The notes under the pieces were generated by a model. It did not search any database. It was not told the DNA's origin and worked only from the letters and a program-made list of their open reading frames with translations. The position numbers and the translations under genes were made by a program. From Vicugna vicugna (taxonomy: Eukaryota), in NCBI GenBank assembly GCA_013265495.1, contig MU057640.1:691303-755302 (forward strand): a DNA stretch of 64,000 nucleotides, in the 5' to 3' direction. Positions 1 to 64,000 of the stretch are shown here, in pieces (within the stretch, counting starts at the first letter, position 1; the number at the start of each line of letters is the position of its first letter).

Positions 1-2978
1 AAAAAGAGGATGAGCAAGGGTCAGTCCTCTGCTTATTTCCCTGGTCATCGTCTGCACCCGTCCCCTGCTCGCCTGCTTCAGAAATCCATAGCATCGGACA
101 GGGATCTAGAGGAGAGTGTGGCTGGACCCAAGCAGCTTGATCACCGTGTCTGAGAAAACACTCAGAGCCCACCCTGTTATTGACTGGGTCAGCGACACCA
201 GTGCCATCTGCCTAAGGCAGCCCGCGGTCGCTCATCAGAGCTGCAGGGTGAGGTTGCAGGGGCCAGCTATTCCCCACATTCATTTCCAAATGGGGTGTGA
301 GGGCTCATCTTGTTTACTGGGCTTGGCTGCGTATAAGCTGGATGTAATTAAAAAAAATTGATCAGGTTTGTGTAGCCTGGCAGGGTACTCAATAAACCTG
401 CTGATTGATGAATTGATGGATAATGGGCATATCCAACAAACAGGCAACATGGGCTGTGAGTTCGCTGGATGCAGGACGATACGTCATCTGGCTTAGCTCT
501 CCACGGAGGGACATACCAGTTTGACTTTGAGAATCCCGATGGCAGGGACCAGAGCTTGTTCAGAAATGGAATTGCTTGGGGCAGTTGGGAAGTCTGCATC
601 TACTTCCCCTTTGCTCTGTTTTTCCCCTTTCTTTCACCCTTCATTTTCAATAGTGAGACGAAACTTCATTTTTTTCCTCCCCATCTTAAAACACACACGC
701 ATGCACATGTGCACACAAAATCTCCCCATCAGCAACCTTATCTGAATCTTCAGATACACTAAACTTAGCCTGCAGCCGGATACATGTATACTGGGCTAAG
801 GATTTTTTAATCAGGTTTTTTAATCTTAATCTTAGAAGGTTTCTGCAAATCACTAAAAGCAGGATGGCTACTCCTCTGGGTGGAGTGGTTTAGGTACAAC
901 CCTAGTTCTAAAGTGCACAGTGACTGCCTTTCCCCTACAGAGCGGGAGGTATCTGTTATCCAGGTGGTCCACCTGGGAATGTCCTTCTCCACGCACGCCT
1001 GAAGGCAGGTGGCATGGGGAAATGCGGAGATGATGAGTCTGGGGGCCTCCTGGTCCATGGGCTCTACCAAACCTCCCCCAGCGATTTTCATCCGTGTCCA
1101 TCCCTGCTCACATGAAAGGCGCCAAGGATGGTTGCTTTCCTCTTGGATGCTGCTTATTGCTGTGGAAACCACACACCAAACCCCAGCTCCTCCCCCCTCC
1201 TCCCATCCCTCCTCCACCAGGGCCACAAGTTACATACCGTGTACCCAAATATCTACATTCCAGGTTTGCCATACATGGCATCTGGGGCTCTGATTTAGCG
1301 GGTGGACATGCAAAAAAGGAATCACTACAGCTTCTGAACAGCAGTCTGTTGCCAGGGCGTGTGTTCAAAGCCCAGAGACAAAGAAGGTGAAGTTTACCAG
1401 GCATCCAAACCCTCATTACGGCTTCATCCCCATTAGTGAGGTCATTTTGGCTGGAGAAGGGGCTGTGGTGGAGGGAGGGTAGTGATTCTATTTCTGGATG
1501 ATTGTGGGTCTGTCTGTTTTAGGTGAATTTGGCCCTGAGGATCCCCACCCTCCACACCTCCCAGTTCTACAGAGCTGGCTGGGCAAGGCTGGGCTGGGAG
1601 GTGCTAATTAATCTTTTCCTGCCTAAATCCTGGAGTTCAGCCTCACAGCTCTGGACTCCAAAGACGGGTCAGAGGCCAGCCCATCAATCCTTCCCCTCCC
1701 CTTCCCCCAGCTGCTTCCATTTCTCAGGGCTTCCTGGATGGAGGTGCAGCTGACCAGCCTGGAGAATGTGCCCTGAGATTGGTCCCGTCCTCTCAGCCAT
1801 CCAGGTGCTGCTCCTCGGCATTTTGGTCTCCCTCTCCCTGCTCCTGCACTCCTGCATTTACCAAATGCCAGTTCTGCTGCTAAAGGAGGTCATGAGAGTT
1901 CAGGTCGGCTGAGGGGCCAACTCAGCCCAGCTGCAATCTGTCCACCAGGCAGTGACCTCCCGGGTGAGGCTGGAAGGTGGTTCCTCATGTAGGACGCAGG
2001 CAAGGCTAGCTGCCTGGCCTCAGGCTTTGGGAAAGAAACCCTGCAATCACACTGGCTCCATAGCTGCCTCTCTTCTGAAGAGCTGAGGTTCTTGTTATTT
2101 TCAGGGATCAAAGTGAAATCTGACAGCGGAGGCAACCGGTGTTCAGAGATGAACTGCCTCAAGGTCTATGCTGCTAGGGGCTTGCTGGGAGCTCCTGAGC
2201 TACCTGCTCTGCCCAGAGAGAGGAGAGCTCTTGCCTGGCACCCTCAAGGGCTCTTTCCTCCTGTTCATCCCCATCCCTGCCTCCAGGATGGATGATTCTA
2301 TAGGAGACACTTGGGAAGGGCTATGATAACTCTGCCTCTGCATGGCATCTTGCATAGTTATGGGGGAAGGCATTTTTTCAGAATGTGAATATATGCTGTT
2401 CCTCAGTGCTGGTCAGTTGGGAACAGATCATGGTGCCAGAAAACTGCAGCCAGCTCAGCCTGAGGCCTTGGCTTAGCTGAGCGAAGCAGCTGAAGGTGGT
2501 TGAAAATGCTATTAGCAGGCAGCCTTTGTCCAAGTGAAAAAATATACAGTGATTAAGAACTGAGCTGCAGAAGGTACATTCCAGAGACACCAAAGCTTTG
2601 CATTCATACAAAGTGCTTTCCCCCTTCAAGACCTTTGGCCAAGTTTAATCCAAAAGAATGTGGGATCCTTCAATTTCATGGACCATGGGCTCAGTGCTGG
2701 GTTCACAAACACCCACACATTCAATTCCCACCCTCTGTCCTGACTAATTGGTTCAGCTCTGCAGCCATCTTGATGGCTAGAAGCCTAGAAGGTGGTCATG
2801 GAATCCTTTGTTTCTAAAAGGAAATGCACAAAAGGAATAGCTCCTCCCTTTTGTGTAGTGCTTCAGGAAAAACCAACATGCTGATTGACATGCCGTGGCT
2901 CTGTGCATCGCACTTCCCGATATTAATCAACAAAGCATGCACCATCTGGGTTCCCAAGAGCTTTTGCCACTTACTTAC

Positions 2979-3005
2979 CTGGGAGACTGATGCTAACCTC
3001 TTTGG
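2979..3005 (-). other. Candidate 27-nt RGS6 microexon
   Basis: cccttctcccag|CCAAAGAGGTTAGCATCAGTCTCCCAG|gtaagt (perfect consensus donor), with TGCATG/GCATG motifs 37-100 nt downstream on the minus strand. Confidence 0.35.
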
Positions 3006-3229
3006 CTGGGAGAAGGGCTGAGGCTCAGAGAGTAGCCCTGGGGGTCAGATGGCATACTGGGGGCAGTGGAGCCAAGTACTAGTGGGTCAGGCAGGACCTT
3101 TTTCAACACTAAGAAGGTAAAGACATCTGAGCTGCTGACGAGGTTTTCTTGCTGATTGGCCCAGATGACCTAAGACCAAAGTTACAGATCTCAGGTCTAC
3201 CAAATCTAAACCCATGCTACTAAGGGGAT

Positions 3230-3408
3230 GGAAATCAACCGTGGTTGCCTCTAGGGGAGAGGGATGGAATTGACTGGAAAGGGAACTTTCTAGGGTGATG
3301 GGGTATAGGTCACACTGCTGCATACATTTGTCAAGTTCATTGAACAAATCATTTCAGACCTATTTATTTTGCCATATGTAATTGAAAAAGAAAAGAAAAA
3401 GAAAAAAG
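3230..3408 (+). mobile_element. Old L1M (L1MC/L1MD-like) 3'-end fragment with A-rich tail
   Basis: gtggttgcctctagggga...ggaattgactggaaagggaactttctagggtgatg...catacatttgtcaagttcattgaac followed by an A-rich run; typical old-L1 3' UTR motifs. Confidence 0.65.
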
Positions 3409-6400
3409 ATGAGGGGAAAAAAATCCAGCTATCACATCTCTGCTGTGAAATTTCCCACCCTGTACTCTTTTTCAGTTGCTGCACCAGCAGCTTTGTCTCT
3501 TGGCTCAGTTCAAATCTTTCCCCTCTGGTTATGGGAGAAACCCAGATTCCTCTGCTAGGGGAGCTAGAACTTTCAATAGAACTAATTTGGAACACAATTT
3601 CCAGTCTTCATCGATCCAACCCGATCACCTTGTGGTGACACACAGGCATTTTTCATCCCTGCTCATGAAGAATGTTTTGCCGAATAGGGCTCCCCGGGCG
3701 ACCTCAGCAGGCAAGAAGCAGGAGGCCCCAGAGATGAGCCGTCCTCTCAAGGAGGCTGAAAGTTCCCTATGAGCAGGTGATGCTCAAGTTAATAAACGAT
3801 GAGTGTGTGTGGAACCACAGGCCTGGGGGGGACCTGCAGGAGGCAGCAGTCAGGCCCCAGGCAAGAGCCAGGGAGAAAGGAAAGGTCCTGGCTGGGGTTT
3901 GTCGGGAGGGGGCAAAGTCCAGGACCTGCCTGACTTCCATCAGGTGGCTTCCCTGGAGGTTGGTGCCCCTTCTCCACCAAGCAAAGTAAAAGGAATGCTT
4001 TCTAAAGGAAGTGCGAGGAGTTCTGTGGCATCTCCTTTTGCAATGCTGCTTAAAACTGGGGAGAGAGTGCCACTTGCTTCGGATAGTTTAGAGGGCTGAG
4101 AAACACTGAAAGGGGATGATAGGAAAATCCATACTTAATACAGAATAATTTCAAAACCCTTCAACTCTCCATCATTCATCACCCATTGTTGAACTTTGTG
4201 AGGCAAGATGGTCAGATGAAATGGGGAAACCAGGCTGTGGGACAAGCCCGCAGTTACACATGGCTGATCCAGGCAGAGCCGGGCTGGAGCAGCACCCCGG
4301 GCATGAGAGGCTGCTCTGGGGGTGGGGAGGGGGAGGGCAGGAGCCCTGTGGCAGGACCCATTCCTGTATTACTGTATTACTCCTGGGTCCTTGCTAAGCT
4401 TTCTGATCTCTCTCAGGAGCTGAAGGGCATTTTCTTTGGTTTTTAAAATATTCTCTTTATTCGACTTTTAAAAAACAGGATACCATAAACATAAAACAAC
4501 CCCTCCCCTCCTGCCCCAAATCAAGAGCTAGGTGAAAATTGAATTAATTTTTGAAAAAGCTCACTGGATGAAGAATTAATATGCATTCAACCTATTTCCA
4601 AAGTAAGGAATGTGATCAAAAACTAAATAATGAATTTTTTTTTTGAAACAGCCCACAGTCTTCTGTACAGTAATATAAAGAATCAGGTTTTGCCACATAC
4701 ATGGTGGGTCAATGGAACCTGCCAGCGGTCATGTCTGCTGAGAGCAATGCCCACAAAATGTCACTGGGACCATGAGCAGGTTCAAATACCTTACTCTAGC
4801 TGGTATTGGCAACTAGCACTGCTTTTTTTTTTTTCACTTAAAAATATTTTTAATTTAGAAGAGGTGACTTGCCAGCCCTCCTATCTGAACTAAATGTGAG
4901 AGGGCCAACCTATCCCCTACCTTCCAGGGACTTTCTCTTTGAATTTCTTATTCCTGGCACAACGGGGTGGCATCGCATCTCATGCACCCTTCCTTCTCAA
5001 GTGCCCTCCTTTTCAACTCGCCTAGACCTTGATGGTGGCAGGGTGGGGATGGTCCCATTACCAGGGACACAGGTTGGCTGCCGAGGACAGTTACTAACAG
5101 TCACCCACTGATGGAATATCGAGCTATTGTGTGTCAAGCACACTAGACATTCAACAGACACCTGTGCTAAGATCCACACCATCTTTGTCTGTTAGGTATT
5201 CCTTTAACCTTCACTGGACACGTGAGGTTGGGTCACTAGCCTGAGCAAGTACCACTGGTCAGCGGCCTTCATGACCCATACACCTTCTGCTTGGTACATG
5301 ACCATCATTTTCAAGGAAGGAGGCAGGTGGAAAGGCTCAGGACTAAGGACTCCTCCACGCTCACCCACACTGGGTGACCTCTCTGGGGCGCACAGGGTGA
5401 TTTTCTCAATGACACTGAGAAAGAAGCTTCAGCTCTTGGACATATTTGAGACCATCCCAGGCATTTCTGCTCTGCCTGTGTTTCCCTTCATCACCTGGGG
5501 GACTCCTGAGAAAGAGAGGATGCTGCCTTCCAGCCAGCGAGCCTGCAAAGTGGACTTTGGCAACTGTGCTGAGCTGAGGCACAGGTCACCACTGCCTGGT
5601 GCTCATGGATTTAAAGTGGTGGCTGCTGGACAGGCCAGTGAAGCCACCACTTCTGTTTGCAGCCCTGTGTTATCGATGCCGATGCCTCTGGGATCTCCTT
5701 AGCAGCAGTCCCAGGAAGGAGAGAAGCAGGTGTGACGTTAACCTGCCTAACTAAGGAGGGGCAGGCAGATGCCTTACTCCAAATAGAACCAACCCCAACT
5801 AGAACCAAGCGTCTAGATCGACCTGGCCGGAGAAGCCCTTCCTGGGAGTTGTTCTTGCCACTTCTGACTCCTGCCCCCCCACCCCACCCCATCTTGCTCA
5901 TCACTCATGGGGCTCTTTGCAAAGTCTGACCTCTGCCTGTATAGTTTTGGCGGGTGACGGAAGACCTTCCTCCATGGTCTCCAGCTGTGCAGGGACAAAT
6001 CTGGAGCCAGGCTGGCATGTTGGGAGCCAGGCTGGCATATTGAGTGCCAGGAGTGAGAAGGGCCCAGCAGCTGGGCCTGACGCTGGCAGCGCACTGCCCG
6101 GGAACACGCCCCCAGACTCCTCTACAAGTTGACGAATCTCTTATCTCCTCCCTCCAGTTCTGACTGAACAGCCTGGTGCTCTTTCTACACTCAGCCTGCA
6201 GCAAGTTCTTGATGGACCCAGGGGTAGAGAGGAGCCAGTGGGCATTTGCTTCCCAAAGCCCCTCAGCAGCATGCCTTCCTGCAGCCCTGCTGTGCTTATC
6301 TCTTCCTCTCCTCCTCCAGTTCCTCCCCAACTGTACTTTGGCATCTCAGCGCTGGTTCACTTTAAATTAGGCAAAGGGCAAAAAGACTCAAGGAAACAGG

Positions 6401-7581
6401 GACATGGCTGAGTTGCTATTGGCAACAACTTGATGTTACTTTTTTCCAACTAGGAAGTTCAGGTGACCCTTGACTATGGCTACAGGGGAGAGCACTGCCA
6501 TTTAGTGGATGAGACAGCAGGAGGAGTCACTCACTTGGCGGTGTGTGATTCTCCTTAGGACCCACGAGGACTCTAACGCCACCCTCCTAAGGGCACTTCT
6601 CACCTCCTGCAAACATGTTCACCCAAAACGTCTCCTGGGTTTGGGTCCTGGGTGAAGCCAGCTGCCAAGGCGCCCAGGCAGTCAACATGCTGACTGCCCC
6701 ACCATTGCCTCAAAGCATGATCTTTCCATGAACATCCGCGTCTATTTGGACTCATACGCAAAAAGGGCTGTCTCATTTCTCTTCCCACCCCACTATCAGG
6801 AATGCAGTCTGGCAGGCATTTATCAGACATGTATTTCTAACCTGAAAAAGTACAGCACTTCCCGGGAAGTGCACAGGAGCCCTGAGAAACTGGCCACAGG
6901 GCAGAACAGGCAGGGGACAGGTCAAGCCGCATTTTTCAAAACCTCTCTGGACAGAAACTAGGGCTGATGGAATTCCTCACTGCAGAGAACCTTCTTACTT
7001 CCCTATAAACCCTCTTCACCTGTCGCTGCAGCGCTTTCCACCCCTATGGACTGGGGATGGGCGGTTCCTTAGCCCTCTTCCCCCGGGGGTGGTCTAGCAG
7101 GTAGAAATGTGAGATTTCCGTTTCTCACAGGACTTGGCCCTGGGCCACAGAGGATGAGTAGGGGAAGCTGTGGCTGGGAGATGAAGCCTCAGGACGCTGC
7201 TTGCTGTTGGATTTAAAAGCATCTTCAAAGGTAGTGGGCATTTCTGCTAGATGTCCAGGAGACGTGAGTTACGGGGTCCACACCTAAAGGCATTATTTGT
7301 ACATTGCCTCTAAGACTCAACTCAGCATCATTTCTGGACCCCTCAGCTTCTTGTTTCTTAGGAAGGACAAACTATGGGTGTAAAAACAATCAGGCAGGAA
7401 AAAATGGGGACACCAAAAAATGGGTGCCTCTGGCTGTCCATGGAATGAGGGTGTGACAACAGGAGTGGTGGGCAGAGATGAGGCCACGGACAGACAGATC
7501 ACCTCTTCTGGTTTTTGGAGCGCCTTCTGTGCAGAAGGGTCCCAAAGAAGGTTAGAGAGTGTGGACGCCGGGATCACTCAC

Positions 7582-7648
7582 CCACTGCTGGAAGGAAGCC
7601 ACCTCGGGGGTGAAATGCAGCGGCCATTCTGACTCTGCGCCAGCAGCA
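7582..7648 (-). CDS. RGS6: Candidate RGS6 frame-shifting cassette exon (67 nt, 3n+1), possibly the brain-type alternative exon
   Basis: cttcacttcccttcctaaaaacacaattgcctag|TGC TGC TGG CGC AGA GTC AGA ATG GCC GCT GCA TTT CAC CCC CGA GGT GGC TTC CTT CCA GCA GTG G|gtgagt. Phase-0 translation CCWRRVRMAAAFHPRGGFLPAV+G; no stop codon in any of the three frames. Usage is inferred, not observed. Confidence 0.7.
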
Positions 7649-8859
7649 CTAGGCAATTGTGTTTTTAGGAAGGGAAGTGAAGAGTAACTTATCCAGCTGA
7701 AACCATGAAGACCTGTGGCTTTCGGGGAGCCCCTGCGCAGACACGCACACAGCTGCAGCAGGCAGGCAGTCCATGCGCAGAGGCACGTGCAGTCTGCAGC
7801 GTATGTTACGGGCGTACCAGACACTGAACACAGAGGCGTATACCAGGCAGGCAGCACATGCACCTGTGTATGCAGCTGTGCACACTTTCATGTGCACGTT
7901 TACACCGCAGGCACCTACATAAGCATCTCATGCAAGGTTCATAAGCAACCATATGATTGGCTGTAGAGCTTTCCATCAGGCTCCTAAGGTGCCAGTCTTT
8001 GACAAACACTGCAAACTTAAAGCATTTATCTTAGAGACATATATAAACCTGACTTTCCCCAGGAAAAAGCTATTCGTGTCAGTGACAATGGCCTCTCTGT
8101 TTCTGTTTCTGTCAATACTACAAGCAGTGGGAGCGTGCGCCCCAGGGGGCTGGTTTACGAGGGATTTCAAAGCACTCCCTGCCACTTGGCTCTGACTCCT
8201 CCAACAACCCCACTTTGTAGTATGTGCTTAAAAAATAGAAGCCTCTGTTTATCCGGCAGATGGAGTGACTGGACTTGGTGAGGTTGTATTGCTCAGGGGA
8301 GTTCCAGGCAGGTAGCCAGCTGAGAGGTGAGGGTTTCTGGGAATGAGGCTTCTGTCATGCAGAGCAGTACCTCTGGAGGATTGGATTTCATGCTCTTATA
8401 GGGGAGGACCATCTTTGACATGTGCCTGGAAATAGGAGGCATCTTAGTGGGGCATATGTATTGCCTCGGTGGCCCTCCCCACATCCTGGCACCATGCTGC
8501 CACAATCCCCCAGCTCCTGCAGCTTCCCAGGAAGTGCATAGGAGCCCTGAGAAACTGACCACAGGGCAGAAGCTGATCTGCCAGCACCACAGTCCCCTCA
8601 TTCCCAAGGAAGACAGAGAAACTGGCTCTCTGAGTTGATTTTAAAAATAAGTCGGTAATAATAGCTACCATTTATCAAGAAGTTCCATGAGTAATACATG
8701 AATGTGCTCTGCACACTGTTGTGTATGAGATACCCACGCCCCCATCCTCAACTGCAAAATAAATACAAAAATACCTATCGAAAAATACTGTTGGAAATTA
8801 AATAAGGTAATAAGCGCTAAGCACGGCCTGCAGGTCACATCATGATAATGAAAATAATA

Positions 8860-9030
8860 ATACAAAGTTATATTTGAGCACACTGCAAACACTGTGCTAA
8901 GCACCTTACGTATTTCTTCCCACTTAATCATTTACTCTTATCTCCCCTTTACAGATGAGGGAACCGAGGCTTGGAGGCACTGCGCGAGCCACACAGGTAA
9001 GTGGTGGAGCTGGAGTAGAGCCAAAGTCCC
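8860..9030 (-). mobile_element. MIR SINE remnant
   Basis: actgtgctaagcaccttac...cccctttacagatgagggaaccgaggc...cacacaggtaagtggtggagctgg is the reverse complement of the MIR core. Confidence 0.75.
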
Positions 9031-9783
9031 TCTTGGGCCAAGCTCCATGTAACGTGGGTGCCCACAGTGCGATGCTGGGAGCCTCCGAGGAATTGGCGCT
9101 GTTCTTGCTGTGCCCTCATTGAGTGCTGACCTCCACCTGGAACCGTGGGCTTCATCATACCATTGGATGTGTGAGCAACTCGCCTGGGGTCTTATACCAA
9201 TGTCAGGTGGAAAAAGAGTATTCAACTGGGGCTGTCCATCCCTAACCCGGAGCCCACTTCCCACATTCTGGTGGGCACTGAAGGGGTGTTGTTCTCAGGG
9301 GCAGAGCCAGCAGGTCGTCTTCAGTAGGGGATGCGAATGCAGTTGGGAGAAATCTCGCGGCCAGGTTTTCGACAACACTTAACCTTGAATGGTTGGTGCT
9401 ACTCATCACATCCTCAGAGAGTGGGCTCCCGACAGGATAAGGAGCAGTGTGAATGGCTCAGGGCAGTCAGCTGCCAGGGGCCAGCCGGAGCCCCGCAAAA
9501 CAGCCTCCTGCCAGGGCAAGGTGAACCTCACTGTGCAGACATCTGTGTAGCCTTGGGGAGGATGGAAAGGATGGGGACCCTGACATCAAACCTGCACAGA
9601 GATGCTGAAGTGCAGGCTGGGGGCTCTGGTGGCCACCACCCCACCTGCACACCATCCTGGTAATCCCTCTTATAATGTCCTCCATGTCTAGAAACAATTC
9701 AGGGACGCTCTGATTGAGGGCTAGCAAAGGATGGGCTCTGAAGCTGCATCGTTACCAAGGATACAGCCATTGAGTATGTGCAC

Positions 9784-9877
9784 GGGGGAGGATATAGCTC
9801 AGTGGTAGAGTGCATGCCTACTATGCATGAGGTCCTGGGTTCAATTCCCAGCGCCTCCATTAAATAAATAAATAAAA
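9784..9877 (+). mobile_element. tRNA-Ala-derived SINE (Vic-1-like, camelid)
   Basis: ggggaggatatagctcagtggtagagtgcatgcctactatgcatgaggtcctgggttcaattcccagcgcctcca with pol III A box (TAGCTCAGTGG) and B box (GGTTCAATTCC), then a (TAAA)n tail. Confidence 0.85.
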
Positions 9878-11329
9878 TCATTAACTTGCTCACAGGATGG
9901 TGACAACTCACAAATGCATCCTATACATATTTAGAATTATGGATCCCCTGGAACCTCCCAGTATCATCCAGGTCAGAGAATCCACCAGAATCTCCCTTCT
10001 ACTTTTGCCTCAGATGATAAGGTTGAGTTGAGTTTTGTACTGGCTACTCCAATTCCCCACTTAATCTGCCGTCATATAGAAGCCAGGCCCTGTATCCTTG
10101 CTTGAAGGTCTGTCTTTTCCCATTAGGCACTGGGGTTCGGGTGCACCATACTCTTGGTGCAAACAAGGAAGGCCAGGGGCACGGTGTAAAGCAGCTCTCC
10201 AGCCCTGTGAAAAAGTATGGGCACCCTTGGGGTCCCCCGGCCCACCTCTCCCCTACCTCTTATATCCGAACACCAACCACACCTGACAGAGATTTAAGGG
10301 ACTGCATGAGGGAACATAGTAACAATCGTCTCTGACTGGGCTTTCTTTAGCTTACAAAAATGCCTTCTTAAAACTTTGCTGACTTTATCGGCATCACCAT
10401 GTTTAATGAGAGGCCTCAAAAAATTTGAAAGCCAGAGATGAGGAGAGGAAAAAAGCCGCAGGCTGTAATCACTGTGATTACACAACTGCACGATGAGTTG
10501 AAGGCAGCCCTGGTGAAGCCCGGGAGGGGAGGCAGGGCCATTTGCCATCAGGTCGGTCCTCAGGACAGCTGGAAGGAATGTGACACAGGAGCCCTTCCCT
10601 TGGCCCGAGTTGGGCTGAAGATGAGCCCTCAAGGCAGGGCCGGAGGAGAGGGGGCCCCGGGAGCGCAGCTCCTTCTTGGTCTCGTGTCTCAGGGGGCGTG
10701 TGCTTCTCCTAGCCAGGCTGAGACAGTTTGGGCGGCAGCTTGTCCACCTGGACTCTGCACTGGCATCGGGTAAAAGGCACCTAGCTTGGTCATCTTTTTT
10801 GCTTTCACAAAACACCTTTTCTGGATGGGAAGGATGACAGGCCAGGCTCTCTCCAACGCAGAGCCAGGGTGCCACCGCCGCCCCCGTGCCAACCCTGGCT
10901 GCGCTCAGCCCTCTGCGCCACAGCTGCTCGGCTTCCCTGCACCAGCAGGCACCGGCGTCCTCCGCCCACTGCCATCCTCCCAGACATTCAGGGGACAGAG
11001 CCCTGTCGCCCAGGGTTCAGCTGCAGCAGCAACATCCAAGGGCTTAAAAAAACCAAAACAAAAACCCAAACCAAAAGGCCAGGATGGCATGTGAAGGGCA
11101 GTAATTCCACTTCTTGACAGTGGACTTGCTTTGACTTCGTCATAATCTGGCTTTTTCTTCCTCAAGGCAGAGTCTAATCTGACCCCTTTGGCTCCCTCTC
11201 CTCCCATCTCAGCAAACTCCCTCCGTGTCCATTCTTTTTTTTTTTTTCCCATAGCTTATTTATAAGCCATCTGATAAAATGCAGTAGGATCCATTTAACA
11301 TATATTTAATGCATCAGAAGATTCCAGTT

Positions 11330-12240
11330 GGAAGAGGTGATGGAATCTGATGCAGAAAACTGCTCTACAATATTGGATATTCGGCTTCTGAGCGTTTCCA
11401 AGGAGCTCTTTTCTCCTCGAGGTGACACTTTCCACTGCTGGGAAGTTACTATTGTTAGAATATTCTTAGAGAGAGACCCTCCCCACATCTTCTACCCGTT
11501 TGTTCCAGCTTCGTCTGGGACAATCCAAAACTGTCCACTCACCCTAGGAGACAAACACCGATACGTCTCCTGGGGGTTATTGAATCTGGGTAGGAACTAG
11601 ACAGCTTCATCTATTTCAGTCTCATCAGACATGGCTTCCAGAGTCCCCAGCTGTTTTTTCCTGAATTTCCTCTAGTTTGTTGAAGTTCCTGATAAAATGT
11701 GGGAGCTTAGAACCAAGACTCAACACTGTCTAGAGCAACACAGAGAACAGCGGAAACTGTCTCTCTTCTGACCATTCCACTTTTGTGATTACAACCTAAG
11801 GCTGCTTAAAAAAAAAAGTGATTGCATCTCACTTTTGCTTCTACTAAACTTGCAATCAATCACAACCCCAGATTTTTTTTTTTTTACTTGAATCCAGTGA
11901 AGGCTGGGAATGCTACCCTGTAGTTGTGAGACTGAACCTTTTTTTTTTTTAAATAAACTTTATCTGGTTAAATCATACCTTTGGTTGATTTGGACCTGTC
12001 ATTCCACCTGAAGAAGATGACTTTTCAATATACATCCATTACCTATCAAGTGAGCAATACCTTCCAGGTTTGCATCTTTGAATGTGACTGGCATGTTGTC
12101 TCTTCATCTGAGTCATCAAAAGGATGCTGGATAAGACAGGGCTGTGGCTGGACCCTTGTGGCCACAACCAGAGACTGCCTTTCCCATTAACACAGATCTA
12201 TTAATTCACCCTCTTACTAGCCATCAGGATGTGGTGAATA
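11330..12240 (-). mobile_element. CR1/L3 LINE remnant (reverse-transcriptase region)
   Basis: ggcatgttgtctcttcatctgagtcatcaaaaggatgctggataagacagggc...gaccc is a degraded reverse complement of the CR1 RT motif (GP.LFNIFINDLD); also the L3-type gttactattgttagaa...ttctacccgtttgttc stretch. Confidence 0.6.
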
Positions 12241-15200
12241 TACTTGCTTTAACAATAACTATGGGCAAACGTTGAGGCAGTGGAGGTGGAGGGAGTATGG
12301 GGGGCAGGAATGGATATGGTTTTCAACCTTATCACACTGATATCTGGTAACAAATAAATATTTTCTGGAGCAGGGGATGTAGTTAGGATGGTAATCTCCC
12401 TACAGTAAAGCAGGCTTACAAGAAGGGTGTGGAGTTCCTGCAATTATTACACCAATGAGGCCCATCCCTGTCTGGGGCTCTGGTACCATCGCTCAGGCCA
12501 GAATGATTGGACTGTGACTGGGGGTCATTTTGGATGCTGCGACTGCCAGGGTAGCTGCCCACTCCCAGCCCCGCCCCCCATCCGCCGGGAGCCGGCAAAC
12601 CAACCCCCAAGGTCTTTCTCTCGTCAGCCTTCAAGTGACATCACTAAACTGAAGGTCCCACCGCTCTGAGCTCCATTCAACTCCTCTGCAGCGTCCCAGC
12701 TAGCATTCTGCTCCACCCACAGCAACATTTTATAGTGTTCCTACCTACGAATTTCTATCCTGCCCTCCTTCCAGAAAGCCACACTTCCCAAACTCGATCT
12801 GAACCAAAGATGCACATCTGCTGCCTAAAAACAAGAAAGACTCCTGTGTTGTTTTCACCAGGAGCTCATTTTGGGGGGAAGCCATGGCCACCTTGCTTCT
12901 CAGCCTTCGAAATCCTTAGACCTTGAGTTCTCTGGCTTCTAACCCTCCAGTCTGGACGCAGACAGAGTTGGGTCTCATCTCCCTGAACTCGACATTGGCA
13001 GCTTGGTCTCCTTCCTAGGTTCCTGCTGTTCCAAAGCCTGACTAACGCCTGGAGGGTTCTCTCCTGCCCCCTGAGGCAGGTCGCTGATCCCCTGGCAGGT
13101 CCCAGGCGGATTCTGTCCTCTGCAGAAGCAGGCATCTGTTCCCCTGAGGGGTCTGCACTTGCTGCTGTTCATCCTGCTGAGGGCCCCAAGGTCACCTTCA
13201 CCCTCTGCCTTCTCCTGGACAGATGGGAGCCCTCAGCCATTTGCGCGTGGCTGCCTGGGGACAGGTGCCAGAAATCTGACTATACAAGTGACAAGGAACA
13301 GGCTGAAATCCCACAAACCCATCAGCCACTTCTAAAGTGAGAGCTTCTTCTAAAAGGGCGTCTTTCTGAGTGGAGGGTGGGAGGACGGCTCTGTTACGGC
13401 CAAGGGCTGCAGGTCAGCTCCCGAAATAGATTCCCGCCTGGCGCATCCATCCACGGTGTGCCCCTGGCCTGCCTTAGGGGAGACTGGCAAGGATGCGATT
13501 TGGATCTGAATCAGTGGCTGTAAACACACAGCTGTGCCTTTCTGCCTCACAGGAGTTTTTCACTTGACTGCTCGGCACATGGGGGTCTGGGGAAGGCAGG
13601 AGAGGGCCAGGGTAGGGGCGAGGGAGAGCTGGTGAGAGGAGGAGGGAGCAGTCTTGCAGAGCCTAGCTGTCCCCTGTGTCAGGCGGCTGAGTCACCGTGG
13701 CATTTTTCCTCCAAGTGGGCACTCTGCTGGGAGGGCATTTCTGGCTGCTTTTGGTTGACAGGTTGAACCATCAGCTGCAACAGCTGGGGGTTCCTCCTTC
13801 CGAGGGAAGCGGCAGGGTCCAAGGCTGGGCTTCTCAAAAATGACAACCTCTGACTTTTTTTGATAGATAAAAATCTCACCTTTTCCCAGAGTTTCAGAAA
13901 GACCTCTCCCCTCCAACCCCTGCCATGGAGAATCACTTTATCTCTTTTGTCTTCTCTGTACCCCACTAGCCAAGCTGCCTGGGCTGTCTTACACTTTACA
14001 GTTGGTTTGTAGAAAATAATAGACTTTTACATTTTCATTTTCCAGCTACAAAATCATACTATATTAAATAGGCTTTTTCAGACTTCACTTGGACCCAAAA
14101 TGGAGAGAGAAAGAGAGAGACCAGAGGAGACTTAACCTGCCACTGACTGTAGCCAGGATAACACGCTCTCTCGTGACCTCTTTTTGGTCATTTCTAAGAG
14201 AGGACAGAAGCAAGCTGGCCCAGAGCTCTCCAGGGAACCGGAAAGTGTGTTAGCAGGTGAGCAGCAGAGCAGCAGAATGGTGCTGAGTCCCCAAATGCTC
14301 GCAGTTCATTTCTTCCCACGCCCCACAGGACGGGGCGGTGCAACGGCACCCGCTCTGGAGCCCGCCCCTCGGCCAGCTGACCGCGCTCCCACCTTCTGAC
14401 ACACACCCTGCCTTCTGCGGGTCGGGGTGTGTGGTGCTTACCCTGTTCTTTGTGACCTCTCCCTCCCTGCGCTCCAGGGGTCACAGTGTACGATAAGCCC
14501 CGAGGGGCAATCGGAGGGACCAGGGCTGGGGCAGGAAAGGGGCCGGTGGGAAAGGGGGGAGGTGCCTGCGGCACTTTTAGTGCTGCCAGGGCTTTACCCT
14601 CAAATCCTGTGATTTTAAATAAACACCCAGCTCAGTTCTATCCATGGTTTACTTCCCAGCCTCAAAGATAGGCAGCCACTTCTCCAGCAGGAAGGCAGCC
14701 CCTCTCATTCTGAGGGCTGATTAGCACAACCTGAAAATCTCAGGATCAACAGAAGCGCGGATCTCAGAACACCCCCACTGAAAGGGTCCACAGAGGTGAC
14801 CTAGCCCAAGCCACCGTGCACAGGAGAGAACCAGGGCTCAGGGAGGGCTAGCGCGTGCCTGAGGTCACGCTGCTGGCAAGCTGAGGCTGGAGGCAGGCAG
14901 GACCCGCTCTGCACGGGTTGCTGAGGAGTGCCACAGGGTCCCAGGGGAAGTCCTTCCTGCTCCGGAGGCAAATTTCCCTGTGTTCCCTCCCCTACACTGC
15001 TAGGGAATCTACCTCCATCTCTAGGCAGGCCCGGGTCTCATGAATGCTAGATCTCAGGGCTCTGAGATGGGAGAGGCTGGCACTGCAGTCCATGACCCAG
15101 TAGTCCCAAGGGGATCCAAGGACTGTTTGCAATCAAAACCGACTCTAGAGATTTTTAGTGATCATTCCTTGCTGGAGGCCCGAAAGGATTTTTTTTCAAC

Positions 15201-18200
15201 TGAGGTCAAAGCTCCCTGGGGGCTCTGCTGAGTCTAGGTATTTGAAAACTCTTTTGGCCGGGAGAGCAGGCCTGCTGAGGGGGAGGGGAAACTAGCCCCT
15301 GGGGGAAGGCGCTGCTCTGCAGAGGGCTGAGTGCCCGCCCTGGTTGCCCCGCTTGCCAGGAGTCTCCGGCTTCACTTCCGGGTCAGCAACTGGGCCTGGA
15401 GCTGGGGGTTCCTCCTGGCAGAGCGGCCTGGAAGGGGGTGAGCTGCCGATTTTTCACTCTCATTAGCTTTTCCGTGGCTTTTGGAGAGGGAGGAGGGGGA
15501 GAGGGAGGGTGGGTGACAGCTGGCTCCCAGAGCTTCCTGGTCTCCATCTGACTTCCCTGCTGCATTCCTTGGCAGGCAGGACAGAAACACTTGTGGCGGA
15601 AATGCCGCTCGGCACATGCCAGGGCTCCCTCAGTTCCGGGCCCTCGCTGTTCCAATTCCGAGGAGCACCTTGACAAAGCCCAGCTGTGATATGAGGCTCT
15701 CTTACGAGGGGGACGAACACCTGGTCCCCATCTCTGCTCTCCCCTGGGGCCTCCAGCTCTTGCTCTGGCACCAGCGACCCCATTTCCCATCTTGCGAGCC
15801 TGAGCTACATTTGATGCATGAGGCTCTCAAGAGGACAGTTGGGGCTTCAGCCGGGCACCCGGTAAAGGTGTCTGGGGAAGCTGATGCCACCATCACTCGG
15901 GGCTGCCACTTCTCCTAACTTAAGTGCTGTCCCTCCAGGGAACTGGACACAAGATGCAGAGGACATTTTCTAGCTTCCCCTCCCCAGCTTGGAGTTCTCA
16001 CCCGACGGCTTCGGCTGCCGTCTGAAAAGGGACAATCAGGTTGCTGCTAGTGAGCCAGGCATCCCCTGTCCTGTACGTCAGGGTCACCCGGGTGAGGCCC
16101 TCCTCCCTTTGTAGTAGAGCAGAAGAAATGAGCAGCCTCAGAGACAGCAGGGAGCCAGGGGCCTTTCAGCTCTGCCTGCTCTCCTACCCTTATTGTCATC
16201 TGTCAACCGCAAAACCAGGAAGACGGCCCAGAATGGCAGGCTGGTCAGCCCTGAGCAGGAGGAAGTGGTCTTGAGTTAAAGTCCCCTCCTCCCCACAGCC
16301 AGTAACACCTGGGACCTCCCTCCAGAGAGTCTGAAGAGGAGACAGAAGATGGTGCAAAGGCCACCCACAGGTGTTTCCCATCATGGCTTTCAGATTTTAC
16401 AGCCACTGTGAAAGGAAGCTTCCCAGTGGACAGGGCTAGGGAGAGACAGGCTCTGTTCATTTGACCTGAGGCCATGTCTGCGGCCCCCCTTGAGATGTTG
16501 CTATGTGTTACAGCTCTTCCTGTGTTTGGGGCTCCTTGGACCAGGGGCACCGTGTACAGTGGTATGAGCTGTCCACTGCACAACGGCAGCTGAGGGTCAA
16601 GGGGGGGCTGAAATCCAGTCTGCCTTTTGCTTGGCCAGCTGGGCATCTGTGAGGCTGGGCCCATCAAAGGGAGTTCCATTTTCTCACTCTGAATAAAGGT
16701 GCAACTCTCAGTGAGTTGCACCATGCCATGGGCTTTCAGTGATGTTTGCTTCTGAGCCTCGGCCTTCCTCATCAAACAAGCGGGGCTTTACAGAAGCTCT
16801 GTGGCTCCAGGCGACCAAACGATACAACGCTTAGCATAGCATATCCCCTGGCATTTGCTCTAATATTCAAGTTCTGGGTGACTCAGCTTGCATTGGAGGG
16901 GGCAGTTCACACAGCAACACCTCTGTTGGGAATCGGAAGGCTCCCTCTGCATCCAAATTAGCATGGCCCCCGCAGCTTCCAGGAACTACAATGAACTACT
17001 CCCCAGGATCTCATGTAAAAGGCGGGCATCTGTGGCCTTCACAGGTAATCCCTCCATATCATGGTACACCTGAGACTTGGAAAGAACAATTTGCTTTCTC
17101 CAAATGTTCCTCCTTTACCCAGGAAAGAAAGAACATTGGCATGGGAGAAATTCTGGATTCAGATTCAGTTTTGATAAGAAGTTAGCTGACTGAGATAACC
17201 AACCATCTGGATCAATATTTCCTGCCACCAGTGAGTTCTAAATGGCAGCTGGCCTCACGTTCTTGGGCCATGGACGGCCCAGCTTCGCTCCCTCATTGTT
17301 CCATTATTAGCCCCATGATACGAGTGGTCTTTTTACACATATTTCCCAGCACCATGAGAATGCTATTGAACTAGCCTTTCACTGAGTTTTATATTTTGCA
17401 GTATGTAGCAGATGAAAGGTCATGTAGACCTTCTTTTAGAGAAATCAAGCACTTTATGCCTATTATATTCAGAAAATGATTATCAAATTGCAAGGCATTG
17501 TGCTTCGCTGGTTAATTCTGTTTGATTAGGACACTGGACTGTGGAGACCAAGTTCTGGGGTTCCAGCCTCAGGTCTCTGAGAGCTGCTACTGTTCTACAG
17601 CCATGGGGCATTTCCTCAAATTCAGCCAGGGAAGTGGTCTTACCCCCAAGAGCACAGGGAGCATGGATGGATCAATACAAATCCATCTCCATCTCCACCG
17701 CTGGAAACAAAAACTCAGAACACAGCACCCATTAAAGTCTTCATAGAAAAATAGCAGGGAATTCAGGAATTTTTTTGTTTTGAAGTTTGGGCTTTCTCTC
17801 ATATAGATTCTAAAAATCTCAGGAGCTTGAGAGATTTTTCTCCTTCAGCCGGCCCTGAAAACATCTCTGTAAGTTCTCCCATGTGTACACTTCAGACACT
17901 TGGAAGGTGTCTGAAGCTTTCTCATTCCAAACACTTTGTTAACAGACCTTGGAGGACCACTGAACCAACACTACTCCGGGGATGAAGGGACATCAATAAA
18001 TGCTCTTCACAGAGCGTCATCGAGATTGCACTCGCTTTCCCAATACCCGTGTCTCATGAAAAGCAGCCTGGAGATGTTTGGGTGGCTCATCCTGGTTCCA
18101 GACTTCCTCTCTCACAACCTCAGCCCATGCAGTCAACCTGAAGGGCCTTCCCAGGGCTGCAGGAGGTCTGCTTTTTCCACAGTACACTACGGGCTTGTCA

Positions 18201-19148
18201 ACAAAATCCCTAAACACCCTCCACCCACAGCCTCCGGGCCTCAAGAGAGACAGGAAGGGGTGGGTTCCCACCACTCTCTACCAGCCATCGGGGGTGGGGG
18301 GTGGGAACTCCCGTTGGTCTTGCCTCTAACAATCTGTGGCAGCTTCCTGGTGTGTGAAGCCACTTGACCATGGCAAACCAGCTATGTAGACAGACAGGTG
18401 ACCCACAGGCCTTATGTTCTGCAAGCTCTGATTTCTCATGAGAAAAGATCATAGAGAGTAAAGACCAAAGAAGAGAAGTCATGAGTACCCATATTTTAAT
18501 TGCCACCTACTAGTGTTCCTGTGATGTTTAGATCTAGCAAATTCAAAATAATGTTTAAATTCAGTTAAAATGCATCTAGCCATGAAAGAAAAATGACTAG
18601 GTTGCTTCCAACCCAGAATTCTTGGAATTTATGTTAAAAGGATGAAATAAAGATACTAATCACACAGTAGTCAGGTTCACAAGGACTTTCCTCTTCAACA
18701 GAGGGAGGAAAAAGGCAAGTAGCATCTGTGGGTTTCCACCTTTCGGGAAGGGACATCTGGCCAGTTCCATGCATGGGACCCCTGCTCCCTGGCTGCCATG
18801 TTGGTTTGCACTGGTTTGATGTGAAAAGTGAACAGTGAACAGTGCCGACTGGACCCATGAGCACAAGATGCTTGTTTTTGATGAGTGAGTGAATGAGCAG
18901 GACTGAGTACTTCCTGTACACCAAGCCCCATGCCCCAATCTTACAGAGAACATCGTGGGAAGAGGACCTGGGTCTGTGCTGTTCTGGTGGCCACAGTACA
19001 GAATCCCCCCCCCCCCACGTGCACCGCGGGGAAGACCTACCCACGGCTACTCCACCCCGTGGCTACCGCCCTCCTCTCCCTGTCACGCTATGCAAATGAG
19101 GCTGACAAGGGGCTGTCAGGGGTGCTGGAACTTATGCAGAGGCCACTA

Positions 19149-19186
19149 ACACACACACGCACACGCACGCACGCGCACACGCACGC
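19149..19186. repeat. Compound (AC)n/(ACGC)n microsatellite
   Basis: acacacacacgcacacgcacgcacgcgcacacgcacgc. Confidence 0.85.
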
Positions 19187-19659
19187 TAGCTAGCCCGCAT
19201 TGCCAGACCCATGCAGCACGGCCACTTTCTGCACACGCAAAAGCCACCTGCACAGCAGCACCAGCGCGCCTCCCGCATCTGCGTGGTTGCCAGGGTTCTT
19301 GGAGGGAAATTTGCAATTTTGTTTTTTTTTAGATGAGCTATGGTCTGAGCCAATTTATTTTATGGTCCAGTGTGATGGCCTTCTGCCTGGGCTGCTGCAG
19401 AAGATGCACAAACCACGCAGCCCCAAGGGCAAAGGGGGAGTCCTTCTTCCTCAGGGTCCCCGAGCAGAAGATCAAATGCCAGGCCTGAGGCTGGGTGGTC
19501 CCCTGTGCACCTTCTGCAGAGGGAGCCGCTCTGTCTTTTGCAAATCCATCCCTAGGAGAGAAGCTGCGGACACTCGCAAAAGGCCGGTGTGTTGAGGGAA
19601 AAGCACTGGATTCCCTCCCCCCTCAAATGAAAGGACAACGACAACAACAAAAAACTGGT

Positions 19660-19660
19660 A

Positions 19661-19692
<32 letters not shown>

Positions 19693-19702
19693 CCCAAAAA
19701 AA
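19660..19702. repeat. Poly(A) tract (poly-U in the RGS6 pre-mRNA just downstream of exon 17)
   Basis: About 32 nt of near-pure A followed by cccaaaaaaa. Confidence 0.9.
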
Positions 19703-19717
19703 CCCAGCTGAACTTAC

Positions 19718-19771
19718 CACACTGCGAGTGAACTTTTCTAAGGAAGTTCTACGACCTTGCTCACTTTCTGG
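19718..19771 (-). CDS. RGS6: RGS6 alternatively spliced 54-nt exon (exon 17), phase 0-0
   Basis: ttttttccccctaaag|CCA GAA AGT GAG CAA GGT CGT AGA ACT TCC TTA GAA AAG TTC ACT CGC AGT GTG|gtaagt = PESEQGRRTSLEKFTRSV, the known 18-aa insert that distinguishes RGS6 alpha1 from alpha2 tails. Confidence 0.96.
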
Positions 19772-20838
19772 CTTTAGGGGGAAAAAAAGATAGGGAGAAA
19801 AATACAGAAAAAAAAATCTTCAGCTTACACGTGGTTTCCCAAGAGCAGCAGCGGCAGCTAATGAACCGAAACAAAAGCAAAACAGGGCGGAAAAAAAAGA
19901 AGGAGAAAGAGAAGCAGCCGGCGCTGTATGTGCGAGTCAGCGGGAGAGACAGGAGGCGGGAGAGACGGGAGACGGGAGCCCACGACACGTGGCGCTGCCT
20001 CCCTGGAGCAGTGAGGAGACAGGGGGCTTTGCTTCTCGAAGGGCCAGCTCCAGGGCTGGAGTCAGAGCCACCTGGCTTTGAGCCCAGCCACACTCAGCAG
20101 TTTTGAGCAGCCTGCTCAACTTGCTTTTGACCGGCCGAGCCCCCGGGCAGGAGCCCCGGGGCTGTGTCCATGAGGCTTCAGGCAGCCAACTGGGGTTCCC
20201 AGTGGGGGACACAGAACAGGCCAGCTCCCAGAGCCGTGGGGTGTGTGGGGGTGCTGCTGGGAGTCAGGAAGTTGTCGTGGGCGGGGTGACGTCATCAGGT
20301 CCCCCAGGAGTCTGGGTTAGAACTTCCCCTGAGATTTGCCTGCCTAGATGCCACCAGAAAGTTTGCTAACCTCAGTGACTTCCCAGTGGCCCCTTAATGA
20401 CTCTCATTCTGTGTCCTTAGAGCAAGGAGGCTCTACTCATGTCTTTCGCCATGACAGACGAAGGTCTTGGGTCTCAGAAGGAGTGTTCCGGACCAAAAAT
20501 GTTCTCTCGGTTCTCAGGCAGTGACCCCTTCGAGGTTTACTCCTGGTAGGTGACAGGAGGCTCAGGAGCATCCCGAGGACTCTTAGCTGAGGGGTCCCAG
20601 CACAGGGGCAAGAGGAGGCAAAGCCCTGGTCACCCCTCTTCCCCAGGCCCAGCTGCTTTCCTCCACTGGAGGAAGGGGGGTGTGGTGTGCACGTGACCCT
20701 CTCCCCAAGTTTTCTGCTTTTCCAGGAGGGGAGATAATCACATCCCAAGTACCTGCTAGCTTATCCCAGAGCCGGGAACCAGGGTCCTGCATCCATGACT
20801 GGGAGCTTTGGAGAGCATACGCACTCACATGGGCACAT

Positions 20839-20867
20839 GCACACACACACAAACACACACACACACA
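20839..20867. repeat. Interrupted (CA)n microsatellite
   Basis: gcacacacacacaaacacacacacacaca. Confidence 0.85.
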
Positions 20868-23419
20868 AGCAAGTAATGGAGATTAGAGAGCTGAAGAAGC
20901 AGCCAGATGTCTGTGGGTCGGCAGGATGTGCTGGAAGATGGGAAAAAGCGACACAAAGGACACAGCGCCGCAGAGCCAGGCTGGTCTTTCTCCCGCAGGC
21001 ACATGGGCTGAGGGATCTGCTCTCGGCCCTGGGCACCATACCAAGTCTCCACTCTGGGGACGGCAGATCTCAGCTTCAATCCAGGGGGAAGCCCCAGGGG
21101 GCGCACACGTGGCTCAAGTCAGGCCAGGCCGAGGCCCTGCAGCTAGCCTTCTGCTGTGTCTAGCATCTCGTCCCCTGCTACTGAGGCGCTGCTCCTAGAG
21201 AGCGGGCCGACGGCCTGACTCTTCCTGCCTTGACCGGGCCCTCCGAGCCGCCCTGGAAAATCATACTTAAGTACTGGTACTTAAGTGTTCTGGAGGGGCC
21301 CTCCAAACCCAGCTTACCTGCCCGTGAGAACCTGGTTGTCAGAATGACTAACCTTCTCTCTGAAAATCTGAGGATAGAGGATGCATGAGGGATGAAAGAG
21401 CAGAAGGCTGAGCCTCCGGACTCCATCAGGAGCCTTCCTTCCACAGAAAAGCCAGGCCAATTCACCTTCCCCTCCCTTAGCCGGACCTGGTGGCTCCCAT
21501 CCCTTTATGACCTGGACATCTAGATCACATGATAAGCCCATCCCTGAGATCGGAAAACACGCTAGGCCTACCTGGAAGTGCCGAGTTACAAGTCCAGTCC
21601 ACGCCTGGAGACTCTCAGGGAGAAACGGAAGAAAAGGTAGGCTTGTCACTGCTTCTGAAAACAGCCCCTGGATACTGAAAGGGTGTGGCCACCTGCAAGA
21701 GCTTTCTGCTGCAAGAACACCCCTTCCGTCATGCGGGGCTGGGAGGAGGATGCTAGGGAACTTCCTCCATGACATTTCACAGAAGGCCGTCCACCCATTC
21801 CTTCCTCCGTCATCTCTGAGAAGTTTTCATCCTATGGGAGGACCTGCAGGCAGGTATCTCAGCCCCAATCCCAGCCCTGGGGGGCATTTTCTGTTCTTGT
21901 TCAAACCCACAAGGAGACTGAACGGCCGCTAGCTTCTTCTGGGCGTCTGGACAGGCCTAGATGGGTCAGACTGCTGGAGCCTCACAACTTCCCCACACCG
22001 GGATCAGTTCAGGGTCTTGAGCCGCAAGAAATAAGGAACACTTACTTTGACCTTCTCCCCTGAGATCTGGGCTAGAGGTACCCAAAGTCCCCACAACCTT
22101 TCTTAGTAAAATGAGCATCAGAGCCATTATTTGCGGGGACGTCAGCCTGCTCCATCCTCCTGCAAGGGAGCCGGTTGGAGGCCAGGCTTCACATTTCCCA
22201 TCGTAGTAGTGACACCTGATGGAAGGGATGCAGACTACCGTGAAAGCTGGGTTTCTGACAGTCTGGGTGTTCCCAGACTTCTCTTTCTCAGACTATCCTG
22301 GATGTCCTCAAAACTAAGGGTAAGTGAGCAGGATAGAAATGCTCTTCTAGACTCTGGAGTGATGCAGTACCAGCCAGATACGCAGACAGGATCCTGGCAC
22401 GGGGGGTGGACAGTACACAGAAAGAAGCCTGCGTGGCCGAGAGAGGTAGCCCGACAGACAGCGTGTCGCTAGACAACCACATGCTTAGGGACTGCTGCTG
22501 GAGGCCGCGAAGGGGAAGAGAGGGATGCACGTGCCCCTAAGCAGCATGGCACGAGAGTCCCAGAACGTGGTGCCAGGAGAGCCACATTTAACCACACATG
22601 GGCCTTGGATCAGAACCAAGACGTGCAGAGGGTTTGCAGGCACACTGCGACCATGAGCCAGCCCTCCTGCCTCGCCTTTCCCAGACCCCTGGCCCCTCCC
22701 AGCTCTTCCTCCCCTCCCCTCCTCACCTTGCTTCAGTCACCCCTCATCGCCTGCACACTGAGGGTCCCTGCACCCCCCAAATCCAGACATCAAAGGCTGC
22801 AGGGAACCATGACTTCACTCAGAGTGGAGGAGGAGGAGGGGGCTAGGATGCAGTTACTTCTTGGTTAAACGAAAGGGCAAACGCTGTGGGGGTGGAGAGG
22901 GACAGGAAGTGGGGAACAATCCCAAGAATGACTTCTGGCACCAGATCACCCCCCGGACACCTAAAGGCTTTCTTTCCAGAGGGGGCTGCCCGAATCCCTG
23001 CCTCATACTCATGTCTGAGCTGGTCGGGGAGAGAAAGTCTGTGGGGAGGGGGCTAGAGTCTGCAGCGAGCAGCTCTCTCTGGTTTCCTAGGGGACTCGCT
23101 GGTGTCGCTGCCAGCCCTGTACTCGTGGGCTGAGCCACTGTGGCCTTAAGGTTTGGTCACACTCCCACTGTGGGCAGAACATGCAGGTGGAGGTAATGGC
23201 TACGGGGAGACAGGAGGCCCCACCCTGGACCTCGGGAGTGGGCTGGGGCAGTGACAGCCCTAATTGTCTCCCACTGGAGTGGGAGCAGGTACGAAAGGAA
23301 AGAAGAAAAGAGAAATGAAATAAAACCCAACGGATGATATTCTCATTTCACACCAGCAGCAAGCAGCAGGCAGAGGTCAACAGCGCTAAGGAAGGTGAGG
23401 CCGCCCTTCCCAGAGATAC

Positions 23420-23509
23420 CTTCTTCTTGGCCAGCAGCAAGTCCTGGTAAGCGTTGGACCGGAGGAAGCGGGCATAGCTGTCACTCTTCATCAGCTTGTA
23501 GATGTGCTC
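23420..23509 (-). CDS. RGS6: RGS6 internal exon (exon 16), end of the RGS domain; 90 nt, phase 0-0
   Basis: ccttcccag|GAG CAC ATC...AAG AAG AAG|gtatct. Translates [30 protein letters not shown], containing the RGS-box M..DSY.RF motif; seen in ORF 23348..23653. Confidence 0.98.
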
Positions 23510-23859
23510 CTGGGAAGGGAGGGGGCGGGGAGACAAGGAAGAGCTGTCAACCGACAGGGAAGGGGACTGCAACCCAGCTGGCCACTGGGAAGGGCTGGGG
23601 AAGAAACAAGTGAACCAAAGCATCCTGTATGTACCTGGAAAAATCTGTAACATGTGTGCTTTGTTTTGTTTTTGTTTTTTTGTTTTTGTTTTTTTTTCCC
23701 ACTCAGAAACACCAGCCCAAACCTATTTTCTCTCTTAGAGTGAAAGAGCCTCGAGGACAGGTCCCAGAGGCTTTGTAATCGGGCTTTGTGCCATGCTGGG
23801 ATGCGGTATTGCTTAGTGCTTAAAACCAGAGGCACAGAAATAAGAAGGAAGAAACTATC

Positions 23860-24343
23860 AATGTGCCCAACCACTTGGCTGAATCTCAGAGGAATTATGA
23901 TGAATGAAAAAGGCCATACATGCTGTATGAGTCCACTGATACGACATTCTTGAAATGACAACTTATAGAAACAGACAACAGATTGGTGGGTCACAGAGGT
24001 TAGGGATGGGGGAGGGGAGGGAAAGGGAGGGAGGTGTGGTTATAAAAGACAATATAAAATGTTCTTGTGGTGATGGACTAGCTCTGCATCGTGATACCCC
24101 TTACACATGCGATACTGTTGTAAAAAACTAAACATATACATACAGGTGGAGGACAGGTGGAATCGGGAAATCTGATAAACTCAGTGGCCGTAGCAATGTC
24201 AATGTCCTGGCCATGATGTTGTACTGAGTTTGCAGCTGTTACTATTAGGAGAAACTGGGTAAATGGGATATCTCTGTATTCTTTCTTACAACTGCTTGTG
24301 AATCTAGAAGTATCTCAAAAGAAAATTTTTAATTAAAAAAAAA
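23860..24343 (+). mobile_element. L1MB/L1MC-type 3'-end fragment
   Basis: gaatctcagaggaattatgatgaatgaaaaaggcca...tacatgctgtatgagtccactgatacgacattcttgaaatgacaa...acagattggtgggtcacagaggttagg, ending in an A-rich tail. Confidence 0.8.
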
Positions 24344-25694
24344 GTCCACAGGCAATGATACAATTGGCTCAGTTTGTGCATGTCAGGGCCACCATCCCAT
24401 CCTGGAAGGATGTCCTCGGAACCAGATCACAGGGGCACGTGGGCAAATATGCCAGGCCTGAGTCTTCCATCCAGGAGGGGCAGGCGCTGTGTCATGGTGC
24501 CTTCTTGGGCTCCTAGAGGCATTCCATTCTGGCCATGGCAGTGAATTGCACCCTTGAGTTCCAGCTAATTTCTATAACCTCATGATCACTTCCTAATAGG
24601 TCTGTCCTCATTAAGGGCAGGGAAAGCCTGCTTCATTAAAAGAGGGAGCTTGTCGATTGATAAAGGGTTTCTTATCAGTTGAAATGGAAGGTAGCTTAGC
24701 TGCACAGGGAAGCCTGGTTGTCCCAAGAGAGGACCTGTTAGGAGGAGAGTGGCTTTCCCTAGGGAGGGCGGGGTCATTAGACAGGGAAGCAGCTTCTCTG
24801 ATGTACACTCACTGTTCTTCCCACAAAGCTGGACCGGGGCCCCAGCACTCGGGGGCGTGGAGAGCTGGTCACTGAAGAGAGTGCTCAGCTGAGAGGCTGG
24901 ACTGGACCTCTTCCTTGGGCACTCTTCCCAGGGTGAGGGCAGAGACCTTGCCTCAGCTGGGGGCACATTTTAGAGCTACCTGGCCTGACTGCTGGTACAT
25001 CCCAGAGGAAGCTGGGTGATGACAAGGGCTTGCCAAGACCCACCTCAAAAGAAAGTGAAAGCAGGAAGCAAGTCAGCTTGGCGGCACGTGGAGCCCTCTC
25101 TGCCCTCTCCGCTCAGCTGGACCACATGCAAATCTGTTTGGGCAGCAGCTTCACTCTTGCCCAGATGCCCCCATATTTACAAAAGCGGGGTGCAACCCTG
25201 CTTATGGGAAGGGACCACTGCAAGGGAGCCAAGGAAAGTGAAATGCTGGCTTCGAGCTGAATCTACCTGAATAATTCAGATGTGTTCCGATTTAATAAAC
25301 TTAGTGAGAACATGCCCCACTGAGTGTTTTTCTGCAAATTTCAGACAAAAATCCGGCCCACTCTAGTTTAAGTTCCTTGAGGGAACAATATGGTTCAATC
25401 TCATATATGCCTAGCGTCCAGCACAGGGTTAAATGTTGGTGGAATTTATGCAACTTTTGGGTTCGCTGAAATGCTGGTCTGAGTTTAACATTCCGTGAAT
25501 TTGCAGGCTTGATACTAGCTTCGGTTTATGATCGGACAAGTTCCGCTCTCTGTGTGGAAAGAGAGTAGGGGTCATGCCCAACTCAGAGGAAGTCCGTATG
25601 TGGACACCTCGGCTCCGCCCTAATGGCCTCGGAGCCCAGACTAAAGGACATCACGGTCTTTGTTTGCATTTACTGTCTCTTTAAGTTGATCGAA

Positions 25695-25810
25695 CCTATA
25701 ATGAAAAAGAATACAAAAAAGAATATATATGTATAACGGAATCACTTTGCTGTACACCAGAAACTAACACGACACTGTAAATCAACTATACATCAATGAA
25801 ATAAATACAT
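25695..25810 (+). mobile_element. Short 5'-truncated artiodactyl L1 3' terminus
   Basis: gaatcactttgctgtacaccagaaactaacacgacactgtaaatcaactatacatcaatgaaataaa; reverse complement of the L1 end at 58690-58750. Confidence 0.8.
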
Positions 25811-26269
25811 GAATGAATGAATGAATAAATACATAGGTCTAACATTTGCATGTTAGGTGCAAATGTTAACCCAGAGTGAAAATGGCTCACTGCCTTTGTT
25901 TTTGTCTCAGACATCACTTCTGTCTGGCCAGCAAAGCCAGGTGGCCCCTGAGTCATCTGGAAAGGCTTGTCACTCATGCCTGGACCCTCTCCAAACTCCT
26001 CTCCAAGGCAACAGACCCCTGTGTTCTGTTCTGGCTTCTCAGAGGAATCTAAATCCCCAGGCAAATCTCACAAAATCCCCCCCTGCTGCCCCGAGAGGAG
26101 TAAGGAAACCTCTTCCTGCCTCGCCCTTCTGGCCTTGCCACAAATTTCACCCCCAACCCAACGAATTCCTTCAGCCTCATCCCGGGCAGGAAAAGCCCGG
26201 TTCATTGAAAGAATTTGTCAGTTGAGAAAGACCAGGAGAAAGCAGGTGCCTCCACATTTGAGCCTCAAA

Positions 26270-26480
26270 CATCCAGCAAATGTTTTTTGGGCATCTCTTA
26301 GGTGCCAGGCACTGTGTCAGGTGTTGAGATTACAGCGCAACCAAGACAGAAGAGGTCCCTGCTGTCATAACGCTCCGATCCCATTCCGCAAAGCTGTGCA
26401 TGACCAATGGAGCTAAGGGCCACAGGGAAGAGATGCAAGTTCAGGGTGCCGTGAGCAAGTCTCAGAGGGGATGACCTGCC
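26270..26480 (-). mobile_element. L2 3'-end remnant
   Basis: cagcaaatgttttttgggcatctcttaggtgccaggcactgtgtcaggtgttgagattacagcg...aagacagaagaggtccctgc. Confidence 0.6.
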
Positions 26481-27429
26481 CTGCCAGAGGTGGGGAATGG
26501 TTGTCCATCAACCAGAAAGACACTCATTGAGAAAGGAAGAGCTGAGCAGACAGAAACGACACGTGTCTCCCAATTCCTAGCCCACTCGAGCAGGAAGGAC
26601 AATCCAGGCCGAGGAGGAAGAAGCAGCCAACAGCGGTCCCCTCTCCAGGGGATCCGCGTGGGTCAGAGGAGCAGTTTGGGCACCGCTCTCATCCCCCTCT
26701 GCCACGTGGCAGCTCTAAAGCCGGACCAAGGCGGGGAGGCGCGGGGAGAGAGCAAGGCGCGAGCGCACGCCCGCTGGGGGTGGGCTGCAGCCCGCGGTCT
26801 CCTTCCGCCGGCCCCGCTACTGGCCCTCGGCCCTCATCATGACCCTTCCAAATTCCCCTGTAAGGAAACAACCAGCAGAGCAACAAGAGCAGGTGCGAGG
26901 CGTGATCCGAGAAAAACGGGATCTAAGAACCTCTGCAGATCCCTCACGCCCCGCTGCAGGGCCCGGGGCTTCAGGCCCCTCCGGCCTCCTTTCCCACCTC
27001 TGGGTCCAGGACGCGCCTCTCCCCTCCTCTCCTCCCCCAAGCAAAGAAATGGAGCCTTTGGTGTACCCGGTTACGGACCTCTGTTCCTTCCTCCTTGCCA
27101 GCTTTGTCTAAGAAACACAAAGACAGTAAACAGGGGGTGGGAGAACGGAGCGCTGAGGTTTTTCTGGGAATGAGAATTAAGATAGGACTCAGGGTCTTTG
27201 GCCAGTTCCCAAATGCAATGAGTTTATCACTGCCAGGGACAGCAAGTGTACAAAGCTCTTGGCAGTGACCCCTACTGATTTATGAGGGGTTCTGGTTTGT
27301 TTCCCCTGCTCTGTAGACAACCAGCCTTAAGGAAAACGTATACCCAGAATCCGCAAAGAGCAGGAGAGCCGCCAGCAAGAGCAGTGAGCGAGTCCCTGAG
27401 GGGCCCGAGGGAAAGAGGTCTGCTCTTCG

Positions 27430-27630
27430 CTTCTTCGCTTTTCCCTGTCTTGTCTTTTCACATTTCATTTCTCCCTTTCTCTCTCCATCCTTCCCTTCCT
27501 CTCTGTCCTTTTTCTCTTTCCCTCTTTCTCTGTTTTTTTTCTCTATCTTCCCTCCGTCCCCCCTCCCTCCCTCCCTTCCTTCTTCCCTTCCTTCCCTCCT
27601 TCCACCCCTCTCTCTTTCCCTCTCTCTCTG
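27430..27630. repeat. Pyrimidine-rich low-complexity tract ((CCTT)n/(CT)n-like)
   Basis: About 200 nt almost entirely C/T on the plus strand. Confidence 0.9.
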
Positions 27631-27944
27631 AAGAACAACTGGTTGAGTTGACTATGAACATGCAGAACTACTAGCGTCTGCATCTGCCTTCCTGACACGC
27701 AGGGAGGCACCTGCTCCAGGGAGGGTGAGGATGGTTCTCCATACATTGAGAAGCGGATGCACTAGGGCCGAGGTCATATTGAGTATCTTAGCCACAATTC
27801 TCAGTGGGGGGAGGGAATCACGCCCCTGTGAGATGTCGCTCCGATGAGACACTCCACTCTCATTTCCCCTCTTGGGCTTGGCCCCGGGACGGGAGCTCTG
27901 CTGACCTGGGATGCAAAGGCAGAAGCAAAACCAACTGGAACCAT

Positions 27945-28060
27945 AGCCAGTATATTATAATAACCTTTAAGGGAGTGTAATCTAGAAAAATATCGAATCA
28001 CTATATTGTACATCTGAAACTAATATAATATTTTAAATCAACTACACTTCAATGAAGAAT
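27945..28060 (+). mobile_element. L1 (L1MA-like) 3' terminus fragment
   Basis: aatatcgaatcactatattgtacatctgaaactaatataatattttaaatcaactacacttcaat. Confidence 0.75.
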
Positions 28061-31000
28061 TCTTTCAGAAAAAATTTTTTTTAAATGGAGAGAAAGTTAA
28101 AAAAAACCCCAAGCCCCCAAAACAACTAGAACCAGGGAGTCTGAGACACATACAGGAGCTGGAGGGTGTGAGCAGTGCAGGCTGTCGCTAAACCACACCT
28201 GCTACAATCGATGTTTTGCAGTGAGAGTCCTCACTTGGAAATCTCCTCTATTTTTAGACAGAACACTTTGGCCCTCACAAAGCCAGGGGAAGGTCGTCAG
28301 ACAAATGCCCGGGTCTTGGGAGCCGCTGAACTACTTAGGAACACCCTTATGTCTTCCTCTTTGCTGTGGGTTCCTGAAACAGCTAAGATCTCATTTCCCA
28401 GGGTTAGAACATCCTTGTGGAGTGGGGGACCACTCATCTGGAGCACTGTACAGCTGCCAAGAGCCCTTCTTGGGATCTTCAAGTGCCCTGTTTTTCTTTC
28501 TGCAGAGGTATGTGCCTCGTCTCTCTCCTCCACACCCAAGCTTCCTGGAACAACCACCAGACTTCGGGAACTTCGGGGTCCCTCGCGGTCCCTTGAAGGA
28601 AGAGGAGGCTGTGGGGCGGGGTGCCATGTTGCTGCATGAGATACAGGAAAGGCAGCCAGGGCTGGGGTCCAAAAGCTCGGATGCAGGTCCTGACTCTGCC
28701 TTTTCTAGCTCCATCTAGCACACTGGTAACCGAGGAAATAGACATGAACACTACAAAAGCTATACACACGTAAAGTAATGATGCTAACTGGCCTTCGTGG
28801 TGGGACTGTCCTGGCCAGGAGGACATGGGACCAAAGACTGGAAGATTCCTGGGGGAGGAGGGAAGGTGGAGCAGAGGCTTCGGGAGCAGAGTCCAGCTGT
28901 ATTACGTCTGTTGCTGCTGTCATTTGCTCTGAATCAGTGCTTAGGTTGAAACAATCCCATTTTACAGACAAGATAGTAAAGCTCTCCAAGGTTGAGTGAC
29001 TCGCCCAAGCCCCCAGCCAGGACTGGAGCCCAGGGCTGTGTGACCCCAAAGCTCACGCTCTTCCATTGGCACGTGCTGCGTTTCATGGTTCTTGAGTTGG
29101 TATTTCGTCAGGTTGTGTGGCTGAGACAGAGCCTTCAATGTGTGGTCAGCAGAAGCGTTAGGGGCCTCTTCGAGTTTTAGTCTGAGTCATCTTAGAGGCA
29201 GACGCAGCCGTCACTCACCATTCCCCCGGGGAACTGTTTACCATCACTGTCGGCCACGGCCGAGTCTCCGGGGGTGAGGAGGGCTCTGGTTTCTCACCTC
29301 ACAGGTCCTGTACAACTTGCCTTCCACACCAGAAGGAAGGGCCCCGACCTGGCCAGGCGGGCCCCTGGGAAGTCATAGGCAGCAAGTCTGTCCCATAGAA
29401 AGACTCCCAGAAGATCCCGAGTCTCAACTTTCAAGAGACTCTTGAGTATCTTAAACTAAAAGTCTTCAGACCTTAGGCACGGTTAGCTGAAGCCCAGGGA
29501 AAATTAACCCTTTCTTCACTAGGGGCCTTGCAGAAGGACAGGGTAGGCCTGCACAGTGGTAGGGAATTGATGGGGATCCTAAATCACTATCCGCTTAATA
29601 AGCAGAAAAGACACCACAGCCATATGGCTGCTCCCTTGAGTGAAGACAGCTGGTTGTCCTCATGGATGCAGCTTTGGATGACCTTCCCAGGAGCACGGGG
29701 ATCTTAAATAAGAAGCCCCCATTTGGATTTCTTTGTTCTTCTAAGCAGGACATGGCGGCCACTGTTTCCACCGAATGCAACATTCAAGTCATAAGAGAGT
29801 GCAAGAGTGAATTATCTTTTGCCTTCACCCTGCAAGCATCTGTAAAAACATGTTCAATTTAACCAGCCAACGGGCACAGTGTTTTGATGCTGTTCAATCC
29901 CTATTCTTAGATAAGAGCAGCTTCAAAGACAGCTTTGCATATTTCCTTTCACCTACCCAGATACCATGGGTACTAACTTAGACAAGTGTTTCCCTCTCCT
30001 CTTCAAGGTCATGGGGTTTGGTGCAAGAAATCTTTGCTCTGAAGCATCAACAAACACATTTTGGAATTTAGTTCTCTGATGCCTTCTCTCCAGAAACTAC
30101 TCTGTATGGTAATAAACAGAATCCGGTCACAAACAACGTATTTGTCCTTTTTAAAAATGCATCCCTGCCTCTGCTGTTCATCTCCCTAAAATAAAACCAC
30201 CCACAGAATAAAGTGAGTAATTCCTGGAGCCAGCAGTGCCATAGCATTTTTTATTAAAATATGTCTGGCATGGGAAGTCTACCAGGAAACGCCCTCCAAA
30301 TGAGAATTAATATCCGGAAACTTGGGGCAGTCTCGTGATACTGGCCCACAGCGCCACCACCTCCACCTCTGGGACAAAGATTAACAGCCTCCACCAAGCG
30401 AGGAAGACTTCTGCTTCTGAGTAATCTGGGACAAACCCAAACTTGGGCTCCACTGGGCTCTGGCTTTTGAACGAAGCAAACATTAGAAGCCTGGCGTTCC
30501 TTAAACAAACTGATTTTCAACTTCTAAGTTTAGGTAATAATAGAGCAGGTGACTAGCAGCTTCGTGTCTGCTCGGAGTGGGTGCAGGCTTGATGGTCTAT
30601 TTCTCAGGTCTTGTATCGTCCTGACTTCATTTTGGCCTTGAGGTTGCTCTTTGATCATGCCACGCATGCGTGATGGCCAAAGTAGAGTTTCGCTAACTGA
30701 GATTGGGGTCTGCGTAAGAGAAGGGACCCTCCTATGTATCTGTTCATTCTCAGAGCCTAGAACATCTGGTCCTCAGTGGTATTCCAGGTTTTGCTGAGGT
30801 GGCATAAATTGAATTTAACCAGTATTTCTTGATCACTTGCTATATGTAGATGATCTTGCCCTGGGTTGTGGGGCAAGACTTTTCAAAGTGGAAAGCCAAG
30901 GGACAAATTGCCTTTTTTTTTTTTTTTATTTTAAACCACAACTGTGTGCAGAGCATTATTTTAGTGTTGTGGGGACTTACAGAAGGCAAGGAAGACCAAA

Positions 31001-31959
31001 TGTGTGTTCCCAGAAAAGAACTTCCAAGTCTAAAGGTGCTGGAAGGCTCAGACACCCCAGGGACAGGTCTCGGTGGGGGGTTTCAGCAGGGGCTTCAGGT
31101 CAGGAAAGCAGTGGGGCCTGAACAGCTGGGAAACTGACCTGGGAACCTGCAGGGACCGAAGTCAAAAGGTTGGGTGGGTCAGCCCGATTCAACTGTCAAT
31201 CCATTTGACAGACAGATTTCCAATCCAATCCAATCCAATCCAATCTCAATGAAGTGTTTTCTCAGGCCTGCTTTGTTTTGTTTGTAAAGAATGTTGTGCT
31301 CTTGGGCAAGCTCTGCCCAATGGCAAAAAGCCATCTGGGCCTCCTATATCTTCTGCAATTTCCCCCAGCGTCTTCATAGCCCACAGGTCAAGGCCTCACA
31401 ACTCGATGGGGGAATGAATGTTCATGAAACGGATGGATGGGGAGAGTGGCACACCCTTTGGAACATCCTTGGAGACTTTTAAAATCGAAGCCAGGCAGCT
31501 GCTGCACCAGCCAGCTGACTCCCTCCTCCCTCCTGAGGCCTGTGGAGGATCTGCAAAGAGGTGAATGCCCCAAGAGGAAGCCTCAGGCTCTCAGTACTTC
31601 CTGTGGTTTCATTCTCTCCTCCAGAAACCACCTGCAGAGCCTCAGACTGCATGCCTCAACGTTCAGATCTCTCTCCATCCAGATTGCTCTGCCCACCACC
31701 ATCTGATTCCCCCTCTTGCAGCTCAAAGCCTGCAATTGCTGTCTCCAGGGTGAGAAAATTGAAATTCCTTAGGAAGACACTCAGGGCCCCCCAAATTTGG
31801 CTCCTACAGACTTTTATTTTTGCATTTTCCCCCAAGAACGCCATCCAAGAGCCGACATCTTCTTGGCAGAATTCTTTTTAGATCTAGCTTGAAATTAGGA
31901 GACCTCAGGGTATAGTAAAGCCATTAATTTTTGTGAGTTCACGTGTATAAATATATAGC

Positions 31960-32140
31960 ACCTTTTACTTACTTAAAGAATTTTCAGGTCTATTAGCTCA
32001 ACTGATTTCTTAAAAATCCTTAGAGGCTTGTAGAGAAAACATCACTCCCATTTTACAGATGAGAAAACTGAGGCATAGAAGGACAAGAGCCTTGCCTGAG
32101 ACCACATAGCAAGTGGGTGGCAATGCAGCTCTCCTGATGC
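31960..32140 (-). mobile_element. MIR remnant
   Basis: cccattttacagatgagaaaactgaggcataga...cttgcctgagaccacatagcaagtg. Confidence 0.8.
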
Positions 32141-33300
32141 CCCAAGACTGAGAACAGATCATTCAATCCCTACCATAAAGAAGCGAGTCCTTTAAAAAAA
32201 AATCATGGCTCATTTTTCTTTTTTCCTCCCCTCACGATGCTAAATCTATGAAATTGGAACAACACATCAAATGGCTAAGGGCTATGGTCACGGCCCACAG
32301 ACCTTTACGGAAGATTTGGTCTTGGCCCAAATTTTCAAAAAAAAAAAAAAAAGCCAAATGGATCAGCCAAACACAAGCGCAAATCCTGGGCCTGTGCTGA
32401 CGGCGTCTTGTGAGCTGTTTCCACAGGAAGCAAACACACGCAATTAACTTTGCCGTAACAATGCATGTGGTTAAAGGAAAAACAAAACACTCAGAGGGAG
32501 CCTGCACCCCACCCCCAGCCCCCAATTTCAAACGATTCCATAAATCTGAGCCTTCACTCTGGAGACTGACCCCTAATAGCAGGACACATGCTCACACGTC
32601 TGTCGGCATTTTGACCACTGTTGGTGGGGGGAGCATCTGAGAACCATCGTGACCAGCTGAGGAATCCACCCCAAGCTCCTGATCCCAACAGGGGGATGAA
32701 GGGGACCGTTCCAAAGGCCTTAGGTGTCACCATTCCCACTTCTCAGAAGGGCAAACTGAGGAGAGCAAGCTTAAAGGATTTACAGGTACAATCCTAGGCA
32801 AAGCATACGGCCAAAACAGGATCAGAGCCTGCTCCCCAGCTTGGTGCCCTTCTCCAGGGACCAGAGTTTCTCCAGGTCTCTACATGACAACCAAGCTCTC
32901 AGCTCTAACAATACAGGGCAGTGTGGTCTAGGCAGCAGACTCTTAGCCAGCAAGCTGGGAGATCTGAGAGCAAGTCTTGGCTGGATCTTAGTCTCCCCTC
33001 CTTACCTGGAAACTTTTGAGGCACACCTGTGTAACTGGTGCAGGCAGCAGTGCTGGCCAGGAGGGGTGAGGCACTGTGAGGATCGTGGGACTGGCTGACT
33101 TCTCCTTGGTCTGCTCTGTAACCCTCGACACTGATGTAGAAATATTTGCAGAGACTGGTGTGTGGCTATTACTGCACCAAGACTGTCTTCTCTAACCTAC
33201 TCTCCCATATGAACGGAAGATCAACCACGCTCAACCCTCTGTCTCGTATCTTTCTGAATTTCCTAGGCATGTCAATGATTTTCCTGACACATTGTTCAAC

Positions 33301-33620
33301 CCGGGGGTCTCAAACTTTAGCTCACTGTCTTATTTCTGTATGTCCCGCAAACTAAGAATGGTTTTTACATTTTTAAGTGGCTGAAAAAAAATTAAAAGAA
33401 GAATAGTTCATGAACAACTATATGAAATTGAACTTTCAAGGTCCAAAAATAAAAATTTTCAACACAGCCCACTTATTTTTTACTCTTAAATTTTACTCTG
33501 TTACTCTGTAACAGAATAGTTGTTTTTGTATGACAGAATTGAGAAGCAGTGACATAGACCACGTGACCCACAAAGCTCAAAATTTAAACTACCTGGCCTT
33601 TAACAAAATAAAGTTAGCCT
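33301..33620. mobile_element. hAT-Charlie MITE (MER58B-like)
   Basis: ggggtctcaaacttt...ctaagaatggtttttacatttttaagtggctgaaaaaaaattaaaagaagaata...cccacaaagctcaaaatttaaactacctggcctttaacaaaataaagtt. Confidence 0.75.
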
Positions 33621-33839
33621 TTTACATCAACTCTTAGTTTAGCGTAAGAGGCAGGCTACAGAATCATCCAAATTGCATACTCACCCTATACATATACATT
33701 GAAAGAGAAAAAAACAGAATAGGGGTTAGCTCTGGGTAGTAAGGCTATATGCAATTATTTGAATTTTTTTCACTAAACTTGTTGAACATAAAAGTATAAG
33801 ATAAGAACACTAATGACATCAGGAAAATACAATTGTAAA

Positions 33840-34005
33840 TATCTTATTTTACTTATTTGACCAGATGCTGTTAGTGGTTGACGTGCTTCGTTTCATCTAA
33901 TTCCCTCTTCACAGTATAGGTACTGTTGTATCTCTGTTCCACAGATGAGGAAAAGAAAATTCAGGGCGTTTCAGTAACTTGCTCAAGGTCATACTGCTAG
34001 TGAGA
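33840..34005 (-). mobile_element. MIR remnant
   Basis: ctgttccacagatgaggaaaagaaaattcaggg...gtaacttgctcaaggtcatactgctagt. Confidence 0.7.
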
Positions 34006-34329
34006 AGCACTTTGTGTGTTTATGATGGACACATATTAAGAAACAAAAGGGAATAGGCTGAAAACAGAAACTGGTTTAGGAAGAGTGCTTTATTAGAAAT
34101 TCATAGAAGCCCAGTCCCAGCAGACAAGGAGGAAGTTAGAGATGCTTTGGGTACCCTTCCTCAATAAGGAGATATAATATATTTGGAAGTAGCCTCCCGA
34201 AAAACGGCAGAGCACTGCGCTAATGAAATGGAGGCTGTGTATTCAGAAACATGTCAAGACACAACACGCTGACTTTCCAAGTTTTCCCACCAAGTATTTC
34301 TTGAATTAGTAATGACATATGTCAAGAAG

Positions 34330-35930
34330 AGGACTGGTTGACTGAACTATGGTGTTTCCAAACAATGGAATACTATGCAGCTATTAAAGAACCAGGCAAT
34401 CATACCATTGTTGCTGGTGCTGGCACTGTCATTTTGAGACCACTCTGTGGTAATGCAGGACAGAGCAAATGATGTGGAGTACTAATGCGATCATTTATGG
34501 TGTCCTTGGGAACTCGGATTCTCAGCATAGAGAACAGAGACACAGAAATAAGCAAGAAGACGTTAAATAAAATACCCTATGGTTTTGAATTTGAATGGGA
34601 AGTGTCAGTATGAACTCATGATGTATTTTTATCACAAGCAACAACCACCTATTTCTTAGCTCTGGTCACTGAAAAGGCCTAGAAATGATGACCAACCCAG
34701 GAACAATGAGTGCCTATAAGTACCCAGATTATGGTCTCTAAAAACCATTTTCCACTAAGAGGAGCTAGGGATCCCTGGAGAACTAGCTGATTCCAGGTCT
34801 GGAAAAGGATCTGGATGATCTTAGCTTCTCTGATATTTGGATGACATCAAAGACTTACTAGGGTTATGTCAGAAGGAGCCAACTAGCCAGAGATGGTACA
34901 ATCCAAGCATCAATAAAAAGAATATACAGAGTGGATTAAGACATATCAAATATGTTTAAACCCGTGGATTTACAAGGATACTGAAAAACACCAAAAAACC
35001 CTAATTGGTCACCACTGGAAAATGACAGTAAAACACTCAATATTTTTTAAATTGGCAAATAAAGGGAATGAATCAAACATGCATCCCATTTGCCCTATGT
35101 GAATTGTATTCTAGATTAATCAAATGGTAGATGCGTTTGAGTATTTGTATTTCAGTTAACGCATGGAGAAAGAAAGACAGGATTTGTAACTCCTAATTAA
35201 CTAACGGACCTAAACAATAAACACCAGTGGCTGCTAAAAACCACAGACAGACAACTAGACACCATGTGCCTTCAGACAGGAGAGCACAACAAAGCCTATG
35301 AAGTAGTTTTGCTCACAAAAATCAAACTTAAATCCGATTAAATATCTAATTCAAACTACCAATTTATAGGAAGTGCAGATAGCAGAAGGACACATTAAAT
35401 AGCACCATAGGGTTGCAATCAGGAAAATCCAGACTGTGGAATCTCTACAGCACAAAGTATCCAATTTCTTCATCAAATTAATTGCAAGGGGGTGGGAGAC
35501 TGGGGAAGATGTAAAAGAAACCTGTAGATTACAAGGCACTTAAGAGACATGGTGATCTACTGCGAAGTGTGGGCCTTATTTGGATTTTGGAATTTGAAAT
35601 AATGATTGAAAAAGGTGTTTATGGAACTACTATAAATGTGAACACTTGCATGACATTTGATGATATTAAGAAATAATTACTAATCTGTTAGGGTAGCGTG
35701 GTAATGTTAAAACTAATACTTAAGTATTTATAGATGAAGTGATATAGACTTGGATTTGCTTTAAAACAACCCAGTGGTAGGTGAAATGTAGGTGGAGACA
35801 CAGACAGAATGAGATCAGTCTTGTATTGATGATTGCTGAGGTTGGATGAAGGTGCACAAAGGTTTGAGGTTCTGTTTTTTCTACTTTTCCACATATTTAC
35901 ATGCTTCCATAATAAAAGATTAAAATAAAA
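34330..35930 (+). mobile_element. Old L1 (L1MC/L1MD) 3' region, about 1.6 kb
   Basis: actatggtgtttccaaacaatggaatactatgcagctattaaa at the 5' side; tttgatgatattaagaaataatt...ggatttgctttaaaacaacccag...ttccataataaaag at the 3' side; AT-rich ORF desert. Confidence 0.75.
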
Positions 35931-37316
35931 ATTTCCTAATGTCAGGCTCAGGGCGATAATACTGGGTAAGGAGCATCATGGTTCTGACCAATATCTCTTT
36001 TCTTGTGTTTCATGAATAATGGTGAGTTGAGTTTTGTGCTGCAGATCGTTCATCTGCAGGCCTCCATCACTCTCCTCGCCAGGATACGTCACTGTGTGCT
36101 TGGGAGCATGTATACACACACATACAGAAGTCTACCAGAAAAAAAAGATGTCTCAACTAAAACATTCTGCTTTAAAGCTGCAAAGAATGTGAGAGACTCA
36201 TGATTCCATAAAACAAAGTCACTAAACTCTATAGAACCAAATCTACCTGGCACAGGTTTCAGTGGAGTTCACGACCAGGGGGAGAGAAAAGACAGTTATG
36301 GGGCTGAGGTTGGTGGATGTCTCCATTCTGAAGTCCTGAGCCAATGACAAGGCAAATCTGGATGACGAGGGACACTGGTTTTGGTCTCATGCCATTATTT
36401 GCAACGGTCACTCTGAATCTCCTAAATTAGATCGTAACATCTGTAGGAGGGTGATCTGGCCAAATTCTCATCCGGGGACCCCACGGGTGCGAGAAATGAA
36501 GAGGGCTGAGGAGACAAGAGCAAAACCTTAAGCCCTGTCACCGGGTGTAGGATGACGGGAGGAAATAAAAGTGAGGGGCCAGGAAGTGAGAAACGGATCT
36601 GATGTTTATCTTTAGAAATGGCACCTCCCAGCCCTCAAGTCAGGCTTGCTGTTTAGGGTGGCTTCTGTTTCGTTCCCCAGCCTCACCAGCATCCGTTTGC
36701 TAATCATGCTATTAGCATAACTGGGAGTCCCCGCCCTGGGTTCCTTAAACCCAGAGCTCATCCTTTTGAGGCATTTCATTTATTGGTGAAATTGCCCATT
36801 TCCTTGTCTTTCTCCCCTACTAGGCCTTAAATTCCTGGAGGGCAGGGGCTTTGGTCTGTTCCCTGCGGGATCTCATTGCAAGGCACAAGGCGGGGAATAT
36901 AGATGCGGAGAGTTGGAGGTCACCGTGCAAGCAGCGCAGGGTGGTCCTTATGCGGGTGGGCTTGACCCCTGCCCTGCCAGCTCACTGTCCCCACTTGGCT
37001 GATGTGCTCTGGTTTCCAGATTCTACTATGACTTATTGCACAGGACTTCAGGTTTTGTAAAACCCTTTGAGATTTTCCTAGAAAAGATAACACACATAAG
37101 CTTCCATTTCTGTGTAATAAGGTAACTCATCTAGGAACATAATCCTCCTGGAATTTCATTGTGCACCTACCTGGAATTGTATCCACTGAGACCTTATGAA
37201 TAATGAAACCTGACATTGTAACGACATACAATGCCTTGGACGCGTGTTAAAGGGTGGGGTGGTGGAGGGCTCACGTAAGCATGTCTGGGCAGAGCTATTC
37301 GACTAGATAAGCAAAC

Positions 37317-37503
37317 CTGGGCATCTTCGAATGTGTATCTCCCACCATCCTTGACGTTCTGACTGGTTATCTCGTAGCTGTGAGAATCCAGGTTGATTGC
37401 ACTTGGGGCCCCTGGAGCCAGAAACTCCTGCCAGATTTCTTCCACCCTCTTGGCCACATCCTGTAGGGGTTGTTTCTTGAGATCTTGGACAGCCAACCAG
37501 AAC
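37317..37503 (-). CDS. RGS6: RGS6 internal exon (exon 15), RGS domain core; 187 nt, phase 2-0
   Basis: ccatttcag|G TTC TGG TTG GCT...GCC CAG|gtttgc. Translates (R)[62 protein letters not shown], visible in ORF 37194..37496. Confidence 0.98.
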
Positions 37504-37737
37504 CTGAAATGGAAGCATAAAGACAGTCCATGCCAGGGGCTCAGTCAGTACCTGCTCTGCTGGACAGGGTCCCAGGACTGACATCCTATGGCTCTCATCC
37601 CCCAGCTGCCACCTCACCCGTCACAAAGGCTGCAGGGACTGCTGAGAATACAAAGGGTGCTCCATTATTGTACCAAGTGCACATTAGAAGATCCTTGTGC
37701 TTGTGGCTACCAGAAGGAGATTTCTCGCCCTCCACAT

Positions 37738-37949
37738 CAAGGGTTCCCAGCTTCGGCACCATTACCACCTTAGGAAAACTCTTTGTTGTGGGGGCTGCTC
37801 TCTGCATTGAAGGATGTTAGTAGCAACCTTGGCTTCAACCCACCAGCTGCCAGTGGCATCCTTTCCCCACGTTGTGACAACCAGAAAAGCTCCTGGACAT
37901 TACCAAATGTCTGCAGGGAGGTAAAATCACTCCCAGTTGAGAACCACTG
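37738..37949. mobile_element. MER20 (hAT-Charlie) DNA transposon
   Basis: ctttgttgtgggggctgctctctgcattgaaggatgttagtagcaaccttggc...gttgtgacaaccagaaaagctcctggacattaccaaatgtc...cccagttgagaaccactg. Confidence 0.85.
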
Positions 37950-38825
37950 CCTAACAAAGATGCCATGACACAGATAATGCCACAGCTTTGCCATAGCTGG
38001 TTGGGATCATTGGGAGGCATCAAAATGAAGCAAAGATCAGAGAAGCAGGTAGAGTCTTGAAGCCATTAAGAATATTTGAGCTGGAAGGACCCAGTCATTC
38101 ATGTTATAGACGGAGGAACTGAGCCGATTTGCAGCATCAGTGTTGAGTGTGGTGCTTGGCATATAGCAGGCACTCAATAAATGTGTTTGATTGCAGATGG
38201 GCTCATCTGGAACAAAGCTAAAGGGACATATATGGGGAGACTTTCCACCAAAAGATTCTCCAGGGAGCACGGGAGAGAAAAACCTCCCGCTCACGGCCAT
38301 ATTTGCCTCTCACAAATCCCTTAGCATCAGCACAGTGTTGGGAAGAGCTGGCCTGAGCTGTGAGCTCTGTCCTGCTGAGAGCAGCAGCAACCAGGGCCGA
38401 AGCTTGCACAACAGCTCCCTAGTGGTGAGGATGGTTCCCAAGGCAGCGCTGGAGAGGGCTTTCAGCAGGACTCAGGTCTGGGTAGCACACTTCGTGCCCC
38501 GTGAGCAAAAGAGTACAGTTTCCCCATCCATGAGACTTGTGGACAGGCCCTTGGTCATTGGGTTCCCGCAGCCACGGGAATTGCACGTACTCAGGTCAGA
38601 GAAAGGGCAGGGACAGGAGAAGCCGAACAACGACATGGAGGAAAGTGCATTCAACCTGTCATTGAATTTCACCCAAAGTAAGACGTACTTTTTTTTTTTT
38701 TTTTTAAGGTTAGGCATGTTTTTCTGTTGCTGTTCAGGGAAGTCTTTGGAGCCAAGTGCATGGCACAAAGGCACCACCTAGTGTCCAAGTGAGGTAATGC
38801 AGCTCCATTTCTGCAAAGAAAGAAG

Positions 38826-38826
<1 letters not shown>

Positions 38827-38864
<38 letters not shown>
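38827..38864. repeat. (TG)19 microsatellite
   Basis: Perfect dinucleotide run. Confidence 0.95.
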
Positions 38865-38866
<2 letters not shown>

Positions 38867-41800
38867 CGATCTCCTTAAAGAAAACTCTCATGATTCCCTG
38901 TTGGTCCTGAAGAGCGAGAGGCAGGGAAAGAGACTTAATGACTTCATTCAACCAGAAGACGTGGAAGCCCTCATCCTGGGTAGGCCCTGTCTGGGTGTCT
39001 TCCTCATGGCGCAGTGGGCACAAAGCAGGTGGAGGGATATATGACACGCGTCTGAGAACCTGCCATCCCAGGGTAACCCTGAGATGCTTCCAGGCTCTTG
39101 CGTGGGAGCTGGGCAGGGAGCAGTTTGGTGGCCACTGGTTCAATTCCAGGCCAGTCTGAGCCCTCACATCCCACCTCTTTCTCGGGTGGCCGAGGCAGAA
39201 GCCGCCCGGGGCTCCTCCTACTGCCCTCTGTCGTCACCGCTCCAGCACCAGCCTGTCCTTCTGCAGCCGGTCTCTGGTGTTCACGCCCTCTGGCTAATCG
39301 GGGAGAGGGAAAGACGGATGGTTCCTTAACCAGAGCCCAGAGCGGTGGTGGGGGTACAGTTTGAAGGGAGCTGCTCACCTGCTCAGCTGTTCAGGCGGGC
39401 CCTTGAAACTCAGCTGGGGACTGGGTCTCCTCCATCCCCCGACCCACTCCCAGGTTCCTTAGGACTCTCTGCCCCCCGCACACGGGTCTGCTAGGAAATG
39501 AAGGAGGCAGTCGAATGCTTGAGGTTAAAAATGATCACCTGGTGATGACAGGACCTAGAAGGCTTTTCTCTTCTGGAGGACAGTGTTTGATGGGCAGGGA
39601 AAATTGAGGAAACCGGCTCTGAAAAAAGGAGCTGGTGTTGGTTTTTCAAAGGACTGGAGGGAGTGCTAACAGGCAGCTTGGAGAGTCCTCTGCAATCCCG
39701 CACCGAGGCAGGACGGGAGGATGGCCTCTGAGTCCGGGGCTGGAACAACCTCTCCGGGCCAGCATCCTTCCCCAGCCCACCAGACCCTACAGTTTCTTGC
39801 ACACATGATGGTAGCCATGTGATTTCCTGCTCCCTCAGTCAATGTCATGGTGACATCACCTCCTGTCACTTTCTGTCCCCTGCTCCATTCTGCTCTGAGG
39901 AGGAGCTCTGGGGAGGCCCTGAGGACCTGACAGCTTTTGGGCGCTGCCAGCTCCCTGTGGTTCCTGAGGTCTCAGGGTCCCTTTGGCAGATTGCATTTGG
40001 AGCCACATTAATGCACGTCACTCAGTTGGGTATAGAGAAGGTCTGGGGTGGGTGTAAATGGCAATTTCAGAATCAAATTTAATAAACTTTAACATAAAAG
40101 ATTAAAAGGTTCCCTTTGTCAGGTAAAACCAAGACTTTTTTAAAAAGTACAAAAAGAAACAATAGGTGCAGGGGATTGGTGGGGAGAAGGGGATGACACT
40201 TCCCAGACAGCGTTTTCTCCCCCTGCACACTGGGGACCCTCTCAGCCGTCTGTCTGCCTTGGGGATGACCTGCCCTATCCCTCTCAGGTGACAGCAAAAA
40301 TGCTGTCACAACAGCATCCTGACATCCCATGCATGTTTACCATCACCAGCTTCGAAGACCCTTTGTGTCAATTTGAAATTCAAAACAGGCTTGGTTTGTG
40401 TTTGCCATCTGTGAGCCCAAGGGCCTGAGCTGGGGGCTCTGAGCCCCTGCTACCCGGCCACCCTCCCCTCGAAAGAGCCACAGGAGCTCCCCTCCCACAC
40501 CTGCTGCAGATGGGAGGCCCACTGAGGCCTGCGCAGCTTCTGCTCTTATCAAAAGCCTGCAGGTACCGCTGCTCCTCTAGGACGCCCGTGGGAGGAGGAT
40601 GCCAGCGGCGGCAGCAGATCCACACACCACCCCCACCCCCGCACTAAGCCTCGGTGGCTTCTTGCAGCAGAAGGGCTGTCAGGAATGGCGGGCCACAAGG
40701 ATGCAGGGATATCAGACAGACCACCTGTCCCGCTTTGCTGGAGTCAGCAGAGCGGGGAAGGCAGCCGTGTGCTGGCATGTGGTCTGCATCACTGGCTTAG
40801 GAGTGCAGGCAGAAACCGGCCTTTGTAAGGAGGCAGACTGGGCTCAGACACCCCCGGGGCTGAGCAGCAGTGGACAGGACTAGAGGGCAGTGTGAGGCTG
40901 CCCCAGGTGGCCTCTCATCTCCCGCTGGACCGGGGTGCTGGCAGGGAATGGATTTCCTCCTCTAGGCTGGAACAAGGGGGACCACGCAGCAAGAGGACAC
41001 TCTCCATCCTGCTGGGAGGTCTGGGCAGCCCTGGCTCCTCACTTACCTATCTTTCCAGAAACTAGGATTTTCATGGGTTAGAAAAATCCCGCTTTTAGTT
41101 TATTCCCAGGGAAAAGTTAACTCCACGTGGAAGTAAGGGTTCCTGTGCCCTCAGCTGGTCCACAGAGACTCAGGAACAATGGATGCTACTGGACTCAGTG
41201 TCTGGTTGGATTGGAATCCAGCCACCAGCAGCACCACCAAAGCTGCGTTATGCTCTCTGGGCAGGGACTGAAATGCCACAGATCGTCCCAGTGCTATGTG
41301 AGTCACTTCTGTGCCCATTAACCACGTGTTTGGTTAGCAGTGAACCCTACCGGGCCTGACGACCTTTTCGAGGTCTTCCTAGGACGGGGGGTCACTCTTG
41401 GAGATGGGAGCTCTCCAGGCAAACCTGGCAACCCCGCTGTGCTCTCTTTAATTGCTTCTCCCTTCAGCTGACACCGTGTGGAACCAGGATAATCAATCTG
41501 CAGGTTAGAAGAACAACCACATTCTCTCAGGAGACGTTACAGCTCATAAAAAATGTACAGGGGATGCTCTTTGCTGAGGGTTTTGATTTTTAACTCGTGC
41601 CCTGCCATGTGGCAGTGGGTGTTGAGCCAGGGAGGATGAAGGTTTGTGCAGGGGAGATGGAGGCGGGCAAAGGTGGCAAGGGAGATCTGTCACCACTCTA
41701 GGAAAACAGAGAAAGCAAAGGAACAAGTCCGGTCCCTCACTGGGACTCCCTCCCACCTTGGCCCTGAGAGACCACATGCATTCCAGAGGCCTGGAGCCAA

Positions 41801-44800
41801 TGGCATCTCCAGGGGGCCCACCCAGTCCGCCTGGAGCCCCGGGCTCAGCCCAGGGTGCTGCAGAGGGCGTCCAGGCCCACGCGGTGTCGTCTGCAGCTAA
41901 AGGCGCTGGCCACGCCCCGTCCAGCATCGGGAGATGCCACCCCTCCCGCATCTCACGGGCGCACCCCAAAGAAAAAAGAGCAAAGAGGACGTCAGCTTCC
42001 ATTGTATCACCATGGACATCTCTCCTTAAAGGATCCATGGTGTCCTTCTGCAATGGTGTGAACAGTACCTATGTCTCTCTGGGGTCCTCTGCTCTGCATT
42101 CTGAAGCTCTGGTATAGACTGAACCACTTGGCTATTTAACTGGCAACATTTTTCTAGGTGTCATGCAAAAATGTTATGTACCCCTTCCGCTGGCAAGATG
42201 CAAGGGAGCACAGGAGGACAGGGGTGGAGAGGCTTTGGCTGTGTGTCCAGCTGAGCTCTGGTCTGGTTCTCTCTTTTGCCCCCCTGCTCCGATGCCAGCT
42301 GCCTGGCCTTGAACTGTCCTGGGGAGAAGGGACCACCCCAGTGAGGCCAACACCACAGATGGGTAGGGGCCTTGAGTTGTGCCGCGTGGCACGGCTCTGG
42401 GACGGCCATGCACAAGGACCGCAGGCTGCACGTGGCCGCCCCGACAAGGAGTGAAACGCATTCGGCTCCGAGCCCTCGGGCCTGGGTCACGGTGGGCGCT
42501 AAGGCAGCCTCTGTGGCCACAGGAATGACCGCAAAGGGAAGGGGAGGGAAGAAGCTGCCTGTGGGTGACGGAAGAGCCCTCAGCCCCCCGCCCCCATCCA
42601 ACTATGCTGAATATCATGAACATGGAATTTGGGCTTCCAGAGAGGATTTGAGAAACTCTTGGACCAGACTTCTTACCTGCGGCTGTTTTGTTTCCTTTAT
42701 CCTCTCCCCTGTCATGGATCAGAGGGGAGCCTCCTTAAGTCTGGATTTATGCATTCACGCTGGGGGTGTCGATTAGTCACCAGCGCACTCACACACACTC
42801 ACACGCACCCTCACCCTGGATGTAGCCCTCCTGGTGCGGGAGCCAGGAGCTGGCAGAGGCCCCAGAGGGGGTGACAAGAGGTGGCACTGAACACCTGCCA
42901 GGGACACACTCCACGGTGCACGGTGGCCTAAAGTGCGATGTGTATATCATGGCCTCGGCTGCACCTAGACTGGGCGAGGCAGTGCGAGCCACAAGACGCC
43001 CTGGCTCCTGGGCCCCTCACAAGGACCAGGGCCCTATGGTCGTTCTTCCAAGTCTCTGTGATGGTGCAGGTGGCTGAGAAATAGTCAGGTAAAGGGGGCC
43101 TCTACTGCACCATCTGGGGGACCCAGGGAGTGGGGATGAGAAGGAGTGGCCACACTGGGACTGAACTGGCGGCACAGAGAGTCTGCCTGGGCGCATCACG
43201 CTGGCCACAGAGGGCACGGCTTCCCACGCAGGACCGCCTGCAGGCACAGCCTGGGAGGCTGGTCTGAGCACCATCCCGGTAAAGAGTTTTAGAGTCAAGC
43301 CTTCTGCAGCAAATGCTTGGTTAGGAATTGACGTGAAACTCTGAGATGGGTTTAGAAAATGCCTCAGCACAAGGAAAGAACTCTTTCGGGTCATAACCTG
43401 AAATCAGGTATTCATCCTCATCTGGCTTACCGTAGGCACACAGCTGCCTAGAAAGGCAGCGACATCACAGTTAATCACCATCCACGTGTCCTCCCAGGAC
43501 TTCGTGGGGTGGGAGGGTCCCACCGCCACATCTTCGCCCACAGCGTCGTCCAGCTTAGAACACCCTCCCTCCGGCTTTCTTGTCCATCAGTATCTCGTAC
43601 ACTGTTCAAAGTCCAACTTATGTTTTGCCTACTCTGGTTTACATTCATCCTTTCCTTTTTAAAACACTTCCAAAATGGTTCTTAGAGTTTACACTCATTT
43701 ATATTCATTTAATGACTTAAGAGTTTCTTGTATTTTCTCCTCAAGGACTTAACAAGGTCGTTGCAGGCAAAGATCACGCATCCTGACTTTCTTGCACCCT
43801 TAGCAGACTCTCGGGGGCTGGAAACAGCATAGGTGTGTAATAAACACCATTTGATTGATGTCTGAGACTGATACGGCCTCTAACCCTGAATACATAACAC
43901 GGACTTTGCACATTAACACTGGAGCTGACAGTCCTTTCCCCACAGTACGTGCTCTTTTTAAAGTTAAAAAAAATGAATAAAGCCACTCTTTGAAAAATGC
44001 CTTTGGAAGAGGGAAACTAAAAGAGAGCCTGGTGCCAGGAAACCACTGGGATTTCCATCTTACTCACTGAGAAAAGTCACCACTTGGCTAAGACCAGTGA
44101 GCGGTCTTAGATAAGCCATGCTTTGTGTATGTCTCTGTTTCCACATCTAATATGGTGAAAGCCTGAATAAACCATGTTACCTAATTTTTCATGACCCAGA
44201 TCCCTGCCCCTTCGGATGCTCTCTCTTTCCTTCCTCTCACAATGGACCCTCTGTTTTGAAAATTTTATTTATTTTTCTACTAAAGATTAACTTAATACAT
44301 TAATACGTTTCCCTTCATCTTGATTAGTCATAAACCAATAAAAACAATCAGACTTCCTCCCTGTAGTCAAGTGACCAGAGTAACCGCTACATGGGGTTGC
44401 AAGAATCCTCCCGAGGGGAAAAGCATGTTTTCATCAGTTCTTACAGTTACATCTCCAGTTATTGAATGATATTTCCTTTGTCATTTTGCGGTTCTGAAAT
44501 GAGCCCACTGACCCCTCTTTCTTCCAGTTAGCCCATCAACTGCTTGGGACCCCAGACTGGGAAGTTTTGAAAGAGGGGGTTTCTGAGCTGCCTTTCCACC
44601 CTGAAGTTCCCAGGTTTTATGGTTGTAGTTAATGAATGGCATCACTACGTTGGTTTGGCCATTGGGTGATTACTGAAGTCATGTTTCCAATTACTTGAAG
44701 GAAGGTCATCTGGATTTAAAGAACAAAAAATGCTGGTGTTCAAAGGTGGTAATCTGGTGATAACAAAGCTGCCTTGGCAATTGGTTCCCCATTTCAGCCT

Positions 44801-44920
44801 TAGCCAGATTGACTGGAATTTGAACCATAACATTTAATTGAGAAAGGGAGGGAGAAAGAGAGACTGATGAGGCAAAGGTCTTCATAGCCTGCACACAACT
44901 CAGACCTTGGAGGGACTCAC

Positions 44921-45046
44921 CTGAGGTTTTCTGAACTGAATTCTGACTCCAGGAATCGCAGAAACTGGTCCCGTCCCACCTGGTCCTTCAATATCTCGTC
45001 GAAAGAGAAGCCCCATCTTTTTACTCTCTGCTGGCTGGGCTCTTTG
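44921..45046 (-). CDS. RGS6: RGS6 internal exon (exon 14), start of the RGS domain; 126 nt, phase 2-2
   Basis: ttctcccaaag|C AAA GAG CCC...AAC CTC AG|gtgagt. Translates (S)[41 protein letters not shown](R). The residues [21 protein letters not shown] match RGS6 rather than RGS7 (recalled as WGFGMDEALKDPVGREQFLKF). Confidence 0.98.
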
Positions 45047-46494
45047 CTTTGGGAGAAACAAAGGTTTAAAAGATGATCAATACCAAGCAAAAACCTGCAT
45101 CATATTCTCATCAACAACTCAGACTTATTTTGCTGCCATGGGCCAAAGGGAAGTGTCTCATATTTAAGTGACAGATTCCATAAACCCTGCACCAATCCCA
45201 AACGCAGACTGCTGTGCACTGACACTAGCCAACAGTAAAGAGTCTCTTTCAAGAAGGTGTTTGAAAGGGGCCACATCTAGGTGAGGGTCACAGGATGCCC
45301 ACCAAGTGGCTGCTGTCTCCAGGAAATACAACCGCCCTTGATTTGGCTTCCCTGGGCCATTTCCTTTGGTTATGGGCCCAACTCTTGACTTTTTTCACTT
45401 AAAAAAAGAAAAAACTGAGGATGCCTTAGGAATCTGACCTTTCATCAGAGACACTGTCCCCACCTCCTGCTCCTTCCTCAATCCACAGGGGAAAAACAGA
45501 GTCCAGTTCAGTCCAAGCAGTGGCCAGCTGGTCAGAAATGCATCAGCTCATCCAGGATAAACCCATTCAGTTGTTCAGAGGCAGGATGTTGCGTTTATTC
45601 ATTGATTTAACAGCTACCTGCACAGAGTCTATGGTCTACCTCTTTCCCAACATTTCACATCTGTTAACTCAGATTTGAACATGTTGCTATACTGAATGGT
45701 TTCTGTGGTTATAAAATAATTCTGAAAATTAAAATATCTCTGGACATTCACCCCCAGGTGACTGGTACAATAACCTTCCCGTGGCCCAACTCAAACAAAT
45801 AATTCATGGAACCCACAATTCCTTTATTTCCATCCACTGTGTAGAAATGCTTTCTTATGACATATTTTGTGTTATAGTTTTGTACCATCATTTAGCTTTT
45901 TAAGGGTTTATGCCATTGTCTCTCCAGCTATTGTGTGGGCTCTTTGAGGGCAGAGACCATGTCTCATGTATCTTTGTGTTCATAGTGCTTTTCACATAGC
46001 AAGAATTTAACACTAAGAGGAAATCAATAGGAAAATGTGTACAATGATGTGGGTGATGTGCCCTTATCCCAACAGCATTCTCTAACCGCTAGCTGCATGT
46101 CTTTTTCTAACTCTAATTTGTCTTCTGTGCCCATTTAGTCTCACCAAATTCCTGCCCCAGACTGGGCACCCCAAACCAACACAGAGCAAAGACAGGTATC
46201 TCTCCCAGGGAGTCCTTCATTCCAGGTGATCTCCCAACTAAAGAGAATGGAGCAAATCTGCCCAACGGCGAACAACAAAGCCAGATTCAGAAGAAGCGGA
46301 TATCTATAAAAATACTCAGCTATCTTCAAAAATTTTTTTGAACTACTAGAAAATTACTAAACGAGGGATTGTTCCTTAAAGAGCAAACGTCCCATGACCC
46401 CATCTCAGCCCTGAGGCTACTGAAGGAACAATCACAATTTTCTTTACTGCCCCAAGAACTCCTGATGGTCCTAAATACTCCAGTGGGGAGTGGT

Positions 46495-47025
46495 CCTGTT
46501 ATTTGTTGCTGTGTAACAAACCATTCCCAAACTCAGTGGCTTAAAACAACAATTTCTTCTTCTCTCTCAGTATCCCATGGGCTCAGCTGGGTGGTTCTTG
46601 CCTGGGGTCTCTTAACAAGTTGTAGTTGGACAGCAGCTGGGGGTGGTGTCATCTGAAGGCTGGACTGGGCTGGACTGAGCTGGATGGCTCCTCACATGGC
46701 AGATGATGCTGGTTTTTGGCTGGGAGCTCAGCTGAGGCTGTCGACCTTATGGGGCCCTACGGGCTTGGATTCCTCACAGCTTGGCCAGTGGGTTCTGAGA
46801 AAGAATGTCTTAAGAGCAAATGTCTCAAATGACCAAGGTAGAAGCCACAGGGGCTGCTTTATGACCTATTCTCAGAATGTTTCTTCTGCAATACTCTGTT
46901 GGCTAAAGGCACCAAGACCAGCCCAGATGAAAAGGATGGGCGATGTCTCCTCTTTTTGCAAGAAGCATCCCATGCGTACAAAGCGGGAAGACACTGATGG
47001 GGCCATGTTTGGAGACTGACCATGC
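46495..47025 (-). mobile_element. MaLR solo LTR (MLT1F/H-like)
   Basis: ttgctgtgtaacaaaccattcccaaactcagtggcttaaaacaacaattt...gggctcagctgggtggttctt...gatggctcctcacatggcag. Confidence 0.75.
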
Positions 47026-50000
47026 TAGGGGAGGAGCTGGACTTAATATCCTGAATGAACAGCTCTATCAAGCTTGCTGAGCACGGGCAGCTCAGGGACA
47101 GCCTCTGGCTCTCAGCAGGTCAGGCTGGCTAGGGGTAGATGCCTTTGGCCAAGCAGGATTAGTCAGGTTCCTTGTAGTTCTTTGCACATGTGCCTGTTGC
47201 CCAGCAGAGAGAGAAGCCAAACCTGAACCATGTGATAAGAGCAAATTGTGAACCACAATCCTGCTGGCAATGTCAGGTTTTTGTTAGATCCATTATCTGG
47301 CTGATGGCACATTCAGGAATACTTCCCAGAGACCCTCTCCTGGTGGTGTTTAGACTACAGAGTTCTCTCCAACTGAGATCTGGCAATTTGGGGCTGATTT
47401 TTCCTTGGTGGTGAGCTCTGGCAATCACTGTTCTCTCTACCTGAACTTGACTTCTCAGGGTTTCCACTAAATAGACTGGAGGTATAGTTGCCCGTCCTTT
47501 AAAAGGGCAGCCTTACATGGCCCTCTGAATATGCTCTTTCTCATTTTGGATTTCCAGATCTAATCATCTGTCTGAAAAGGACAAAGGATTAAAGCACAAT
47601 TCTCTCTTATTTATGCTACATCCTGTGTCATCCTGCCAATTATTCTGTTAAATCCGTCACTGGCTTCCACGGGGTTGTCTGTAACCTGCACATGACTGAG
47701 ACAGTCATGTTCATCTCTGTAGAATCCAGATGTTGTCTGTGATGCTCTCTGTGCTGGACACTGTGAAGAGTCTGTACCCCTTTGCCCATGCCCAGTAGAA
47801 ATCAAAGCCCACCTGGGACAAACATGAAGTCGCAAGGGACTCCTGCCTTCTCCCGTGCTGCCTCTATGCTGCGTCTTCACCTGTCTTCAGCCAAAACCTC
47901 CTTCACATGAAGTGGTGGGAGGGTAGAAGCCTTTACTGAAGTTGGAGGGCCCTGAGACGGGGGTACACGTTGCACCACCCAACAGCAGACAATTTAAAAA
48001 AATCACACACTTGATATTCCTATTTTGAAGAGTCCTTGGACACCTCAGACCTAGGGGTTTTCCTGGCCCTGCACAGAGGCCTGGTCTCTCCCCTCGTTCT
48101 GCTCCTCTCACTGCCCTGAAGTCTTCCTTCTCAGGGACAAGATGCACACTCATCTCATTTTCTTATGTGGCGCAGCACGACCTCTCCACTTGTTGAGTCT
48201 CGGCCATACCCCTGCCTTGAGGGCCTGACTCTGTGCCCTAAGTGACATTAATGCCCTTTGGCAAACGAGGAGGAATCCTGGGGCCCGGTGGTGAGACAGC
48301 ACATCATTCACCTCGCTACACTGGTATCTCGAGGGGCTTCCTTGCTCAGAAGGCAGCACATAGCAGGGTCTCAATAATATTTGTTGAATTAAACTGAAAC
48401 CTAGAAAAAAAAATGACCATTGATTATTTTACTGGTCATCTTCAGCCATTGGTTCATGGACAGAAACCACCTCTAGACTGACCCAGGATGGGCAGTGATC
48501 CCTGACTCCACGTCATGAAAGGAAGTTTCCTAACCACCGCCAGCATCTGACGGGGCGCGAACGTCCTACTGGGAGAAGAAGCAGGGCCTCATGGCTTCTC
48601 TTCATTTTCACTTGTATCTAAGGAACTGGTTCTGCTTGAAGGCGGACGGAACACTGCGCACGTCAGGTTAGGCGTCATAAGAGTAGAAGCCTGAGCAGCA
48701 AGAACAGAGCCAAAGCACTGCTCGTCGGGGCAGCAAGTCCCTCGGGGACAAAGTGCTGGCAGGCTGGGATAACCCAGCAGGCCAGGTGGCTGCCATTCTC
48801 CCAAACTATCACATGGGTTTTTTGCTGACTTTCAAGAGAGAAGGAGGAAATCCCAGTGTCATCATGGTGAATTAAATCCATGTGCCCACCTCCCCTCCTT
48901 TCCCAAATACAATGAAATGGCCAATGAAATGGTCACTTCCCCATCTACCCTCCATCCAACCTATACTTTTTGAGTACCTACAATGGGTCTAGGTGCTAAA
49001 ATAATTTTAGGTCCTATTTAGAAAGATAACCAAGGCGGGGGTAGGGGGATGTGATATGGAGTGACTGGCTGGGTGGGGTGGCCCCTATAGATTGGGCGGT
49101 CACAGAAGACCTTTCTGAGTAGGGGACAACAATGCTGAGTGAGACTTGAATGAGAAGGGAAGCCAGTTGTGTGAGGGTCTGTGGAAGTGGTCCAGGAAGA
49201 AGGAATAGGTAAGAGCCTGGAGTTCAATTAAATATTAAAAAACAAAACAAAACATAGTGTGTAGAGGCAAAGAAATTTCCTTCCAGCGGAGGGCAAATGG
49301 TGAGGAATTTCCAAAAGGTATGAAGCAGGTGGACTGAACTGGTCACAAACCTGATCGAGAGCCACCTAAGCCTTTAGTGAGAATAAAGTAACTGGGGGTC
49401 CCCAACAGAAGCCTGGGAAAACCCCAAGCTCTGAGCAGCAGGACTGGAAATGGGGGCAGCTGGTGGGCATTGAGCATGGGGCATATGGAATAAACTCAGA
49501 AATATGGGACACGGGCTCCATGTGGCAGAGAGGGTCTTCCAAGGAAAGGGGGTGGGGGGTGTTTTCTGGCCAGCTTCTCATATGGGCAATAAAACCAGAA
49601 GGTGGTGCCTCTGTAATCTAGGGCTGGTACAGCAAATACAGTTGGGAAAAACATCTCGGCAAGGCAAGGAGACTTCTAAAGACATCCAGGTTTTTCCCTA
49701 CTTCTCATTGGTTCCCATAGATCTAACTGGGTTCCCCAAGTTCCCTCAGCAGAAGGGAGAAGTGTGGCCTCACTGGGGAGCACCATGGACAGGAAACTGC
49801 AGAACTTCAGAAACCCCATCAGGGCCTGAAACAGAGCAGCACACCTGGCTGCTGGGATGTCACGCTAAGGAAAAGTGGGGCTTGAACCACCCATGGACCC
49901 CCGTAGCCATCATCCCAGTCTGTTCTTGGACCATATGTCCAGGACACAGAGGGGAACCCCACTGATTTACATGTGTCCTCCCATTAACACACTCAGGAGA

Positions 50001-50044
50001 AGCTGTCCAGCCAGGGGAACTGCTCAGAGGAAAGCCTGCCCCAC

Positions 50045-50375
50045 ACCAAGACTTCTCAACCTGTGCTGTGCCTCAGGATCACCCAGAATGCTTGCTAAAA
50101 ATACAGGTACCCAGAACCACCCTGCAAATCTGTATTCTAATGAGCACTGCAAGTGATTGTGATGTACCCTGTGGTTTGAGAACCACCTGCCCAAATAATT
50201 ATTGAGGGAACTCTCACCAGCTATTGGTACAGCCCATCCGGACCAGGGCTATACATTAGCATAAAATGCCCCACTGCCAGAAATTCTGATTAATTTACCT
50301 GAGGAGGAGGCTGGGCATTGGTACTTTTTAATAAGCTCTCAGGTGGTTCTAATGTATGGCGAGGGTTGAAAGCCA
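50045..50375. mobile_element. MER5-family (hAT-Charlie) remnants, two pieces
   Basis: cttctcaacctgtgctgtgcctcaggatcacccagaatgcttgctaaaaatacag...tttgagaaccac and agaaattctgattaatt...ctgggcattggtactttttaataagctctcaggtggttctaatg. Confidence 0.65.
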
Positions 50376-50559
50376 AGACCTTCATTTATGATAACCCACA
50401 GTACCCCAAATTGCTGGGTATACAGAAAGACTGATCTGCTCTGAACAGTGACTGGAGTAATGAGACAATGAACAGAAACGATGATTCTCTGATCAATGAC
50501 CCCCTGTGAAATAGACTAAGTGGCAAAAACAGAGGGGAGATGTGAAAAAAAATAATCTG

Positions 50560-52090
50560 TATTCCATCCTCAGAGAGGTTCAAGAGGATACGCACCACTA
50601 GCACGGAGCAGGCTACTGAGAAAAAGCAGTCCAAGAAATATTACAAATTCTTGGAAATGAAAAGCATGATTGTCGACCACCTCTCTCCACACTTAGTGAG
50701 AAAAGAAAAACTCATTAAAGTATAAAATCACAGAAGGGACACCATTGAAAACCGAACTGATGACTCTGAAGAGTAATTCAAGGAAGTCTACCCTCGAATA
50801 TAGACTAAAAAGACTAAGAGATGGAAATTATAATAGAGAAAAGATAAGAGATATGGCTGCTTCATCTCAGATGACCGGACTTCCTACAAAGGATTTCCTG
50901 AAAAGAGAGAGTAGAATGGAAAAAAGAGTAGCAATGATTTTTTTTTTAAGAAAGAAAGGAAGGAAGGAAGAAAAATAATTAAAGACTGAAGTTAAAGAAA
51001 GATTTAAGTTCTTGGATCAGATTAAAGGGACTACCAAGGGCATGCCAGAAATATTAGAAAGGAGATACTCATCTACATAATCTTTCTCTTTTGATGTTGA
51101 TTGAGAAATATGTCTCCAAGTGTCGGTTTAAAATAGATCAGGTTACTATTGCTCTGGGGAAGAATGCATTTGGACGTGGTAAAGGAAAACTTCTAGTTTT
51201 CATTTTTATACTTCATCATTATTTGCATGAAATAATGACATTTTAAAATAAAACATACTTGTAAGTGAGTATGGCTGGACTAGAAACTAGAGTAACAAAA
51301 GCTAATACAAAACTTGATTAATAAAATAAAAGTCAAGGAAGAGGAAAAGAAACAAGAAGAAAAATTAGATGCAGAAAGCATAAACCACCAGGAAAAAGAC
51401 AAACTATATGATCCAAGTAAATGTGACAGTTTTTATATTCCAATGTCCAAGGCAAAACACCCCATGAGAAAAATGGGCAAAGAACACAGAAACTGACAAG
51501 CCACAAAAGAAAAATGAGTATCTAGTAATCACGAGAAAATGTCCTCAAGTATATTAACAAAGAAATAAAAGTAAAATGAGATTTTTATTTTTTTCTATCA
51601 GATTTCCAAAGATGAAAAGGATTGATGATGCTTGGGTTGGTGAGGATGTGGGGAAATGTGAGCTTTTAAGCTGCGGGAGTGAAGAAAAGTTGTCACTGTT
51701 TTGCTCCAGGGGAATCTGGCCACAAGAACTAAAATTAAAATATGCATACCATTCCCAGCAATTCCAACCCCAGAAATTTATGCAAAAGAAATAACTGGAC
51801 TTGTATACAAGGATGTTCCTTGTATCATTGTTTATGTTGTGAAAAAAAAGAAGAGGTTATAACCTAGATATTTATGAGATGGGGACTGATTAAATTAATT
51901 ATACTACACTCAGGCAAGAGGACATTATGTAACTATTGAAAAGCATAGGTGGGTCTACATGTGTTTACATGGAAAGATTGCCATGATATGTTGCTAGTTA
52001 AAAAATTATGGGACAATGTATAAATAATGAACCCATTTATCCAAAAGAATATGATGTATATACATGCATACAAACCTAAATGGATAGACC
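50560..52090 (+). mobile_element. Ancient L1ME-type fragments
   Basis: A-rich; aaaatgagatttttattttttctatcagatt...gttggtgaggatgtggggaaatg...ccagcaattccaaccccagaaatttatgcaaaagaaata (degraded ORF2 3' end and UTR). Confidence 0.65.
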
Positions 52091-52097
52091 CTAAATC

Positions 52098-52630
52098 AAA
52101 GGTTTTCATACTTAGTTCACGGTGCCCTTAATGCCTCAGTAAGCTTTTCACAGTGCCCTGGGCCAAAAGCAGCACCACTAAAAAACTTAAAAGCTTTTTT
52201 TAAATTAAAAAGTCATTTACAAAGAACTTAGTCTGTATTTATGTCCTAAAGACTTTATAGCTATTTGAAATACATATAAATTGAAAGAAAAAATATGCTG
52301 ACTTTGTTCCCAAATGACTACACGTGTGTTGTAGTGTTCTGGACATCGTCTCAAACTTTGGAATCAGACTGGACCCTCATTTCCTATTCCATTTTGATTT
52401 TTGCCCAGGACTTGCTTTTTATTACAACTGCTCTGAAAACCCAGATATGCAAAGATATGACATCCCTGAAAGGAATGTAATGTGATCTAATGTTGAAAAT
52501 GGTGAACTGCCGTAACTAGCAGTTTATACAGTATCTGATGTAGGTCGAACGTCACTGTTTCCCTCAAAGATTTAGGATTCCCTGTGGTAACCCTGTTACT
52601 TCCCCGCAGCGGCCCAAGGGAACCGTGGCA
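52098..52630. mobile_element. hAT-Charlie (Charlie4a-like) remnant
   Basis: ttcacggtgcccttaatgcctcagtaagcttttcacagtgccctgggccaaaagc...cagcggcccaagggaaccgtggca. Confidence 0.5.
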
Positions 52631-53059
52631 TTAGGCTATTAACAAAAGCTCTTTCTGGAAAATGAGATTGGGTTGGATATAGAGAGAGTTTTCTTTATCA
52701 TGCGTGTCTGAATAGTTTGAAAATTTTTATAATAAGCCTCTATGACTCTATTACTCTTTATAAGGTTTTTCCATTAAAAAAAAAAGCCCGAAAAAAGCAA
52801 GAATGAAAGTGAACGAGAGGACACAGAGAAATGAAAAACAAAACAAAGAGTCGTCTAGCCGAGGGGCAGAGGGTGCAAAGGTGCACCTCGCTGGGTTTGT
52901 GTGTGTGTTTCCTTCTGTAATTGTGAACGTGGTTTAAGTTCCTCTGAGCTTCAGTTCTTTGGCTGTTAAGTAAACACAGTCGCTTCTCTCATAGGTCAGG
53001 AGCTACTGATGGAACCATCGCTGTCCCGTTACTCCAGGAGAACAGAGTGATGGAAACCA

Positions 53060-53235
53060 TGGATCCGGAACCCTCCCGCCTGGGTTCTAATCCTAACTCT
53101 GTCACCTACTTGCTGCGTGACCTTGAGCAAGTTCATCAACTCCTCTGTGCCTCAGTTTCCCATCTGCTCAATTGTGAGAATAGGAATTATCTTTTGTGAG
53201 GATTCAATGTGAGACACTAACTACATGGCCAGTAC
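53060..53235 (+). mobile_element. MIR SINE
   Basis: ctgggttctaatcctaactctgtcacctacttgctgcgtgaccttgagcaagtt...ctctgtgcctcagtttcccatctg. Confidence 0.85.
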
Positions 53236-53415
53236 AGTGGTGGTGTTGCTAATGAGTAAGGAACTCACCTGGGGGCTTACTTGAGGGGTTTCTGTTCCAC
53301 TGACAGAGTCAAGGAAGTAATGAGACAGGAAATAATGTAATCTCACGATCCCATGCATTTCCCCCCACATCTCTCCCACTCCCAAACAGTAAAACACTTT
53401 TTTCCCCTTTTTTAC

Positions 53416-53526
53416 CTCATCTCTATGTCCCATAAAGCGGTATCGTCGCTGATCCAGGGGTTGGATGGCTCTGCTGGCGTGATCAAAGGGTCATATTCCA
53501 CATACTGTTCCGTGTAGGCAATTAGG
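53416..53526 (-). CDS. RGS6: RGS6 internal exon (conventional exon 13), C-terminal half of the GGL (G-gamma-like) domain; 111 nt, phase 2-2
   Basis: Minus strand reads ttttctgtag|C CTA ATT GCC TAC...ATG AG|gtaaaa and translates (S)[36 protein letters not shown](S), with the R7-family GGL signature DPL...NPW.SDD...W. It joins in frame to the 44921-45046 exon. Not captured in this frame by the ORF track. Confidence 0.97.
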
Positions 53527-54079
53527 CTACAGAAAAGCAGCAGAACAAAGAATGGCACTGATTTCCTCTAAAAATTTGTATTCTGTTTTACACAAACATT
53601 GTATCAGTCTTCATATAATTCTAAGTTAAGGGGAAAAAAATTACCTTCACTCCCACTTCCAAAAAATCAAACTGTTTTCACTTGTCCTTGTAAAGCTTCT
53701 CATGATGAACATACTATTTCTGCATTATTGCAGTCATAGTATACACAGGCATTTTATATCTTTTCCCACTTTACTCTTTCCCCAAACCTTGGTGTGCCCC
53801 TCCCTGGTTATGCTAGCCTCACTGATACACTGGTCCAAACCTGCTGTGTATCATCCTCCCAAATAGACTACAGATCTCAAGGCATCTGGGGCACATAGAG
53901 GATGCTACAGTTTTTCTAGGCTGCCATCCCAGCATTCCCAACTGGAGGACTTTCTTATAATAAAGACTTTAAAATCCTGGCAGACCAAAAGGAGCTAACA
54001 AATTATAAGCATTTTTTCCCCAAAAAGTGACTTAGTTTTTCTAGTTGTAATTTAGATAACCACATAATCTTTCAAACAA

Positions 54080-55700
54080 AGATTTTAATTTTTATCAAAA
54101 TGCATGTAGATTGTTAAAACAATAAAATAGTACTAAATGATTTCATGTACAAAACAGCAATAGCAGTGTTTTTTCTCTTATCCCTTCTCACAGAGGCACC
54201 TACTTTCTATCCTTGTTTCTTTCAGCATTTACCTGTATATTTCTAAATTATATATTTTTACAGCTACTCTTGGTAATCAATTTTAGACAAAGATTTAACT
54301 TTCTATTCACTAGTCCCTAACTCATTCCACTGTCTCCTCCCGTGATTCTCCAAATAGACTTATGTAACACTTTTTGTTAGACCAATAGTTAGTGTCCACA
54401 TTATTAAACTTGATAAAAATTGCTTGTTGCTGAGCTAAATAGTGTATTATTACCTTTTTAAAGTGTTCTAACAAGTGTGTAAAACATCTGGCAATAATTT
54501 CCCACGTCTTAAACACATCAGAAAATCAGTCAGTTCTGTCTCCCTGTCTCCTGGAGGTCCTCTCCCCAAAGTCTTGAGTCCTTTTGCTCTAATCTGGACT
54601 GTTTGCCCTACAGGCTTGATGCAAAATCATCATCCTGGGCCTTCCTTCACTTCTGTGTTAAAGCTCTGGTTTTCTGGATTCCATGTATGTCCATTGGTTT
54701 TATTCCCTAGTTGTGCTGAAGCACATCCTTTAGTAGTTTCCTAAGAAAGGATGCATAAGTGTTAAATGTTTTGAGTCCTTACCGGTCTAAAAATGTTTTT
54801 ATTTTATCTTTATGCTTGAGTAGTGAACACAGAATCCTAGGTTAAAAATAATTTTCTTTCAGAATTTTGAAGGCATTGATCACTTTTTTTGGTATTCAGT
54901 GTTGCTATGTTACTGTGAAGAAGTCTGAATCCATTTTGATTTTTTTCTTTTGTTCAGTTTCTTTTCTCTCTGGAAGCTTAGAATCGTCTCTTCATTGCTA
55001 TAGTGCTCTCAAATTTCAACACGACCCTTGCCAGCAGTTTTTATTCACTGTGCTGGGCACAACGGGAAATCAATAGGTATATATATACACATCTCCCAGA
55101 AATCTGATGGTACTTCTTTGCTAATTTCATAACCTTTATTTCCTCTGTTTTCTTTTTTTAAAATAATTCCTTTAAATTAAATATTGGAATCAATAATCCA
55201 ATATTGTTCAATTTTCCCTCCCATTTTTTTATCTCCTCATCTTTTTGTCTGATGGTTCTTCCAAATTTTCTTTGTATTTTTTTCATTTGGATTATTACTT
55301 TCTTATGTTTCTAAAGTTCACTCTGGTTTATCATAGCATTTAGTTCTTGTTTTAGGGATGAAATACCTTCTCGTATCTATGAGAATATTAATTCTATATT
55401 TTTTATTGTCAGTTTCTTCTGTGTTTTGAGATGTTTTCTGTTCCTCCCAGCCCCTTTTTCTGTCTGTCTGCTTTGATCACCCTCCTTTGTTCTGGGGCTC
55501 TCTCTGAGTGTCTGGAACATCTCTGGACATCCATTTGTGCTTAAGCATGAGGTACCAAAACGTGCTGGGAGGCTCAGTGTGTGCGTGGACAGGACTCGCC
55601 AATTGATGGGCTTCATTGTTGGGTCCTGGAAGCTTGCCTGTCATCTCAGCAGAGCTCCACATGAGGAATCTGGAGTCTTTCTTCAGATATCTATTTTTCT
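54080..55700 (-). mobile_element. Ancient L1/HAL1-like remnants (T-rich on plus strand)
   Basis: ctaaaaatgtttttattttatct...aaaataattttctttcagaattttgaaggcattg...gttactgtgaagaagtctgaatccattttgat. Confidence 0.55.
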
Positions 55701-55705
55701 CTAAA

Positions 55706-55935
55706 GGTGGGGTAAGCAAACTTTTTCTGCAAGACCCAGATAGTAAATATTTTAGGCTTTGCAGACCAGATGGTGTCTGTTGCAACTACTCTGCTGTTCT
55801 GTTGTAGAACAAGAGCTGCCACAGATAATTCGTATACCAAGGCATGTGACTGTATTCCAATAAAACTTTATTTGCAAACACAGGTAGTGGAGTGGCATGG
55901 ATTTGGCCCTTGGGTTGTAGTGTCCCAGTTCCTTG
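55706..55935. mobile_element. MER58A (hAT-Charlie) MITE
   Basis: ggggtaagcaaactttttctgcaagacccagatagtaaatattttaggctttgcag...tattccaataaaactttatttgcaaacacagg...gatttggccc. Confidence 0.85.
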
Positions 55936-57064
55936 CCTGTGGGCATCTACATCTGGCTCCTGGCGGGCTGAGAGCAGGGCAGAGGAGGGGTGGAAGGCCC
56001 ACAGTTCAGCAGGCAGATCTCTCACTAATTCTTTTGTGTTCAGCTGGTTCTTTAGGATGTGATGTGCCTGAGTTCTGAGCTGATGTGACTCAGCTTCTCT
56101 GGAGAATGAATTGCCCATCTCCCATTGTGGTGGCAAGTGGGGAGAGAGGATCTCCTCAGGGAGCATGGATCAAGGGATCCAAAGGCTCCAGAGACAGACT
56201 GCCCATTCCTCTGGGACTAGCCTTATGCCCCATTCTTGCCTTCCATGGCCCCTGGTGTCTTCAAGAACCAAAACCAGATTTTAATGGACAAACTGGTTTT
56301 GTTATAATTCTCCCATTCCTAACATGGAGCCTATAATGTTCTTCACTCTGTCCTCATCCTTTCTTTTTTTTATTAAACTTTAAAATTAACTTGTGAATTT
56401 TTAAAAATAAATTTTGAACTATTTCTGGCATACAAAAAGGCATAACATTTATAAGAACATTACCCTTGTGCTTACCACCCCAAAAAAGAATTATAACACT
56501 ACAGATAGAGACAGGGAGGCTTGTGGTCCTGCTCCTCAATTCCTTACACTTTTGATCTTGCAAAAATTTGTGAGAACTGTTAACCCATTCATTGGTTGAC
56601 CTTATGAGTTCATGCCATTGTTATTCCTTTATTGAAGTGTTACTTCTGGGGAAGGAGGGAAGATAAACATATGCCCACAATATTGTCTGGAGTGAATTTA
56701 TTTTAATTTATGTAGCATTTGCTTTATATTAGACACAGACTTTTGTTTTGTTTTGGTTTGGTTTTAGTGTACGTAGCAGTGGAGGTAGAACACCATTGTT
56801 TACGTGGTTTTTTCCCCATCTTTTGGGTTATTTATTTAGAATTAACAACCATAAGTGGAATTACTGGGCCAAAAGGTATGAATATTTTTTTGGTTCTCAA
56901 TCCACAGTAGAACTTCTCCCTAAGCATTGCCAGCTGGAGTGTCACCCGCTTTCTCTGCCATGGCAGGTTCAGAACCACGATTCCTACTACTTAATTGCAA
57001 AGGGCGAGCAAGGCCAGTTAGCTCTCTTCTGAGAATGTGAAAATATTCAGTGGCAGCACCCCCT

Positions 57065-57230
57065 CCTTGCTACTCCAAGTGTGGTCCCCAAACCAGCAGC
57101 ACAGCATCACCTGGGAGCTCGTAAGGAATGCAGAACCTCAGGCCCCACCCAGACCTACTGAGTCAGAACCTGCGTCAGTGATAAGATTGCCCCGGTGATT
57201 CATACGTACATTCAACTTGAGAAGCACCAC
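57065..57230. mobile_element. MER5A DNA transposon
   Basis: gctactccaagtgtggtcccc...cagcatcacctgggagctcgtaaggaatgcagaacctcaggccccacccagacctactgagtcagaa...ttgagaagcac. Confidence 0.85.
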
Positions 57231-57800
57231 CGCCTGTCCTTCAATTTTCTGAGACGCTCAGGATGCAGGATGTTTTGTTCATCAAATGAAAACGAAGGCG
57301 GCTGCAGGTTTCCTAACTCCTCAGAGCCTCCTCGTTGTCCCAGGTGTAGAGAGTCACCTGGCGGGGTGGGAGGACCAACTGGTCCAGGTTGGAAAACCTT
57401 GGATCTGGGTCTTGGGTGATCACTGAACTGACCTTTGTCAGGTTCACCTTATGTTACATAATGGCCTTGAGCACTTTTGATAAAAAATGGGAAAGCATTT
57501 CAAGCGTCTTCCAAATGCTCCACGACTGTAAGATTGATGACTGAAATCACCACGTGCAGTGCAGGCCCATCACCCTGGAAATCTCCTACAGGATGTGCAT
57601 CCAGCCCGGGGAAGCTTCGTCCATATGAGTGGTACAGCGTCTCAGGTGCAAATGAACAGGAAAGGGAGCTCTGAGGGGACACTGTGGCAGCATGGACCAG
57701 GCAGTAAGCTGGTGTTGCAACAGCTCCACTGGGAGTCACCCCTTTGCCACGTGGGCTAATTTCATTCTTTCTGAGAGAAATGGGGTGTCACATTAAGGAA

Positions 57801-58270
57801 TATGTCAGTTTTCTAGGGCTGCTGTGACAAATTACGACAAAACTGGTGGCTTAAAACAACAGAAATTTATTCTTTCTCACTTCGAGGAGCTAGAAGTCTG
57901 AAATTGAGGTGTCAGCAGGGCCATGCTCCCTCAGACGTCTCTAGGCGAGAGTCCTTCCTTGACTCTTCCGGATTCTGGTGGCTCCGGGTGACCCATCCTT
58001 GGCTTGTGGCTGCATCACTCCAGTCTCTGCCTCTGTCTTCACATGGCTTCTCCTCTGTGCCTGTGTCTTCTCTCCTCTTTCTTACAAGCACACTTGGCAT
58101 TAGATTTAGGGTCTCTCTGGGTCATCCAGAATGATCTCATCTCAAGATCCTTCATTGTATCTGCAAAGACTTCTTAAATAAGGTCACATTTATTCCCAGG
58201 TCCTATGCGTCAGGATTTGCACTTATCTTTTTTTTTTTTTTGAGGTGGGGGGCTCTATTCAACCCACTGC
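57801..58270 (-). mobile_element. MaLR solo LTR (MLT1B/C-like)
   Basis: ttttctagggctgctgtgacaaattac...gtggcttaaaacaacagaaatttattct...aagtctgaaattgaggtgtcagcagggccatgctccctc...ctgcaaagac...aaataaggtcacatt. Confidence 0.85.
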
Positions 58271-58686
58271 AAGGAACATGAAAGCACCTGGGTGTGAGTC
58301 TGGGGAGGGCACAGTGGACCACCTGACTTCTTCGCTCAGATCGGTACAATAACAAACCAGCAGCAGGTAACCTAGATCTATTCAAGGGATGACAGGTCAC
58401 ACGGAGATGCTCCGGAGTGTCTGAGGCAGGATGGGGTGTTGGGGGCTTTCCTGATTATAAGGCATTTGGGCATTCACTGTGGTAAAATCTGACGATGGGT
58501 GTAGTCCATGGGGCTCTGCTCAGCTGTGACCCCTTTGTCCTCCCGAATGTCTGCATCTTGCTGTCCCAGTGACCTCAGTCTCTGGTGACTGTGAATCTCT
58601 GATAAAAGGCTTCTACTTGGCAGCCCAAGGCAAAGGCTGGGCCTTCATCTAACTAGTCATCTACAAGTTTGAGGAAAAAAATTTTT

Positions 58687-58752
58687 AATTGAAATATGTC
58701 TGATTTATAATGTTATGTTAATTTCTGGTATACAGTAAAGAGATTCAGTTAA

Positions 58753-58783
<31 letters not shown>

Positions 58784-60133
58784 TACATATATATTCTTTT
58801 TCAGATTCTTTTCCATTATACGTTATTACAAGATATTGCTGTGCTATACAGTAGGACCTTGTTGTTTATTTATTTTATGTATAGTAGTTTGTATCTGCTA
58901 ATCCCAAACTTCTAATTTATTCCTCCCCACCCTTTCCCCATTGATAACCATAAGGTTGTTTTCTATGTCTGTGAGTCTGTTTCTGTTTTGTAAATAAGGT
59001 CATTTGTATTATATTTTAGATTCCACATATGAATAATACTATATGATATTTGTCTTTCTGTCTGACTTACTTCACTTAGTATGATAATCTCTAGGCCCAT
59101 CCATGTTGCTGCAAATGACATTATCTCACTTTTTTATGCCCGAGTAGTATTCCATTGTGTGTGTGCATGTGTGTGTGTGTCTGTGTACAAATTTTCTTTA
59201 TCCAATCATCTGTCGATGGACATTTAGGTTGTTTCTACATCTTGGCTATTATAAATAGTGCTACTATGAACATTGGGGAGCATGTATGTTTTTGAATTAG
59301 AGTTTTCTCCAGATACATGCCCAGGAGTGGGACTGCTGGATCATATGGTAAGCCTGTGTTTAGTTTTTAGAGGAACTTCCATACTGTTCTCTATAGTGGC
59401 TGCACCAATTTACATTCCTACCAACAGTGTAGAAGGGTTCCCTTTTCTCCACACCATCTCCAGCATTTATTGTTTGTGGACATTTTAATGGTGGCCATTC
59501 TGACTGGTGTGAGGTGATACCTCATTGTAATTCTGATTTGCATTTCTCTGATAATTAGTGATACTGAGCATTTTTTCATGTGCCTACTGGCCATCTGTAT
59601 GTCTTCTTTGTAGAAATGTCTACTTAGGTCTTCTGTCCATTTTTTGATTGGGTTGGTTTTTTGTTGTTATTGGTTATATGAGCTGTTTATATATTTTGGA
59701 AATTAAACCCTTGTCTGTCACATTGTTTGAAAATATTTTCTCCCAGTCTGTAGGTTACTGTTTCATTTTCTTATGGTTCCCTGTGCTGTGCAAAAGCTTT
59801 TAAGCTTGATTAGGTCCCTTTTGTTTATTTTTGCTTTTATTTCTATTGCTTTGGGAGACTGACCTCAGAAAGTGTTGCTACAATTTATGTCAGAGAACGT
59901 CTTGCCTATGTTCTCCTCTAGGAGGTTTATGGTGTCCTGTCTTATATTTAAGTCTTTAAGCCATTTTGAGTTTATTTTTGTGTATGGTGTGAAGGAATGT
60001 TCTAACTTCATTGATTTACATGTGGCTGTCTGGTTTTCTGAAGCCGAAGAGACAGTCTTTCTCCATTGTATATTCTTGCCTCCTTTGTCAAAGATTAATT
60101 GACTGTAGGTGTATGGGGTTTTTTCTGGGCTCA
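58687..60133 (-). mobile_element. 5'-truncated artiodactyl L1 (ORF2 C-terminus plus 3' UTR), about 1.45 kb, with probable target-site duplication
   Basis: ORF 59865..60182 gives QLIFDKGGKNIQWRK...TPYTKINSKWLKDLNIR...LLEENIG (L1 ORF2p); 3' end at about 58690; flanks aggaaaaaaattttt (58672-58686) and aggaaaaacattttt (60134-60148). Confidence 0.92.
58759..58783. repeat. (AC)n microsatellite within the L1 3' UTR
   Basis: acacacacacacacacacacacac run. Confidence 0.9.
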
Positions 60134-60424
60134 AGGAAAAACATTTTTTTAACCAGAAATGGATTTCCCAGAAGTAAAACATAGGGATGGAAAAAAATCC
60201 CCACCCTTCCTTAGCTTTCTGTGAGTCAGGCTGGAGGTCTTACCAGACCCTTCCCACAACCCCAGCTTGTGTATTATTAGGCCTTCCATGTGGCCACACC
60301 TCCAACCTGGCAAGGCAGGTCCAACAGCTGGGTCAAGTCCCGTGCATAGGTCTTCAGATGGAGCCAGGAACGAGCAGCTGGGGAGAGAGGAGAGCCAGGA
60401 GGCTCAGACGAGGCTGGGGTGAGT

Positions 60425-60651
60425 ATAGTTGACCTTTGAACAATGTAGGTTTGAACCTTGCTGGTCCACTTGTACTCAGGCTTTTTTCTAATAGATACTG
60501 TAGTAGCACACGATCTGTCATTGGTTGCATTCACCAATGCAGAAACCAACACAAAGAATTATGGATACAGAGGGTCAGCTATACTTTGTATGTGAATTTT
60601 CAACTGTGTGATGGTCATATCCCCTAACCCCAAGTTATTCAAGGGTCAGCA
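60425..60651. mobile_element. TcMar-Tigger MITE (MER8-like) with terminal inverted repeats
   Basis: Begins tagttgacctttgaacaa and ends ttattcaagggtcagc (TIR consensus CAGTTGACCCTTGAACAA). Confidence 0.8.
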
Positions 60652-62109
60652 TACTTGGGCACTCGAGGAGACAGCATGTGGGCTCCGAGTTGCTGCAGGA
60701 AAGTCAATGAAGGCAGCGGTCCACTGCCCAGCCTAGGGCAGGGGAGTCTTAAAAGACCAGGGAGCCGCTGTGAGCATCACTGGCTATAATATCCCCAGAG
60801 AAATCTGGGGGTATTCAGAAGAGTGGGTGGAGGAAAGGTGGTGAGATTTAACGGTGATGTTGGTTCAAGGGAAGTGGTCGAAAGCCCAAGGTGGGATTTT
60901 GTAATCACCCAGGGGCACAAGATACGACTATGTAACAGGCATTGAGTGTGAACGAAGTTGTTCCTATGACCTAGCTCCACGTCCTGGGAGGTGGTCCAGG
61001 CAGGCATCAAGGATATAGGTGGAGGAACACATGAAGAGAGAGCTAAGATCAGTGATCTGCATTCCATCGGCAACCTCAACTCCCTTTTGCCAGTAACCTA
61101 ACATAATCCTAGGTTCTGGGGATTAGGACACGGACATCCTTGAGAGGCCATTATGCTGCCTTCCACAAGTGTGATTTGCAAGTAATCTGTGCCCAGAAGG
61201 CAGAGAATGAGATCACCTGGGGCATGGTGTGGAGGTAGATAAAAGGTGGACACAGGATACTCTTTGGGACTGGCCCCAACATGTTTTCAATGCCATTGTC
61301 ACGACCCATGCAAATAAACCCAGTGTTCATGAATCTGTGTTCCCTTGTTTGTCCTGTTTGCCACCTTCACTGAGTGGAAAAGACAGGAGACAGTAAACCC
61401 CCTTCTCTTGGGGGCTCCTATGGGTGGCGTGGACTTCCAGCCGTCTGTTGCCTTAGCTGCTCTCTTGGCTTCCTGTAGGGATTGATCCTTCCCAGAGAGA
61501 GTGGCGGAGGGTCAACTCCATAGCTCGGGTGGCAGAGGGCTGAGAGGAGGTGAAAAATACCCGACATGGGCAGAGAGGGAAGATGCTCTCCTCTCCCCTT
61601 CTGTGTCTCCACATCACCAGACTGGATGGAAACTGTGCAGGGAGGGAAAGGGAGGACTGCTTGCCTTTTTCTTGCCCTCTTGTCTCTCTCATCTGGGCTG
61701 GAGGTGCCTTCTGCTTAGGAGCTAGGGCTTCCAAGGTGGGAGCCAGAGGAAAGAAACAAAGAGCTGGCTACTTTAAGATCTTAGCTTCATGCAGGGAGTA
61801 AAAGGCCTTTAGGTCTGAGTCTGGCTGTCCAGTGCCATTTCTTAGGTGTGAAAAGAGCAAAAATAGAGACAGAAGCACTGTCTAAGGATACAGTTGGGTG
61901 TGCTTGGCTGCGGTGACCCTTGTGCTGCGTCTTCTCGGGGTCTGCGTGAAGCAGGTAGGGATCCTGGATGGTGAGAAGTCCTCCAAAGTGGGTGAGCTAG
62001 CACAGAGGACGTCTCTGGATCTCTGCTCAGTTCTACCCACCTCCTGGGAATTGCACCCCAACATGTACACAGGGTGACTTTAGGTGTGGAGGTAGATAAA
62101 AGGTGGTGC

Positions 62110-62490
62110 TGTGTACTTATAAGCCCTGCTCCTGCCCATGGATGGCTTGTTCAGGAGTGGACACCAGACCCAAGCTGAGTTAACGTCCTTTTTCTCCAGC
62201 ATCAGCAGTAGCAATTGTAAAGTGACAAAGTTCAGGGGCTGGAGATGGTCCTGTTTCCTAACATCTTTCTGTGATGAAAGTGAATGAGGCCATCGCGGGG
62301 AGTGCAGTAGGACCAGAGATGAAGACGGGGTCTCAGGTGCTCGAGGCCCTGGCTCCAGCTATTCTTGAGCTTAGTAGCATCACAGTCCTTCCCAGAGTTC
62401 AAGTTTGCAGCACCTCCTTGTATCCTGCCCACATATATTTCTTTTAGCTGACCTGGGTCCAGGTTGGGGTTATATTACTTGGAACCAAAT
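62110..62490 (+). mobile_element. Old MaLR LTR remnant (MLT1J/K-like)
   Basis: gatggcttgttcaggagtggacaccagacccaagctgag...ttcttttagctgacctgggtccaggttggggttatattacttggaaccaa. Confidence 0.55.
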
Positions 62491-62826
62491 AATACAGTTG
62501 AAAAAATGATGAAGGTAATGAGGATGTGAAGGCAGTTCATTGAGGCAGCCCTTGGTAGCATTAGCCAGAGAGGTTTCCCCTCCCCCAGAGCATGCACTTC
62601 CTTGCAGGGCACAGACAGCAAGATGAACAGAGTCTGCTCGGGACACACGAAGACAATGACGAGGCCAGGCAGGCAATGAAGGTGGGAGCAATGGTCAGTA
62701 CAAAGTACTACATGAGTCTAAAGTCAATACTGGTAACTACAGGAAGCCTTGAGATAACTGGAAAAGCACAGAGGGAGCACAAAAGAGGGGCATGGAAAGA
62801 GCTTTCAAGAATGCCTGGCACGAAGT

Positions 62827-62939
62827 GGGGGAGGGTATAGCTCAAGCGGTAGAGCGCATGCTTAGCAAGCACGAGGTCCTGGGTTCAGTCCCTGGTACCT
62901 CCACTAAAAAGAAATAAATAAAACCTAAAAAAAAAAAAA
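62827..62939 (+). mobile_element. tRNA-Ala-derived SINE (Vic-1-like) with poly(A) tail and 16-bp target-site duplication
   Basis: ggggagggtatagctcaagcggtagagcgcatgcttagcaagcacgaggtcctgggttcagtccctggtacctcca plus A tail; TSD aagaatgcctggcacg (62807-62822) / aagaatgcttggcacg (62940-62955). Confidence 0.9.
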
Positions 62940-63024
62940 AAGAATGCTTGGCACGTAACAGCACACAAACAGCAATGGTGCACTGACAGCTGGGTACCAG
63001 CGGCACAAAAGCTGAACAGGGAGG

Positions 63025-63414
63025 TGTTAACAGACTGAATTGTGTCCCTCCCCAAACTTCATAAGTTGAAGCCCTAACCTCCAATGTGGCTGTTTGGGGA
63101 GGCAGAGCCTTTAAGAAGGTAATTAAAGTTAAGTGAGGTCATAAGGGTGGGGCCCTAATCTGATAGGACTGTCCTTATAAGAAAAGGAAGAGACAGAGAG
63201 CTCTCTGTCCTCTGTGTGTGCACAGAGGAAAGGCCATGTGAGGACACAGCCAGAAGGTGGCCGTCTGCAAGCCAGGAAGAGAGGCCTCACCAGAAACCAG
63301 CCCTGTGGGCAGCTGGATCACGGACCTCCAACCTCCAGAACTGTGAGAAAATAAATGTTGTTTAAGCCACCAAGTCTGTGGTGTTTTGTTACAGCAGCCT
63401 GAACTGACGATTAC
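63025..63414 (+). mobile_element. MLT1A/MLT1A0 solo LTR, near full length
   Basis: gactgaattgtgtccctccccaaa...gaagccctaacctccaatgtg...gtgaggtcataagggtggggccctaat...tccagaactgtgagaaaataaatgttgtttaagccacc...ttaca. Confidence 0.9.
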
Positions 63415-64000
63415 AGAAGGAGATGAAGAAAATAAACATGGGAAATCCAGAGGCAGTCCATTAGGAACAAAATTTCTCATCTAGCAGTTTTAACATCTTT
63501 GTCCCCTTATCCCTGCCTCCTGACTCGTACATGGTTTTGTCATTTTCAAATGACAAATTCTCACATCTTCAGAAGATGTGGATGTACCAATTGTTAGCAA
63601 ATGTGCTATCCACCATCATTCGGTATTTTGAAATAGTCCTTGGGTGGAGGTGTGGAGCTGGCTGATGGGTCCACATACTACTGCCCATCTCCTTAGGGTG
63701 AGCGGCAAAACTTTGCCACGTGGCCACCAGGGGAACAGCCTGTGGTAAGTCAGTCATTTAGCTGACATTATTCAGCACCTACTAGTGTCATGAATTAGTG
63801 AACAGCTCCCCAGATCACGGGAAGATGCTGGCACTGAGCTATCAGCAAAGTCACAGCTTCCAGCTCCATCCACCAGTCATGGGTTATTAGATATACTCAT
63901 ATATTGCACAGTTACACACACATATAAGGAGGAGTTATTATCTCTCTATATTATATATAATGGGGGGCTATTAATGAAACCTTTCCCACTTAGACTACTA

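Follow-up and report, generated by a model that had tools for sequence, protein, structure and literature searches.

The window analyzed here, a 64,000-nt stretch of Vicugna vicugna DNA (G000:C571:691303-755302), contains on its minus strand a 67-nt interval (7582..7648) that is very probably a real, deeply conserved optional exon of RGS6, the orthologue of exon A3, whose inclusion would put the terminal exon into a different reading frame. The match to A3 rests on position, frame effect and residue numbers, and not on a letter-by-letter comparison with the published exon. The phenomenon itself is already known: exon A3 has been cloned, it is annotated in human and mouse, and its frame shift and product have been described. 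The additions made here are an intact coding capacity in this genome, a sauropsid form of the exon that is two codons shorter and still frame-shifting, the absence of RRRSTS from three bird tails, and a double cysteine that opens the exon and is invariant in the forms compared.

The cassette consists of 22 codons and one base. Its first frame encodes CCWRRVRMAAAFHPRGGFLPAV plus one spare G, and both translation and length agree with what an earlier, sequence-only reading of the window had reported. On the minus strand the context reads ctcttcacttcccttcctaaaaacacaattgcctag/TGCTGCTGGCGC...CCAGCAGTGG/gtgagtgatcc (acceptor side, exon ends and donor side), with the exon starting ctcttcacttcccttcctaaaaacacaattgcctag/TGCTGCTGGCGCAGAGTCAGAATGGCC after the acceptor and its edges at cctag/TGCTGC and GTGG/gtgagt. 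The absence of a stop in any frame, also part of that reading, is confirmed by three stop-to-stop ORFs (7552..7887, 7578..7664 and 7574..7648), all of which span the cassette. The 5′ splice site, GTGAGT behind an exon-final GG (7576..7581, minus strand), is near consensus; if this donor were unused, the frame would end in ...AVGE and a stop, as it does in bat protein P0144. The 3′ splice region (7649..7690, minus strand) comprises an AG at 7650-7649, an A-rich gap and, judged by eye, a pyrimidine tract ~18-34 nt upstream of the AG. No second AG occurs for ~40 nt upstream, and the pyrimidine fraction over positions -40 to -3 is 0.68. The interval had been described as having a good acceptor and a strong donor; the donor and the acceptor AG stand, but "good" is generous for an acceptor whose AG is real yet not strong by eye, with a distant tract and an A-rich gap in between.

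Copies of GCATG lie 128, 213 and 285 nt upstream of the cassette acceptor, the latter two as TGCATG (window 7649-8050, minus strand), while none is found within 400 nt downstream of the cassette; the strand background is ~1 GCATG per kb. The upstream copies could be Rbfox-type sites for a neural exon.

The peptide encoded by the cassette is carried by 46 database RGS6 proteins, and in 31 of them it is identical, letter for letter, to that of the window. At the protein level the identical peptides include those of human, macaque, rat and other rodents, and the carriers as a whole extend over primates, rodents, lagomorphs, tree shrew, bats, carnivores, perissodactyls, a bovid, a whale, a mole, afrotherians, a marsupial, an alligator and birds. 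The 18-residue exon precedes the cassette peptide in 45 of the 46, whereas in Rhinolophus P0149 the cassette follows ...LLAKKK with nothing in between; splicing after either exon 17 or exon 16 had been proposed, and both arrangements are thus represented.

Several searches contributed to this set. The ORF around the 18-residue exon, compared with longer proteins, gave 165 matches at E ≤ 10 among 173 candidates; in the best 120 of these 165, which are mostly RGS6, the cassette peptide appears in 16 (12 identical, 4 with one substitution), placed directly after ...FTRSV and followed by GKV...VTVKEKE. A region search with the cassette and tail of P0093 compared 344 candidates and found 33 at E ≤ 1; four of these 33 (gibbon P0075, lynx P0132, woodrat P0133 and human P0134) reach the same tail via other upstream sequence. 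Between them, the ORF and region searches gathered 29 proteins with the cassette peptide, all after ...TRSV. The cluster of macaque P0125 has 309 members, of which 40 were read and 15 listed; all 14 listed members besides P0125 carry the peptide and 11 of them end in VTVKEKE, the other three deviating after the cassette (P0144 stops at ...AVGE through donor read-through, and P0145 and P0146 diverge later). A profile built from four tails scored the 7999 candidates sharing most words and found 41 proteins at E ≤ 1, adding three sauropsid-type forms (two birds and one further protein); no amphibian or fish form with the CCW peptide was found among these candidates. In two fish proteins, P0037 and P0097, unrelated sequence leads into the terminal exon read in the shifted frame; these were not counted, their resemblance being forced by frame-0 conservation.

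We measured how far the splice signals themselves depart from chance by counting intervals of 40-150 nt that run from AG to GTRAGT, are open in three frames and have an upstream pyrimidine fraction of at least 0.6. Three such intervals occur on the minus strand of the window and none on the plus strand; 20 block shuffles of the minus strand yielded 1.25 on average (range 0-5). The splice-like signals of the cassette alone are therefore not more than chance, and a rate so close to that of shuffled sequence is what one would see if AG and GTGAGT had been paired fortuitously around a stop-free stretch. The conservation of the peptide across database RGS6 proteins led us to reject such a pairing: with 31 of 46 peptides identical across mammals, and with recognizable forms in alligator and birds, it has next to no probability. 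The cassette exon stands above chance because its peptide is conserved in the RGS6 proteins of other species, and not because of its splice signals.

A search of the assembly that contains the window, with the tail of an RGS6 isoform from a serow (Capricornis) as query, located the terminal exon in the same contig. One match stands out, covering C571:690338-690502 of the minus strand without a stop (E 1.8e-26; 93% identical to the Capricornis sequence), the remaining five having E values of 0.18 or worse. By this match the RGS6 terminal exon begins at G000:C571:690501 (L001:1664) and extends downwards on the minus strand; its start lies 801 nt past the first base of the window, with the boundary sequence ...ctgtctctgcag/GGAAAGTCGCTGGCGGGC.... 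The exon opens with GGAAAGTCGCTG, and frame 0 reads GKSLAGKRLTGLMQSS with a stop after 16 codons, which are the exon start and normal reading that the sequence-only reading had assigned to a terminal exon outside the window. With the cassette's spare G in front of it, the exon instead reads GKVAGGQAPHRPDAVLLTVPPAGPGPEDHAGRRRRSTSADRVALRGDLVTVKEKE up to a stop, with 55 codons open and no early stop, so the proposal that the extra base bypasses the normal stop and gives a long alternative tail is borne out. The intron's last base is the same letter as the spare G, so contiguous translation from L001:1665 reproduces the spliced reading. The third frame of the exon reads ESRWRASASPA and then stops.

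With the cassette included, the C-terminal end grows from 16 residues to 77 (net +61), and the shifted-frame stop is the second TGA, 116 nt past the normal stop. The shifted tail in this genome has the outline GKVAGGQAPHRPDAVLL...RRRRSTS...VTVKEKE. The tail string given in the sequence-only reading matches it except at the 11th residue, where this genome has R and the earlier string G; primate tails likewise have G here, and the proline/glycine linker of this genome is shorter than theirs. The predicted join of cassette to shifted terminal exon is also the one seen in annotated RGS6 isoforms of many amniotes.

Annotated isoforms together use all three frames of the terminal exon start, and those frames are open in this genome too. 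In horse RGS6 P0060, a different exon upstream leads into the second frame of the cassette (VLLAQSQNGRC...), and the terminal exon is then taken in the third frame (ES.WRASASPA and a stop); the corresponding positions are 7582-7648 of the window and L001:1628-1664, both on the minus strand.

The sauropsid proteins bear most directly on the frame shift. In alligator P0135 and in birds P0136, P0152 and P0153, the cassette peptide is CCWR(R/C)MAAA..., 20 residues as against 22 and without "VR", and these forms continue in the shifted frame as GKVSG.QAPH.PDAVLLT.... The sauropsid exon is two whole codons shorter yet keeps the shifted tail, and its length is therefore still 3n+1; a length other than 3n+1 in orthologues had been named as counting against the exon, and it is not what these proteins imply. 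The first 17 tail residues overlap conserved frame-0 coding and are therefore conserved anyway. Beyond the normal stop, mammals keep RRRSTS.DR.SLRGDLVTVKEKE with the stop at the same place, the far end RRRSTS..LRGDLVTVKEKE is kept, and this conservation cannot be explained by frame 0 because frame 0 has already ended. The proline/glycine linker in the middle of the tail varies in length, with all length differences in frame. The alligator tail keeps ...STSAED..VTVREKE, and the three bird tails are divergent, ending ...GEWVPAGERA without the RRRSTS cluster. Protein comparison points to selection acting on the shift itself as well as on the frame read after it, and the frame-shifting device appears to predate the mammal-sauropsid split.

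Exon A3 and its product have been described in a bioRxiv preprint (10.64898/2026.05.08.723811, 12 May 2026), cited here and below from the available part of its text. There, A3 was cloned from human brain cDNA and alters the frame of terminal exon alpha to give RGS6B, or RGS6L-A3-alpha1(+GGL), for which RefSeq NM_001370273 is cited. The exon is reported as highly conserved, with mouse and human nearly identical, and its transcripts as mostly confined to CNS tissue. Expressed A3 protein co-migrates with ~69 kDa RGS6B, which is depleted from mouse astrocytes when A3 is targeted by RNA interference. The RGS6B tail has no known domain, was modelled as unstructured and carries RRRRSTS at residues 530-536. 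The available part of an eNeuro article (PMC8805202) describes RGS6B as a brain-specific band that reacts with antibodies against the N-terminus and against exon 18. Macaque P0125 (553 aa) has the cassette peptide at residues 475-496 and RRRRSTS at 530-536, as for published RGS6B, and these residue numbers, together with position and frame effect, lead us to identify the window interval as A3. The "larger brain-specific RGS6 isoform" from a novel 3′ exon, which the sequence-only reading had named, turns out to be RGS6B, made by exon A3.

The cassette resembles human and mouse A3 in its place, with the 18-residue exon before it and the alpha/beta terminal exon, here outside the window, after it, and it shares with A3 and RGS6B the same frame change of exon alpha and an extended, domain-free C-terminus with RRRRSTS. 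The match in this animal is known from sequence, whereas the tissue restriction and the ~69 kDa protein are published features of human and mouse. The same intron region of RGS6 also contains A1, A2 and theta, which, like earlier-cloned alternative terminal exons, alter the C-terminus; unlike A3, they are described in the available preprint text (10.64898/2026.05.08.723811) as poorly conserved and largely restricted to humans and higher primates. RGS9-1 and RGS9-2 offer a further parallel drawn there, as R7-family splice forms that differ in an unstructured C-terminal extension tied to R7BP-dependent stability. The likeness is one of description, and that text does not present the RGS9 tail as the result of reading a common terminal exon in another frame.

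The published experiments also weigh on a different account of the conservation, namely that the interval has a non-coding role, as an intronic regulatory element or an RNA, with its open frames incidental and the annotated isoforms artefacts of prediction. The supporting proteins are mostly automatic gene predictions (XP_ and similar), able to copy one another's models, and a 67-nt interval open in all three frames makes openness uninformative; both points fit that account. It does not sit well with a sauropsid form that differs by exactly two codons and keeps the frame shift, nor with tails whose length differences stay in frame and whose far end is conserved past the normal stop. A scan of window positions 1..20000 against Rfam placed no family over the cassette exon, the sole match being a tRNA-like element at 9788-9859. 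The cloning of A3 out of human brain cDNA, the co-migration of its protein with RGS6B and the depletion of RGS6B by A3 RNA interference, as given in the available text of 10.64898/2026.05.08.723811, count against that account too. We regard a purely non-coding role as very improbable and, given the A3 knock-down, as largely refuted.

In the coding interpretation, which we favor, the cassette would be an optional exon between the 18-codon exon and terminal exon alpha, and its inclusion would add 22 codons (CCWRRVRMAAAFHPRGGFLPAV) and one leftover base. The leftover base would cause the terminal exon to be read one base out of register, so that the stop after GKSLAGKRLTGLMQSS would be passed and 55 further codons read to the second TGA. 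Stops in the last exon, by the usual rule, escape nonsense-mediated decay; both the frame-0 and the shifted stop sit in the last exon, and nonsense-mediated decay would therefore not be expected.

The full coding capacity for such a product is intact in this genome. It may still be that the cassette, although conserved and splice-competent elsewhere, is unused or used at noise level in this animal, with no RGS6B-like protein made. The pyrimidine tract far from the acceptor AG would fit with this, as would the lack of a camelid protein with the cassette peptide among the matches listed (best 120 of 165 from the ORF search; 15 of 309 from the P0125 cluster; matches of the region and profile searches). 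Acceptor and donor, the 22 codons and the entire 55-codon shifted frame are all preserved here, and the peptide is identical to that of 31 other proteins, which makes such disuse unlikely. We infer that the published properties of RGS6B, as a nervous-system isoform with its own stability and dominant-negative action, hold in this animal too.

RGS6 has repeatedly been linked to neuropsychiatric and neurological traits. In the available text of 10.64898/2026.05.08.723811, RGS6B is longer-lived than RGS6L and better at stabilising R7BP, cannot oppose G-alpha-i/o signalling and interferes with RGS6L in a dominant-negative manner. RGS6B is presented there as the first RGS protein form to promote, and not damp, G-protein signalling, which makes exon A3 biologically important; the structural basis of its lost GAP activity is stated in that text to be unknown. 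Pfam assigned no family to the shifted tail and placed the RGS domain at residues 336-450 of macaque P0125. An AlphaFold2 model of full-length P0125, computed with a 26-sequence alignment, had a mean pLDDT of 36 and a pTM of 0.19, too low to read a fold from it, and a complex prediction between the P0125 RGS domain (330-456) and the cassette plus tail (475-553) gave a score of 0.00, with the fold of the partner uncertain, which speaks neither for nor against docking of the tail.

The cassette peptide starts CCWRRVR, with two adjacent cysteines next to basic residues. In the alignment of 26 proteins, C475, C476, W477 and R478 are invariant (26/26), and an exon-initial CCW(R/C)R is common to the mammal, marsupial, alligator and bird forms in a four-lineage alignment. 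A CCW start was required by the filter in part of the peptide tally (the region set and part of the P0125 cluster), and the invariance therefore rests on the unfiltered matches and on these two alignments. The sequence-only reading had suggested a palmitoylation or membrane-anchoring motif. R7BP, the membrane anchor of the RGS complex, is palmitoylated on a double cysteine beside a polybasic stretch, as described in the available part of PMC2171691, and the two proteins of the same complex thus both have adjacent cysteines beside basic residues. In R7BP, however, the basic stretch comes first and the cysteines lie four residues from the C-terminus (PMC2171691, same part), whereas in the cassette the CC comes first, with a W behind it and no more than three arginines within five residues. 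The motif is not at the extreme C-terminus of the shifted product but internal, 77 residues from the end. The available text of 10.64898/2026.05.08.723811 does not mention palmitoylation and does not discuss the exon-initial double cysteine. By analogy with R7BP, CCW(R/C)R might be a palmitoylated, arginine-assisted membrane anchor that mimics R7BP's and does more than space out a frame shift, an idea we consider doubtful. If it were true, tethering to the membrane could lock the RGS domain in one unproductive orientation, or the motif could compete with R7BP, and either might explain the loss of GAP activity and the dominant-negative action of RGS6B.

The remaining RGS6 exons place the cassette within the gene. 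The 18-codon alternative exon PESEQGRRTSLEKFTRSV (19718..19771, minus strand) was recognized from sequence and database proteins; it is phase 0 at both ends, has the donor gtaagt and lies ~12 kb upstream of the cassette in gene orientation. It is exon 18 by the preprint's numbering and exon 17 in the sequence-only reading. By tblastn, the last RGS-domain exon, which ends ...LLLAKKK, maps to approximately 23375..23515. Matches to database RGS6 proteins locate, with approximate limits, a further RGS-domain exon at 37317..37511 (65 residues matched, 94-97% identity) and two more coding exons at 44920..45048 (43 residues matched) and 53418..53528 (37 residues matched), all on the minus strand.

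Other alternative ends are suggested around the 18-residue exon. The stretch 18294-18434 (minus strand) matches, at 64% identity across 47 residues, an additional exon of gibbon P0075, human P0134 and lynx P0132; that exon likewise runs into the shifted GKVAGGQ... tail. Read from 18434 to 18294, the window stretch has an open frame and an AG acceptor is present, and there is no GT at the donor place matching the exon of P0075, P0134 and P0132. Just downstream of the 18-residue exon, an alternative exon at 19358-19572 (minus strand) matches the "CLQLL..." tails of horse and deer-mouse isoforms; in this genome, judged by eye, a TAG follows six codons of the CLQLL frame, giving a very short tail. 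A run of ~43 T on the minus strand (19660-19702) sits directly behind the donor of the 18-residue exon.

The tRNA-like element lies in the intron at 9787-9859 on the plus strand (Rfam tRNA, 50 bits; called by ARAGORN as tRNA-Ser with anticodon ACT) and is probably a tRNA-derived repeat or pseudogene. Weak matches on the minus strand at 8115-8374, 3779-4015 and 816-920 correspond to odd C-terminal tails of single predicted isoforms from bat (P0050), elephant seal (P0120) and Przewalski's horse (P0119), and may represent species-specific or mispredicted terminal exons.
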